Shown piece by piece: positions 1 through 64,000 of a stretch of 64,000 bases of DNA. A program made the position numbers and the translations under genes. The DNA comes from Chrysochromulina tobinii. Taxonomy: Eukaryota. The notes under the pieces were generated by a model. That model made no database searches and was not told where the DNA came from. It saw only the letters and a program-made list of their open reading frames with translations. The stretch spans positions 1 to 64,000 of the forward strand of contig JWZX01003325.1 of assembly GCA_001275005.1 (NCBI GenBank). Direction: 5' to 3'. Numbering within the stretch: position 1 is the stretch's first letter; the number at the start of each line of letters is the position of its first letter.

Positions 1-487
1 CTCTCGACTTCGAACACCGTGTGAACTGTGTTCCGTGGTGCCGAAAGAGAGAGCAGCGTGGGGTAGTCCGTCTTCGGTTAGAGAAGGATCTGGGCCGCCT
101 CGACTAAGCTGCTCTCCAAGCTCTTTCTCTTCAAGCTCGATCAACCCCGAGAGTGTGCACAAAGTGTGCATGGATTCATTGATGATCCGGAGCTGGACGA
201 TCCTCTCCCGCGTCCCGGTGTGCATTGGTGATTGGACTCACCTCGTACGTATCGACGCGACACACACCACATTTGACACAATTTTTGCGTAACCGAACGC
301 GCACGCGCGCGCGTATAGCTCGGCTGGCCGTCATGCTGGCCGAGCGTGCGCCGTGCCGTGCGACGCAGATAGGGCGTACGGCGGTCGGCGTGACCCAGCG
401 GTATACCCTCCGTCGCGTGTGGGCACGTGTGTACCGTACCCGGTACCGGTGTACTAACACAAAAATACCATTTCCTATTCGATTTAC

Positions 488-982
488 CTCGACAACACAA
501 CCATCGATGAGGTCAGTTGAATGTTCAACGGTGGCGATAGCGGTGGCGAGGGCGGTGGCCGATAGCGGTGGCGGTGGCGGTGGCGAGGGCGGTGGCGATA
601 GCGGTGGCGGAGGCGAGGGTGGCGGTGAAGGCAGGGGAGGCGAGGGTGGCGGCGGCGATGGCGGTGGCGGCGAAGGGGAAGGAGATGGGAATGGCGGCGA
701 GGGTGGTGGCGATGGCGGAGGCGGTGAAGGCGGTGGAGATGGTGGTGGCGACGGTGGCGGCGAGGGTGGAGGCGAGGGTGGTGGAGACGGGGGAGGTGAG
801 GGTGGAGGCGAGGGCGGAGGAGGCGAGGGTGGTGGCGAGGGTGGAGGCGACGGTGGTGGTGACGGCGGAGGTGAGGGTGGTGGTGGCGAGGGTGGCGGCG
901 GCGAGGGTGGTTGCAAGGGTGGCGGTTGCCCCTGTCCCGCCGCGAGCAGAAGGAAAGGCAGCAAGATCCGCGACACCATCAT
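488..982 (-). CDS. First exon of a secreted Ser-Pro(n)-rich extensin/pherophorin-like protein (gene continues leftward; downstream exons not resolved)
   Basis: ATG at 982, signal-peptide-like MMVSRILLPFLLLAAGQGQ, long SPPP/SPPPP repeats, probable donor GAG|GTAAAT at 487 and another GAG|GTGAGT near 240. Confidence 0.65.
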
Positions 983-1706
983 GTTGAGACGTAGGTCATC
1001 CATCCAAAAATCAAGTTTCTCTTTCAATCCAGGCGCAATTCCATCTCATCCAGGCGCGGCAGGCCCCCCGCTCTGTGGGGAAATGCAAAGGCCTGCTCTC
1101 AATCCGACAGTTGCGGTCCCCCTGTGCGCACCAAACTTCTCGTCTTCCCACAGCCCGCGGAAGCAGAAGTGCTTGCGAAACCATGTTAAGTGTCTTGCGG
1201 ACGCACTTCCTCTTCCGGGTGGTGATTTCGACTCGTGTGGAGCACTACATGTAGGTTTTTGTCCTTGGTTTTTGTACGTAATTAAATAAGTTATGTCGGT
1301 AATTATGTATTTGTACGGTCCATTTGTACCTTGATTTGTACATGTACATGTGTAGTTGTGTACGATGTTGACTCTCATGTATTCTAGCTCTCAGTCGAGA
1401 GCAGAGTGGTCCCGCCCACCCACCGCGATTGTAAGCCTGGTCTAGCTTTAGCAGGGACCGGGTTGAGTCGCGCACATGCAGTGCTACACAAGCAGCCACG
1501 CCTCAAGTGCCTCCGCCGCCAGTGTAGCACACTAGCACTGTATGTAGCTCTGATCATGTCTGATGAACAGCCTGATGAACAGCAATTCAAATCAAACACG
1601 CGACCAAGTTTACTACCGCGTGTCTTGTGCGTGGGCCCCCGCGGAGACTTTTCACAGGGTAGCGTGTTTTCTGTCTTCTGAGAATTTGGACGCGTGAACG
1701 TGCACA

Positions 1707-3224
1707 ATGGCGGCGGAGCCCGCGATCGGTGAGGCGGCCACCGGTGCTTCCTCGCGGCATTCGATCGCGCTTTGCTGCGACTTCTTCTACCCGTCTATAG
1801 GCGGTGTCGAGAGCCACGTGCACCAGCTCGCGCAGGGCCTGTTGCGCCTCGGCCACAAGGTGATTGTCGTCACGCATCGGTACAGCTCGCGTACCGGCGT
1901 GCGCTGGCTCGCGAGCGGCCTCAAGGTGTACCACGTGCCATTCCCAGCCGTATACGATGGCAGCATGCTTCCAACGGCCGTGCTGCTCATGCCGCTGCTT
2001 CGCGACATCTTCGAGCGCGAGAGCGTCACCGTTGTGCACGCGCACGCCTTGTGCACCATCTCGCTCGAGGCGGTCGTGCTTGCGGCGCTGATGGGCTACC
2101 GCGTCGTGTACACGGAGCACTCCAACTTTGGGCTCTCGGGCGTGCTTGATGGCAGCCTGAACCTCCTCTCGCGCGCCGTGCTCGCGCACGCCGACGCCCT
2201 CATCAGCGTCTCTCGCTCGTGCGCCGCCAACCTGGCACAGCGCTGCTGGCTCCCACCCTCACGCGTGCATGTGATCCCGAACGCGGTGGACGCGGCGCAC
2301 TTCCAGCCGGCAGTGTGTAACGTGCGCCCGGCCGGGCGCGTCGTCATCGTCGTGCTCACGCGCCTCGTGCGTCGCAAGGGCGCTCTGCTCCTCACCCAAC
2401 TGATACCGGAGGTGTGCCGGCGCCACGCGGACGTTCACTTTGTCGTCGGCGGCGAGGGACCGAAGCGTTCGGCACTCGAGGCGATGCGAGAGCGGCACGG
2501 GCTGTGCGGGCGCATCGAGCTGCTCGGCGCTGTCGCCCACCGCGACGCGCCCGCCGTGCTTACGCGCGGCCACATCTTCTTGAACACGTCGCTGACCGAG
2601 GCCTTTTGCATCGCGATCCTCGAGGCCGTGTGTTGTGGGCTGACGGTGGTCTCTACGAACGTGGGGGGCGTGCCTGAGCTGCTGCCAGCGCACATGCTCC
2701 ACCTGACCGAGCCCACTGCCGCCGCCCTCCTCAGCGTGCTTGATGATGTGATACCGACCGTACGTCGCACGCCGCACGCCGCAGTGGCCTTCCACGACGA
2801 GGTCGCCTCCAGGTACTCGTGGCACCGCTGATGACCTCTGATGAGCTCTGATGAGCTCTAATGACCTCCGATGACCTCCCTCATCAGGTACTCGTGGCAC
2901 CGCGTCGCCGCCCAGACAGCACGCGTGTACGACGGACTGCTGACGCCCGGGACGGCGCGCCCAAAACTGTGCAGTCGACTGCACCATCTGCTCTTTGGCG
3001 CTCACCTCGGGCCGCTCGCCGCCCTCGTCGCGATCGCGGTGCTCTTGGTGCAGTGGGTGCTGCTGTGCTGGCTGCGCTGGTGGCGACCCGCTGAGCACAT
3101 AGAGCGCGCGCCCGACTTCCCCACAGCCGCGTGTGAGGCGGCGCCCTCCAAGTACGATCCGCTGCCTGTGAAGGACGAATACTTGAGGGTGCTTGTGGCG
3201 AGGAGGACGTTTGTCCGGACTTAG
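1707..3224 (+). CDS. PIGA: Phosphatidylinositol N-acetylglucosaminyltransferase catalytic subunit (GPI anchor step 1), 2 exons, ~480 aa; intron 2813-2887
   Basis: CCDFFYPSIGGVESH..LAQGL..GHKVIVVTH, VYTEHS, IPNAVD, FLNTSLTEAFCIAILEA, STNVGGVPE and a C-terminal TM segment. Removing the 75-nt GT-AG intron joins two same-frame ORFs (ASR|YSWHRVAAQ). Confidence 0.95.
2813..2887 (+). mobile_element. Introner-like intron (type example): 19-bp exon duplication plus CTGATGACCT-type repeats ending CTCCCTCATCAG
   Basis: caggtactcgtggcaccgc is present at 2810-2828 and 2885-2903. Related repeat and acceptor cores recur in the introns at 9805, 37383, 39624, 53874 and 60271. Confidence 0.6.
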
Positions 3225-3769
3225 GTGACGGGTCCAAGAGAGAAAAATTTGGCTCGGGTCGGCTTGTACAACATGAGCCCCGAACCGAACCCACGATACA
3301 CCGCCAAAAAATAGTATACGACGAAGTCGCCCCGGCCACGCGCACGCCGGCGCAGCCATCGCCGATCGCGCCGAAAGATCGGCATCGGGTGGCAGCTACT
3401 CCCCCCGTGTGCCAGCGTCGCGTTTGAGGGCTCGCTAGTAGTACTACGTAGTACAATAAGTTGAGCTACTTGAACTCTTGAGCCTAGTTTTGCCCCTCAT
3501 GCTGTTGTAATCACACAGCCGCTCGGCTCAATGTCAATCAAGAATCATCAATCCTGTCGTGCTCGACGCGACCGCGAGGCAGCGCGACGAGCGCGACGTG
3601 CCAACGCGAGTCGCGACGATCAAGGCTAGGTAACCGTGTCAGTGCGAGCGCCAGGAGCTGATGTGTGCAAAGAAACACATATTAGCGTCACATATCGCGA
3701 CTACACGCTACGCCGTTCTAAACAATTCGTCTTCACTCAAAGATACTATACTAGTTACTACTACGCTTC

Positions 3770-6700
3770 TCACTTGTTGCATGATCGATGATGGGTAGCT
3801 TCTCCACTGCTAAATACTTGATGCGGCGGAGGGGGAGGCGAGGGAGCCACGATGGGAGATTGATCTAGGGACGAGATTTTGATCCCTCTCCTGCTCAAGG
3901 TGGGGGAGTGCTCACTCTGCAGCTCCCTCTCCCAGAGATTGCCGTTGCGGCCACTGCCCCCCTCGCTCAACGTTCCCCTCGGCGATGCCGATGCGGGGGT
4001 GGCAACGGCAACAGACACGGGCGGCAGCATCGCATACACAGCCTCGCGGCTCGCGACCAGCACGAGGTTGCCGCCGTCCGCTGCCCCGATCGCATGCTCC
4101 AGAGGGAGCCATTGTTGCTGAGGCTCCGCCTCGGGGTGGTGTACTTCCACCGCGTTCGGCAGCACGCTGATCGTCGCACGGCCGCGCGCGGCGCAGTCGA
4201 GCGGCGTCTGGCGCCAGTGGATGGTCGAGCGCTTGGCCACGTGTCCATTCGGATCGACGAAGAGGCCAAGCTGCCGCTCGCCCGCGCGCGGCGGTGGCTG
4301 CAAGACGAGGAGCGTGTTCTCAGAGAGGCGGCGTAAAAAGGGGGCTCCGTAGTCGGCTGCGAAGCGGAAGAGCTCTCGCACGCATCCGGAGCCGATGGAG
4401 ATGAGCACGTACTCGTCCGGGTGGGCGACACAGAGCGAGTGCGTGCCGCAAAAGGCGAGCCCTAAGATGGGTACCGGTATCACGAGGGAGCGACAGTCTG
4501 ACACGATCGAACGGTCCACCGGTAGCGCTCCTCCAAGCGCCGTCCCGAGCGCCGTCCCGACAGCCGCCCGGTCGGTTGCGCGTGCGCGATCAGCCAAGTT
4601 GGCGAGAACCATCACCCCAATGCCGCGCGCAACGGCCCTCTCGGTTGCATGCGTGCTCGCGAGTGCGATCAAGCTGCCGCCACGCCGGCGGGTGGCGATG
4701 GCGAGATGAGTGCCCACGTGGCCGTCGGGTAGCGGCAGCGGGAGAGCGTGCGTTAGACGCTGCTTCCATGCGTGCGCCGCGCCCTTGTCGCTCAGCGACA
4801 CGAGGCGCGCACGCGTGCTGTCCGCTGTACCGACAAAGGCAAGGGTGACCGCGGGCTCAGCACAGCGCGTGCGAGCAAGCTCAGTGGTGGTGAGCCGAAC
4901 CACATGCTGGCGAGATGCGCCACCGCTGCCCGGGGCTGGGCCATAAGGAGGCGGTGTCTCACTTGCGTCTCGGCGGGAACCGCTGCCCGGGGCGGGAGAC
5001 GGTGACTCACTTGAGTCTCGGCGGGACCTTGCCAGCGCGGAGTCCGTCGCTAACGATGCCTCCACCGCCACGGCCGCTTCAACCACTTCCGCATCTGCCT
5101 CCTCCGCCGCCCCCGCCTTTGCCAACTTGCCCTCGACGTGTCCCTCGCCTTCGTCCTCATCCTCTCCCCCATCCTCATCGATGCCTTCGAAGGTGCTGGC
5201 GGCCACGCCCACGACGGCGCCCTCGCCAACGAGTCCCAGGAGGCCATTGACGAATCTTGAGCGGGGCGGCGTGGGCGGCGAGGGCTGCGAGGGCTGCGAG
5301 GGCGGCGGGAGCTCGGCTGCGGTCTCGGCTTTGGTCTCAGCTGCGGCCGGTGGCGGGAGCAGAGGCGGGGGGGCAAGAGGAGCGGGGACGAGAGGTGACA
5401 GCTGATGACGACGGCCAACGGCCGTTGCCGCTGAGAGCGATGTGGCCGATGGCGGTGTGATCACAGCGATGGCCGATGGCGGTGTGATCACAGCGACGGG
5501 GAGCTGCGTCGAGGGGGTGGGCGGCGGTGCTGACGGCGGACGCGGCGGCGTTGCGTCGGCGGTGGCGGCACGGGCCGCGGGAGGGTCGGCGCCCACAGAT
5601 GAAGCGGCATGGACCTGCGGCGCAGAGACGGCAAGCATGGCACAGCTCATGAGACAGGCTCAACCAGCGGGCTCGGCCAGCGGGCAGCGAGAGGGGGCGA
5701 GGAAGGGGGCGAGGGGAGGAGAGAGAGCATGGGCATGGGGTTGGGGATGCACGGAAGCCAGGATCAGCAAGGGGCCCCCGCCTGACGATCGGCCCTCTGC
5801 ATAGGTGCTCCTGGCGGCCCGTGAGAGTGCTATGCGAGAGTACTGTCCCTCCATTCTCCATGGGAAGATGGGAGAATTAAGGGCGAAACCCTCACGAATC
5901 ACGAAGGGAGGAGGGGAGGTGGGGTGAGGTCGGCGGCCAGTCGGGCAAGGCACACCTTGTACAAGATGAGGGTGCCGTCGCTCGTGCAGATGGCAAGCCC
6001 GCTGCCCGCGGCAGCGATGCTCACGATACGTAGGCCTGGCTCACTCGCACACGCGCCGCTGAGAGGGACGAGCTGCCACCTGTCAGCCATCTCCCGCGAG
6101 TCCCGCGACGCGCGCACGCGCGGCGGGAGGGCGGGCAGTAGATCGAGCAGAGGAGCCCCGTCGGCCGGATCCGAAAGCGACGCCGCACACGCGACGCAGT
6201 GCCCCGCGCGCGCAATGGGTGTGTCCGTGCCGAGCGCCCACGCGTGCAGGTACGCCCGTCGCATGAGCTCAAGGGAGGCGAGCCACCTGTGGAACAGAAC
6301 GGCGCTGTGGTGAGCACTTGCATGCAAGGTGTCCTCAGGCTCAAGGGAGGCCGAGCCACCTATCGCGCTGCGCACGCGCCGCCGCGCCACGTCCGAATCG
6401 CAACACCACCGGCTCGGCGCCCGGGCCATCGATGTTGATGCGTAGAAGAGCTTCGCCCAGCGTGGATGCGGCGGGCTGGACGGCACGGAGGGCGTGCAGC
6501 GAGGCTGCTGTGCGAAAGCCAAAGCCGGCGCCAAAGACGAGGGATCCAAAGATGAGGCGCTCCGAGGTGAGCACCAGCAGCCCCGGCATGCCGAGGGATT
6601 GGTCTCTGACGGACGAGCGAGAGGCTCGCATAATGAGGAGCTCGCGCGCCTCGAGCCCAAGACGGCGCCTCCACGCGACGGACGGGTGGACCGTGCCTCG

Positions 6701-7732
6701 CAGTGCCGAGTGCCATGCTTCGAAGATGCTCAGCCGGAGCTCGTCAGCCACGTCAGCTTGTGGCGGTGGCGGGCGAGGCGCCGGGGGCGAGGGGCCACGC
6801 CCAACCCAGAGGCCATCGGCGGACCATCCCGACGGATCCTCCGACGCCTTCCCTGTAACTACCTTCTCGGCCGCCGCCTTGTCGGCCGCCGCCTGGTCAA
6901 CAGCTGCCTGGTCGACCGCTGCGCTCACGGCTGCTGCGCTCTCTGCCGCAGCCTTCTCTGCTGCAGCCTTCTCTCCCGCAGCCTTCTCTGCTGCAGCCTT
7001 CTCTCCCGCAGCCTTCTCTTCTGCAGGCTCAGCGTTTGCACCGGCAGCGGCGGTCGACAGGGTGGCGAGCGCCGCGCCAGTCGCAGTGGTAGCGCCGCCG
7101 TCACCCTCAGCTTCCTGCTCATCCGAGCTGCCCACCTTGCTCGCCTCAGCCGCCGTTTTAGGCGCGACGTACGAGGCGCGGCGCACCAGGCCCCCATCGG
7201 CGCGGCGTACCAAGCCGCTGTCAGCGCGACGCATGAGGCCGCTATCGGCGCGATGCACGAGGCTGCCCTTCGTCCCTAATGCACGAGGCTGCCCATCATC
7301 CAGAGGTGCGTCGCCGCCGCCGCCGAACGAGGGCACCATCTCCGCCCACGCTGAGCTGGGCTCTCTCGACCTGTCTCTTGAAGCAGCGAGGCCGAGGGAG
7401 GAGACAACCGCCGAGGAGACGACGTCGAAGCTCAGGTCGAGCAAGCCACCCCCCGACGGCGCAGGCTTAGCAGCGGCGAGTGCTTGCATGCGTCGACCCT
7501 CGGCCTCGGACGCGGCCACTCGGCGCTGCATCTGGCTCAGAGCTTCCCACAGCAGATCGAGATCTGGCGCGCCCATCACCTGGAGGAGCTCGCCGCCATC
7601 AGAGGCAATTAGGGGCGATCTGAGGCAATCAGAGGCAATTAGAGGCAATTAGAGGCAATCACCTGGAGGAGCTCGCCGCCAAATCGATCAAAGTCCGAAC
7701 GATGGATGGTCTCAACAGCAGCGGAAGCGGTC

Positions 7733-7769
<37 letters not shown>

Positions 7770-10700
7770 TGCCGCCGCCGCCGCCGCTGCCACCCTCCGC
7801 GCCGTTGTCCTCCCGTAACCGTCGGAAGAAGTGCACTGGATCTACTTGGCTGCTGCGCCGGCCGCCGCCGCCCACGCCCCACGCCCATGGAATCCCGAGC
7901 CCCCACCCCGGCGGTGGGCCCGTCGCCGCGCCGCTCGCGTCCGTGCCGGTAGGCTCAGCGAGGGAGCGTAACCCAAGACTGAAGGCGCCGCGCTGTTGGG
8001 CGCCAATCGATTGCCACCTCTCAAGGAACGCGCCCGGCGCGCTCTCGCCGCCGCCGCCGCCGCCGTTACGGTCGGCATCGTCGTCATCGTCGCCGGTGCC
8101 ACAGTCCTCGCATGCCTCTGCATGCAGCTGAGCCTCGCGCTGTGCCTGCCCTTCCAAATAGGCGCGTGCCCACACGGCGAGCAACGGCTGACGCTGTGGG
8201 GAGCTCGCGGCCGGCGACGGGTGCGACGCGGGCGCTCCCGCATGGATGCCCAGCGGCAACATGGCGCCGCTGCGTTGGTGGATGCCGCCTCCCGCGGCGG
8301 CGGCGGCGGCCGCCACATCACTCAGCGTGCTCCGCAGCTTAGCTCGCCACTCGGCGGGTTGAGACGCGGGAGCAGCTTGATGCGTCGAGGGCGTCGAGGG
8401 CGTCGGCGTGTGTGGCGAGGCGGAGGGTGACGTGAAGCGAAGCGTCGCGAGCTCCGCCATCTGCCGCGCGTCGAGTCGGGCGAGACACTGACTGACAAGC
8501 ACCAGGAGCGTTGCGTCCTGGGGTGCGCGCTCCATTCCATCGACCTTGCCGGCGCCGCCGCTGCCGAGCGGCTTGAGCAGGTCGGTGGTGCTGCTCGCGC
8601 GCACATCGAGGATGCTCGGGCCGTTGCATTTGCCACGCCGCTTGTGCGCGCGCCCGCGCTGGCGCTGGCGCGACGAGTGCTGCCGTTCAAGCTGCTCTTG
8701 CGCCGCCTGCAGCACGCTGAGCGCCTCGACCGGCGCACTCGCCCGCAAGAGCTCACGCGCATGCATCAGGTGGAGGGGTATGAGCGTCGGCGCCGCCGAG
8801 ACCGCTGCCTTGCATGCACGGAGTAGCACGGCGCTCGAGTCGCGCTCGTCACGGCGCTCGTCCACGTCCCATTCGAGCGTCTCCCAAATTTGGGTCAGCG
8901 CCGTGCCGAGCACCCGTGCAGTACTCGCGTTCGGGGGGGGCTCGAGCGTGGCGGGGGGGGGCGTGACGGGGATCCCCCAATGGTCCAGTACGTGATGGGC
9001 TGGCGCCGTACCGAGCACCTCGTGCAGAGCTTCGGGCTGCTCGCACAGGTTGTCAGGCAGCTCGAGGATAGCCAAAGAAAGCAACTCGAGGATGGCAAGT
9101 CGCTCCATGAGCCGGGCGCCGTCTCGGGCGCCGTCGCCCGGCGAGAGCGAGCGAAAGCGAGAGTTGGGCGCCATCTCGGGCGTGGGCTGGGCAGCGGGTG
9201 AGGGCGCTCCGGTCACGGCGCCGACAGGTGAGTCGGCCATTGCGCCGGCGGTGGCGAGCAGTGCCCCGATGCCGGTACCGGTCGGGTCGGACGGTGAGGT
9301 GGGCGTGCGAGTGGATGCCGCTGCCGCTGCTGCTGCTGCTGCTGCTACGCTAGACGGAGGTTGGCCTAGCTCATCAGGCTCCTCCCCGCGCTCCACCTTT
9401 TCCAGCCAGCGATGAAAGGGGGCCGAGGAGGCGAGCTTGCGCAGGAACGGGCGCCGATCACTCTGCGCTGCTTGCACCCATGCTCCCACGTCGACGTCGG
9501 TGCCGCCGTCGATCAGATACGCTGAGGAGCCACCCAAGAGCCCAAGCCAATGGGTACGCCACACGCGCTGCAACGCGCCGTTGTGAGCATCGACTGCCAC
9601 CGAGCGAGCTGAGGCGGCGACAGCGGCCGCCGCCCCCGGCACGCTCTCGTTGAGGTCCGTCGCCGCCCCCGGCACGCTCTCCTCCTCCTTGAGGTCGGTC
9701 GACTCCTCCAGCCGAGGCGGCGACGCGAGCCACTCGGCCATCTGACGAACGAGCCAGGCGCGCTCCAAGGGGGGGAAGCGCTCGAGGGGCTCGAGGGGGG
9801 GCACCTGCATGCAATGAGGGAGGCAATCAGAGGTCATCAAGGGAAGCGCTCGAGGGGCTCGAGGGGGGGCACCTGCAACGTGCCCAAATCGAGGTTGAGT
9901 ACGCACACGTCCTCCGGGATGGCGCTCGCATTCTCGCCCTCGTCCTCCGCATCCGCCGCGAGGGCGCCCGCGACGGCGCGCGCCTCGCGAGCACCAGCCG
10001 CCTCGCCCTTCGCCTCTTCCTCCTCCTCGCCCTCCTCCTCCCCCTCCTCGCCCTCCTCCTCCCCCTCCTCGCCCTCCTTCTCCTCCTCGCGCTCTCCAGC
10101 CCCCGAGGTACGCGCGCGGGCCGAGGGCCGGGCAACGGCCCCCTCCCGCAGCAGGCCGATGAGAAATGGGCACGGCGCCTCGAGGTACTGGTGCCATGCG
10201 GAGGGGAGGAGCGGGATGTACGTGTGCGGCCACTCGAGCGGGCGGAGCAACGCGAGCACCGCCTCCGCCGCCTCGCCTAGCCATCGATCACTCGCGCTCA
10301 CCACTGCCAGCCGCAGCTCCGAAAGCAACACCTCGACCGCCGTGATGGCCACCTCCACACCCACACGGTGCACAAAGGCATAGAGCGAAATGCCTAAAAT
10401 GGGCGGCGCGCCCGTGGGCGTCGCGCGTAGCACGTGCGTCGTCCAGCGAGTCGGCGCCCCAAGCCGAATCCGAAGCTCCACCCCAGGCAGCGGCATCGGC
10501 AGCCGAAGCAGCGCGCGCGCCACCAAGCGCGCCTCGGCGGCGCCGCGCAGCGTGGCTGCGCGTAGCGTGCGCAGCGCCGAGAGGAGCTGTTCCAGCAGCG
10601 GCACGTGCGAGAGCAGGCACAGCGAGCACGGCGTCCATGCGCCGCCTTCCTCCTGCTCGAAGAAGGTGAGGCTCGCCGCGTGGATGCGCGTGCCGTCCTC

Positions 10701-10916
10701 GAGCGTGAGCGCTGCGGTTAGCTCGAGCTCCTCGGGCGGCGCCTCGCCGCGCGGCGCAGCAACCCATGCACCCGCGGCCAAGGCAAACGCCGCGATGCCT
10801 GGCGGATGCGGCAAGTAGCTGCGGTCGACCTGCGGCCAGCGGCACAGCACGCGCGGCCGCCGCTGGGCGTCCACGCCGATGAGGCTGATGTAGGCAACGA
10901 GCGGGTGCGTCGCCAT
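3770..10916 (-). CDS. DENN-domain (Rab GEF-like) protein with GRAM/PH-like and C-terminal CNH (Vps39/Vam6-like) domains, ~2,190 aa; introns 9805-9872, 7580-7662, 6287-6359, 5615-5955
   Basis: uDENN/cDENN motifs (LTLEDGTRIHAASLTF, SLCLLSHVP, LLRPLEWPHTYIPLLP, YLEAPCPFLIG, VCVLNLD); dDENN-like PFLRKLASSAPFHRWLE; GRAM-like GLLVLTSERLIF; CNH-like LAICTSDGTLILYK|V and GLFVDPNG...IHW. All four introns are GT-AG and frame-consistent; the 5615-5955 intron is the least certain. Confidence 0.8.
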
Positions 10917-12457
10917 CCAAGACTAAGTTTGGCCACAGCCGCGTGCACGCGCAGCTTCGCCGGAGCCGCCTGCCTGCCAGCCCTGGGCACGAGTCTGGTG
11001 ACGAACCCTAGTCGCGTGAACACGTTCACGTTCACGTTCACGTTAAATTGAATGTCGCGTGAACGGTGAAACGGCACTGTTGCCGCTTGACCCCAACAGT
11101 TAAGCGACCGTGAACTCAACGTGTGATGAGACTGTTGGCAGAGCTACCATAGGGGCCCAACCAGGGGGAAGGGGTATTGGCATATATCAGGTACCGTGCG
11201 GACGCATACCGGGAGATATGCTGCTCACGTTTCAGATTCAAGGGAATCTCGAAACTGTTTGATGCGCATCCCGATTTAATTCCAACGGGAGGCATGGACT
11301 GGGTGCATACACCTCGTTGCGGGGAGATCAGCGAACGATGGTGACTCTCAAGGGGGGGGGGAAGTAAGTGCACGCGCCGTCTCCGTCTCAAAGGACGGCT
11401 CCGTCCCCTCGGTCAACACAAGTACTGAGTTCTCTCTCGCTCGGACTGCTCAATTTCGCTCAAAGTGAGGTCGGCATCTGGGTTGGTCTCTCCGGTTCAG
11501 CACACAGGGTGATCCCTGGTGCTCGCTGCCCTATACAACCGGGCGGGATTGTTGAGATAGGCAATCAGGTGGGGGATGGGGGGAGGGGGGAGTGGGCTTA
11601 GGACTTTGTCAACCGTCATCATAACTCTGCCGTTGTTGTTTTGCCGCAGCCTCTAGTACCCCCGCCGGCTCACCACACTCCACCGTCTCAAACGTGCAGC
11701 GTGAGCGTTAACGCGACAAACGCGGCAACCGGTGCTACCTCCCGCTCAGAATACACACACCTTACATGACCCCATAGACTGTACGTATGGCGCGGAGCAT
11801 GCGCGAGCTCGAGGCGTTGAGGATTATTTGGGCGTCCACATCGGCTTGGATGGCGGTGGAATATGGGGGGACGATATGAATACATGTATGGAATATAAAT
11901 ACGCCGGGACGATTGGAATATGGGGACGCCGGCGGCCCTCGCCGTACCGCGGTGTCGTCCGGTGGCGCCGGGGAGGCGCGACCGCGCGAGACGCGCGAGG
12001 AGGCGACGGATGGTCATGAACGTGGCCACGAGCGCGCCGGTGGTGAGAGCGAGTGTTTTAAATAGGTCTCGGCGGTCAGGTTTGTTATGTGGGACTGACT
12101 CACTGTGTCGGTGCCGACATTGACTGCCGACAGTAAATGCCGACAGCCGATCGGCGGATTCGTCATGTCGCTGCGGAATTCCGCGCGGCTCTACATCAAA
12201 GTCCTCACATGTTGACCCAGGGATTAACAGGGGTGCGGAGCAGTCCTTTGCGGGGACCGCGACGAAACCGACATTCTATCTGAAAGTTCGCACGAAATTA
12301 ACCCGAAATGGAAACCAAAGTCCCGCGTCACGGAAAATAACTGCAATGCGACCAGGTTGAAATTTCATTCCAAGTGAAGTCCATCCAGAGCTCCATTCCA
12401 AGAGGAGTCCATCCAGTAATCGCCGCTTTCGCAACTTACGGCCGACCGGAGAAAGCG

Positions 12458-14935
12458 ATGCTCGCGGCATCGGTCAAGGCGCACGCCGAGACGCACGCGG
12501 AATGTGACGAGAAGAAGGCGAAGCTCGCGGCTTCCTTCAAGGCGCACGCCGAGACGCAATGGACATGTGATGAGGAGAGGAGGAAGCACATGGCATCGGT
12601 TCAGGCGCATGCCGAGACGCACGCAGAATATCACGAGGAGAAGGCGAAGCTCGCGGCATCGGTCAAGGCGCACGCTGAGATGCAAGTGGCATACGATGAG
12701 GAGAAGGCGAAGCTCGTGGCATCGGTCAAGGCGCACGCCGAGACACATGCGGCGTGCGTCTCGGCGTGCGCCGCGTGTGGCGAGGAGAAGGCGAAGCTCG
12801 CGGCTTCTTTCACGGCGCACGCCGAGACGCAGGTGACATATGACGAGGAGAAGGCGAAGCTTGCGGCATCGGTCAAGGCACACGCCGAGACGCAAGTGGC
12901 ATACGATGAGGAGAAGGCCGAGCTCGTCGCATCGGTCAAGGCGCACGCGCTAGCGCAGGCCGAGGCCGAGAGCAAGGGCAGCCGCGCGGTCAACCAAACC
13001 TTCCAGAGAGTGATGAGCAACAACTCCCTCATGTGCGAGCTTGCTCTGAAGCAGCTCACGTCGTTCACGCTGAGCGAGGCCGACGACGCGACACGCAGCG
13101 TTCTGCTCGATGGGCTGCGGTGCATCCTCGCCGAATCAATGGCTGGTGTCCAGATGCAGGCCGAGACGCAAGCGGAATGTGACGATGAAAGGGCTAACCT
13201 CGCGGCATCGGTCAAGGCGCACGCCGAGACCCACGCGGAATGTGACGAGGAGAAGGCCAAGCTCGCGGCATCGGTCAAGGCGCACGCCGAGACGCAGGAG
13301 GCATACGACGAGGAGAAGGCGAAGCTCGTCGCATCGGTCAAGGCGCACGCCGAGACGCACGCGGAATGTGACGAGGAGACGAGGAAGCTCGTCGCATCGG
13401 TCAAGGCGCACGCCGAGACCCACGCGGAATGCGACGAGGAGACGAGGAAGCTCGTCGCATCGGTCAAGGCGCATGCCGAGACGCACGCGGAATGCGACGT
13501 GGAGACGAGGAAGCTCGTCGCATCGGTCAAGGCGCACGCCGAGACGCAGGTGGCATACGATGAGGAGAAGGCGAAGCTCGCGGCATCGGTCAAGGCGCAC
13601 GCGTTAACACAGGCTGAGGCCGAGAGCAAGGGCAACCGCGTGATCAACCATACCTCGAAGAGAGTGATGAGCAACACCTCCCTCATGTGCGAGCTAGCTC
13701 TGAAGCAGCTCTCGTCGTTCACGCTGAGCGAGGCCGACGACGCGACACGCAGCGTGCTGCTCGAGCGGCTGCGGCGCACCCTCGCCGAGTCCATCGCAGG
13801 TTTCCACATGTGCAAGACCGTGCTGCTGCAGACGTCGATCATCAGCGGCGAATACCATCCAGTGCGCGAGGAGTTCACCCTGGAGCAGATCTTCGAGCAC
13901 CTCGGGCTGAGCGCTGCGTTGCGTGTTGTGATCGACGCAGCCGACACGCGTAGCATGCGGGCCGACAAGGCGCTCCTCACAAGCATCCTGTTCAACGCGT
14001 CACAGAACGCGCTCGTGCACGGCGAGCAGGGTGGCACTGTGCATGTGGGCGCCGCGCTGAGCGATGGCAGCCCTTCCTGCCTCACGGTCACCATCCGCAA
14101 TGCCCCGGGCGTCAACCACGCAAAGCTCATCGCCTTCACGCAGGCCAAGGGCAATGTGGACTTGCTTGCCATCCGTGCTGGCGAGGGCAGCGCCCCATCC
14201 AAGAATCAAGATGAGAGTAAAAGAAGCAGAGTGAATAGCTCGGAGCTGTGCAAGCCCTCGCGCGAGCTCAGTAAGATGGCTGTGGGCACTGTGGACTCGA
14301 CATACCTCGGTCTAGGCGCCATCCTGCGCGACGCGCGAGCCTTCAACCCGCCCGCGCTCACAAGCCTAGCTATCGGCGCGCACGAGGTGGCCTTCTCGAT
14401 CACGCTCGACGTGGTGCTCGTCGAGCACGATGCGTCCGCTGCCCAGACGCGCGTGCTGCCCACGGGCTTGGTCTTCGTATGGCTGGACGACGATGACATG
14501 CCTCGGATCTACGCGGACGCCGTCCTCAGGGCGGCAAAGGCCAACATGGATGCGTCGCTCATCCTGGGCGAGACGTACGAGGAGGCGCGCACGTGCCTTG
14601 CGCGCGTGATGGAGCTGTCTGCGGCGCACGGCGAGGAGCGCATGATCGTCCTCCTGGACCAGAACATCGACCAGTACCATGAGTGCGCCACCGAGGGTGT
14701 GCTACAAGGCACCGAGATATGTCGCGAGATGCGCAGGCGCGGCTTCCGAGGTACGATCGCCATCTGCTCGGCGAACGACGAGCCCAAAGATGAATACATG
14801 TACCTCCAGGCGGGTGCAAACGTGTCCATAGGCAAGGGCCTGGCGGGCGGACTCTCGGCCATCCTCTCCAAGCTCGCCGACGCCCATTTCGAGACGCGAG
14901 AGGCGCTCTCGACACGGGAGGTGCCACCTGCCTAA
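12458..14935 (+). CDS. Hybrid histidine kinase-like protein: 21-aa coiled-coil repeats, duplicated DHp-like segment, HATPase_c and receiver domain (intronless)
   Basis: H-box-like INHTSKRVMSN; N-box ADKALLTSILFNASQNALVHG; G2-like STYLGLG; receiver motifs WLDDDD, IVLLDQN, ICSAN, IGKG. First in-frame ATG is at 12458. Confidence 0.8.
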   Translation: MLAASVKAHAETHAECDEKKAKLAASFKAHAETQWTCDEERRKHMASVQAHAETHAEYHEEKAKLAASVKAHAEMQVAYDEEKAKLVASVKAHAETHAACVSACAACGEEKAKLAASFTAHAETQVTYDEEKAKLAASVKAHAETQVAYDEEKAELVASVKAHALAQAEAESKGSRAVNQTFQRVMSNNSLMCELALKQLTSFTLSEADDATRSVLLDGLRCILAESMAGVQMQAETQAECDDERANLAASVKAHAETHAECDEEKAKLAASVKAHAETQEAYDEEKAKLVASVKAHAETHAECDEETRKLVASVKAHAETHAECDEETRKLVASVKAHAETHAECDVETRKLVASVKAHAETQVAYDEEKAKLAASVKAHALTQAEAESKGNRVINHTSKRVMSNTSLMCELALKQLSSFTLSEADDATRSVLLERLRRTLAESIAGFHMCKTVLLQTSIISGEYHPVREEFTLEQIFEHLGLSAALRVVIDAADTRSMRADKALLTSILFNASQNALVHGEQGGTVHVGAALSDGSPSCLTVTIRNAPGVNHAKLIAFTQAKGNVDLLAIRAGEGSAPSKNQDESKRSRVNSSELCKPSRELSKMAVGTVDSTYLGLGAILRDARAFNPPALTSLAIGAHEVAFSITLDVVLVEHDASAAQTRVLPTGLVFVWLDDDDMPRIYADAVLRAAKANMDASLILGETYEEARTCLARVMELSAAHGEERMIVLLDQNIDQYHECATEGVLQGTEICREMRRRGFRGTIAICSANDEPKDEYMYLQAGANVSIGKGLAGGLSAILSKLADAHFETREALSTREVPPA
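12460..13605 (+). repeat. Coding tandem repeat of ~63 bp (EEKAKLAASVKAHAETHAECD) in two arrays (~12460-12950 and ~13160-13605)
   Basis: Repeated gagaaggcgaagctcgcggcatcggtcaaggcgcacgccgagacgca units are visible directly. Confidence 0.95.
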
Positions 14936-16509
14936 TTAGGGACGTGCCACTTGCATGGCCTTGACTGCCGCGAACTTGAGCTCCTCGCGTCCTCGGGCAA
15001 GTCCATGCCCTGCTCCTGCGGGGTTTGCCGATGCCCTGAGACGCCGTAATTCCCGGACGTGCACAGCTTGTCGAGAAGCCCTGGCGGCGGGGTTTGCCAA
15101 TGCCCTGAGCGATCTGAGGGCTCAGGCGCTCATACTGCTGGGCCAGCCGTTCCTATTCAAGGCCGACGCGCGTGAGTGGTGAGGGGGAGGGCAGCTTGAT
15201 AACAGGTAAGCGTCAGTGGGGGCTGTGGCGTTTCCTACAGCGGGACCTGTGAGCAGTCCCGTGAGCCCGGGCGTGCATGTATGAGTATGAGCCAACGGTA
15301 CCTATTGGCTGAGCCAACACTCATTGGCTGGCGAGCGTATGCCCGGAATCCGTGTACATGCGTGTTGTGTCGCTGTGGCGTCCGGTATATCCCGTGAATG
15401 TGTACGTCGTCAAGCGGCGGGAATGGCTGATCCCCGCCGTGAGATAAAAGTCGAGGCATCAATTAATAAACACAGGAACCGTGGTTTCCCCGTTCGAACG
15501 GTTCGTCCTCGAGAATGATCGACCGTCGAGGAACCGTTGGACGTGACTCGAAGTTCGCAAAATGTATGTTAGCGGGAGCAAAAGGTCTACGAGCTTACAA
15601 ACACGCATCCGCGCAACTTCCCTCGTTAAAGCATCACATGGCAGCTCTTATTCGATTCATCACGTATCATATCCCGCACCGCATGCTGTCGGGGTTAATA
15701 AAAAGCTGTGGTGGCCACATGTTCAGACAACGCCAACAGTTAGGCCGCGCAGCCGCCTCACCTTTGGCAGCGGCAGACACTTTACACAAGTCACGAAGGA
15801 CGACGCGACACCGCTGACCAGACATAGATACTGTACCCCCCACAACACCCACGAGTCATTACCATACCCATTAACGAAATGAGGCTGTAAGTTCCGAGAC
15901 AGCCGCATCACGCATCGCGCCCCAAAGCCAATGCCACCGGCTAGGCCCAAGGCGCGTGCGTGTAGTAGTCGTTGACCAAGTCGTCATCATCGATACCGTG
16001 ATGACCTATCGCTCCATCGATGCCGTCGCGCATGGAGATCATCGGCTCCAGGTCCAAGCATGGCCTCCGTGTGCTGCCGCATGTGAATCCATTCCAATCG
16101 GGGGTACCTGCCGTTTGCGCGCATTTGCGATCTTGGCGTGTCCTTCGTTTCCGAACCGAACCGACCATCACCAACATGCGCAGCAGTTTGCAGCTGCCCC
16201 CCACCCGTTAACCTCATGCATAGGCATGCGTGTGATAATTGCACTCACCCTCCCGCGTGCCGACCGGACCGGACGCCTCAACCCCAGCAAGCAGTCCATT
16301 TGGCATCTTCTCTGTTCTCCATCTCGAGGACCGCGACGACGAGCCGGCACAGCACGACCAACAGGAACAGTTGGATTCATGACATCCTGCAGATCTGCAC
16401 AGCTGAGCTCGCCGCCACGTGCAACGCAGCCGTAGACGTGTGTGGAGCTGCCTTGCCGAGTGCTCTGTGCGTTCTTCATACACATATTCGCGAGTATCTG
16501 CAGCTGCAC

Positions 16510-18478
16510 TCACACAGCGCATGCCAGCAGCGCCACGGGCTCGCCGGGCCGTTTGTCGCAAAAGCTGTGGAGATGGCCATCCTCCACCGCGCAGAGCTGT
16601 GGGCCTCGCGCCATCGGCGCCGGTGCGCGTGTGTCGAGCGATCGGGACGTTGAGGGCTCGCTTTCAGCCTGGTCCCCCGGTGTACACCCTTCAGGCGCCG
16701 TCGGCAGGCTCGTTGACTTGAGAGCCGCCGCCGCTGTAACGGTAGCACCGCTCGCGGAACCTCTCGGAAGCGGCCGGCTGAGCTTCAGGCGGCGATAGAG
16801 CGCCGCGACGCGCATTCGCTGCCGGGGGTCGGCGCGGTTGCCAAAGGTGGCTTGCCAGGAGGAAGACTTAGCATGCTCGTGCGCAGCCACAAAGTGGCGC
16901 GGCAGCACCACAAACTGCGCGCCGCACGCCGCGACCGTGTACAGGTGGCTCACTTTATTCATGCCATAGCCAGTGAAGCGCTCATCGTACAGCGGCAGCC
17001 AAGCTTTTGAGGCGATCACATACGGCTCGTACGAGTCCGCATACGCGACCGGGTATGGCGCACTCGCGACCTGCCACGTGGCATAGTCGGTGGGCGCATG
17101 ACCCGCCGGGAAGTGGTCGATGTGGAAGGGCGTCGCCGCGGGCGGCTCGCAGCTCGCGAGACTGAGCAGAGCCGCCTGCTCCTTGGGCAGCTTATGTGCT
17201 GGCGAGACCTCGAAGGCAGGTACCACGAGGACAGTGCGGGTGCTGCCGTCTTCCAGCCTCGCCAGGAGCCCCGCGTCACGCGACAGCTCCTGAAGCAGCC
17301 CCGCCGACGGCACAAAGTCGACATCGATAAGGAAGACGAGGTCCGTTGGCGCGTGGCGTAACGCGAGGTTGCGCAGCGCATTGATCGGATAGAGCGGTTT
17401 TGGTGCCCCCGCATGCTCCGTGCCACGGTCGCCTCCGGCGGCCGAGCCGAGGACATCGTGGTGCTGGTCGTCGTCGTCGGTCGCCACGTGGTCGACCAGT
17501 TTGGCGTCGTCCTCAATGTTGGCAGCGTTGGCGGCGGTAGCGACGCCAGTGGCGAGGATGGAGTTGGTGGGCGCGTTGGTCGCGATGGCTGCCGCGGTCG
17601 GAGGGTAGGCAAGCGAGAGCACGAGATGCATCCAAATCTCGCTTGGGAGCTCGAGCTCGAGCTCGCGCCGCGCGTGGCGCTCGGCAGCCAGCGCCTCCTC
17701 TGACCCCTCAGTCTGGTCAATGTAGAGCGCGACCGACGCAGGGCCGCGCCACGCTTTCAGGAGTGCCAGCAGCCTGCCGAGCCTGTCGAGCGAGCACTGC
17801 GTCACGAGGCTGATGGGGCCGGCCGCGGCGGCCGCGGGCGGGCAGAGCACCGCAGGTCGGCTTGGGTAGTGGAGCGGCTGCAGGCTGCCGAGCACCGCCT
17901 CCTCGGCCTGGGCGATGAGGACATGCCAGCGGGTTTCCAGCACATCACTGTGATCCACGAGAGCGGCGGCCTTGAGCGCGCGCCGCGCTGCCGCTTGCTC
18001 AGCTTGGCGCGCGCAGCGGGCCGCAGCACCCCAGGCCGCGGTTGGCACGCCGCGCATTCCTGACCGGATTTGGTCGTTGGGTCCGCCACGCCCGCGCCGC
18101 CCGCCATCGGGTAGGTCAGTCGGCCCCGCGCCTCCATACATTTCGACATCACCGTCGGCCGCCCCCGCTGCATCGTCAGCACCGGCGTCGGCCTCAAGCT
18201 CAGCCTCAAAAGCAGCCATATCCACCGGCAGTGGAGTGTCCGCGCCGTAGGCGTCGCCGATAGCGTCACCCCCATCGACAACAACTCCGTCCGAGGGCAG
18301 TGCACCCCCACTAACGTTTCCACCAGTGGATGTTTGATCCGCGTAGCCATGGTGTGCATAGTTGTGGGAATCATAGGGGCGGTTGTACATGAGGTCGTGA
18401 TTCATATGGTACGAGCTCATCATATAGTAGGCGCCCAGCCCGCCGAAGCCGTAGAGCAGGAAGGGGTCGTTGTACGAG

Positions 18479-18543
<65 letters not shown>

Positions 18544-21500
18544 ATGCCCGCATTGATAATGCGAGCTGTAGTAGTACGCCTTGGGTCGGGGCAGCTCGAA
18601 GACCTTCTCGGGCGGTTGCGGCTGCGTGATCGGCACGAGGGCCTGAAACTGCATGCCCGGCCTGTGGCCGGCTGGCACGGCCACCTGTGCGCTCTTCACG
18701 CCCGAGGCCAGCTGCAACTGGATCGTGATCATGCTGCCGGGGATCGCACCGGGCGGCACAGTCACTGTCACCTCCTGCATGTGCGGCGGCGGTGGCGGCG
18801 GCGGCGGCGGTGGCGCGTAGACCGTCTGAGCAACTGGGATCGCTGGATAGGCGACCGCGGGTACGGCTGAAGCAAAAGCCACGTTTGAATCGGCAACCAT
18901 TGGCGGGAGTAATGGCTCAGCCATTGGGAATGGCGGGGGTAATGGCTCAGCCATGGGCAAGCCCATCTCGGCACGTCCTGTCGGCGCGGCCACTGTCGCA
19001 ACTGGGGTCCCCATCACAATGGCCACCTGCTCGGGCGCAGGTGTCGCGTGGACGATCCGATGCGGCGCGCACGATCCCACGCCCGCGTTCGCGTGCAGCT
19101 CCCCAACGGGCGTCCATCGGAAGTCGGGTGGCAGCGGGCTGGCGATCGCAGTGCTCAGGCTGCCCGTAATGTATTGGTAACGCGCATTCCAGTTGGTGCG
19201 CATTCCAGTGCCAAACTCACCAGGCCGGTGCGAGCCTGGGGGTTCAAGCCGCATCACGCCCGAGGGCATCGGTTTGAGAGGAACGGCCGCCGGGTCCTTG
19301 GCCGCCTGGCTCGCATAGTAGGCCGCCTCCTTCTGATGAAACTTGGCCTCGGCATCCTGCGTGCGCGCTTCATGAAGGAGCCCCTCCACCTTCGCATCCA
19401 TTGCCTCTTCCTCCGCGAAGGCCTCACGCGTCGAGTCCCGTAGTGTCTCATAGTACTCCTTTTGTTCGGGCGGTACGGCGCGCCAGAGCACGCCCAGCGC
19501 TGACGGCGTCAAGTAGGGCTTTGCCCATCCCCGCAGCCACGCGGTGAACCACACGTCACTGAACTCCATCTTCTTCTTGCCCTCCTTAACGGCCGTGCGC
19601 CACTTAGCGAGGAGGACGTGCCGGCGCTCCCACAGCTTCACCTTTTGCGCCTCACGCGTGGCGGCCGCCTTCTCGCTGGCCTTGGCAGCGGCCTTCGCGG
19701 CCTGCGCGGCAAGCTTGAGCTCGGCGTTGCTGCTCTTGCCCGCGCCCTTGATGGAAGCGACTTCCTGATTTCGGAGAATGCTCGCCTGCAGCGACGCAAC
19801 GAGCGTGCGCAGCTTGTCTTTGTCGAGGCGCGCCTTGGACTGCGCCTTCTTGCCCTGTTTGAGCAAGGCAAGTCCCTGGTTCTTGACCGAATGGTTGCAG
19901 TACCCGCCGCGGCCGTAGGCTGACTTGATCATCTGTCTCCCTCGGAGTTCCGTAGAGAGCGACGACCGATAAGCATTCGCGTCCGCCTCGAGGGCCGCCC
20001 CGATGTCGGCGTCGGGGAAGGGCAGGTCGACGATCTTCTTGTTCGAGTTGAGCGCAAGCACGATCGCCTTGAGGCCCTCGAGGCACACGTTGCCGCGTGG
20101 GTCGAGCCCGAGTCCGTTGTGGTCGATGCGCAGCGCGGTGAGCGTGCGGTTGGTCTTGAGCGCCATGCCTAGCTGAACCATGCCCGCGTCGCCCAGCCGG
20201 TTGGCCGAAACGTCGAGGTACTCGAGGCTCAGATTTTTCGGCAGCATCACCTGGAAGAGCGTCGCGAGTGCCGGCCCACCGAAGCGCTGCGCCTTTCCAG
20301 CGACGGAAAGCTGCTTGAGGCTGAGACCTTCGACGAGCTTACTCAGCGATTCCACAGCTGCGTGGCGAGTCTGCAAATCCGCCAAGTTGGAGATCGTACC
20401 TGGCGTCCAGTTGGCATCGAGGTTTAGAGACTTGAGAGGACCCGCGCCCAGGCGCAGCAGCCCTTCGCTGAGCTGCAGAAGCCCTTGGTCACCAAGGCCC
20501 GAGTCGCGCAGCACTAGCGCCGAGGGCAACGATAGTCTCGGCGAGGACGGTCCGATGCCCCGCCAAAACGAACTGCTCGGCGAGGGTGGCCTGCTCGGCT
20601 GGAGAACCGCGAGCACGTCGGGTAGAAGTGTCTTCGCCGCATTGGGCGTCGAGAGTTCGAGCTGCATCGAGGGTGCCGCTGCCGCCCGCTGGAACAATGC
20701 ACTGAGGAACGCTTGCTTGGAGAAGCTTCCGAGCTCCAGAGCCCCAAACTGCACCTGCTGCGCGGGCGGCATGCGTGCCTCGAGGCCGCTTAGGTTCACA
20801 ACACTCAGATGCGGGCCGCATGCATTGAGCAGCGCCACGAGCTCGGCACCCCACGCAACGCCCTGAAGGTCGAGGGAGCGCAGGGAGCGCAGCGAGCCGG
20901 CAAGTAAATTGCCAAAGGAATGTAGCTCCACGTCCGAGTGGGCGAGCGCGAGCTTCTCAAGCTTGCGCAGACTGTTGAGCAGCACGGCCAGAGTGGCGCC
21001 CGCGCCTTTCAGTTGGTTGCCCGACAAATGAAGCTGCAGCAGGTTGAACTGTCCCGGCTGGTTGCCTCCGCTGCCACCCCCAGGCTGCAGGGCCTGCAGC
21101 ACCGCCGCAATTCCCAGGCCGCCAATCTTGCAGTTGACCAGATGAAGCTCGGCGAGCAGCCCTGGACGCAGCCGCTGCAACGCTTGCGCGAGCGCGTTTG
21201 CGCCAGCGTCGCCCACGAGGCAGCCGTTCAGATTGATGACCGAGAGGCCCGAGCTTGGGTTGGCCGCAAGCCCGCGACACACGGCCGCCGTCGCCTGCGC
21301 CGTGCCATGCACCTGGTCCAGCGTGAGGGCCACCAGCCGCGTGTTGCATGCAAGCAAGGGGCCGAGCACCCCGATCGTGTCCGAGAGATGCGTCGCGCCC
21401 GTGGCCTTGAACGACAGGAACTTGTATCCGAGAGAGCGAGAGCGCTGTGGTGAGCACTGGCATGCAAGGCAAGTCATCAAAGGCAGGTCATCAGTGGCAA

Positions 21501-22545
21501 TCAACGTACCTTGGTATTGTACTTGAGCGCATCGCAAAGCGGCGCAAGCGCCTTAGCGCCCCATTCGCGCACGTCTACTTCCATGCGGCTGAGCCAGCGG
21601 CGCACGCACAGCAACGCGGGGCTCGTCTCGACGGCTGGTCGGCCGCGCGTCATCACACCTTCAAGCACGTCTTCCGGCTCGGGGAGGCCGTGCTTGTTGG
21701 CGTGCATTGTGTAGCACGTGTGCAGGTTGCCATCGATTGCGAGTGGCGGGAGCCACTCGAGGGGCAGCTGGGCGAGGTTGACGCGCCTGCGTGCACCGGG
21801 CGCAGAAGGACGTGATGACGCGGACGGGTGAGCTAGGGCAGCGAGGCGGGGAGCAGGGGGGGCGGGGGAGCCGTGGGGGGCGGCGGGTAAATAAGGGACG
21901 GCGCCTTCTGAATCGAGGCCGAAGGCGGCCAGTTCCTGCGCGGATGGGGGGCGGATCTCGAGCGGCTCACATGAGACACGCGCAGTGCGCCGTCGAGCTG
22001 CAAACCCACAGGAGGGTCGCCAGCTGGCCCGCGATCTCAATGTTCGCCGAGATACTCCACGGTTCGCGACCGGGCTGCACGAAGTGCAGCGTGGCCTTGT
22101 TGCCCTCGACGACGGTCGCGCCAACTTCGAGGGCGTGGCAAGTGGTCTGCACGGCTGATCCCTTGATGATGAACAGGCGCCCAAAGCCCGTCAGGACCAC
22201 GATGCGCGCGCCAGCGTCGAGGCGCCCGCCGTCTGCTTGCAGCACATTCGCCCATGCGACAAAGAGGAGCTGTTCGCCGCCGTGGAACAAGGCGTGATTC
22301 CTCAGCGGATCGAGGACCGTGGATACGTTCACGAACGGTTTGATGCCCTGTGGCGAGCGCTTGGGGGCGATGAAGATGCAGTGCGGACCAGCAACCAGTG
22401 TGTCATCGAGGACAAATGTCGGGTCTTGGGGCCCTTGGAAGGGACTGAGCGTCTTCTTGACGCGGCGCATAACGGCGCCATCTGATCTCGAGAGCAAGAT
22501 GACCTCATCCTCGCCTGCGTACGATGTGGAGCAGCAGGCACCCAT
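16510..22545 (-). CDS. CARMIL-like PH/LRR protein fused to a C-terminal GT49 (LARGE/B4GAT1-type) glycosyltransferase domain, ~1,920 aa; introns 21787-21970 and 21421-21509
   Basis: N-terminus MGACCS; CARMIL-like LCDALKYNTK|FLSF; RI-type LRRs (LEYLDVSANRLGDAG, LKTNRTLTALRIDHNGL); GT49 motifs ISLVTQCSLDRL, YPINALRNLA, FLIDVDF, VVPAFE, YEPYVI, YDERFTGYGMNK. Both introns are frame-consistent. Confidence 0.8.
18481..18543 (-). repeat. (CAG)n trinucleotide repeat encoding poly-Gln (~21 Q)
   Basis: Uninterrupted ctgctg run on the + strand, within the CARMIL-GT49 ORF. Confidence 0.95.
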
Positions 22546-23079
22546 GGTTGCAGGCCCCCTTGGTTGCTAGCTACCGCGTCGTAGTAAATAAATCTCTGTG
22601 GGAAAACTTGTGTGGGAAAAGGGAATGAAGGCGGCGCGGTTCACACGGCCACGTTCACGTTCACGTTATTTGCCGTCTCGGCAGGACCTTACGGCGGCTC
22701 CGTCCGACGATTCGATTTGCGCTGGCCAGAAGTACATGAGAGAGATTCCGTCGTGTTCCCACCCTCCACTCACCGCGATTTGAGCCTGGTCTCGTAGCTT
22801 CAGCAGGGTCCAGGGACGAGGAACCGGTGGATGTCGCGCTCACCAGGCTGCCTTTGTGTGGTTTGATGAACCGCAATCACCAACCTACGCGACCAAGTTT
22901 GCCTAGGCGTCTCGCAATTTGCGAACACATCGATGCATGTCGTGTCTCTCCCGACTCCCCCGCCCCGCTAATTCTCTCACACATTCAATTCCCAAACAGG
23001 TGTGGGGTTAGGGCCTTATAAACATGAAAAATAGTAGACCACTCCCCCTTGGGTCAAGACAGCTCCGCTACGGGCGCGG

Positions 23080-23081
<2 letters not shown>

Positions 23082-23124
<43 letters not shown>

Positions 23125-23232
23125 GTCTCTGTCTGTCTCTCTCTCTGTCCCTCTCTGTCCCTCTCTCTCCCTCTCTCTCCCTCTCTCTCCCTCTCTCTCC
23201 CTCTCTCTCGTCTCTCTCTCTCGCTCTCTCTC
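23082..23232. repeat. (CT)n/(GA)n microsatellite
   Basis: About 150 bp of tctctc/ctgtct/ccctct repeats in intergenic DNA. Confidence 0.95.
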
Positions 23233-23394
23233 GCACCAACACTGACATGCAACAATGCTACGAGTATGTGGGAACTCTGGGTCGTGCTACGTGCAGCAGC
23301 ACTCAAAACCTTGCGATGCGAGAGACACATCTCGCCTTCTCATCATGATGCTCTTGAAGGCTCCTGCGAGGCCGGCGGCGTGGCTTGAGTCTCC

Positions 23395-26300
23395 TCACGC
23401 CCCCGGCAGGTCAACCTGGAGTGGGTGGCCCGTCGACACCCGCTCCGCGATCGCCTCATGAAGGTGAGCCAGCCCCGCGGACTCGAGCGGATTGTGTAGC
23501 AAGCGCAACACAGCCAAGGCCGAGTTGGCACGTAGCGCGATGGCGAGTGCAGCGGCACCTTCACTGGTGACGCCGGCTGCGCTCAGATTGACCTCGCGCA
23601 CCATAGCATTGTGCTTGAGCACACCGGCGAGCATGCAAATCGCGCCCGTGCCCATGGCCGTCTCCTCCAGGCTGAGCTTCCTGATGCCCTCGAGCACATC
23701 GAAGGCGTTGGTGCGTGCGAATCGCAGGCTAAGAGGGCTACCGGGGTCGAGAAGGCTCCTGCCCAGCGTCCCGAGCACTGAGTCGGCCACCGGCGGCCAC
23801 GCTCGCACGTCGAGGAACGTGAGCGACGCATTGGCATGCAAGCCAGCGCACAACACTTTCCAATCCACCATCTGCAGCCCAGTATAGCTCAGGTCGAGCG
23901 ACCTCAGCACGCAGCTCGGGCTGCGCAGCCACGCCGATGCGGCCGCACTCGCATCATGCTCAAGAGGATTCGAGCCCAGATGCAGCGCCGAGACCATCTT
24001 GCCCATGCGTGACGAGTGGATCTCGGAGATGAGCTTGGCGGCCTCGAGCCTCTTCTCGAAGTGGCCATACTCACGGCTGCCAAGCTCGAGGCTTCTCCTT
24101 CCCTGAGGATCACCGTCCTCGGCCGTTGTGGACGAAACCTCGCTGTAGTCGGCCGTTGCGGACGAAAGCGCGCCGGAGGCGTCGGGTCGGAAGTGGACCC
24201 ACTCGCGAAAGTTGAGCCCGAAGCTTTCCATCGAGAGTGTCGCCGCCTCAGGCAGCGGCAGCGCCACGTCAGAGGAGCCTATGAGCACGAATCGGTGGCC
24301 GGAGAGCATCAGCTCCTTGTGAACGAAGGCCTCGATGATCGGTCCCATGAAGGCCACGTCATCTTGCAGCGCGTACTCGACGACCACCACGAGCGCGCAC
24401 ATGGAGAGCGCCTGCAGCAAGAGCTCCCGCACTCTGGCGCCCATCTCGGCGCTCTCTCCAAATTTGGAAGCCGCCAGCCCGATGAGCTCGCGCAGCATCG
24501 CGCCCTCGTCGATGAGCTGATGCACGCGGTTCATGTTGGCTGTGATGAAGGATGCAATCACCGCGTGCCGGAGCAGCAGCGGCACCAGCGGCACGGTGCC
24601 CGCCTCGTCGGCATCGCGCAGCGTTGCTGTGAGCTTGTACAGCACGTTCGTCAGCAACCACTCGCGCTGTGCCTGATGCACCGAACCAGCGCGCATTTGC
24701 ATCGGCTCGACGCTGTGGAAGCCCAACGGCCGTTTCGGCGACGGCTCGGCCAGGATGGCGACCACGTCGCGCACGCGGCGCACACCTTCGAGCTTGGGGT
24801 TTGCGGACGCCGTATGCGGCGTTACGAAGACCAACTGCTTCGCCACCTCGACGCGCTTGCCGCTAAAGGCCTCGACGACCGTTTCGTGCGCCTGCAGCAG
24901 CGCCTCACAGTACGCTGCCCGTGCCGCGCGGTAGTCGGACACCGAGCGCATGCAACTCGCAGTGGGGGAGGTGGCGTCCGGCCCGTCCAAGCCCATGCTC
25001 GTGTGGTTATACTGGTTTAGGTCGGCCTCGAGCAGCTGCCCCGTCTCGACCAACTGGAGTTGATGGCGCGCTCCAAACTGGAGCCACTCGACCACCACGG
25101 CGTCCACGAGCCCCGCCTCTTGATGCAAGAAGAGCAGCCGGCACCCAGGCTCGTAGTGCGCCGCCGTGATCGGCCGCACATTGATCGGGCTCGCGTCGAT
25201 GAGCAGCTCGCCGAATCCCGCGAAGACGGGCTGGGCCGGGTCGCGCGCCTTCTTCTTGAAACTCGCCGTCGATTGACGAACCATGTTGCGCGGCTTGGGG
25301 CGCTCGCTGCCCGCCGAGCCGGTGGCTCCGTCGGCCAGTTGAATGTTATCGATGCGCACACGCAGCCGGTCGTCATCGAGAAGCTCGATGACCGTGCCGC
25401 ACCCGAGCAGCGGACCCGATGCGCCGTTGGGCCCGCGGCTCACCACGCCCCCCTCATTGGAGCGCACCTGAAGCCGCGTGCCCTCCGCGCATGCAAACGC
25501 GAGGTGCGGCACGAGCTCGAGGTAGATCGATCTCCCAGAGATCTCCCGGTCGAGCTTGACGATGAGGGTGTAGTCGTCACCGCGCAGCACCTGATGAGAC
25601 AGAGGGAGTGGCAATCAGATGACAATCACATGGCCATCAAATGGCCATCAGATTGGATCCCCGAGATCTTCTGAAGAGGCGGAGGTCATTGTGTGGTAAT
25701 GAGTGCCCGACGAGAGACGATGAGTGGCAATCCAGGGCACTCCAGGGCACTCCAGGCCAATCAAGGCCAATCAGCGTACTGAGGCGAGCTGGCGCTCGTC
25801 ATCAATCATGTGCCACTCGTTCTTCAACTGCAGGCGCCTCTCGAGATCGTCATTGACGTTGAGCAGCTCTCGAGATTCGAATCGGTGCTTCTCGGGCGAC
25901 TGCTTGGCGGAGGCGCGCGGGAGGAGCTTGCCCACGACGTCGTCATTGACGGTGACCAGATCGATCTCGCGGTCGCCCGGTATGGCAACGAGCTCGTCGC
26001 TCAGCACGTGCGCGGCGCCGCAGCAGTTGTAGAGCAGCACCACATGGCCCACGTCGGACACGTGGTAGTGCCGGCTGAGCCCCTCCTTGAGCGGGCGCAG
26101 TGTCGGGCGCTTGGGCCGCGCGTTCAGCTCGCGCTTCGGCCACTTGCCGTTGCGACGCGGGCCGCCATCGTCGCCCTTCTGCTGTCGGACGAAGCTGCCC
26201 TCATCCTCTGGATGCTCGGCAAAGTACTTTTTGAGGGCTGGGACGCCCCCGGTGAGGGAGGTGCCCAGTAAGGGCACCAGATGCCGATCTCGCTGCGCGA

Positions 26301-29300
26301 GGAGCTCGAGATCGTGGTGGAGATTGATCATGTCGCGCGGCAAGGTGCGCAGCTTCGCGTTATCCGAGATGTCGAGCTTGCGCAGCGCGCTCAGGTTGCC
26401 GATCGCGGGTGTGAGTTGCGTCAGGTGATTCGCTCGCAGGTTGAGCGAGCGCAGTTTCGTCAAAGTGCCGATGCTTCCCTGGAGACGCGTGAGCTGGTTC
26501 GATTGCAGATTGAGCTCCTTGAGCGCGAAGAGCGTCCCAATCTTGGACGGGAGCTCCTGCAGCTGATTCCTCTGCAGCGAGAGGTGCTCGAGAGAGCGCA
26601 GCCGGCAGATCACCTCCAGATCGTAGCTCGAGCTGAGCTCGTTCTCATCGAGGTTGAGGGTCTCAAGGTGTGTCATCTTGCTCACCGCCACAAAGAGAGA
26701 CTGCACCGAGCCCATCGGCGGCGCCACGCTGTCGGCCGTGCTTTCGGCCGCGGCCGATGCTGCGCTCAGCACGCTGCCCGCCGCAACAAGCACCATCGTC
26801 GGCGCACGTCCGACGGCCTTGCCAGGCTCGCGCAGCCCGAGGCCGTTCTGACTCAGATCGAGTAGTTTGAGTGGCGCGTGCTCGAGCGCCTCGACGATCG
26901 GCTGCGCGCCGGTGGCTTGCAACCGATTCTTGGCGAGGCGCAGCGATTTGAGCGTCGTGTTGGCACGCAGGATCGCGCTGAGCGTCAAGCCCGAGATCTC
27001 GCCGAGATCGTGGCTGCTCAGGTCGATGGAGACGGCCGCCTGCGGTCCACGTGTCAAGTGAATCGGGATGGTCTTGCCATCGAGCGTGACCGCCGTGAAG
27101 GCCCCGTGCGCCCGGATGCCCTCCGCGAGCGTCCGCATGTCCTCCGGCGCAAAGGTCTCGAGAGGCGCGCTGGCAAGCTCGAGCTCTGTGAGCGAGCTGT
27201 TGTATCGAAGCGCCGTACCGAGCGCACGCACGTCCGCGGCGCGCTCGGCGGCGCGCATGGCGAGGCGCAGCTTCCTCATCGCACCTGTGGGGAAGAGGAG
27301 ACAAGGCGCCGTGGTGAGCGATTGCATGCAAGGCGAGCGCGCACGGCGAGGCGCAGCTCCCTCATCGCACCGTTGTGGCGCAGCAGCCCAAAGAGGAGGA
27401 GCAAGGCGCCTGGCTCGAGGGAGCTCTGCCGGCTCGTGGGGTCGTGCCGAGTGCTGATCAGATCGAGCACGCCGACCTCTTCGGTGATCTCGAGCGTCTT
27501 GGCCTCCTGCTGTGCGCCCGCGGGCAGCGTGACGCTGACATACTTGAGCTTGGCCTGGCACTTGTCCGTGAGCAAGAAGGCGCCGATCCGCTCCATTTGG
27601 TCATCGGTGATCGGGTTATTGCGCAGGTCGACCGACGTGAGCGATCGGTTCTGCGCGAGGCTGCGGAAGAGGAGTACGCCCGAGATCTCATTGCTCGAGA
27701 GATCGAGAGCGCTCAGGGTGCAATGCGGGCTATTCAGCGCCGCCACCATGTTGTCCAGCTTTGAGTCGACGAGGTTATTGGACGCGAGGCAGAGCTTCGT
27801 CAAGTTGGGGCACATGCCGCTAAGCACGTGGTCGAAGAGCTGTGGGGAACCTCGCGCGCCCAGATTGACGCCATTCAAATCGAGCGTGCGCAGCGACGAG
27901 GTCTTGCACGCCTGCATGAGCTCGAGCACTTTGCCGCCCTCGGCGCCCTGGCCAGGGTTGAGGCGCAGGCTCTCGATCTCCTCATTCTCCGAGATGAGCT
28001 CGGCGACGAAGGTGCACATCGCCTTGTCGAGCAGCTCACGGAGAAACTCGGTGGCTGAAGAGGTGCCATCGCTCTTGAGAGATGGGCACAGGTCCACGCG
28101 CGACACCTTTGTCGAGCCGTTGAGGCTCTGCAGGTCGAGCTTGATCTTACGCGCGCGGCTCGGATCTTGCGTGTCCATCTTCTCGAGATAGAGGTTCTTG
28201 AGCGTCTTGTTGGCGCGCAGCGCGATGGCGAGCACATCCACATGCTCGGGCCCGAGTGACTGCAGCGTGAGCGACACAAGGGTGCGGTTCGCCTTGAGCA
28301 GCCCCGCGAGCAGGCACCACGAGCGCGTGGATCGCACTTGCTCGCGATTCTTGAGGTCGAAGGTGATCTCTTTGAGGTACGCCTTGAGGCCATAGTTGCT
28401 GCACAGCCCGAGACGCCCGTGAGGGCTGCTCAGCAGCGCCTTGCCGAGGGTCTGCCGGTCGTCATCTTGGAGTCCTTCGCCCTCGAAATTGAGCTCGGTG
28501 AGCGTCGAGTTGGCACGGAGCAAGCCAGCCAACATGGTCGCGTCAGAGCGGTCGGCATTGGCCGGCCACTGCAGCGACGTTGCGCTCGAGGTGAGGTCGA
28601 ACAAGTCGACCTTGAGCGCGATGAGAAGCGGAGTGGGACGGTGGAGAAGCACGCGCCCAATAGCCTCCTTGGCGCGATTGTCGAGCTTGCCGAATCCGTC
28701 CTTCTCCTCGATCCCGATGTCGGTGAGCGTGGGGTGCTGGCGCAGGAGCCCCGGCAGCTCCTTGCAACGACCTGGCTGGTTGAAGCTCAAGTCGAGCTTG
28801 ATGAGCGACTTGCAGGTGGCCAGCGCGGTGCACACCGCCTTCATCCCCTTGTCGCCCAGCCCATTATTGCTCAGGTCGAGCTCGGTGAGCGTCTCGTTGT
28901 TCGAGAGCGCGCGCGTGAGCTGCTGCTTCTTCCAATCCATCTTGCCGATCAAATTGGAACGCAGCTTCAGCGTACGCAAGGACGTGCCGATCGTGAGGAG
29001 GGTCGAGAGCCCCGCATCCGACTCGTCATTCTCCTCGCCCACCTTGTTGCTTGACAGGTCGAGCGAGCGCAGGTGCGAGGAGGTGAGCAGCCAGAGCGCG
29101 CGCTTACCACCCGGGGTGAGCCTCGCCTCCGGTTCCGTCGCAAAGTCCCAATCGTGCCGCTGGAGCGCGAGCAGGTCGCCCAGCTTGCGCGCGGAGATGC
29201 GGCACGTGTTGTTCATGAACGGGTCGTTGACAAAGCTCGCCGCGCGCACGTCGGTGCTCCAACCGTCCCACTGGCCGTCACGTGCCTTGAGGAAGAGGAA

Positions 29301-32300
29301 CTGCGCGAACAGCCCTTCCTGGAAGGAGAGATGCTTGAACTGGTACTGCGCTTCCGCCTCGTCGGTCTGAGCCTCGAGCGTCTTCATGAGCGGAATGCCG
29401 CCCTCCTCGTTGTTCAGGTGCAACCAGAGCGTGAGTGCCTCGGAGAAGGGCATTTCCTTGAGAAGGGCGCGCGCCACGTCCCGCGCGCCGAACTGGCGAC
29501 GGCCTTGCTGCTGGTTGACTACGGCCACATGGCGCAGCATCACGAGCCCCGTGTTGTGGATCGAACCGCCATCGCGAATGAGCTTCAGGTTCGACTCGGC
29601 GAGCGCCATGATGATGCTGCGCAGTTGCTTTGGCATCGCGAGCTCGCACGCGTTGAGCACCGTCCGCGCTGCACCGTGGCGCGCCATATTCAAATACTTG
29701 GCCGCCTCCCGAAAAATGTCATACAGTTCGTTGTCGCCTCGATGCTGGCCCTGCTCGACGCTCTTGTGCACGGCCATGTCCCCGGTCGTGATGCCCTCGC
29801 CCTGGTCGAGGGATTTCTTGCGTGACTGCTTGCGCTCGCGCTTCTCACTGTCCAGCGACGACTGCACCGCGAGCGCTTTGGTCCGGTCCAGAGCAAACAG
29901 CTGCTGCCAGATCTGCACGAGCGTGCGCGTCGCGAGGGCGTCATCGTACACGATGCCCTCGGCCGAGTTGCCGCCGCCACGCACGCCGGTCACGGCCGTG
30001 TACGCTGTAAAAAAGCGTCGGTCAATGGCATGCATGATCCCCATCTCATACAGCTCGAACTGGTTCGTGGGCAGTTCGGCGAGGTCTTCGCCCCCCGAGG
30101 TGAAGATGAGCACGAGCAGTGAGAGCAGCACGGGGATGCCGGAGGCATCGACGAGGAAGAGCAGCGCAGGCTCGAGCAGCGCGTCGATCCGATCTGGCTC
30201 GAGCTTGCCTTCCATTTGCTGCCGGAAGAAGTGGTAGTGCTCGCTTGCATTCGTGTGGCCCGAGGAGCCGACGGCGAAGATCTCCTTGTAGTGCAGCTCG
30301 CACCGGCACTCGACCTCCGTCAAGCCGTACGTGAGCAGCATCGTGGCCTTGAAGGAGCGGAAGTGCGTAGGGTCGAGAGAGATGAACCCGTTCTGGAGCT
30401 CCGTCATGGTTAGCACGGCGTGAGGCTCTGACTCGATCCTGACCTCGCGTGGGTCGATCGGCCCATGGGCGGCGGGCCCTTGGACGCTCGAGTCCGCGAG
30501 CGCCGCCTCGGGCGCGCCTTCCTCGGCCAAGTTGCCCACGAGGCGCGCCACGAACCAAACGAGCGTCTTGCCCTTCTCAAAGATCACGCGGCAGTGCAGC
30601 ACCTCCGGATCGTCCTTCTGACCTCGGACGATCTCCACGCTGCCCGCGGCGCCCGCGTCTTTCTCGGCGCTGCCCGCGACTGCCTCGGCAAGCGCGTGGC
30701 GCAGAAGCATGTCGAAGACGGCCCAGCGGCGCTCGCGCGGCATCGTCACCTTCTCCTTGGAGTGGCGCACCGACACCGGCGTCTTCGCCGAGGAGGGGAT
30801 TGGCTCGTAGTTCGTCTCCGAGGTCTCGGGGTTCTCCGCACGCACGGGCAGGTAGAGAGCTTCGAGCTCAGATCTGACACCCTCACTCAGCTTCTGGTAC
30901 GCCCTGTCGAGGCCGCGCCGCATCTCGCCGAGGGCGAGCAGGTGGTCGAAGAACTCGGAGCCGCGCATCTGGGTGCCGATCACGGAGCGTTGCTGCTCAT
31001 TCGAGAGCTCCTTCAGGTCCAGCACCGAAAAGTGGCGATCGAGATACGGGTCCATATTCCCAATGCCCTCGACGCGGGAGGTGATGAGCACTCGATTTCC
31101 CGAGGGCACCAGAACGTCTAGGACGAAGGACTCGACCATCCTACGCAGCCCGGCCGCCTCATCGACGCCGTCGAGGATCACGATGAGCGCGCGCAGCTGG
31201 AAGGCTTGCTTGAGCATCTCGGCGACACGCCGATGCACAGCGTCCACGTACGAGCCGAACAGCGCGTGCACACCCTCGCTCGAGCCCGCCGTCGCGTCGC
31301 GGAGCAGGTAGACGATCTGTTGCACGTACAGCACAATCGGGCACAGCTTCATGCCCTTGTGCTCGGACCCTTTGGCGAGGGTCTCTCCCAAAATATACAC
31401 GGCCTGCTTGCACATCCACGTCTTGCCGGTGCCCGGCCCAGCGCGCACGAGGCACGCCTGCGACGGATGCTCGCCACTCCCGCGCTTCGGCGAGGGCATC
31501 GTGAGGATGGAGACGAGCGCCTGCACATTCTTGACCGGCTTGCCCAGGAGTGTGTTCGTCGCGCCGCCTACGGTGGAGGCCTTGACATCCACGTTCACTA
31601 GCTGGTCCTTGATCGCGAGCGTGTTGCCCGTGATCGCGTCCTCGACCTTCTCGTTGCGCGCGACCATGTCGAGGCAGTGCTGCACGCGCTGCTCCTCGTA
31701 GTCGGCCACGGTCTCGAAGCGCGGCTGGCAGTGGTTGTACTCGTTCAGATCTGCCGCCACGATGCTCACCTTGTCCTTCACAGTCATCTCGACCCAATGC
31801 CGATTACCCGCCTTCGGATCGGGTCGGTTGCCCCCTTTGTCATCCTTGCGCCTCTCGCTCGTCTCCTCCCATTCCTTTTTAGGCATCTCGACCACGCACG
31901 CGTCCACGCACTCGTCGTTGTGCAGGTACAAGATGGGGGTCGCCTTGGGGTAGCGCACCGTCGTCGTGGGCACGCATCGATCGGGCCGCGGGTCGACAAT
32001 CTTTTCCTCGGTGGTCGCATCCACACGCACCACGACGGTGTCGTCGCGTAGCACCCGTTGCACTGTCGACACACGGCCGCAATAGTCGCCCGGCGCGATC
32101 AGAGTGAGCCGCGCGCCCACGCAGCACGCGTACGCGAGCCACGGGCTGACCAGCAGGACGGCCCGCTGCACATGTCCCGGACGAAACTGGGGCGCCGTGA
32201 CGGGCGCGCCGCGAAGCGCCACTGCCCCCCCCTTGACGGGTGGAGCCGCTTCGTCCACCTCAATCTCCCATTCGAGCTCGAGCTCCAGCGTGCCTGGCCC

Positions 32301-35300
32301 CTGCCGAAAGTGGTGCACCAATCCGTAGTCGACCCCGGGCAGCCAGCGGTGTTCAAACGAGACACGCTCCTCGAAGGGGAGGCCCTTTTTGGCGGGAATC
32401 TTGACCTTGCCGAGCGTCGCACCATTGCGCGCGAATAGGCTGTACTCGTACTTCTCAGGCAGCGTCGACGTGTCGCCGATGACCAACTTGAAGCGCGCCT
32501 TGTTGCAATTAAAGAGGAGCAGCATGCCCGCCCCAACACCATCGAGCGACGGCGCCTGCACGTGGCGCGACTCTTGCTTGTCCATCAGAGCCGGTGGCCG
32601 CTCTTCGTCGCGAAGCTTGAACTCGCGCACCATCTGCTTCGCGTCCGCATGGTCGATCCTGGGCGGTCTGAGCTTCCTCTCCGGCTCGCGCTCCTCAACG
32701 GGCTTCGTCACTATCAGAGTCGCGGGGCGTTTCACGTCCTTGCCAGCGCGACGAACGGGCGCGCCCGTTACGGCGCCTTCGCGCTTCTCCTCCTTGCTGG
32801 ACCCACGCGCGCTCTTCAACGCCATCGACACGCTCGCTGGGCCTCCGAGGCTACCGCGCAGGGCGGCCGCGCCCGCGTCGCGACGAGTGGCCGTGGTCTC
32901 GGCTGTGGGAATCGTTTTGCGAGCCGTCAAGTTGCCTTCTTTGGCAGCTGATGGCGCCTTTTGTGGCGTCCCCTTGCGCGCGCTGTTGCCGCCCTGGGGC
33001 TTATCGGCATCGACGCTCTCGCCCTCAGCATGGTCCGCCGAGCTGCTGCCCTTTACGGTCGATGCCGTCCGAGGCATCGTATCGGGCGTCGCATTGTTCG
33101 GGTCGCGCGCCGATCGGTCGCCAAGAGAGGGGCGTGGCCCTTTGAACGGGTTCTCGCGCTTCGCGCGCTTCTTAGGTTCGAGGGGAACTCCTGTGGAAAG
33201 GGGGGGGGCGCCGTGGTGAGTACGCGCCTGCATGAAGTGCATCTTTAAGGTTCGAGTGGAGCTCGAGCTGCGGCGGCCGCAGCCGGCTCACCCTCGTTGC
33301 TAAGCGCCAGGGTCGGCATGGGAGGGCTCGACCCCGCACTAGGTGCCGGGGGTTCGGTGCCACCGGCGGAGAGCTCGTCTGCATCACTGACCGGCGTGAG
33401 ATCCGACGGCAGTGGCGGCGGTGTATCGGCTCGCGCGATCGCCCCTGAGGGTGGCGTGGCGGGTCGATCTTCCCCTCGATCTCCATCGATCTCCCCCGAG
33501 CTCGGTCCGTCGTCGCGTACGGCGGGCTGGGATGACCCGTCGCGCGGCGTGTCCTCAATGGGGGGGGTGGCATCGCCGGCATGCTGCTGCGCGGCATGCT
33601 CGTGCACCGCGCGCTTCACAATCTCGAGTAGCTCGGCCGATGCGCGATTGCCATTCAAGTCGATGCTCAGCGGTGAGGGCGTCTTGCGCTGAGAGGCACC
33701 GAGCGCTTTGATGAGCAACTCAAGCGCCGCACTTTGGTACGTTTCAAACGAGACCCACTCACAGTCGAGGTACTCGGTGTACACCCCACATAGCCGCCCG
33801 TTAGCCAGCGAGACGTGGGTGAGGCTTGCGTGTTGGCAGAGCGCCTTGACAAGTGCGTCGAAGCCCTCCGTGTGCCACGTACCAGACGGCAGCCGCCCCG
33901 CAAAGCGAGCGCCGAGCGCCGTGGTGAGCAGGGCGGCGTCCTTCTCCGATGCGCACGCTGCGCGCACCGCCTCGGGCGAGAGAGCAATGCAGAGGAGATT
34001 GGAGGACAGGTCGAGCACGGTGAGGCTGCTCGCTCTGCGCAGCACCTCGGCGAGCAGAGGGGCGCACTCGGCGTCGAGCAGGTTGTCACGCAGGCAGAGC
34101 GTGCTGAGGCGCGTGCACACGGCCGCAACGTCCACGAGCAGCCTGCATGCACCGACGCCGAGTTTGTTGCGCGCGAGATCGAGGGAGGTGAGCGCGTGCG
34201 GCTCGGCCGACGACAGTGTCATGTGGCCACTCCGGCCGAGTGCGCTCAGCACAAGGGCCGCACCCTCGTCCTTGAGCCAATTGTCGTTCAGGCAGAGCGT
34301 GCTCAGCCGAGGGCAGCTCTCGAGGCGCATCGCGAGCAAGCCAAGCCCGTCAGGGCTCCACGAGCCTCGCCCAAGAGGGTCTATGCCGCACAGGCCGTTG
34401 CGGGAGAGGTCGAGGAGCTCAACATGGCGCGAGAGGGCGCCTTCGAGCGCTCGAGCTACCTGCCGAGCGCCTTCAGAGGCCAGACAGTTGCCCGCGAGGT
34501 TGAGCGCGCGCGCAGGCGGCTCCGGGTCCTCGGCTAGCACCTGCAATATGAGGGGCGCCATCAGAGGTCATCAGCGGGCACATCGGCGGGCATCAGCGGC
34601 ACTCCTGGGCGGGCATCAGTCAGTAGCGGGCATCAGTCGGCTGGGGTCGTCGGCCAGACCTTGGCAAGAGCATACATCTCGTCGCCGCGGAGATTGTTGT
34701 CACTCAGGTCGAGGGAGTGCGCCGCGTGCAAGAGCAACGAGATGGCACGCAGCGCCGTCGGACGATGGCCTCCCAGCTTGGCACGCAGCTCAAGGGCAGC
34801 ATCCGTCTTTGAGAGCCCGCACGCCTGCAGCAGGCCGTGCCCGAACGCGCGCCCCATTTCGGAGCCGTGGCGCAACGTGTTGCCCCACCACGCCGACCAA
34901 CGCCATGGCTCGGCTGCCCGGGGTATAAGCCGCTGCCCGTTGCAGAGCGCGCGTGCCGTGAAGAACTCCTGGAAGGAGAGGTGCGACGACTGCATCTCCA
35001 GCGGAGAGGCGCTCAGCAAGCTGAGCAGCGGCAGCCGGTCTTGGCGCACTCGCTCGCGGATCCCTTGCATCGCGTCCTGCCACTCTTGGGGGAGCTCGCC
35101 GATCGCCTTGAACACCTCCGTCTGCATGCGACGGTGCTCCACCATGCTCATCGGGCGGGAAAGTTGGTTACGCAGCCCCGCTTCATTGGGCGGTCCGACG
35201 CCCACCGAGGCGCGAGCCCTCCCCCAGAGGACCGCCCCCTTTTCCGAGGAGCGCGCTTTGTTGAGAGAGGCCATATTCCGTGTGCCATCAACGGTCGACG

Positions 35301-38300
35301 CTCGAGCTCGAGTCGACGCCCTGGATGGAGTGCCGTCTGGCGAGCTCAGATGGCTGCACGAGCCCAAATTAGGAAGGTGGCTCGACGAGTCCGTGCGTGA
35401 GCGTAGCAGATCCCCCCCCCATGGAGTAGCAGATCCCCCAGCGAAGCGATCGCTCGCAGATGCCCCTGACCGGCGGTTGAGCGACATGATACGATCGAGT
35501 TCGGCGGGCTGGACGAGGCCGATGGCGGCAAGGGCCACACGCACCTCGGTGATGATACGCTTCTCGGCTGCGTGGGCTTGGAAGAAAGTTGCCTCGAGGA
35601 GCTCACGCATCCGCTTGCCTCCCGCGGCGTGCCTTGTCTTCTCACCGCGATCCTTTCGTTCTAGTTGGTCCAGCATAGCCGAAGCCGCCACGTCGTACAG
35701 CTCAGTGATCGTCCTAGGCATCGAGATGCCCATCTCGCCGCCGTCGCTGCCACCGGTCTGCGCGGCATCGGCGACGCCGAGAGCGTACATGCTGCCCTGC
35801 TTGCCCGGCTTGCCAGCCTGCTCATCCTTCGAAGCTTGGCGCGACATGAGGATCGAGATGACCATCGAGAGCATCAGCGGGTTACCGGTCACACGATGGC
35901 CCGTATCCTGGTCAATCGGTACCGTCGTCTTCACGTACTCGATCAGCCGTTGCGCCGCTGTCAACCCAAGCACCTGTTCGCCATCAGCATGCAACCCGAG
36001 ACCACGAGAGCGAGGCCATCAGCCGCAATCCGAGCGCAAATTCAGTGGCATCTGAGGGGGGCATCTGAGGGGGCCATCTGAGGGGCATCCGATTGGGGCA
36101 TCGCAATCGCGCACCGGCTCGACGCGCGATCGGATGACCACATGCTGCTGCTCATCACTCAACGGCTTGAGCTGGAGCCGCCGGAAGTGCGCCTTAATGA
36201 AGAGCTCCTGTGGAAAGGGGGTAGGCGCCGTGGTGAGCACTTGCATGCAGCGCAGAGCACTCGAGAAGTCTCCGACAAACTACCCACCTCGGGCAGACCG
36301 TTCGGGCGCGAGGTGACCACAATGACGAACCCCTGCGGCGCGAGCACCTCAACGATGTGCTGCTCGACGCGCTGGCGGGCGTGCCCGCCCTCGTCGATGC
36401 CGTCGATGAGGAGCAGCACGCGCCGCGCCACCATCGCCTGGCGCAGGAACAGGTATAGCTCCGAGCCGAGGCCGTGCACGAGGCATAGGTAAGCGTCGAC
36501 CCAGTTCCACGCACGCTCGAAGGCGGACACCACCTGTGAGGTTCGACGAGATCGCAATCAGATGAGATCGCAATCAGACGAGATCGCAATCGCAATCAGA
36601 CGGACACAACCTGAAGTTCAATCGCAATCAGTGGGGCATGAAATCGGCCATTCCACTCTATCGTGTATCTTGCCCCAATGATTGCGATTTCATGCCCCAC
36701 TGATTACCTTTTAGGGCCATCTCACGCCATAAAAGGTAATCAGACCCTACATGGTAATCAGTGCCCATTCAGAGTCCACTCCGTGCGCCCAATCAGTTGC
36801 AGACATGCAATCAGTTGCAATCAGTTGCAGACATGCAATCAGACATGCAAGTTGCAGACATGCAACACCCACCGATGGCTCCTTCGAGAGCAGCAGCTTC
36901 TGCAGATCCTGCACCTTGATGAGCACCGGCAGCACCTCCGCTCCGTCAAGGTCGAGGGAGTGCACCACAAGCTGTGAGAGCAAGCACGTCTTACCGGCCG
37001 CTGGCCCTGCCGTGAGCAGCACGCACGAGGCCAACGGTGGGGGCTGCGAGCGCCGCACGCGCCGCGCATGCATCGTGTGCAGCCACCGGCACAGCGACTC
37101 GACACTAGTGATCTTCAAGTAGTCGTCCTCGTCCGGCGCAGGGTCGCGCTCAAACGCAGACGCAACGTCCGACACGGTGCCCGCCACGGCGCCCGCCTTG
37201 GTCGGGGCTTTGGTCGGGGATTTGGTCGGTGATAGGCCGGTCCCCGGCTGCTCGCTCTCCGCCAGCAGGTTCGCGCCCGCAATCTCGATTGGGACGCAGT
37301 GCTCCTTGACGTCGAGCCGCTTGCCGGAGAGGGCGTCCACGATGGACGCATGCTGGGCGCGCATCGTACGCGCGTGGCGCACCTGATGAGGGAGGCAATC
37401 AGGGAGGCAATTAGGGAGGCAATTAGGGCGCGCATCGTACGCGCGTGGCGCACCTGATGAGGGAGGCAAATAGGGCTCATCAGAAGTCCTCAAGCTGGGC
37501 GCGCATCGCTCACATCACACACGCAGGGCGCACCCAGAGCTCCCAATTAGGGAGGCAATTAGGGAGGCAATTAAGGAGGCAATTAGGGAGGCAATTAGGC
37601 GCACCCAGAGCTCCCGAAACGATCGGAGGGGGATCTCGCGCGGCCCATGGTTGAACGGGTCCAGGTCAAGCTCGACCAGCTGGCCTTCGCTGTTCTCGTC
37701 CTCGAAGAGCAGCAGCTTGTGCCAACCGCCCCCCACCGGTTCGACCACGTTTGCATCGCACCAGTCGGCGGCTCCGTGGATGCCCTCGACGCGAACGAAC
37801 AACGGCTGGCCGGCCGCGTACTGGCGGAGGCCGCGGCAGCCCGAGGAGATGAACATCTTGCAAAAGTGCGCCTCCATCTCCTCGCGCTCCTTGGGCGCGA
37901 GCTCGTCCCGAGATTGCATCTCGCGCAGAGCTCCCTCGAGCTCGGCTTGCCGTCTCTCGAGGGTCGCTCGCACCGCCACGAGGACCTGCAAGTCCAAATA
38001 GGCTTGCTTCCGTATCTGCAGCAGCTCGATCGCCTCCTGCAACAGCATGTGCTCGCGCTGCAGCCCGCGTAGCCGCAGCGCCGTGCGCGCCTGCTTGGCC
38101 ACGTCGAAGCCCATGCGCCAGCTGGTCGCGACGCCCATGTCGGAGGAGACGGAGGGGGCGGCGGCGCTGGCATCGGCGGCAGCGGAGACGGTCGCGGAGG
38201 AGGCAGCGGGGGCTTCCCGGAGCATCCCTGAGCTCGATTTCGTCGAACTCGTCGAATTCGTCAACACTCGAGAGATCCGTCCCGAGAATGAGCGGGAGCG

Positions 38301-41300
38301 ACCAAGCGCCGTGCTGTGGGGCTTCCTCTGTAGGACGAGCAGATCTAAGTCGTCTCGGGGCCATCGGAGCTGGAGGCCAGGGCCGCGCACGCCACCCAGG
38401 GGTGCACCTGGCTGAGCTTCGTGACTCTCGCCCGGCGCGCCACGGCCATCGCCCTCCACGCCTCCCTTGCCCGCGCCCGATACGGCGCTCGAGCTCGCCC
38501 TTCGAGCTCGTGGATCGAGCTCGAGGGCGTGCTCGATCTCGTCGCGTGAGATCATGCGCCCCTTGCGCCCCGAAGCTTCGATGCGGTGCTCGGGCGGTGC
38601 GGACCCAAGTTTATGGAGCGCCGCTACCACGGCAATCCGCGCGTGCTCCTGGAGCCCAATCTCGTAGTGCAACTGGGCAAGCGAGATCTCGATCTCCTCG
38701 ATCTCCTCGGGCTCCTCGATCTCCTCGGGCTCCGAGATCTCGGCCTCCGAGATCTCGGGCTCTGAGATGTCGGGCTCTGAGAAGAGAGTCGAGTGCGCGC
38801 TGTCCCGGTGACCGTTACGTGCGTCGCCCCGTGTTTGGAGCCCTTCGGTGCGCCACTGTTCTGCGGCGAGAGATTCGCCCCTAGATTCACGCAGACCGTT
38901 ACGTGAGAGACCGTTGCGTGACTGGGCGAGAGATTCGCCCTCACGATCGAGCTCGATCAGAGCTGCGGCGATCTCGTCTGCCTGCTGCCGCTGGGCCCGG
39001 ACTCGTCGCGCCGTCTCGAGCGCCTCCGCCGTGCCCGATACGGCGCTCGAGGCCTCCTCGGCATCCAGGTGTGCGCCTTCGGCTTCGAGGTTCATGATGA
39101 ATACTTCAAGGCCCTCGGCATTCAGGTGACCGACACTGCTCTGGGCCGCCTCGCGCTGTAGTGTGAGTAACGTCTCCTGCAGCCGGCGCGTCTCTGCGTG
39201 CAGTCCCTCGGAGATCCTTTGGAGATTTTGGAGATCCGCCTGCCGTCGGCGCACCTGGGTGCGACGGTACTCGTACCGGAGCTGCTGGAGGCGCTGTGCA
39301 CGCCCATCGTGTGACCGTCTGATTGCGTGCTGATGACGCCCCTCGTGTAGCCGTCTGATTGCATGCTGATGATACTCAATCAGGTTGCTCGTGGTGCGCA
39401 GCTCACTGCTGAGATCGCGCACGCGCCGCACCCGCCGCTCGAGCACGGGTGACGAAACCTGCGCCTGCAATCGCTGGGCCGCCGTTGCGAGCGCCGCAGC
39501 CGACATGGACGGCGCGCCGCGCAGCAAGTCACGGAGCTCCTCAGCCACTTTGACGTCACGCCGTCCCTGTTCGACGATGGTCTCGAGGTACTTACCGGTC
39601 GGATCGGGGCGCCACGGCAGCACCTGATGAGGGACGCAATTCAGAGTCCTCAGCGGTCCTCAGCGGTCCTCAGGGCAATCAGAGGCCATCAGAGGCCATC
39701 AGAGGCCATCAGAGGCCATCAGAGGCCATCAGAGGCCATCAGAGGCCATCAGAGGCCATCAGAGGTCATCAGAGGCCATCAGAGGCCATCAGAGGCCATC
39801 AGAGGCCATCCTCCGCGGTGCTATGCGGCCATCCGAGATGGCAACGATTGGCAATCGCGGTCCTCCGTGGCAACGAGTGGCAATCGCGGTCCTCCGTGGC
39901 AACGAGTGGCAATCAACCTACCAGCTGGCTGAAGATGTCAAACGAGAGCGGCTGTACCACAAGCTCGGGGGCGAGGACGCCAACGACGCCGATGGTTTTC
40001 GGCCCGAGCTGCGAGCCCACCACGAGCCGCTCAGCACAGCGCGTTTGGGCGGCGGCACCGTCCTCGTGGCCATCAGTGCTCGCACTGGGTCGCAGCAGCA
40101 TGGGAGCGCCCTCTGCGAGCATCAGCGTGCTCTTGAAGGACGCTGCTACCATCGGCGGGGGACGCGGCCGGCGCGCGAGCACTGTTCGCAGAGCGTCGGC
40201 GCATCGGCGCACTGTGTGCCATGCGACGCGCTTCTTGTCGGTGGATAGGTCGACGTAGCGAAGGGTTGAGAGCGAGCGGTGCAACATCACAAAGAGGAAA
40301 TTGCATGCATGTAAGTCCGCAGGCTCCACCGCCGCATGCGCCTCTGTCGGGTCGTCTGAGCGCGAGCGGTGGCTGCACTTGGCCACCAGCTGGAAGGCGA
40401 GCTTGAGCACGCGTGCCGCGAGATCGAATGTCATTCGCTGGTGCTCGGCCCATGTGGACGGCGCGACCTGGTCAAACATTTCCCACAGCTCGAGCGGCTC
40501 GGGCGGTGGCTCGGGCAGCTGCGAATCGAGGGGCATCTTGTCACTTCCCCACAGTAGCCGATCGACGATCTCGCACGCCTCAGTCATGCGGCGCTCGCAC
40601 ACGGCTGCGTCGTGGACCAAACCGTCCTCGAGCAGCTGAAGCAGCCTCGCGTCGCCATCCTCAATGCAAGCCGCGTGCAGCTCGGACCGAGATCGCAACT
40701 TCGATTTGCGCTTCACGAAGGAGGAGGAGGAATCGTCCTGTCCGCCGCGCGCCGAGAGAGAGCCCAACATATTCCTCAGGCCGTGCTCCTCCGCGTGCTC
40801 CTTCGACGTCCTTGACGCCCTACTCTTGAACGACGAGTGCTCGTCAGCCGGGGCGACGACCTTGAACTTGAGTCGGTTGGCAACATCCTCCTTGATGCCC
40901 AGCCTGTCCTCGAGCTGGCGCGAGCTCGCTGCGTGCACTTCGTCAATCGACATAGGGATCGGATAGTACTCAAACAGGAGGACGCTCACCATCTTGGCCG
41001 CGTCGTGGAAGGGCATGTTCACACCGGCCTTGGCAAAGTCGATGAGCCACAGGCGGTCCTTGACGTCGACGAGCACATTGGCCGCATTCAAGTCACCATG
41101 CTGGTACAAGCGGAGTGGCTGCCACTCGGCAAGCCACGCGACGTCGTCGCCGCCCGTGCCGGACGAGATTGCCTCGAGCTGATGCAGTAATGAGACGAGC
41201 GGCTGGCAATTCACATCCGACCAGACGAGGCTCGGCACGTCGAGCACAAATGAGGCGGCAAACTTGTCGCGCTTGGCCACGCGAGACACATCAATGATGC

Positions 41301-43232
41301 GTTTCTGCTGCAGCTGCGCCAAAGCTGCCTGGACGTTGCTCGGTGGCTCATACTCCCGAGCACGCTCGTCCCGCACCCAGATGGCCGAGCCGGCGGGCGG
41401 CTTGTCAAAGACGATCACCATCGCCTTGGCGGTCGCGCGCAATTGCGTCGCAATCAGCCCGTCGAGCGCGACTGCATTGTAGAGGTCCCGCTGCACGGTC
41501 TTCAAGGCGAGATTGGCGAGCGCGCCGCCATGCCCCCACAGGTCATTCAGCACATCCATCGCCTCGCGTTCCCACTTGATCGTCGGTGGGCCCAAGGAAG
41601 CCTTGAGGGAAACGTGCGATTGCGCAGCCTCCTCCTCGGGTACTTTTTGGTGCATCTCGCGGATGAGTCGCTTCTTGAATGTGGCGAGCAGCTCGACCTC
41701 GAGCTTACCGAAGAATTCGGGCAGCACCCAGCATGCACCTGCCATCTCGAGCACCACTGCGCCGTAACCGATCGACTCGTCGACCACGCTGCGCGAGGGC
41801 GTGCCACTTGCGGAGGCCAGAGCGCGCGCTGAAGCCGCGCTGCGCGCCGTGCGCGCCGTGGCTGTCTCGCGCGCCGTGCCCAGCGCCATGTCGCGCCCCT
41901 GGCTGTCGACAAACTCAGGACCGCGGATGAGCTTGATGGCCTCGGCGCCCACGAGGTGCGAAATCTCCTCGGTGCGGCGCACCTCTTCGATCATCGAGTC
42001 TGCATAGTCGAGCTTGGTCACGGTAGGCTCATTAGGACGGCCCTGCATGTCGCGGCTGTCCGTCTGCAGCACGAGCGAGCCGGAGAAGCCGCCGTGCAGC
42101 TTGGTCGCGGTCACGTGCGCACGGCCGGGGAAGAGGCGCTCGAGCAGCCTCACGAGGGGTTGTTTCGCATAGTTCGGCTGCGCGAGCACGCCGCGCAGCT
42201 CAATGACGGACGAGAAGAAGCGCGGCGGCAGGTATCCATTCTCATCACCCTCGCACAGGATGACGCCATTCGTCGACTCGAAGAAACGGATCCCGTGCTC
42301 AAGCGCACTCGAGATGTCCACCCAAATGTACACAGCGCAGTCGTGGCGCATCCCCGAGATGACCGCCTCCTCCCCTAGCAAACCTTTGGCCAGGTGGATG
42401 TGGTGCCGTTCCATCTTATGCAGCCCCTGCGCGAGGATCTGCCGGAGCGCCGTGATGGTTGTGCCGTGCACCGCAAATGGGACGCTCGCCTCTTTTGTTT
42501 CGCTGTCAAACGTGATCAGTGTGCCAATCTGCTCGCCGACCTGCTTCATCGAATGGCCCTGCGCCGCCCGGATCTGGTACACTCCACCAGCCGTCGGCTG
42601 CTCACGCAACTCAAAGCGCTGCTTGTCATTGAGCCCCACCATCGCGTGCACGTGCTCCTCGGTCCACGTGCACGGCTCGCGCGGCGGTTCCGATTCGAGT
42701 GCCAGCTCGGCCTCGCGACGGTTGACATGCGCGATCGCATCAGTGAGTAGGACCCATCCGTCCGTGTCAATCGGCACGTCATATTCTTTGGCCTTGTGGC
42801 GGAGCAGCTTGCTCATCAGCTTGGAGAGCTGCACGTCATGCACCTCGCCGTACTTGCCTTTTATAATCAGCTCCGTCCCAGGCGCCGCCACGTCGTCGGC
42901 CGGCGGCGGTCGCAGCTGTGCGTCCGAGGCTGTGTCGGCGGCGAGGTGGGCTGCGGCTATGTCGATAGCTGGGAGCTGCTGCCTGGCGCTGACGTGACCC
43001 TTGGCGGCGTGGGAGGTGGCGGCGGCGGCGGCGGCGGCGGCGCCACCCTTCGGGCCGCGAGGCGAGGGAGCTCGCTTCCCGCGAGGCGAGGCTGCACGCT
43101 TGTCCCAAGATTCAACCCGAGATTCATCCCGAGATTCATCCCGAGGCGTGGCAGCTCGCTTCCCGCGAGGCGAGGCAACACGCTCGTGCGGCGCTGCGCT
43201 GCTGCTACCGTTGCTGCTACTGCTGCTGCCAA

Positions 43233-43277
<45 letters not shown>

Positions 43278-43851
43278 CTGCAATCGGAGCCGCCACGCAT
43301 TTGATCAACGGCCATGCGGCCTTGAGCTCGGGAGAGCGCGTGTCGAAAGCGCCCTCGCCGTACGATACAAAGGGCCAGTGCTCTGACCAGCCCTCCGAAT
43401 ACGAGACAAAGCCAATCGATTCCTCGCAGTCCGGGAGCGGGACTGGCTTGAGCGCCGCTCCTGGCAGACTGGGTGCCAATGCGGCTGCGTCCGCTGGTCG
43501 CAACCCAGCCTTAGCTAACAAGTGACGTGCCACCACAACGATCGCTCGCTCAGAGGTGTTTCGCTTGGCCATGGTCAGCGCACGCTTGATGGCTAGCTCG
43601 AGCTCGGCCAACTCCGTTGCGGAGGCTGCAGGCTGGCTCGAGGAGATTACTGCTGCAGTGCCAGCGGGGCGCTTACCACCGTGCCAATCGAGCAAGAACT
43701 GGCCGAGGAAATGCAAGCGTTCGGCAGAGCTGCGAGGACTGCGAACCGCCAGGGCTGCGTTCAGCGCCAGCTGCACCTCGCGCCGCTGCTCCAGCCAGCT
43801 CATCGAAGTGACGGGGACGCAGGGCACTTGGTGCAATTTGGAGCCCTGCAT
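23395..43851 (-). CDS. Giant NLR-like (STAND/NACHT-LRR) protein, ~6,290 aa: Tpt1/KptA - APH/TCAD9-like kinase - coiled coil - 3x[linker-NACHT-LRR]; introns 39624-39921, 37383-37604, 36534-36872, 36208-36287, 35974-36114, 34541-34659, 33191-33291, 27285-27370, 25591-25779
   Basis: Nine GT-AG introns join ten consecutive ORF-track segments with correct phase; spliced length is 18,882 nt, divisible by 3. Motifs: Tpt1 LLRH/DKQRF/IRAAQGHS/HGT/MERHHIHLA; kinase GGFSGS, HGDLNAANVLV, LIDFA; Walker A GPAAGKT and GPGTGKT; Walker B LLLIDGIDE and IVILDGVDE; TSR sensor; HLSFQE twice; many LxLxxNxL repeats. Confidence 0.8.
36208..36287 (-). mobile_element. Introner-like intron, second family: TGCATGCAAGTGCTCACCACGGCGCC...TTCCACAG 3' end
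   Basis: A near-identical ~25-bp core occurs in introns of four unrelated genes (about 6301-6327, 21441-21468, 27304-27330, 33207-33233, 36225-36249, 48921-48945, 48980-49004). Confidence 0.6.
39678..39810. repeat. Intronic 10-bp tandem repeat (ATCAGAGGCC)n, ~13 copies
   Basis: Directly visible inside intron 39624-39921. Confidence 0.95.
42200..42840 (-). other. Tpt1/KptA (RNA 2'-phosphotransferase, PTS_2-RNA) domain within the giant gene
   Basis: LSKLMSKLLRH, DGWV, NDKQRFEL, IRAAQGHSM, VHGTT, GLHKMERHHIHLA, ISGMR, FFESTNGVILCEG..GYLPPRFF. Confidence 0.92.
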
Positions 43852-46800
43852 GGGTGGGGAGCCAAGAAAAAACTTGACGAGTTTGGGGAGTTTGAGCTCA
43901 CAGCGAGATTTATCTTCCTCATGCCTCTTACCTCATGCTTCTTGAGCTCCCAAATGCGCGTGCAGATTAGTTAAACTTTAAGTTCAAGTCAGATAAGACC
44001 TCTCGGCAGACGCCGGCCCGTGGAGATGCTCGCGGAAGGCGCAGATTAGTTCAACTTTAAGTTCAAATTCATGACACGACATCATGACACGACACTGGAG
44101 AGGGGGTCGGGAGCGGGGGGATGTCGAGATGTCATGAGATGTCGTTCTCACGAATCAGATTCCGTTGGCCCGTGACCATGGCGATGGCCCCTGCCCGCAC
44201 GAATGTATGGATGTGGGCCCGCTCCAAAGAAGCAAAGATGACTGGTATGCCATGCCTCGTTCCTGGAAAATCCCCACCTCGCAAGTCCCTCTCCTCGAGA
44301 CGCGCGTGGTGCTCAATGGTGCACGTCGCTTGCTTGACGAGTACGGCGATGCCGTTGGTAAAAGAGTCACCGCTTTGTCGCTGCTCGCGCTGGCTTCCAC
44401 CCTCGCCAACCATCCATCAAACCACGTAGCCAATCTTTTTTGCCATGGCGCGCAGTCCATAGGTCTCAGCTGTGAACGCCTCCTGCGATCCCATCACCTC
44501 GAGCAGAAAACAGACGTCAACGTCTTCCTCTTGCAAACGCCGACTGACCCATAGCGCCTTCGCCCGAGACGCCTCACGAGCCGGGCATGCATCGGCATGG
44601 AACTCCCGCGCATTCAAGAGCGAGCTCAAGAAGCAGATCAAGGTGAACGCCGATGCGCTCTTGGAGCACGATACCAAGATCACGGTGTACACGGCTCGTA
44701 TGCAGGAGCTCATGGACAAGCAGGCCACGGTGATCACGGACATGCAGAAGCAGATGGGCGACAGTGAGGCGGCGCACGTCAAGGCGCTGTCAATGTCGAT
44801 CAACTATCGGTCTAAGGTCTGCACGTGCTGTTGCACCAGTTATGCACCAGTGTGGCTTCGTCCCGCTGCCTGCCGGCAGTAGCGACTGCAGACGATGGCT
44901 TCACACCGACTCGGACCCAACCACCCAAGTACTTCCAGCCACACATCACCCCATCAACCCAACACAGGCGGCACGGGGGCGGCACCTGGTGATGAGCCAT
45001 CAGGTTCGGAGTCTTCTATGATGCACGACGCGCGTGCCCTCTCTCTCGCCACCTCGCCGCGGCCACCTACGACGCTCGTGCCCCAGGGCCTTGACGATGC
45101 CATAGCGACACTGCTGGCCGCGAGCGGAGCTGATGGCCCAGCTCATGAACCCATCGTCGTGGCGCTGCACGTGCTGTTGCACCAGTTATGCACAAGTGTG
45201 GCTTCGTCCCGCTGCCTGCCGGCCGTAGCAACACTGCAGCACGCGGCAAGCCCAGCAGTGCGGCGCCACTGCCCACATGGCGCGTCATGCGCCCGCTCTC
45301 TATACTGCTTGATCGGTTATGTTATTGATTGGTATGCTCATGCACGCGTGGCCGGCGCTTCGACGGAGCTCAGAGGCTAGACGGAGGTGGACGATGGCTT
45401 CATACCAACTCGACCCAAGTTCAAGCCACACATCACCCCATCAACCCAACACAGGCGGCTGGTGGTGAGCCGATGGCAGTTGAAGACCATGTTCCCGATT
45501 GTCGGGTCTCACCTTGTGCCGTTACTTCTTGGGGCTTCTTTCAAGGGGCTTCTTTGGGGCAGGTGGCGGCCCCCGCCCTCGGACGCCCTCGCCATCTCCG
45601 TGGCGTTGCTCCATTAGCTCCATGGGATCGGGTTCGGAGCCGCGATAAGGCTGTCATGTTCGAGGCCGCTGAGCTGAACGGCTGCCTCCACACACTCGCG
45701 GAAGAAATGCAGCCCAGCATCATCTCCCGCACCTTTCCCCGAAAAATTGTTCCCCCCCCCCTTTCCCCCAAACTAAAGATTTCGTTACGGATTTTGCATG
45801 TTGTCGTCGCGCGTGCTGATTCTGAATACAGAAATGACAAAGTTCGAAATGGAGGGAGTGTGGGCATGCACGCCGCCTGCATGCCAACCCGCGGGGGCCC
45901 GTCACCGGCGCCGGCGCCGGTGACGTCCTTGGCCTCCCCGCCCTATCGCATGCAGCGCGAGCTCGTCGCATGCAGCTGCAGGAGGCGCTCCTGGCTCGCG
46001 AGGCGGCCGAGGCGGTTCAGGACACGGTGTGCACAGGACACGCCTAGGCCGCCGCCGGAAGCCAAGCTCGAGGCGCTTTACCGCGAGCGGCAGCAGCAAC
46101 ACGCGCGGGAGCGGCCACCGTTGCCGGCGCCTCCGATGGGCGTGCCAGCCAGGGAACCCACGCGTCCCAGCAGCCTTATTGATGCCGAGGACCAGCGCTT
46201 ATCTTTGCAGGGTGGGGCGACTCGCCATGGTCGGGCTTCGGCTCGCTATGGGAATACCACGGCGATTACCTCGGCGATATGGACGAGGAGGAGCGACGGC
46301 TAGACGAGGAGGAGCAACGCAGGCGAGGTGGTATAAGCGAGGAGCCGAGGACGAGGATGCGCGCACCGAGAGCGACGGCAGCGAGCTGGGAAGGGAGCCA
46401 TTCACCAAAGATGAGATGCTCTCCGAGCTCAACGAGATGCGAGACGCCTTCGGGGCGGACGTAGCCGGGTACGATGGGGCCGCGGCGCTGTCGCCGCCGC
46501 GCCCGCCACCGCCCAGGCAGCACAAGCTGAGCGACTTGTCGGTTCGCGAGCTCAATGAGTGCTGATCGCGGCGCTCGGCGCGTCGGCGGTGCGGTGGATG
46601 TGGCGAGAGTGGCCGAGAGTGGCGGTGGAGAAGGCCGAATTGCTCGAGCTTGCCAGCGCGGCGCTCGACAAAGACGACTCAACGAACCCCAAATCTATCC
46701 CACTGGAGGCCCACGACCCTCCTCAGCACCGTATCTCCTGGGTGCCCTACCATTGATAGCGCGTATTCCGAGTCGTTAAAGTATACAGTTTTCAAAGCCA

Positions 46801-47523
46801 TCTCACAGCCAATGGTTTATTTTGACACCCAAGACACAGGACCGGCGTGCACACGGATCATAAAATTCCTCTCTCGCTATATGTTACTTCGTTTTATTGA
46901 TCCCCCGGGATAACGCTTTTAACGGTAAGTCCTAAGTCGGTAAGTAGACATAAAACGCGATTATATTAACGGTTAGCCCGGGTTATCGAATGGATTGGAT
47001 CGATAATATAACGAGCGATATCTTTATTTTACATTTTAACTCCGATGGACCGTTTCCCGCACTTTCAGTGTCAGACTCACCAGTGTGACACGATGACTCT
47101 CAATCTTCGGCTCCTCGGGGCGGGGCTCGCCGGGGTCGGGTCGCGCCCCAGGGTTCTCGGCGGGTGGGGTACTTGACAAGGGTACTTGACCCATCTTGAC
47201 ATCTTCGGTCAGCATGTCGGTCATCGCAGGCAGTCCAAGGCCGATCTCCATTTCGAGCGTTGGCCAGCCAACGAAACTTGCCAACTTTAGAAAGAAGACC
47301 CGCAATGGGGTCCATGTGGACAGGTCCAGTCTCGTGCTTGAATAAACCGTGAGCGAGTGAGGACCGCCAATTTCAGCGGCATTTTGAAAAAATCCTCGCA
47401 GATGAGCGGAGATAGTGTAAAGTGCCGGGAGGTGATCCAAGTTCTCCTGACGGATCACCGACCTCGCGACACGAAAAGGCCACACACCGAGATTTCATTC
47501 ACACCTCTTGGACGCGCAACACA

Positions 47524-50500
47524 ATGTCCCTCTTTGGCGACATCGCACATGCGGCGCTCTCTGCGACCATAGGACCGCAGAAGTCGACGGGCGCGCGCTT
47601 GCTTGAGCGCCTGGACAACTCGACGCAGCTGGAGGATAAGCGTGAGGCGATCGCTGAGTTCCGTGACCTCTCCGCGAGCGAGCCGCTCCGGCTGGTGGAC
47701 CGTGGCGGCTATTCAGTGCTCGTGAAGCTGCTGCGCGAGGAGGACACAGAGGTGATGCGCGACACGCTCGAGACATTCGCTAACTTGTTCGACAGCGAGC
47801 TGCCAAAGGGGCGCGAGGACGACGCCGCCGAGGTCAAGGCGATGCACAACGTGTCCGTGTTCCTCACGCGCGATGGCAGTGTCTCCGACCTGATGCTCGG
47901 CGCCGAAAACGAGGACGTGTACGCACGCTACCACGCCGTGCAGGCCCTCATGCGACTGCTTGGCCTTGCGCGCCGCCAGACGCAGGAGGCGATCCTAAAC
48001 GAGCCAACGTGCGTCGGCCGGCTGATGGGTCTCGTCGAGGACAGGTGCGCCTCCGAGTGCCTCTGAGGGCCTCTGAATGCCTCTGAGTGCCTCTGAGTGC
48101 GACTGAGTGCCTCGGATGGCTCTGATCTGGATCTGTTCGTGGACAGTCGCGAGATCGTGCGCAACGAGGTGTTGCTGCTGCTTGCGCGGCTGGGCGAGGG
48201 ACACGCCGGCGTGCAGAATCTGCTCGGCTTCCAAGGCGCCTTTGACAAGCTGCTCGACATCATCGAAGCCGAGAGCGCTCAAGAGGACGCGGCGGCCGGC
48301 GCAGCGGCGGGCAGCGGCGGCGGCGGCGGCGGCGGCGCCCAGAGCAGCGGCAGCGGGCGCGGTGGCGTCGTAGTGCACGACTGCCTGCGCATCCTGAGCT
48401 CGTTGTTGCAGCGCAACGCCTCCTGCTGCCGATTCTTCCGGGACGCCGGCGCCATCGCGCGCCTGCCTGGCTTGCTCGCGCTGCCGCCACAGCGCCATTC
48501 CAAGGGAGATGCGATCTCCGTCCAGCTCGCGTGCGAGCTCACCTCCCATTTGCTCTCTGTCGGGCTGAGCGATGCGGCCGATGCTGCCCGCGCGGCGGCG
48601 GCGGGCGCCACCTCTGCCGTGTTGGGCGCCTCCTCCGCCGCCACCAGCGGTCGCGGCGCCGACGCGGGCGCTGCCGGTGCGCCCAATACGGCGCTCGAGC
48701 CGGCGCCCAAGCCGGCGCCTGACATTGCGATCACGCAAGATGCGCTGCTCAAGCTACGGCTCGTGCCACTGCTGGTCAGCCTGATCTGCGACGCCGCCTC
48801 GCTCACGTACCCCGCGCTCGTGGTGCAAGCGATGCGCACACTCGCCGACCTCGTCCACGCGTGCCCTGCCGGTGTGAATGAGCCTATGAATGCGCCTTTT
48901 CGCGACGCGGTCCCCTGCCCAGCATGCACGTGCTCACCACGGCGCGCATGAGCCTATTCGCGACACGGTCCCCTGCCCAGCATGCACGTGCTCACCACGG
49001 CGCCCTCGCGCGTCGCCTCAGGTGCGGACGAGCTGCTTGCCGCGCGTGTGAGCCGCCGAGAAGGAGACCGAACGTTCACAGAGCCCGCGCTCACACGCAT
49101 CCTTCACACCGGGCTGCGCACCTCGTCGACCGCCCTGCGCAACTGCACACGCCATCTCTTCTTCGCGACGCTTCACGGCCACCCTGCCGCACAGCTCGCG
49201 GCCGCGGCCTCGCTCTCGCACACGGCCACTTCCGCCGCCGCCGCCGCCGCTCCTTCCGCCGCCGCCGCCGCGCCCAGCGCCGCTGCGCCTCGGCCGGCGG
49301 TTAACGGCGCCCACCACGACGCCCCCGGGGCGTCCCCCGGTGCGGAGCGCTCGTTTGCGAGCATGGCCCTGGCGGCCCTTGGAGCTGCGGCGGAGGGCCG
49401 CACCGGGGGCGCCGTGCTGGGCGCCGACGACGATGCACGTGCTGCTGCGGGCTGGCTGGCGAGCGGCGTGCTGTGCGCACTGATGCACAGGAACCCCGAC
49501 TTGCGCCGCATGCTGCTCCGGCTGCCCGCGAGCGCGCTCGACGCGCCGCTGACGAGCGCCGCCGCTGCCGCCGCCGCCGCCGCCCCGTCGGCCGCTGCCG
49601 TTTCCGAGCCTGCCTCCGAGCGGGGCGCCGTCGTGGGCACCACCGAGCGGGGCGCCGTCGTGGGCACCACCGAGCGGAGCTCTGGCGGATTGTTTCGATG
49701 GCTCGTCGCGATGACGCTGCGTCCCGCCGACCACGCGGCGGCGACGACGGCGACGACGACAAAGCCCCCCTCGCCTCTCATCCGCCTCTCGCTACTTCAG
49801 ACGCTCATAGCGTGGCTGCGAGGCTCCGCGGAGGCGGTCGCCCAGCTGCTCGCGCCCACGACGGCACTGCCCGCGCTGCTCGAGGCGCTCGAGACGGCGC
49901 TCGCCGAGCCCGCGGAAGACGTGCACGTGCGAGGCCATCTGGGCGCGCTGCTCGGGCTGCTGCTCGCGACAGCGCCCACCGCCTCGTTCGAACGGCCTGT
50001 GCTCGTACGGATGGTGCGGCGCCGTCTTGGGCTCGACCGGTACGAGGCGGCCTGGGAAGGCATGCGAGCACACGGCGCCTATGAAGCCGCTCTGGACGGG
50101 CGTGCGGAATGGTGGGCCTCGGATGAGGAGACGGACGTGCTCATGCGTCGCGCCGCCTCGACCCACCAGGCCCTCCTCTATGCCGACGGCCTCGCCGCCA
50201 TCCTCGAGCGCACCTACGACGCCGCGCGTGTCGTCATCTTCGAAGCGTACGCAGAGCCGACCGAGGGCGGGGATGGCGCCACCGCGACGGCGCCCGCGAC
50301 AACGCGCGCGTCGCTCGCACCCTCGCTCGCACTTCGCCTGGCGGCCGCTCGCGACGGCAGCTCCACGCCGGGCGACGCCGACGCTCCGCCCGACGCTCCG
50401 CCCGACGCTGCCGCCGCCGCTGCCGCCGCTGCCGCCGCTGCCGCCGCTGCCGCCGCTGCCGCCAAGGACGACGATCCGGACACGCTCGCACTCGAGTCGT

Positions 50501-52046
50501 TTAAGGCGCTGGTGGTGGCGCAGGATGAGACGAACCGAACCATCAGCCGCGAGGCCGCCGAGCTGCGTGTGCGCGTGGAGGCGATGGAGACCGAACTGCG
50601 CATCGCGCGCGGGGCGGCCGGCGAGCTCGACCAACTCAAGCGACAGCTGAAGGCGGCGCTCGAGGCCCAGCGGCAAGCGGAGCAGAGCGCGAGTGACACG
50701 CAGCTGAGCGCCGCCGCCGAGCTGGCCGCCCTGCGCGAGGAGCTCAGCGGCCGCGCAGCGGACCTCGAGGCTGCAGTGCGCGAATCCGAAGCGATGGGCA
50801 TCGGGTACGCTCAATTGGAGTTGCAATTGGAGGTGGCGCTGCGGGAGCGCGACGCGGCACAGGCGAGCGCCGTCGCGGGCGCCAGCACGGGGGGCGAACG
50901 AGGTGTCCTCGGCGAGGGAGACCGTGCCCAGCTTCCCCACAGCGACAACGGCGGTGGCAACGACGGCGGAGGAGAGGGTGGCTGGGTAGCCAAGCTCGCC
51001 GTGCTGCAGTCGACGATCGACGGCCTGAGGCGTGCAAAGGCGGCGCTGGAGGCCACGGCGGCGGAGAGCGTCCTCGAGATGGCAGATCTGCGCCGGGAGA
51101 TTGCAGATCTGCGCCGGGAGATTGCAGATCTGCGCCTGGAGATCGAGCGCGAGCGCGCGAGCGCCGAGGAGGCTCTCGCCGCACGCGCCGTGGCCGAGGA
51201 CGCACTTGATGCCAGTACGGTAGAGGGGCAGGTGCTGCAGGCGCGCTGCCGGCAGCTCGAGGCATCCCTCAGCGACGCGACAGCGGCGCTCGGCGCGGCC
51301 GCGGCCGCCGAGAGCGCCGTGCGGGCAGCGTCTGAGCGCACTGTGGCTGAGCTCGAGGCGCAGCTGGGCGAGCTGCAGGCGCAGCTTCGAGCGGCGCAGT
51401 CGGACGGAGCGAACGCTCGTGAACAGCTGCAAGTGCTGCAGGAGGCTGCGGCGGCTGCGGCGACGAGGGCGATTGGCGCTCAGGAGGGCGCGCCGTCGAT
51501 GGCGCAGGTCGCCGGTGTGAACGAGTCCAATCAGCCTGCAATCAGGGAGGCCATCAGCATGCAAGTGGACGCGTCCAAGCTCGCGTCACTGACAGCCGAG
51601 GCGGCGCGTGCGGCGCAGCTCGAGGCGGAGATCGCCGAGCTGCGGCGCGAGCAGGATGAGCTGCTGATCTGCATCGCCGAGCAGGACCAGGTGCGGAGCA
51701 CTCGCCCTGATTGCAGGCTGATTGCATGCTGATGGCCTCCCTGATTGCGCGCCTCATCGAGCAGGAGTACGAGGCTCTGGCGGATGAGATGCTCAGTGCG
51801 GGGACGCCCTCGAGCGTTCTCGCCGGCAGCGCCTACGCCGGCGGCGCCAACAGCGGCAGCGGTGGCGCCAACGGAGGCACGCCCTTCCCCAATGGTTGCA
51901 ATCAGGGAGGCAATCAGGGAGGCACGCCCTTCCCCAATGGAGGCAACTGCCATGGCACCCCCTTTGCGACGCCCCTGACGTCGGGCGTCGTGTCGGGCAC
52001 GAGTGTGGCGACGATGCCAAGCGCGTCGCTGCTCTTTGCGTCCTGA
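47524..52046 (+). CDS. USO1: USO1/p115 (golgin candidate 6-like) vesicle tethering factor, ~1,400 aa; introns 48045-48146, 48872-49021, 51691-51764
   Basis: Armadillo-head motifs LLERLDNSTQLEDKREA, QEAILNEPTCVGRLMGLVED|SREIVRNEVLLLL, QNLLGFQGAFDKLLDII, GGVVVHDCL; long C-terminal coiled coil ending EQDELLICIAEQDQ|E. Confidence 0.9.
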
Positions 52047-52579
52047 CGAGTCCCAATGAGTCCTAATGAGTGCTGATGAGTGAGAGTGTGAGTCACTCAC
52101 TCACTGCGTCCTAGGCATACGGATGGACGAACCTCCCAGATTGCAACCTCCGAGATCGCAACCTCCCAGATCGCCACTGGCGCCTCGGGGCGCACCCACG
52201 CAACCCCCAGGACTTAAGCCGTTTGATTGAGAGATGACATTGGAGAGAGTCAGAGGCACTACATTACGTTACTAGATTACGTTTGTCAGCCTCATGTAGC
52301 TGTGGTCGTAATCTGTGGGTCGCATGTCGTTCAAAGGGGCGGTTGGTGGTCCAAAAAGAGCAGGCGTGATTGACGGCGGGAAGGAGTGAGGTTGAATTTC
52401 CTGATGAGGAAAGTCATCTTCAGGTCGCTCACATTCATTGAGAGGGGCCGCGGGCCGCCGGGGCGTGCGACCGAGTCAGCGGCAGTGCGCGGCTCCCACG
52501 CCAGAAGCACTTGGTCCTCATTTCGCTTCCCGACGACGTCGAGTGGCCTCTGCGCCCTCACTTGCGAGGGCGGCAAGCT

Positions 52580-54370
52580 ATGGGGGCATCGGCGGAAGCT
52601 GACGGCAAAGGGGAGGCCCAGACGCCTGGAAGGTCCATCCCAGGAGGTTCCTCGTCATTGCATCCATCCAGCGAGGATGAAGCGAAATCGGGCGCGCCCA
52701 GCAGGAGAGACGAGCAGGAGCGCAAAATGCGCTCGCCGTCGCAGCGGTGCAACAACAAGATGGTGGTGCTCGTGTGCACGAACATAGCCAACTTGTCGTG
52801 CCACGCAGTCTACTCCGTGCTCTCATCCTTCTACCCGCCGCAGGCCAAGGCGAAGGGCATGTCCGATGACATGGTCGGCTTCACGTTTGCCATCTTTGCC
52901 GGCATCATCTTCTTGTTTTCACCGGTCGCGGGCAAGTTGATGGAGCGGCGCGGCAAGGTTTGGGTGTACCTTTGCGGCCTGTGCATCGCCTCCGTGTCGA
53001 CTATACTCTTTGCATTTGCCGCTCTCGTGCCGGACGGCTGGCCGTTTGCGGTGTGGTGCCTCACGATGCGGATCGCCCAGGGCGTGGGCTCGGCCTTGGA
53101 GGAGACGGCCATGTACGCGATCATCGCGGAGCTCGACACGGAGAACGTCACCTTCTATCTCGGCATCTGCGAGGTCTCGACTGGCCTCGGGTATATGATC
53201 GGGCCGCCGCTTGGCGGCTTACTCTTCCACATGGGAGGGTTCGCGTTGCCGTTTGTGTTCCTGGGGGCGCTCATCGCGCCCGCCGCGATCGGCTTCCACC
53301 GCTTCATGCCGCATGAGGTCAACCGCGGCGGCAAGGACGAGGAACGCTCCGAGAGCGTCTCGCTGCGTGGCCTGACGCGCAACCCGCAGGTGATGGTCAT
53401 GGCCGTCGCGGGGATGATTGCGAACATGGACTATGCGTTCCTCGAGCCGACGCTCGGCGAGCACGCCGCGAGTGTCGGGATTGCCGAGTCCCCCGAGGCG
53501 ATCGGTGCCCTCTTCTCGGTCGCGATGACCGCGTACACGTTGTCTTGCCCGGCCATCGGACTGATCGCGCGCAAGGACAGGCTGGGGCCGCGCACCGTCA
53601 TCCTGGTCGGGCTCTTCCTGCAGCTGCTCGGCTTCATGCTGATCGGCCCCTCGCCGCTGCTGCAGCAATCGCGCGTGGGCACCCCACAGGTCGTCTTCGC
53701 TCTCCTCCTCTTTGGAGTGGGCGAGTCGATGTCGTACGCGCCCCTCATGGACGACATGATGCTCTCTTGTGGGGAGTATGCGGAGGAGGCTTCGGTCGCC
53801 CTGGCCCCTCTGATGGCCTCCTCCTTTTCGCTCGGCCAAATGCTCGGGCCGCTTGTCGGCTCCGCATCCTCAGGTCCGTCTGATTGCGTCTGATTGCGTC
53901 TGATTACGTCTGATTGCGTCTGATTGCGTCTGATTGCTTGTCGGCTCCGCATCCTCAGGTCCGTCTGATTGCGTCTGATTGCGTCTGATTACGTCTGATT
54001 GCGTCTGATTGCCACTGATTGCTTGTCGGCTCCGCATCCTCAGGTCCGTCTGATTGCGTCTGATTGCGTCTGATTGCCACTGAGTGCCACTGATTGCTCC
54101 GCATTCTCAACTGCAGCGGCGGCTCGAGGAGGATGAGGCCGTCTCTGATTGCGTCTAATTTGCACTGAGTGCCACTGATTGCGTCCCTCATCAGGCCGCC
54201 TCGGCTTCCCATGGGCGTGTACGCTCATGGCCTTCCTGCTGCTGCTGCAATTGGCCACGATAGCCTTCGTGGACGCCATCTGGCCTCGGAAGGCGAAGCA
54301 GTCGTACGGCGTCTCGTATACCGAGCTCACCTCCTTGTCGGTGCCGCTCTCGGAGAGCGCCGTGGATTGA
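52580..54370 (+). CDS. MFS transporter (SLC18B1/DHA1-like), ~489 aa; intron 53874-54194
   Basis: About 12 hydrophobic segments; motif-A-like GKLMERRGKVW; RIAQGVGSA; GLGYMIGPPLGGLL; SLGQMLGPLVGS; frame-consistent last exon G|RLGFPWAC. Confidence 0.88.
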
Positions 54371-54440
54371 GCTCCGCCATGGAGATTTGAGCTCCGGAAT
54401 GGAGATTGAGCTCCGGCATGGAGATTTGAGCTCCGGCATG
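54369..54440 (+). repeat. Short tandem repeat (~GAGCTCCGGCATGGAGATT) x4 at the MFS 3' end
   Basis: Directly visible. Confidence 0.8.
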
Positions 54441-55084
54441 CACTACGCTCCCATCACTTGGGTCCATATTTGTATGACCGGCCAATACGCGATCGGCTGG
54501 CACGGACGCCATATTTGGGTCCATATTTGGGTCGGCCAATACGCGATGGGCTGGCACGGACGCGAAGTACGCGGCAGTGCGGCACGGACTCCCGCTACAG
54601 CGCTACCCTTCTGCCCGTGATCTGTGAGTGTCTGTGTGACTATCGCGTTCGCGAGTTTCAGTCACTGGTGCAGCATGGCCAGTTGGCCAGTGCCGCAGTC
54701 GGCTGTGCGCGTGAGATGTACTTGAGTGGTAACATGTGGTTGTTTACAGGAAACGAACTCGACTAGAGCTCGACCACCTGCTCGAGTTGCTCGAACTCCC
54801 GTCGTCGTGAGATAGCATGTAAAGTGAGATGTAATTGAACTTCTTAGATACATGTACGTAAAAACTGAGAACTGCAGATTAAGGGGGGGCGGGTCAGACA
54901 GTTCCGAGTTCGGTCACGAGCATTCGGTTGCGTCCCGTGTGTCCCGAGTGTGTCCCGGCTCCTCCCGGAGGACCCCGGTGTATTAGTTTTTGAACCGGGG
55001 CAACTCACAACGAATCATGAAACAGTTTTTGAGGCAACGCGGGGGGGGCGCTTCGGCGAAAGGTCCTCTGTCGAGCGGAAGGCA

Positions 55085-56219
55085 ATGGCGGCCTTCGGGG
55101 ACCCGATTGAGCGCATCATGGTGAGCTGCCCCACCGCCACTGCGACCACAAGGCGAGCATGCCGCCTCCACACTCACCGCCCATGGCCACTCTCTCGCTT
55201 GCACGCAGTCGTCCTTCGATATCACCGGCCAGGGCACCATCCTTTCATCAGGATCGGCGCCGACGACGCCTATGGCGTCGAGGCAAGTGCCCACGCAAAA
55301 AAAGGAGCCGCCACGCGCCCAGACGGTGACCCGCCCCCCCAATAAAAAGCAGCAGATTAAGCAGGCACTCGCGTTGCAGTCGGCACACATCATCACGTCC
55401 GACTTCCAGATGCTCAGCCAGCCGCTCGATAACGGGATTCTGCTCATGGACCGCACCGAGCGCAAGCTCAAGCTCGTCAAATCGCTCGGCGAGCTGCTGC
55501 CGCAGCATCAGTACACGACTGAGTACGGCAACGTGCTCGAGCGCACGAGCAAGCACAAGGTGTTGCTCGCCGGATCGATCGAACTCGACGTGACGACCGA
55601 CGAGGCGCGCTTCGACGAGGTTCTGCAGCAGCTCGCGCTGGACGCGCGCGCCAAAACGACGACCAACGCAAAGATGGCCGCGTACGACGCCTATTCAAAT
55701 CTGGGCGGCACTCCCGAGTCATCGCCAGTTCCCCAGCGACGGGCAGCAGACCTCGGTCCCCCGCTCGAAGGGTCGTTTCACGGGTCGGTTCAGGAGACTG
55801 AGGCGTCGGAAGAGCATTCTGTGCAGCTCGAGGAGGCGGAGGTGATGGGGCGGCTCCAGGCGCTCATGGAGCGCGTGGGGGAGATGGAGAGGTGGTTCAC
55901 AGGCGTGAAGGCAGAAGCCGAGCGAGAGCGCAAGATGCGAGAGCAAGCGGTTCAACGGCTCGGCTTCATGCAGCAGCGCGTCGATCACGCGACCAAAGAG
56001 ATTGCCGACCTACGCAAGGAGAACCTGGACCTGCGCGTGCGCCTCGAGGAACTCCAAGTCTCTCAGGAGGAGATCAAGGACATGGCCGCGAGGGGGTACG
56101 CGCGCCCCTCGCTGGTTGGCACGACCAGCCTCGAGCAAATCCGAGCGTCCCAGGGGAACCGAGCTGACAACAACCCGCTGAGCGTTGTTGCGAGCACCTT
56201 CGGGCTGAACAACTTTTGA
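55085..56219 (+). CDS. Uncharacterised coiled-coil protein, ~348 aa; intron 55121-55208
   Basis: Exon 1 MAAFGDPIERIM|GTGAGC, acceptor GCACGCAG in frame with ORF 55272-56219; heptad-rich C-terminal half. Confidence 0.7.
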
Positions 56220-56776
56220 ACGCCAGCCGAAGGCGCTCGCCAAAACGCTCACCGGAGACTCTAAACAGAGGAGATGGGTTGTTTGTCGAGGCTGTCTGAT
56301 CCGGATGCACACGGTCCGTCCCTCGCGCGTGTAGCCTTACTTAGCCTCCTGTGCGGGCGATTCGCGTCACTGAGGGGAAGCGGATCGCCCACACGGGACA
56401 CGCACGCCGCGGCGTGCGGAGTCGAGGATACTTGTGTGTGGGGGCATCCCGCACATCGGATCTCGGCGAGATCACGGCAGCCATTCGCGGCGGCAGCCTA
56501 GCGCCCGGCCCACGACCGGTGCGTCGCGGCTGTGCAACACAAGTATTTTATAGCGTGTACGCGCCACGCCAGCGAAACGCGTTGTGTAACCCGGGTCGGC
56601 ATCGACGGCGGACAGTAGTTGAGTAGACGGGCCAGGGCTTGGGTAAATTAAGAGAGATCAAAGCATACGCCCATTTACCCCGAACACCGGAGCGTATGGT
56701 CTACGCGATTATTCATTATAGTCGATCTGCGCCGCCGATGTCCCAACGCTCCTTGACCGCAATAGGAAGAAAGGGG

Positions 56777-58345
56777 CTACACGAGCGCCTTCAGATGCGC
56801 TTCGAGCAGCTGCCCGAAGCGCTGCAGCCCGAAATTGGCTTCCACGTGTGCACGCGCCTCCGCGCCGCGCGCCTCAAGCATGCACGAAGCATGCAGCCGA
56901 CGAACCTCATCGAAAGCGTCGGCGAAGGCGGCGGCGGTGGGCTCACAAAGCCAGCCCGTGTGGCCGTGCACGACGGACTCGCACGGGCCGCCCAGCCCGA
57001 CGGCGATCACGGGCCGTGCCGCCGCCATCGCTTCGAGAGGAACGATGCCAAAGTGCTCGAACGAGGGCGTGTACACCACCGCTGCACAGCTCTCGAGAAG
57101 CTCACGCCGCTCATCGTCACTGACGTTGCGGCGGAACTCGACAGCATCGGTGAGGCCGGCGTCACGTACGAGCGCCTCGAGCTCGGCGAGGTAGTCGACC
57201 TGCTCTTGTAGCCGCCCGTCCCAGCCGCCTGCGAGCACGAGGCGCACGTCGCTGCCGTTGCCGCCCCCGCCGCTGCCGCCCCCGCTGCTGCCGCCCCCAC
57301 CGCCCCGCCCCGGGGAAACGGGCCGCCGCCCCACGCCGGGGGCTGTGCGTCGAAGCAGCTCAAGCAATGCATGCACGGCGAGCTCCAAAGCCTTCTTACG
57401 CTCGAATCGATTGATGGAGACGAGCTTCGTCAACTTCGTCAACCTCGCGCCGGCCTCGCCGGCCGCGCTCGCCACTGCCGTTGGACCCTTGGCCATCCGC
57501 AGGGTGGCTTTGTGACGGTCAAGATCGTTGCTGCTACCGGCGTTCGGGGCCGCTGGCCACGCGAGGGCGCGGTTGCGCACGAGGTCGATGGCCGGGTGCA
57601 GCACTGATGGTAACGGACCTCCGAGGAGCGCACGGGCGGCCCGGAGCAGACGAAAGCTCTGTGCATACACGGAGGCTGTGTAGGCCGAGTTGACGAGGAC
57701 GAGCGAGGCGCAGCCCGTGCTGATTTCCTCGAGGAGGTCAAAGGGCAGCCGATACAGCGCACGCACGAGCGCTCGGGCGCTCACGGGCGGTGCAGCGTGC
57801 GCAGCGCCGCCCGCCGCGCCCGCCGCCTGCCCGGACGCGAGGAGCTTGTCGGGAAAGTGGCAGTAGAAGAGGGTCGGCACGCCGCATGCGCGCAGGAGGG
57901 GCACTGGTGCGGGCACTGCGTCGACAAAGACGACGTCACACTCTGGCTCGGCGAGCAGGATTCGCACGGCGCCTACAAGTGAACGGCCGATCGCGCACAC
58001 AATATGCATCTTGCCGCGCAGGTGCCGTGGGACGCTCGAGCCAGCGACATGCACGGCCAGCGTGCCATCGCGTGTCTCCTCGAAACATCGCGTCTTATCG
58101 TGGTGCGCCGTCGTAATCGAAACCGTGTGGCCTGCACGCTTCAGGGCCACGGCTGCGTCCACGACGAGGCGCTCGGCACCACCGATGCCAAGATCTGGGT
58201 GGAGGAAAGCCACGCGCAGGGGCGCGCCGGCCGCGCGACGAGCAACGAGTGCACGACGCACGCGAACGAGCACGATGAACGCCACGATGATAAGCACCGA
58301 CACGCCGACGGTAAATGCGCCGACGATGGCGATCGCGTCTGACAT
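56777..58345 (-). CDS. ALG2: Alpha-1,3/1,6-mannosyltransferase (N-glycan precursor synthesis)
   Basis: N-terminal TM; VAFLHPDLGIGGAERLVVDAA; TRCFEETRDG; FYCHFPDKLL; VSINRFERKK; YTPSFEHFGIVPLEAM; GGPCESV. Confidence 0.95.
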   Translation of the reverse strand: MSDAIAIVGAFTVGVSVLIIVAFIVLVRVRRALVARRAAGAPLRVAFLHPDLGIGGAERLVVDAAVALKRAGHTVSITTAHHDKTRCFEETRDGTLAVHVAGSSVPRHLRGKMHIVCAIGRSLVGAVRILLAEPECDVVFVDAVPAPVPLLRACGVPTLFYCHFPDKLLASGQAAGAAGGAAHAAPPVSARALVRALYRLPFDLLEEISTGCASLVLVNSAYTASVYAQSFRLLRAARALLGGPLPSVLHPAIDLVRNRALAWPAAPNAGSSNDLDRHKATLRMAKGPTAVASAAGEAGARLTKLTKLVSINRFERKKALELAVHALLELLRRTAPGVGRRPVSPGRGGGGGSSGGGSGGGGNGSDVRLVLAGGWDGRLQEQVDYLAELEALVRDAGLTDAVEFRRNVSDDERRELLESCAAVVYTPSFEHFGIVPLEAMAAARPVIAVGLGGPCESVVHGHTGWLCEPTAAAFADAFDEVRRLHASCMLEARGAEARAHVEANFGLQRFGQLLEAHLKALV

Positions 58346-58686
58346 GAAGTTCGTGCACGCAGTCGTACCGGTACTGGTACTGTACCGGTAAAAAGACACC
58401 GGGGCGTCGGGAGCCCGGACGCTCACGGTTCGACACACACGGGACACGCGGGCGCGCACAAGTACCCGGTACCGGAACACTGGTGTTGTGCACGCGCAAA
58501 ATATGCCAAATCGCGCATTTGTGTTATTGTGTACAAGTCTACCGGGCACACAAGATTGTGCTGTAAAGAGACAAATCAAGCAAGTCAAGGGCTCAAGGCA
58601 CTAACTACATAAACAACAGACAACCGAAAGGAAGCCTATCGAATGCGCTCTCGAGGCTAGCAGTGGAGTTAACGACATGTAACGAG

Positions 58687-58813
58687 ACTTGACTTGACTT
58701 GACGTGACTTGACTTGACTTGCTTGACTTGACTTGACTTGACTTGACTTGACTTGCTTGACTTGACTTGACTTGACTTGACTTGACTTGCTTGACTTGAC
58801 TTGACTTGACTTG
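58687..58813. repeat. (GACTT)n pentanucleotide microsatellite between the divergent ALG2 and MAM-domain genes
   Basis: About 25 near-perfect gactt units. Confidence 0.95.
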
Positions 58814-58902
58814 TCGTGAGGTGACCGCTGTGTGCGACGCGGCGCGTTCGTCGATCGCGGCACTGGGCTCGATTCACAGGACGCCTTTAGCTTGCAGGCA
58901 AC

Positions 58903-60999
58903 ATGCTGGTACTGACCCTCTACGCGCAGCTCGCGCTGCTAAACTTGACTTCCTTGATCGGCATAGATGTTAATCTCGACCTGAGCAGCCGGCGGTTACT
59001 CGATCTATCGCTAACCATCCCGCTGGTCGACGCCGCCGCCGCCGCCGACGCCGAAACCGCCGACGCCGACGCAGCAGCCGCCGCAGCCGCCGCAGCCGCC
59101 GAAGTCGCCGAAGCCGAAGCTGCCGACCGTGCCGCTGCTGCCGTCCATGCCGCTGAAAGTTTTGAAGCTGAGCCGCTGGTGCCGTCTCCTCCACTGGCTC
59201 CAAGCCCGCCGCTGCCTCCACGGGCTCCGAGCCCGCCGCCACCCACGCCGCCGCCTCCGTTCCCGCCGCCCTCGCCCTCTCCTTCGCCTCCGTCGCCCTC
59301 TCCGCCGCCTCCTTCGATGCCGCCGCCCGCCATCCCGCCATATTGTGGGCGGGGCGTGTGGTCGTACGCGTGCAGCCCCCCGCCGCCCTCGCCGCCCCCG
59401 GCGCCAGCGCCGCCAGCACCGCCCCAATTGCCGGTGGTCACCTTCCACTTCGACGACCCGATTGCGCTGCACCTGAAGGAGCCCGTTGGCTGGCGCAACG
59501 TCGGCACGCACCTATGGCGTCGAGCGGTGACGTCGTTGCACGGTGACGGCAATCGCAAGACGGGCCCAGGCGGCCCCGCTCCCAGCGAGACGGCCACGGG
59601 CAGTTATTGGTACTATGCGGGTGGGCGAGGGGAGAGGGATTTCGATCTACTTGGCCATCAAACCCGCGCTGACGCCAAGTACATCCTAGAGTACATGGGG
59701 AATGAGTGCCACACAGAGGGGGGGTCGGGCATCATCGGCCACGTGTCATTCTACTACCACATGTGGGTGGCGACCGGCAAGTCGCTCACGGCGAGCTTCA
59801 TGCCGCGGGTGACGGGGCATTTCCGCGTGTTCGCCGTCGGAGGGCAGCGAGAGGGTAGCAATGGCGATGACCGGCACCTGCTCTTCTCACGCATGGGCAG
59901 TCAGGGCGACGAGTGGCACCACGTTCGGTTGGAGGTGCAGGCCCGTGCAGTGCAGTTTGAGTACGAGCGGAGTGTGGGACGGGCGGACGTGGCGCTCGCC
60001 GAAGTGACAGTCGAGTGCGCTCACGAGCCGCCCGCGCCGCCGCCGGAGCCGCCCGCGCCGCCGCCGGAGCCGCCCTCGCCGCCCAGGCCGCCTCATCCGC
60101 CGCCCTCGCCGCCCAGGCCGCCGCATCCGCCACGGCCCATGCACCCGCCCCATGCTCCTTTTTACGAGCCGCCGCCGCGGTCGGAATGGGTAAACACGAT
60201 CCTTATCATCTTGAGCTTGATCTTCACGATCTTAGCAGGTCGCGACTTCGCCGTGTGTATCGACTACAAGGTGATTACCTTCTTGAGTGCCTCGAATCGC
60301 CTCCGACTGCCGCTCATTGCCTCCGACTGCCGCTAACTCCCTCCGACTGCCGCTCATTGCCTCCGATTGCCGCTAATTACCTCCGATTGCCGCTCATTGC
60401 CTCCGATTGCCGCTAATTACCTCCGATTGCCGCTCATTGCCTCCGATTGCCGCTAATTACCACCGACTTCTCCGTATGTATCGAGTAGAAGGTAATCACT
60501 GGCGACGACGATTGTTCCATCACGATTGCCTTCACGATTGCCGCTGATGGCGTCCGATTGCCTCCCTCATCAGGCTGATCAGTGGTCCGAGGCAGCAGCA
60601 AAGCAGGTGCCCGTGGACGATGACGAGGACGCCATCGACGAAGAAAAGGCCGCCGCCGATCGAGTGAGAGCTTTGCAAGGCCTTGGCCCGCGTACACCGT
60701 CCAGAGGTCACACCACGCCGTCGGGGGGCGCCAAGCTTGTCGTGGGTGGCTCTGCGGCGACCACGGGCGCTGCGGCCGCCAAGGCGCGTGCCTCCGCAAT
60801 CTCAGTGCAGGCGGCGATGGACGCGGGGCACTCCGCAACGAACGCGTCGCGCCTAGAGGCGCTCGAGATGATGATTAGGAACCTCATCTCCGAAAAGGAC
60901 CCCAAACGACGAGACCCCGCGCTGCTTCGCAGGCTCGTGGCTGAAAAGGGGGCACTACTGGCCTCGTTCACTGAGAACAAGGACACGGAGATGCTGTGA
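58903..60999 (+). CDS. Type I membrane protein: signal peptide, Pro-rich stalks, MAM domain, TM helix and cytoplasmic tail, ~597 aa; intron 60271-60573
   Basis: MAM-like W.R....TGP.....TGSYWYY, SFYYHMW, GSQGDEWHHV, ADVALAEVTV; TM WVNTILIILSLIFTILAG; frame-consistent splice DYK|ADQW. Confidence 0.75.
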
Positions 61000-61544
61000 G
61001 CATGGTAGCGTTCAGATGCGCGTTCGGAGTGATGTAGTCGTTGCATGTTGCTCGTTGGCGCGGGGTCGGGCGGTCCGCGCGCGGTTGCCGATTATTTGCG
61101 ACAGTCGAGTGTTCGGTCTTTCGGTGTCCGGATCCAGTGGTCCGTGGCGGTGAGAGGCTCTGCCGGGTCCGGTCGGGTGCCGCCGCGGCGCGTGCGGCGG
61201 GCTCGGGCTGCTCCAAAAGTTACGGCTCTTCGCACTCGGCGCTCGGGCGTCCCCGGTCGGTTGTGATATCCGAGTTCCGTATACAGGTAAACTATAATCA
61301 AAATCGAATCGCAGCCCGCAGCGCGCAGGGCCGCGCGGCGGCCCCGCCCCCGCGCGGGCGCCGCCGCGACACGACTTGTGCACCGGAAATCCGGCGAGAC
61401 GAAACGTGTGCGTGCACCGTACGTCCGGTGGTGCGTTTTATCTCGAGGTCTGAGGAGCGGAGCCGGCCTGGGCTTCGAGGTTTATGCAGTTCAGGAATTG
61501 ACTATCGTACAAATTGTAACAGCTGCTCTGTCGTGTCGGCGGCT

Positions 61545-62576
61545 TTACGACGAAATAGCTGCTGCTGGCCCTTTGCTCGCCGTTGGTGCCGCGACGCCGC
61601 TCCCGCCGCCACCTTCAACATCAACGGTGCCGCCCTCCTGCTCGCGCACCACGCGCTCGAGGAGCTGCTCGAGGCACTCCTCGATCGCGAAGACACCTTG
61701 GCCCGCCTTGCTTGCCACGTGCCACTCAGGGTGCTCCGCCGCCGCACGCGACACCGATTGGGACGTCAGCCCTGGCAGGTAGTGCACCGCGCACCGCTCC
61801 GCCATCGGCAGGTCGTTATCATCGTCGAAGAGGCAGCAGGACTCGTCGGCGCGGACGCCGTACACGGCCTGCAGGTACGCGACCGCGTTGCCCTTGCCCG
61901 AAGCGGACGGGAAGAAGTCATACTTGCCAAGGTTCATCGCCCAGGTGATGCCGTGCGGCAGGTGCGCCTCGATGCACGCGCGCAGCGCGGCCTCGACGGC
62001 CGTATTGCCCTGAGTGTCGACGCGGAAGCAGCCATAGTAAGAGCGCGCGTCACACTTCAGCCCGGGCACCTCCGCCTGAAACCTCCGGAAGAGCTGCCAC
62101 AGCGGCTCCGGACGCTCGCTCACATCGAGCTCGCGCTCAAGCGGGCCGCTCACCTCCTCGAAGCCCTTGGCCCACGCCTCATCGAGCGCATCCAGGCCGC
62201 CGCGGTAGATGCGCGATCCTGTCTCGCAAACGTACGCGTCCGAGGGTGGCAGCAGAGGCTCCCGCTCGAAGAGTGTGCTCTTTCGTGCGGCGGTGACGAT
62301 GACGAAGATGACACCCCGCGCGCGCAGCTCAGCGATCAGCTCGACGGTGCGCTCGCTCACGAGGCCATCGCCCATGGTGGACGATGGCAGCAGCCGGCAC
62401 ACACGCTGCTCGCCCGTGGGCGACTCCACGACTGCGCGCTTCGCCTGCTCATCACGACTCACAATCTTGATCCCGTGCTCCTCAAACCACGCCGGAAAAT
62501 GCACGATGGTGCCGTCAAGGTCGGAGAAGATGGCGCGCACGCGAGAGGCTGGCCGCTGCAAGTCTGCAGCAGACAT
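61545..62576 (-). CDS. HAD-superfamily class IIB (Cof/sucrose-phosphatase-like) hydrolase
   Basis: Motif I IFSDLDGT, motif II IVTAAR, cap-region CETGSRI, motif III SGKGNAV, motif IV LFDDDNDLPM. Confidence 0.88.
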   Translation of the reverse strand: MSAADLQRPASRVRAIFSDLDGTIVHFPAWFEEHGIKIVSRDEQAKRAVVESPTGEQRVCRLLPSSTMGDGLVSERTVELIAELRARGVIFVIVTAARKSTLFEREPLLPPSDAYVCETGSRIYRGGLDALDEAWAKGFEEVSGPLERELDVSERPEPLWQLFRRFQAEVPGLKCDARSYYGCFRVDTQGNTAVEAALRACIEAHLPHGITWAMNLGKYDFFPSASGKGNAVAYLQAVYGVRADESCCLFDDDNDLPMAERCAVHYLPGLTSQSVSRAAAEHPEWHVASKAGQGVFAIEECLEQLLERVVREQEGGTVDVEGGGGSGVAAPTASKGPAAAISS

Positions 62577-62926
62577 GGTGGCGAGAAGCAGAAGCGGCGC
62601 GGATGGCGGTGGCGTGGCTGCCACGAGTGTGGAGAGTCTCCGCTCACACCCTCGTCGTCACGCCCTGGACCCAGGCTCGCGAAACGATTGCCACGACGAC
62701 GCGTCTCGCCATTGCATGCTTGCGAAACATATACTCGCTCCCTCATCTTGAACCCATCCCTAACCCATCCCTGCGGTTATATTGGAAGAGACTACAGTCC
62801 CACCGCGCACCGCAGCACTACATCTCTACAGTGGTCAGTGACAGTGGTCCGCTTGCGACCCGCGGTGCCGCGGACACGGGTTGTGTACATGCACGCGCGG
62901 GCAAGTGGTCACGTGATGACGCCTGA

Positions 62927-64000
62927 TCAAATCACCTGCACAAACGCGGCAGTCTGAGGCACGGGAGCCTTCCTCGCGACCAGCGCAGCCAGCATGGCTG
63001 CCTCCGCCGCCACCGCATCCTCCTCGTCGTCGTCGTCGTCCTCCTCCTCCTCCACCTGAACAGCCGGCGGCCGCCGGAGCGGCTGAGGCGCAGAGGGCTG
63101 CACAGAGAGCGACGATTGCGGCCAGGACCAAAGGGAAGCGACTGAGGCCCAGAGGGCTGTGGCCTGGGCGGTGCCGAAAGGGTGGGCAGGAGCCTCCTTT
63201 GGATCACCCGAAAGGTGCTGGGCAGCCTGGGTCTCCACCATGGACGTCTCCTCCTCCTTCTCCTCAAGCTCGTCGTCAACATGATCCGCATCTTCGAGCA
63301 TGACGGAGATCAGCGAGTGCATGCGCCCGCGCGCGCTGGACTGGGCGCTTGGCACGGCGCTCGGTACCGCGCTCGACACGGCGCTATCCGGGCGGTTCGA
63401 GACGGGTGGTGACGCGACGATGGGCGTGGCGGATGCCTTCGATCGCGTCTTCGCCGCCTTGCCAAAGAGCTGCCCTTTGGACACCTTGTCAATGAAGGAC
63501 TTGAACAAGGTCGACTCCTTCTCCTTCTTGGGGACAGCCTTGGCATTGGAGAGTTCGGAGTGGTTGAGCTTGTGTGTGCGCACGAACTGCATAGCCTGCT
63601 GCGCCTCACGCTGCGCATCTCGGTGCCTCCGCGCACTCGCGAGGATCTTGCCCGGTGGGGGCGAGAGCTGCGGCGAGAGCGGCGGGGAGAGCGGCGGCGA
63701 GCCCATGCAGTTGAGCGCCGGCATCGTCGGTTTGTCCTGCGACACCGTCGTTGGCGGCGCAAGGCCGTGCAGGAGCACGCGCAGCGCCTCCTTTGTCGCC
63801 TTGGATAGGCCCGAGGAACCGGCCAATGACGCGTTGGGCAACTCATCAAAGGGCTTCGACAGGTCGAAGCCCTCAAAGGCAGGGAGCACTTGGATCACAA
63901 CGTCACCGCTGGCGCTTCCCAGCTGGCGTGCGGCATCGTGCGGGTCCTGGACCAGAAAGTTGTTGATGAGCACGATCCGTTCACCCGGGTAGAAGAGGCC
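62927..64000 (-). CDS. Partial uncharacterised protein (5' end beyond the window); possible PDZ-like segment at the edge
   Basis: Open frame running off the window; GLFYPGERIVLINNFLVQDPHDAARQL..DVVIQV resembles the C-terminal half of a PDZ domain; the rest is low complexity. Confidence 0.55.
   Translation of the reverse strand, partial: GLFYPGERIVLINNFLVQDPHDAARQLGSASGDVVIQVLPAFEGFDLSKPFDELPNASLAGSSGLSKATKEALRVLLHGLAPPTTVSQDKPTMPALNCMGSPPLSPPLSPQLSPPPGKILASARRHRDAQREAQQAMQFVRTHKLNHSELSNAKAVPKKEKESTLFKSFIDKVSKGQLFGKAAKTRSKASATPIVASPPVSNRPDSAVSSAVPSAVPSAQSSARGRMHSLISVMLEDADHVDDELEEKEEETSMVETQAAQHLSGDPKEAPAHPFGTAQATALWASVASLWSWPQSSLSVQPSAPQPLRRPPAVQVEEEEDDDDDEEDAVAAEAAMLAALVARKAPVPQTAAFVQVI

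What the first reader, a model, noticed from the sequence alone, without database searches (positions are those of the whole stretch)
23395..43851. Giant Tpt1-kinase-(NACHT-LRR)x3 NLR-like gene: a candidate algal immune/conflict system
Seen: ten ORF-track fragments join through nine canonical, phase-correct introns into one ~6,290-aa protein. It has N-terminal Tpt1/KptA and APH-like kinase domains, a coiled coil, then three NACHT-LRR units. Known: NACHT-LRR proteins are STAND-class immune receptors whose N-terminal domain is usually the effector. Tpt1 is an NAD+-consuming ADP-ribosyltransferase-fold enzyme that can ADP-ribosylate nucleic-acid phosphate ends. Inference: this is an NLR with an NAD+-dependent nucleic-acid-modifying effector and a kinase, possibly antiviral. 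I do not recognise this architecture as described. Automated annotation would probably split it into several hypothetical genes.
Basis: partly seen in the sequence, partly recalled or inferred. Interest (0 to 1): 0.92.

Follow-up and report, generated by a model that had tools for sequence, protein, structure and literature searches.

The report
Giant algal NLR with Tpt1-kinase head
This is a real, spliced 20-kb algal gene for a 6,293-residue protein built like an animal immune receptor (two intact ATP switches plus leucine-rich repeats), whose front end pairs an NAD-using RNA-end enzyme with a small-molecule kinase and likely acts as a defence trigger of a kind I could not find described.

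Summary
The gene is real. Ten exons give an open 6,293-aa frame. A distant locus (L011) carries the same domain order in two ORFs.

- Only two NACHTs are intact; the third has lost its P-loop.
- NACHT2 holds an inserted RelA/SpoT-fold domain (Z about 11-12). It is decayed here, but 17 of 45 aligned inserts keep the motifs.
- Tpt1 and the TCAD9/APH-like kinase both keep their catalytic residues.

The gene looks like a fusion of two old families. One is a kinase-NACHT-repeat family found in haptophyte, dinoflagellate, labyrinthulid and chlorophyte proteins, where a Nudix-like domain often replaces Tpt1. The other is a NACHT(RelA)-LRR family that often ends in Roc-COR.

Best reading: an NLR-like switch whose effector is a coupled kinase-Tpt1 unit (phosphorylate, then ADP-ribosylate). 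The immune role is inferred from architecture only; a non-immune signalling scaffold remains a strong rival. Ten literature searches found no description. New variant of a known kind; interest 0.72.

The parts
23395..43851 (-). Whole gene: 10 exons, 9 GT-AG introns, 6,293 aa
   Evidence: same domain order in L011
42187..42849 (-). Tpt1/KptA RNA 2'-phosphotransferase domain (aa 335-555); R351, H352, R412, H462-G-T464, R482 match human TRPT1
   Evidence: Pfam 1.2e-49; PDB alignment 1e-31; fold Z 15.8 to mouse TRPT1; positions
40162..42165 (-). TCAD9-like, APH/choline-kinase-fold small-molecule kinase (aa 563-1230) with GGFSG, K613, HGDxxxxN 918-925, IDF 937-939
   Evidence: Pfam TCAD9 57.5 bits, APH 27.1 bits; Tpt1+kinase model pLDDT 86.6; Z 10-11 to maltokinase, APH, choline kinase
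37854..39566 (-). Long, variable linker rich in E/R/Q/A/L, coiled-coil-like by eye (aa about 1330-1900)
   Evidence: sequence; no Pfam hit; no predictor run
34672..37841 (-). Small beta domain plus NACHT unit 1 (Walker A aa 2109, Walker B 2195, TSR 2227, GNP 2296, HLSFQE 2597); spans introns 2-5
   Evidence: profile match 7.7e-139; Pfam NACHT 2.2e-4, below cut-off
33593..34764 (-). LRR block 1
   Evidence: Pfam LRR_6 5.6e-7
31707..32549 (-). Three small conserved beta-rich domains of unknown identity, repeated in front of unit 3
   Evidence: no significant PDB sequence match
29112..31706 (-). NACHT unit 2 (Walker A aa 3705, Walker B 3792, TSR 3824, GIP 4138, HLSFQE 4407)
   Evidence: fold Z 13.7 NOD2, 13.1 NLRC4, 12.9 NLRP3; Foldseek NOD2 9.8e-4
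30237..30758 (-). RelA/SpoT synthetase-fold domain inserted in NACHT2 (aa about 3932-4105); K..R..K motif lost, DxxR changed to ExxH
   Evidence: Z 11.8 SpoT, 11.7 SAS2, 11.0 Rel and CapRel; motif tables
26206..29111 (-). LRR block 2 (LRR_6-type repeats, then LRR_8-type repeats); many relatives continue from here into Roc-COR
24097..26058 (-). Unit 3: repeat of unit 2's beta domains, then a decayed NACHT with no Walker A/B
23398..24069 (-). LRR block 3, C-terminus
   Evidence: Pfam LRR_6 1.2e-3, weak; 38-40% identical in L011, P0157, P0161
39624..39921 (-). Intron 1 (298 nt, 10-mer and 29-mer tandem repeats)
   Evidence: skipped in X1-X3
33191..33291 (-). Intron 7 (101 nt), joins unit 1 to unit 2
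   Evidence: skipped in 6 of 6 RNA runs
27285..27370 (-). Intron 8 (86 nt); its first 34 nt nearly duplicate the start of exon 9; the only junction without a listed RNA joint

Best explanation
The gene encodes one giant NLR-like protein whose leucine-rich repeats likely sense an invader or damage signal, whose two intact NACHT ATPases would then switch on and oligomerise, and whose N-terminal kinase and Tpt1 are predicted to act as one effector. Proposed chemistry (inferred): the APH-like kinase phosphorylates a hydroxyl on a nucleic-acid end or a ribose/NAD-derived metabolite, and Tpt1 then uses NAD+ to ADP-ribosylate that phosphate. This would cap RNA/DNA ends or release ADP-ribose cyclic phosphate, and so halt growth or kill the infected cell. 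The decayed RelA-fold insert and the dead third NACHT would be scaffold or sensor remnants. Shown: gene structure, splicing at 8 of 9 introns, domain order, catalytic residues, conservation. Inferred: trigger, oligomerisation, substrate, coupling, immune outcome.
For: Effector-NACHT-LRR order, with NOD2/NLRC4/NLRP3 as top folds for unit 2. Tpt1 and kinase active sites are intact. The Tpt1+kinase model has pTM 0.82 over 898 aa, which hints at a fixed packing. All 6 relatives with an eroded Tpt1 (P0011, 19, 20, 21, 32, 61) also changed at least one kinase catalytic residue. A Nudix-like domain, another nucleotide/ADP-ribose-type fold, takes Tpt1's place in 21 relatives. The family is modular: C-terminal LRR, ankyrin+DUF6829, HEAT, TIR, WWE or Roc-COR, with a patchy spread over protists, as is typical of conflict systems. 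Print (passages): aminoglycoside-kinase-like small-molecule kinases are predicted effectors in bacterial ternary conflict systems (PMC8195603); Tpt1 ADP-ribosylates 5'-phosphate RNA and ssDNA ends (PMC8883491); bacterial NACHTs defend against phage (10.1101/2022.07.19.500537); a NACHT gene and LRR genes rise in virus-recovered G. huxleyi (PMC12489294).
Against: No infection, expression-change or biochemical data. No PADLOC hit in 8 of 8 pieces. The gene is transcribed in all 6 RNA runs laid, with no sign of what triggers it. The core is slow-evolving (NACHT1 53-74% identical in distant relatives), and the LRRs were not shown to be under diversifying selection. L011 keeps Tpt1 motifs but has kinase K>R and N>Q, against strict coupling. 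The six co-eroded relatives may be only 1-3 independent events on a poorly resolved quick tree. About 15% of family kinases lack a catalytic residue (D 89/105, N 90/105, K 69/82), so some members work without catalysis. The Nudix label is below Pfam's cut-off, in 2 of 13 proteins scanned. The kinase substrate is unknown.
Confidence: 0.45

Rival explanations
1. A non-immune signalling scaffold: a constitutive STAND/ROCO-like hub for cytoskeleton, flagellum/haptonema, calcium or life-cycle control, in which most enzyme domains act as binding modules.
For: Relatives carry EF-hands, C2, formin FH2, rotamase and Roc-COR. Many pseudo-enzymes occur. The dead third NACHT is kept in 7 sequences at about 29-40% identity. 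Transcripts are present in 6 of 6 RNA runs laid.
Against: An intact Tpt1 and a TCAD9-type kinase have no obvious cytoskeletal role. Domain swapping at both ends, TIR/WWE partners and patchy spread fit conflict better.
Confidence: 0.28
2. An immune or stress receptor in which Tpt1 (and Nudix in relatives) is the sensor, reading ADP-ribose, NAD+ or damaged RNA ends, and the kinase alone is the output.
For: Tpt1 and Nudix-like domains alternate at the same position, and most Nudix boxes look decayed. The kinase-NACHT pair is the constant core (36 of 36). Nudix domains are known ADP-ribose sensors in NrtR factors (PMC9503650, passage).
Against: Tpt1 keeps all 11 scored motif residues here and in P0002 and P0153, which a binding-only role would not need. 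LRR sensors are already present.
Confidence: 0.22
3. Two or three separate neighbouring genes, or a mis-assembly.
For: No RNA contig spans the gene; intron 8 has no listed joint. Unit-2 genes of the Roc type stand alone in other loci. X15 has an 11-nt insertion in exon 8.
Against: Junctions 1 and 7 are spliced in 3 of 3 and 6 of 6 runs. Single ORFs bridge Tpt1 to LRR1 (P0007, L011), unit 1 to 2 (P0158, P0184, P0193, P0201, P0207, L011) and unit 2 to 3 (P0157, P0161, P0177, P0178, P0187, L011).
Confidence: 0.04

Closest known systems
Animal and fungal NLRs (NOD2, NLRC4, NLRP3) and bacterial NACHT defence proteins
   Same: N-terminal enzyme region, NACHT module, C-terminal LRR; unit 2 folds like NOD2 (Z 13.7, rmsd 4.7, 313 aligned)
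   Different: Two intact NACHTs from long-separated clades (100/100 support) plus a dead third, in one chain; Tpt1+kinase head; an enzyme fold inserted inside the NACHT; 11-16% identity
Tpt1/KptA/TRPT1 RNA 2'-phosphotransferases
   Same: Both lobes and motif residues; 37% identity to mouse TRPT1 in the structural alignment
   Different: Fused to a kinase and STAND ATPases; eroded in some paralogs. The only KptA fusion I saw in print is KptA-Nudix in Bodo saltans virus (PMC9503650, passage)
TCAD9 kinase of bacterial vWA-MoxR-VMAP ternary conflict systems
   Same: Pfam TCAD9 above cut-off; APH-like fold
   Different: Best stretch covers about 70 of 429 profile positions; eukaryotic, fused to NACHT; no close prokaryotic or viral relative found
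ROCO (LRR-Roc-COR) proteins
   Same: 11 relatives match unit 2 and LRR2, then continue into Roc(-COR)
   Different: This gene has unit 3 in place of Roc-COR
RelA/SpoT synthetases and toxSAS enzymes (SpoT, RelP, CapRel)
   Same: Fold of the NACHT2 insert (Z 11-11.8)
   Different: Catalytic motifs lost in this gene; retained in 17 of 45 aligned inserts

Membership tests
NLR (NACHT-LRR) | NACHT module with Walker A, Walker B, sensor, GxP and winged helix (units 1 and 2) | tested here: met
   motifs in order; unit 2 fold Z 13.7 to NOD2; unit 1 not modelled but matches the same profile; Pfam NACHT below cut-off; the HLSFQE winged-helix label is recalled
NLR (NACHT-LRR) | Intact NACHT in unit 3 | tested here: not met
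   no P-loop motif; profile aligns only aa 5707-5854
NLR (NACHT-LRR) | LRRs C-terminal to the NACHT | tested here: met
NLR (NACHT-LRR) | Ligand-triggered oligomerisation and immune output | not testable with these tools
   no functional data
Tpt1/KptA | RNA-lobe Arg-His and Arg, NAD-lobe HGT and Arg | tested here: met
   identical to human TRPT1 at these places; that these are the catalytic residues is recalled
Tpt1/KptA | NAD+-dependent phosphotransfer or ADP-ribosylation | not testable with these tools
   needs assay
APH/ELK-like kinase (TCAD9) | Gly loop, Lys, HGDxxxxN, DF motifs and fold | tested here: met
Bacterial ternary conflict system (TCAD9 context) | vWA-MoxR-VMAP partner genes | tested here: inconclusive
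   only 4 neighbouring ORFs scanned, none such; no whole genome held
ROCO | Roc-COR tandem in the protein | tested here: not met
   no Roc or COR hit in the 9 ORFs scanned; the region after aa 5417 is unit 3
RelA/SpoT synthetase | Synthetase fold | tested here: met
   Z 11.8, rmsd 3.3, 114 aligned, on a model of mean pLDDT 62.9; Pfam gives no hit; Atlas leads only
RelA/SpoT synthetase | Catalytic Lys/Arg, Asp and Glu motifs | tested here: not met
   lost in this gene relative to fuller relatives; mapping to RelA's named motifs is recalled

The most novel reading that the evidence does not exclude
Aquatic protists have a widespread, undescribed NLR-like immune family with nucleotide-chemistry effectors: a kinase-plus-Tpt1 unit that phosphorylates and then ADP-ribosylates nucleic-acid ends, Nudix-kinase variants, and NACHT-ROCO hybrids that make a ppGpp-like alarmone or modify tRNA with a synthetase embedded in the NACHT switch itself. 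It would be a candidate antiviral suicide system of bloom-forming algae.
Probability: 0.27. Interest if true: 0.92.

Novelty: new variant of a known kind. Interest (0 to 1): 0.72.

Why it matters
How microalgae sense and resist the giant viruses that end blooms is largely unknown (PMC12489294, abstract start and passages). This gene gives a concrete, expressed candidate receptor with two assayable enzymes. It also shows three things I found in none of ten searches: Tpt1 as an NLR head, a RelA/SpoT fold inserted in a NACHT, and NACHT-ROCO hybrids. Even if the role is not immune, the kinase-Tpt1 unit may show a new job for Tpt1 beyond tRNA splicing. Databases name the pieces 'RanGAP', 'nlrc3' or 'dihydropyrimidinase', so the family is hidden from annotation.

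Tried and rejected
- No own genome was held, so paralogs could not be counted.
- Intron-8 donor 27344 was rejected by frame.
- PADLOC: 0 of 8 pieces. NCBIfam added no new family.
- Kinase profile against PDB sequences: nothing under E 0.2.
- Prokaryotic genomes: 4 weak catalytic-loop matches only, E 4e-5 to 4e-4. Viral contigs: 0 of 38 candidates.
- Pfam finds no RelA_SpoT in the window pieces or in 11 relatives; ESM Atlas gave leads under 0.9 only.
- P0152 against PDB sequences: none, so the Nudix label rests on two sub-threshold Pfam hits and a self-built profile.
- The small beta domains have no PDB sequence match; my SH3-like and C2-like working labels are unproven. A Dpy-30-like look of aa 15-120 (recalled pattern) had no Pfam hit.
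- The '60 of 60' kinase motif count was selected on the motif itself, so I dropped it for the alignment-based counts.
- Blastp self-comparison of the protein showed no internal repeat, so the units are not a recent tandem duplication.
- No two-chain prediction of Tpt1 with the kinase was obtained, so their contact is untested beyond the single-chain model.
- Earlier scan findings: nothing in 4 look-ups.
- Literature (search listings only unless noted): Tpt1+NACHT; TCAD9 (29); NACHT/haptophyte/LRR/NLR; KptA/STAND/effector; NACHT with haptophyte genera; NACHT+algae+Roc-COR+immune, 0 papers; NACHT+haptophyte+protist; Tpt1 fused kinase conflict; NLR microalgae ROCO; alarmone synthetase+NACHT. None describes this architecture. 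Term look-ups in PMC7159879 (TCAD, KptA: 0 hits) and PMC4580454 (ROCO, NLR, LRR: 0 hits) were blank. Supplements were not opened and subscription papers are not searched, so a listing there cannot be excluded.
Full report
1. Observation. The minus strand at 23395-43851 holds ten exons that join through nine GT-AG introns into an open frame of 6,293 codons. Eighteen public runs hold half or more of the sampled words of 34001-43950; I laid 7 of them. The six RNA runs have contigs almost identical to the window that skip introns 1-7 and 9. X15 behaves like DNA of a related strain and keeps the introns it covers. Limits: these are contigs, all RNA runs are of one year and library type and may be one campaign, none spans the gene, and intron 8 has no listed joint. 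Intron 8 begins with a near-copy of the next exon's first 34 bases, which could hide the joint.

2. Independent support from relatives. P0007 (53% identical over the query region) has Tpt1, kinase, NACHT and LRR in one ORF. P0158, P0184, P0193, P0201 and P0207 run from unit 1 into unit 2; P0157, P0161, P0177, P0178 and P0187 run from unit 2 through unit 3. Of 32 metagenome loci found with the unit-2 alignment, one, L011, carries the whole order in two ORFs of 2,294 and 3,799 aa at 28-59% identity in most domains; its own splice was not tested. Named unit-2 relatives are from Chrysochromulina tobinii and C. parva, so the window is probably haptophyte (inference).

3. Anatomy. Tpt1 (aa 335-555) keeps the residues seen in human TRPT1. 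The kinase (563-1230) scores above Pfam's TCAD9 and APH cut-offs and folds like maltokinase, APH and choline kinase (Z 10-11), with all motifs intact. NACHT1 and NACHT2 have Walker A, Walker B, sensor, GxP and HLSFQE motifs. NACHT2's best folds are NOD2, NLRC4 and NLRP3 (model pLDDT 62.9). Between its sensor and GxP motifs lies a domain whose best folds are SpoT, RelP/SAS2, Rel and CapRel (Z 11.0-11.8). Here that insert is short and has lost its motifs, whereas 17 of 45 aligned inserts keep K..K and DxxR. Unit 3 repeats unit 2's beta domains, but its NTPase has no P-loop. The correct description is two live NACHTs and one dead one.

4. The family. A five-sequence kinase profile finds 776 representatives at E 0.001 or better, 292 at 1e-10; I examined the best 150. 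All 36 kinase-bearing relatives of 1,400 aa or more also have a NACHT-type match. In front of the kinase stands Tpt1 (18 relatives, fragments included), a Nudix-like domain (21) or something else. Behind the NACHT stand LRR, ankyrin+DUF6829, HEAT, TIR or WWE. Named members come from Chrysochromulina, Prorocentrum, Hondaea and Cymbomonas; no close prokaryotic or viral relative was found. The 47 unit-2-type NACHT rows lie on one side of a 100/100 branch from the 38 others (only rows with an intact Walker A were included; midpoint root). Eleven unit-2 relatives end in Roc(-COR) instead of unit 3, and Roc-type loci show no kinase or Tpt1 in the 1.5-10 kb held upstream. Seven of the 9 Roc-tailed proteins with data keep the full insert motifs; none of the 6 unit-3-tailed sequences with data does (a blank may also be alignment failure). 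The simplest history (inference) is a fusion of a Tpt1-kinase-NACHT-LRR gene to a NACHT(RelA)-LRR gene, with decay of the synthetase once a new head was in place.

5. Mechanism. By analogy with NLRs, the repeats sense, the NACHTs switch and the head acts. Tpt1 enzymes transfer ADP-ribose from NAD+ to 2'- or 5'-phosphate ends (PMC8883491, passages), so an adjacent hydroxyl kinase could make Tpt1's substrate. Three hints fit coupling: a confident two-domain model (pTM 0.82), joint erosion in 6 of 6 relatives with a decayed Tpt1, and a Nudix-like fold at the same place in other clades. Against: L011 breaks the pattern, the six may be few events, about 15% of the kinases are pseudokinases, and nothing here tests infection. 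I give 0.45 to the coupled immune effector, 0.28 to a non-immune scaffold, 0.22 to Tpt1 as sensor and 0.04 to separate genes.

6. Comparison and novelty. It works like an NLR and meets the structural tests for units 1 and 2; immune function is untested. It is not a ROCO and not an active RelA. What I saw in print: passages of PMC12489294, PMC8195603, PMC8883491, PMC9503650, PMC10910872 and 10.1101/2022.07.19.500537; blank term look-ups in PMC7159879 and PMC4580454; listings of ten searches. None describes Tpt1-kinase-NACHT, a RelA fold inside a NACHT, or this family. Supplements were not opened.

7. Verdict. A real and conserved giant gene, a new variant of the NLR/STAND kind, and an entry point to an unannotated protist family with assayable enzymes. 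Interest 0.72; 0.92 if the immune nucleotide-chemistry reading holds (probability 0.27).

Noticed in passing
window 40102-40636: RNA runs X1-X3 hold a contig with at least 26 listed substitutions and several small insertions over the kinase C-lobe (11 non-synonymous, 7 synonymous codons among those scored), while the rest of the gene is almost identical. It is neither P0001 nor P0002: a close paralog or a converted allele.
   Followed up: partly
window 27429: Run X15 has an 11-nt insertion in exon 8, which would shift the frame unless compensated; possibly a broken allele in that strain.
   Followed up: no
window 24592-25156: Of 13 listed X15 substitutions in unit 3, 8 are non-synonymous (only the shown rows): relaxed or diversifying selection, sample too small.
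   Followed up: partly
window 43846-43931: A possible 86-nt GT-AG intron overlaps the ATG at 43851; P0002 starts close to the Met at 43803, so the true start may lie 16 codons later.
   Followed up: partly
window introns 4, 7, 8 and 48991: These share CTCACCACGGCGCC before the acceptor; other introns share CCCTCATCAG ends and 10-29-nt tandem repeats, and several begin with a short copy of the next exon's start. Other RNA contigs share the motif (loose ends at 36223-36252). It looks like a genome-wide intron style.
   Followed up: partly
P0159, P0167, P0171, P0265; L001, L005, L007: NACHT-(intact-looking RelA/SpoT insert)-LRR-Roc-COR proteins of 3,100-4,600 aa in Chrysochromulina and metagenomes; worth a study of their own.
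   Followed up: partly
P0076, P0083, P0086, P0089, P0104, P0146: Nudix-like-kinase-NACHT-ankyrin-DUF6829 proteins of 3,400-4,500 aa, one named from Prorocentrum.
   Followed up: partly
window 16513-22566 (minus strand): The downstream neighbour has LRRs and a Glyco_transf_49 domain (4e-50), another unusual LRR-enzyme pairing; gene structure not checked.
   Followed up: no
P0205; P0179-P0183: Unit-2-type NACHT joined to formin FH2 and rotamase domains (P0205), or with EF-hands inside the NACHT insert (P0179, P0180).
   Followed up: no

What the first reader, a model, noticed from the sequence alone, without database searches (positions are those of the whole stretch)
42200..42840. Tpt1/KptA domain keeps its full catalytic set despite being fused to an NLR-like protein
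Seen: LLRH, DKQRF, IRAAQGHS, HGT and MERHHIHL are all present. Known: these carry the Arg-His-Arg-Arg tetrad and NAD+-binding residues of Tpt1. Inference: the enzyme is active and is not the small housekeeping tRNA-splicing Tpt1. It could act as an effector that ADP-ribosylates RNA or DNA ends, or repairs 2'-phosphate RNA.
Basis: partly seen in the sequence, partly recalled or inferred. Interest (0 to 1): 0.75.

Follow-up and report, generated by a model that had tools for sequence, protein, structure and literature searches.

The report
Algal NLR carrying Tpt1 and kinase
A giant spliced gene, likely from a haptophyte alga, joins an RNA-repair enzyme (Tpt1) with all its catalytic residues and a small-molecule-type kinase to immune-receptor-like switch and sensor domains, and the two enzymes likely work as a pair that adds a phosphate and removes it at the cost of NAD+ when the receptor is switched on.

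Summary
Observation confirmed. All five motifs sit at 42807-42391 (minus strand) and carry the full Tpt1 tetrad (R335, H336, R396, R466). The fusion is real: RNA contigs show seven GT-AG introns that keep one frame open for over 5,000 residues (about 6,277 with two inferred introns). The order is Tpt1, TCAD9/APH-fold kinase, NACHT, LRR, second NACHT, LRR, then a degenerate third module. The gene belongs to a family of related proteins; one relative carries the whole Tpt1-kinase-NACHT-LRR order in a single reading frame. The fused Tpt1s form a clade apart from short haptophyte Tpt1s. Among 35 relatives, all 17 with an intact Tpt1 keep the kinase glycine loop, while 8 of 9 with a decayed Tpt1 have lost it (rows not independent). 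[quoted passage not shown] Activity, substrate, immune role and a separate TPT1 in this genome are untested. Ten literature searches found no report of this architecture. New variant of a known kind; interest 0.68.

The parts
39922..43803 (-). Exon 1 (aa 1-1294): N-terminal helical part, low-complexity linker, Tpt1, kinase. The start ATG at 43803 is chosen; another in-frame ATG lies at 43851
42200..42858 (-). Tpt1/KptA 2'-phosphotransferase domain; tetrad codons begin at 42801 (R335), 42798 (H336), 42618 (R396), 42408 (R466); HGT at 42468; second NAD-site Arg (SGMR) at 42348
   Evidence: Pfam; PDB alignment; positions; model matches mouse TRPT1 at Z 19.8, rmsd 2.4, 206 aligned
40168..42165 (-). 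TCAD9-like kinase of APH/small-molecule kinase fold with Gly loop HGGFSG (42096), beta3 Lys (VTKLD, 42021), HGDLNxxN (41100) and DFA (41043)
   Evidence: Pfam TCAD9 57.5 bits vs cut-off 40; motifs; model pLDDT 87; fold searches
39624..39921 (-). Intron 1 (GT-AG), the join between the enzyme exon and the NLR body
   Evidence: 3 of 3 RNA runs, 82-242 letters on the shorter side; fourth run shows the matching loose end
37605..39623 (-). Exon 2: long, likely helical and low-complexity spacer (coiled coil not tested), then a conserved small domain ending LDPFNH that precedes each NACHT module
36873..37382 (-). Exon 3: NACHT1 Walker A (AGPAAGKT, 37007); intron 2 is 37383-37604
   Evidence: junction in 4 of 4 RNA runs
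36288..36533 (-). Exon 4: Walker B (LLLIDGIDE, 36407) and VTSRP; intron 3 is 36534-36872
   Evidence: junction in 2 of 4 RNA runs, 22 and 48 letters on the shorter side; Pfam NACHT E 2e-4 on this piece
36115..36207 (-). Exon 5; intron 4 is 36208-36287
   Evidence: junction in 3 of 4 RNA runs
34660..35973 (-). Exon 6: GNPL (35886) and HLSFQEFF (34983) motifs of the helical and winged-helix parts; intron 5 is 35974-36114
   Evidence: junction in 3 of 3 RNA runs; motif roles recalled
33292..34540 (-). Exon 7: ribonuclease-inhibitor-like LRRs; intron 6 is 34541-34659
   Evidence: junction in 3 of 3 RNA runs; Pfam LRR_6
27371..33190 (-). Exon 8: second NACHT module (AGPGTGKT 31439, LDGVDE 31175, HLSFQE 29333) and LRRs; intron 7 is 33191-33291
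   Evidence: junction in 3 of 3 RNA runs keeps the frame; module 1 vs 2 blastp E 2e-21
25780..27284 (-). Exon 9: LRRs; its joins (introns 27285-27370 and 25591-25779) are inferred, not seen in RNA
23395..25590 (-). Exon 10: third, degenerate module without Walker A Lys or Walker B Asp, LRR, stop codon; join inferred
   Evidence: module 2 vs 3 phmmer E 9e-20

Best explanation
This is a spliced gene for a giant NACHT-LRR (NLR-like) protein whose N-terminus carries a Tpt1 domain with its full catalytic tetrad directly followed by an APH-fold kinase with its catalytic residues, and the two enzymes likely form one switch-controlled output in which the kinase would put a phosphate on a ribose 2'-OH and Tpt1 would move it onto NAD+. 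Shown: sequence, splicing, domain order, intact motifs, folds of the models, a family of relatives, and joint decay of the two enzymes. Inferred from NLR/STAND biology: the LRRs sense a threat or stress and the NACHT switch gates the N-terminal enzymes. [quoted passage not shown] The substrate (NAD+/NADP, a nucleotide or RNA) is a guess; the fold favours a small molecule.
For: Seven RNA-seen introns give an open frame of 5,075 aa. RNA contig X2-20 (41684-42850) bridges Tpt1 and the kinase. P0180 holds the C-terminal part of Tpt1, kinase, NACHT and LRR in one 2,378-aa frame. Fused Tpt1s fall in one 32-row clade (SH-aLRT 99) apart from short Tpt1s named Prymnesium, Pleurochrysis and Scyphosphaera. 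Of 35 family rows with sequence before the kinase, 17 have the tetrad intact as far as covered (10 complete, 7 cut at the N-terminus). All 17 keep the kinase Gly loop, and 13 of 13 that reach it keep the beta3 Lys. Of 9 rows with a decayed Tpt1, 8 lost the Gly loop. Of 9 rows without Tpt1, 8 keep the kinase, and no row pairs an intact Tpt1 with a dead kinase. Bacterial-type TCAD9 relatives P0021 and P0022 carry a dual-specificity phosphatase and an isochorismatase domain on the same chain, again a kinase beside a phosphate remover. Precedents: ArkI kinase and KptA are writer and eraser of a tRNA 2'-phosphate (PMC9095486, PMC10622864). Tpt1 takes the 2'-phosphate from NADP(H), and the authors propose ADPR>p as a second messenger. 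Bacterial NACHT proteins carry N-terminal enzymatic effectors, NAD+-targeting ones included.
Against: No activity or substrate is shown. The co-decay rows are not independent: two pairs are near-identical, the kinase tree is poorly resolved, and the rows were drawn by a Tpt1-plus-kinase query. General relaxation of whole paralogues would give the same pattern. P0214 has a decayed Tpt1 beside an intact kinase N-lobe, and Tpt1-less members keep the kinase, so the kinase does not need Tpt1. The best fold matches are sugar and aminoglycoside kinases (Z 12-13, rmsd about 4), not an RNA or NAD kinase. No single RNA contig spans Tpt1 to NACHT. The first Gly of Walker A is Ala. PADLOC gave 0 hits for 5 proteins. 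The best solved matches for the family's LRRs include axonemal LRR proteins as well as NLRPs.
Confidence: 0.45

Rival explanations
1. Tpt1 is an integrated decoy or sensor, as in plant NLRs with integrated domains: it baits a viral or parasite factor aimed at RNA repair or NAD+, and its activity is incidental.
For: The slot before the kinase varies: Tpt1 intact or decayed, ubiquitin-like (L005, L006, L008; P0358), NUDIX-like (L010, P0215), EF-hand plus Tpt1 (P0365). Half-Tpt1 pieces sit at a second site behind the kinase in L006, L007 and L008 and match the fused clade best (up to 80% identity). Some giant and RNA viruses encode KptA (PMC9503650 passages).
Against: The tetrad is kept in 17 of the 26 Tpt1-bearing rows across deep branches. 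Tpt1 is as conserved as the kinase N-lobe between close relatives (203/209 vs 170/176 for P0002). A decoy has no reason to decay with the kinase.
Confidence: 0.2
2. Tpt1 is an independent effector: it caps 5'-phosphate RNA or DNA ends with ADP-ribose, drains NADP(H), or repairs RNA cut during defence, without regard to the kinase.
For: Complete active site. 5'-phosphate ADP-ribose capping and NADP(H) use are documented for other Tpt1s. The N-terminal position is the usual effector position.
Against: Joint decay with the kinase. Tpt1 is absent from 9 of 35 rows that mostly keep the kinase, so the kinase looks like the constant output.
Confidence: 0.15
3. The protein is not immune but a structural or signalling scaffold, for example flagellar or haptonemal, with repeated NACHT-LRR modules and enzymes that serve local metabolism.
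For: Three tandem modules with the third degenerate. LRRs resemble axonemal LRR proteins. Some relatives carry EF-hand or C2 domains. The gene is transcribed in all 14 RNA-recorded runs listed.
Against: Many paralogues, domain swapping and pseudoenzymes in relatives are typical of conflict genes (general knowledge). The NACHT is nearest to bacterial NACHT clusters (atlas score 0.97 on P0008).
Confidence: 0.12
4. It is the organism's only, housekeeping Tpt1, fused passively as fission yeast Tpt1 is fused to Yae1.
For: Precedent in PMC12810181 (passages). No organism was shown here to hold both a fused and a short copy; the two Phaeocystis-named rows are both in the fused clade.
Against: Short Tpt1s exist in three named haptophytes outside the fused clade. 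The fused domain is multiplied, decayed, lost and fragmented among relatives, which an essential enzyme would not be.
Confidence: 0.08

Closest known systems
Tpt1/KptA/TRPT1 RNA 2'-phosphotransferases (PF01885)
   Same: Full tetrad, HGT motif and two-lobe fold; closest solved relatives are human and mouse TRPT1 (E 2e-28 and 3e-27; bacterial 4e-13).
   Different: About 220 aa inside a protein of about 6,300 aa, next to a kinase and ahead of NACHT-LRR modules; a separate branch from short haptophyte Tpt1s.
NLRs and bacterial NACHT defence proteins (Kibby et al., bioRxiv 10.1101/2022.07.19.500537)
   Same: N-terminal enzyme, NACHT with the D[GAS]hDE signature, C-terminal repeats, variable effector slot.
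   Different: Effector is Tpt1 plus an APH-fold kinase; three tandem modules; Walker A reads AGPxxGKT. The main text has no hit for 'haptophyt' or 'ADP-ribos'; its supplementary tables were not seen.
ArkI kinase / KptA writer-eraser of tRNA 2'-phosphouridine (PMC9095486)
   Same: A kinase-fold enzyme paired with Tpt1/KptA around a phosphate.
   Different: ArkI is a small ePK-like tRNA kinase on a separate gene; this kinase models closer to sugar and aminoglycoside kinases and is fused.
TCAD9 kinases of vWA-MoxR-VMAP ternary conflict systems (PF19974; PMC7159879, PMC10910872)
   Same: Sequence family and active APH-type motifs; the paper suggests low-molecular-weight substrates for APH-type kinases in these systems (it does not use the name TCAD9).
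   Different: Eukaryotic, about 670 aa with insertions, tied to NACHT-LRR; no vWA or MoxR seen among the 25 long ORFs scanned.
Schizosaccharomyces Tpt1-Yae1 fusion (PMC12810181)
   Same: An active Tpt1 fused to an unrelated domain.
   Different: There the fused copy is the essential housekeeping enzyme and the fusion is dispensable; here the fused copy varies and decays among relatives.

Membership tests
Tpt1/KptA | PF01885 above the curated cut-off over its whole length | tested here: met
   169 bits vs 26; profile 2-177 of 177
Tpt1/KptA | Arg-His-Arg-Arg tetrad and HGT motif | tested here: met
   R335, H336, R396, R466, H446-G-T448
Tpt1/KptA | Two-lobed RNA-lobe/NAD-lobe fold | tested here: met
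   Predicted model, pLDDT mostly above 88 over the domain; Z 19.8, rmsd 2.4, 206 aligned to 7yw2
Tpt1/KptA | NAD+-dependent 2'-phosphotransferase activity | not testable with these tools
   needs an assay
NACHT NTPase | Walker B signature D[GAS]hDE | tested here: met
   DGIDE (module 1) and DGVDE (module 2); DG.DE in 17 of 17 relatives checked
NACHT NTPase | Walker A GxxxxGK[ST] | tested here: inconclusive
   GKT kept but the first Gly is Ala (AGPAAGKT, AGPGTGKT); Ala in 14 and Gly in 3 of 17 relatives
NACHT NTPase | PF05729 above cut-off | tested here: inconclusive
   Only one exon piece was scanned: 21.5 vs 26.7. Uninterrupted relatives score about 21-31, for example P0011 30.3 and P0180 22.5. 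Atlas top hit NACHT 0.97 for P0008
NLR-like receptor | Effector - NACHT - LRR on one chain | tested here: met
   RNA junction chain; single frame in P0180
NLR-like receptor | Ligand-triggered oligomerisation and immune output | not testable with these tools
   needs experiments
TCAD9 / APH-fold kinase | PF19974 above cut-off and catalytic Lys, Glu, HxD, Asn, Asp | tested here: met
   57.5 vs 40; motifs; atlas 0.95; fold Z 12.9
ArkI-type RNA 2'-kinase | Closest fold or sequence to ArkI | tested here: inconclusive
vWA-MoxR-VMAP ternary system | Linked vWA, MoxR and VMAP genes | tested here: inconclusive
   None among 25 of 143 long ORFs scanned; the rest of the genome is not held
Housekeeping fused Tpt1 (S. 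pombe type) | Only Tpt1 in the genome | not testable with these tools
   no genome held

The most novel reading that the evidence does not exclude
Probability: 0.25. Interest if true: 0.9.

Novelty: new variant of a known kind. Interest (0 to 1): 0.68.

Why it matters
Why Tpt1 is kept in organisms that do not need it for tRNA splicing is an open question. Jacewicz et al. (PMC10622864, section 16) propose that ADPR>p is a second messenger and say they know of no evidence that Tpt1 is regulated. A Tpt1 wired to a NACHT switch, next to a kinase that could supply its substrate, makes that idea directly testable. It would also add a new effector type to NLR-like immunity and give a first handle on receptor-like defence genes in haptophytes, a major group of phytoplankton that is attacked by giant viruses (general knowledge).

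Tried and rejected
No whole genome is held, so a stand-alone TPT1 in this organism could not be sought. The viral contig scan found 0 relatives among 43 pattern matches. PADLOC gave 0 hits for 5 proteins. Three look-ups of earlier findings returned nothing. The PDB sequence search with alignment A5 was swamped by LRR hits and showed no kinase among the 60 rows shown. ArkI was not among the top 50 folds for the kinase, which does not exclude kinship. A Dpy-30-like reading of the N-terminus was not supported: Pfam gave 0 families at E 3. In some searches and my notebook I first labelled the SGMR arginine as the fourth tetrad residue; counting shows that it is Runella Arg137 and that the tetrad Arg119 is in MERHH. 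Counts were redone, and the Fisher test rests on the wrong table. The test (p 6e-6) treats related rows as independent and is not relied on. The careful tree did not finish; all trees are quick or FastTree trees with midpoint roots and no clade test. RNA gave no junction for the last two introns; runs X1-X3 lack cover at 27380-27398, and 11 donors would keep the frame open, of which only 27370 is GT. Cluster look-ups gave only one organism name, Phaeocystis antarctica. Complex prediction was not run, because both enzymes are on one chain.

Full report
Observation. The five motifs lie in one minus-strand reading frame, 39913-43932. Pfam PF01885 covers ORF residues 365-562 with 169 bits. The nearest solved structures are human and mouse TRPT1, then yeast, then bacterial and archaeal enzymes (13 sequences). 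PMC8464070 (passages) names the Runella tetrad Arg16, His17, Arg64, Arg119 and the NAD+ contacts His99 and Thr101. Counting along the alignment puts them on LLRH, DKQRF, MERHH and HGT, that is R335, H336, R396, R466, H446 and T448. The predicted domain superposes on mouse TRPT1 at Z 19.8, rmsd 2.4 over 206 residues.

Organism. The window is eukaryotic, with spliceosomal introns and genes such as PIGA, DENN and Uso1. No genome is held. The only named members of the fused clade are from Phaeocystis antarctica, so a haptophyte is inferred. The repeat-rich introns recall Chrysochromulina, from memory only.

Gene structure. Eighteen runs hold the stretch, 14 recorded as RNA; they may be one campaign and may include the source culture. 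RNA contigs skip seven GT-AG introns: 39624-39921 (3 of 3 RNA runs), 37383-37604 (4 of 4), 36534-36872 (2 of 4), 36208-36287 (3 of 4), 35974-36114, 34541-34659 and 33191-33291 (each 3 of 3). Run X15, of unrecorded kind, shows none of the five junctions listed and reads through introns 6 and 7, as DNA would. Splicing these keeps one frame open for 5,075 aa. Two further introns, inferred only, give 6,277 aa. No single contig spans Tpt1 to NACHT, but one bridges Tpt1 and the kinase (41684-42850). The order is: N-terminal helical part, Tpt1, kinase, long spacer, NACHT1, LRR, NACHT2, LRR, degenerate third module, LRR. Walker B fits the NACHT signature D[GAS]hDE given by Kibby et al. (passages). Walker A keeps GKT with Ala for the first Gly.

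The missed domain. Directly behind Tpt1 is a TCAD9-like kinase (57.5 bits vs cut-off 40; atlas 0.95). It has the Gly loop, beta3 Lys, helix-C Glu, HGDLNxxN and DFA. Its model (pLDDT 87) matches maltokinase, aminoglycoside, choline and methylthioribose kinases at Z 12-13, rmsd about 4, so a small-molecule hydroxyl substrate is likelier than protein. Kaur et al. (PMC7159879, passages) mention active APH-type kinases as effectors of bacterial conflict systems. PMC10910872 (one passage) defines TCAD9 as associated with those systems.

Family. Searches returned 24, 53 and 426 (120 listed) homologues, 150 listed representatives and 11 loci. Of 167 proteins classified, 64 carry the kinase and 27 of these also carry Tpt1 sequence. 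P0180 has Tpt1 (N-terminally cut), kinase, NACHT and LRR in one 2,378-aa frame. In Tpt1 trees all kinase-fused copies group together (39 rows, support 97; 32 rows, support 99). They sit within a larger group of mostly short Tpt1s that includes rows named Prymnesium parvum, Pleurochrysis carterae and Scyphosphaera. The fused domain is therefore likely a duplicate of a host enzyme, not a bacterial import. These are quick trees with midpoint roots; rows under 145-150 profile positions were dropped (4 of 60; 165 domains kept from 206 proteins). No organism was shown to hold both types. The slot before the kinase varies: ubiquitin-like, NUDIX-like, EF-hand plus Tpt1, or nothing recognisable. Half-Tpt1 pieces from the fused clade sit at a second site behind the kinase in three loci.

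Co-decay. Of 47 proteins with the kinase start, 14 had under 60 residues upstream and were dropped; the window stood in for P0001, and P0365 and P0203 were added, giving 35 rows. Seventeen have the tetrad intact as far as covered (10 complete, 7 cut; P0190 keeps the tetrad but has an altered NAD site). All 17 keep the kinase Gly loop, and 13 of 13 keep the Lys. Nine have a decayed Tpt1 remnant, and 8 of them lack the Gly loop; P0214 is the exception. Nine have no Tpt1, and 8 keep the kinase. The decayed rows fall on several branches of a weak tree, and related rows are not independent, so this is a lead, not proof. It fits a model in which Tpt1 acts on the kinase's product. It also fits general decay of whole paralogues. 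TCAD9 relatives P0021 and P0022 pair the kinase with a phosphatase and an isochorismatase domain.

Mechanism. Inferred: the LRRs sense, the NACHT switches, the kinase phosphorylates a ribose 2'-OH, and Tpt1 transfers the phosphate to NAD+, releasing nicotinamide and ADPR>p. ArkI and KptA are a known writer-eraser pair (PMC9095486, listing and passages; PMC10622864, abstract and introduction). Tpt1 accepts NADP(H), and ADPR>p has been proposed as a messenger (section 16). Rivals are an integrated decoy (0.2), an independent effector (0.15), a non-immune scaffold (0.12) and a passive housekeeping fusion like S. pombe Tpt1-Yae1 (0.08; PMC12810181, passages).

Novelty. Ten searches (listings only unless stated) showed no paper on a Tpt1-NACHT fusion or on haptophyte NLR-like families. 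Passages of PMC9503650 and PMC7955679 show none either. The library lacks most subscription papers, and no supplements were read, including the Kibby tables, which could list such proteins. The design, an enzyme effector on a NACHT-repeat scaffold, is known; this effector pair appears new. Verdict: real, expressed, a new variant of a known kind, interest 0.68.

Noticed in passing
window 40102-40636: RNA contigs of X1-X3 differ from the window at many positions in the kinase C-terminal part, while run X15 mostly matches. This may be a divergent allele or an expressed paralogue.
   Followed up: no
window 16510-22545 (-): A separate LRR gene whose 1,680-aa open frame runs on into a Glyco_transf_49 domain; either a fusion or two genes sharing a frame.
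   Followed up: no
L006:2492-2710, L007:2598-2885, L008 about 5400-5700: Half Tpt1 domains (N-lobe or C-lobe) inserted in frame at the same site behind the kinase, derived from the fused clade.
   Followed up: partly
L007:2-739: A second copy of the kinase C-terminal part lies just upstream of the main gene, suggesting a tandem duplication.
   Followed up: no
L010:2278-7428 and P0015, P0193, P0269: Family members with a large insertion inside the kinase (RRM-like part in P0269) and, in L010 and P0015, a NUDIX-like domain in place of Tpt1.
   Followed up: partly
proteins P0188, P0219, P0332, P0305, P0233, P0310, P0101: Other Tpt1 fusions: four tandem copies; with PARG; with PF08719; with RRM and nucleotidyltransferase; with ankyrin repeats; with FHA; with PF00293.
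   Followed up: no
window 37820-37664, about 31950-31740, about 25155-25010: A small conserved domain ending in an NH motif precedes each of the three NACHT modules and is found in relatives; no Pfam match for the first copy.
   Followed up: partly
window 39660-39810 and other introns: Introns are filled with short tandem repeats shared with many other loci, giving very high laid depth.
   Followed up: no
window 1698-11007, 48952-58600: Ordinary eukaryotic neighbours: PIGA, CNH and DENN domains, Uso1/p115, an MFS transporter and a GT4 glycosyltransferase.
   Followed up: no
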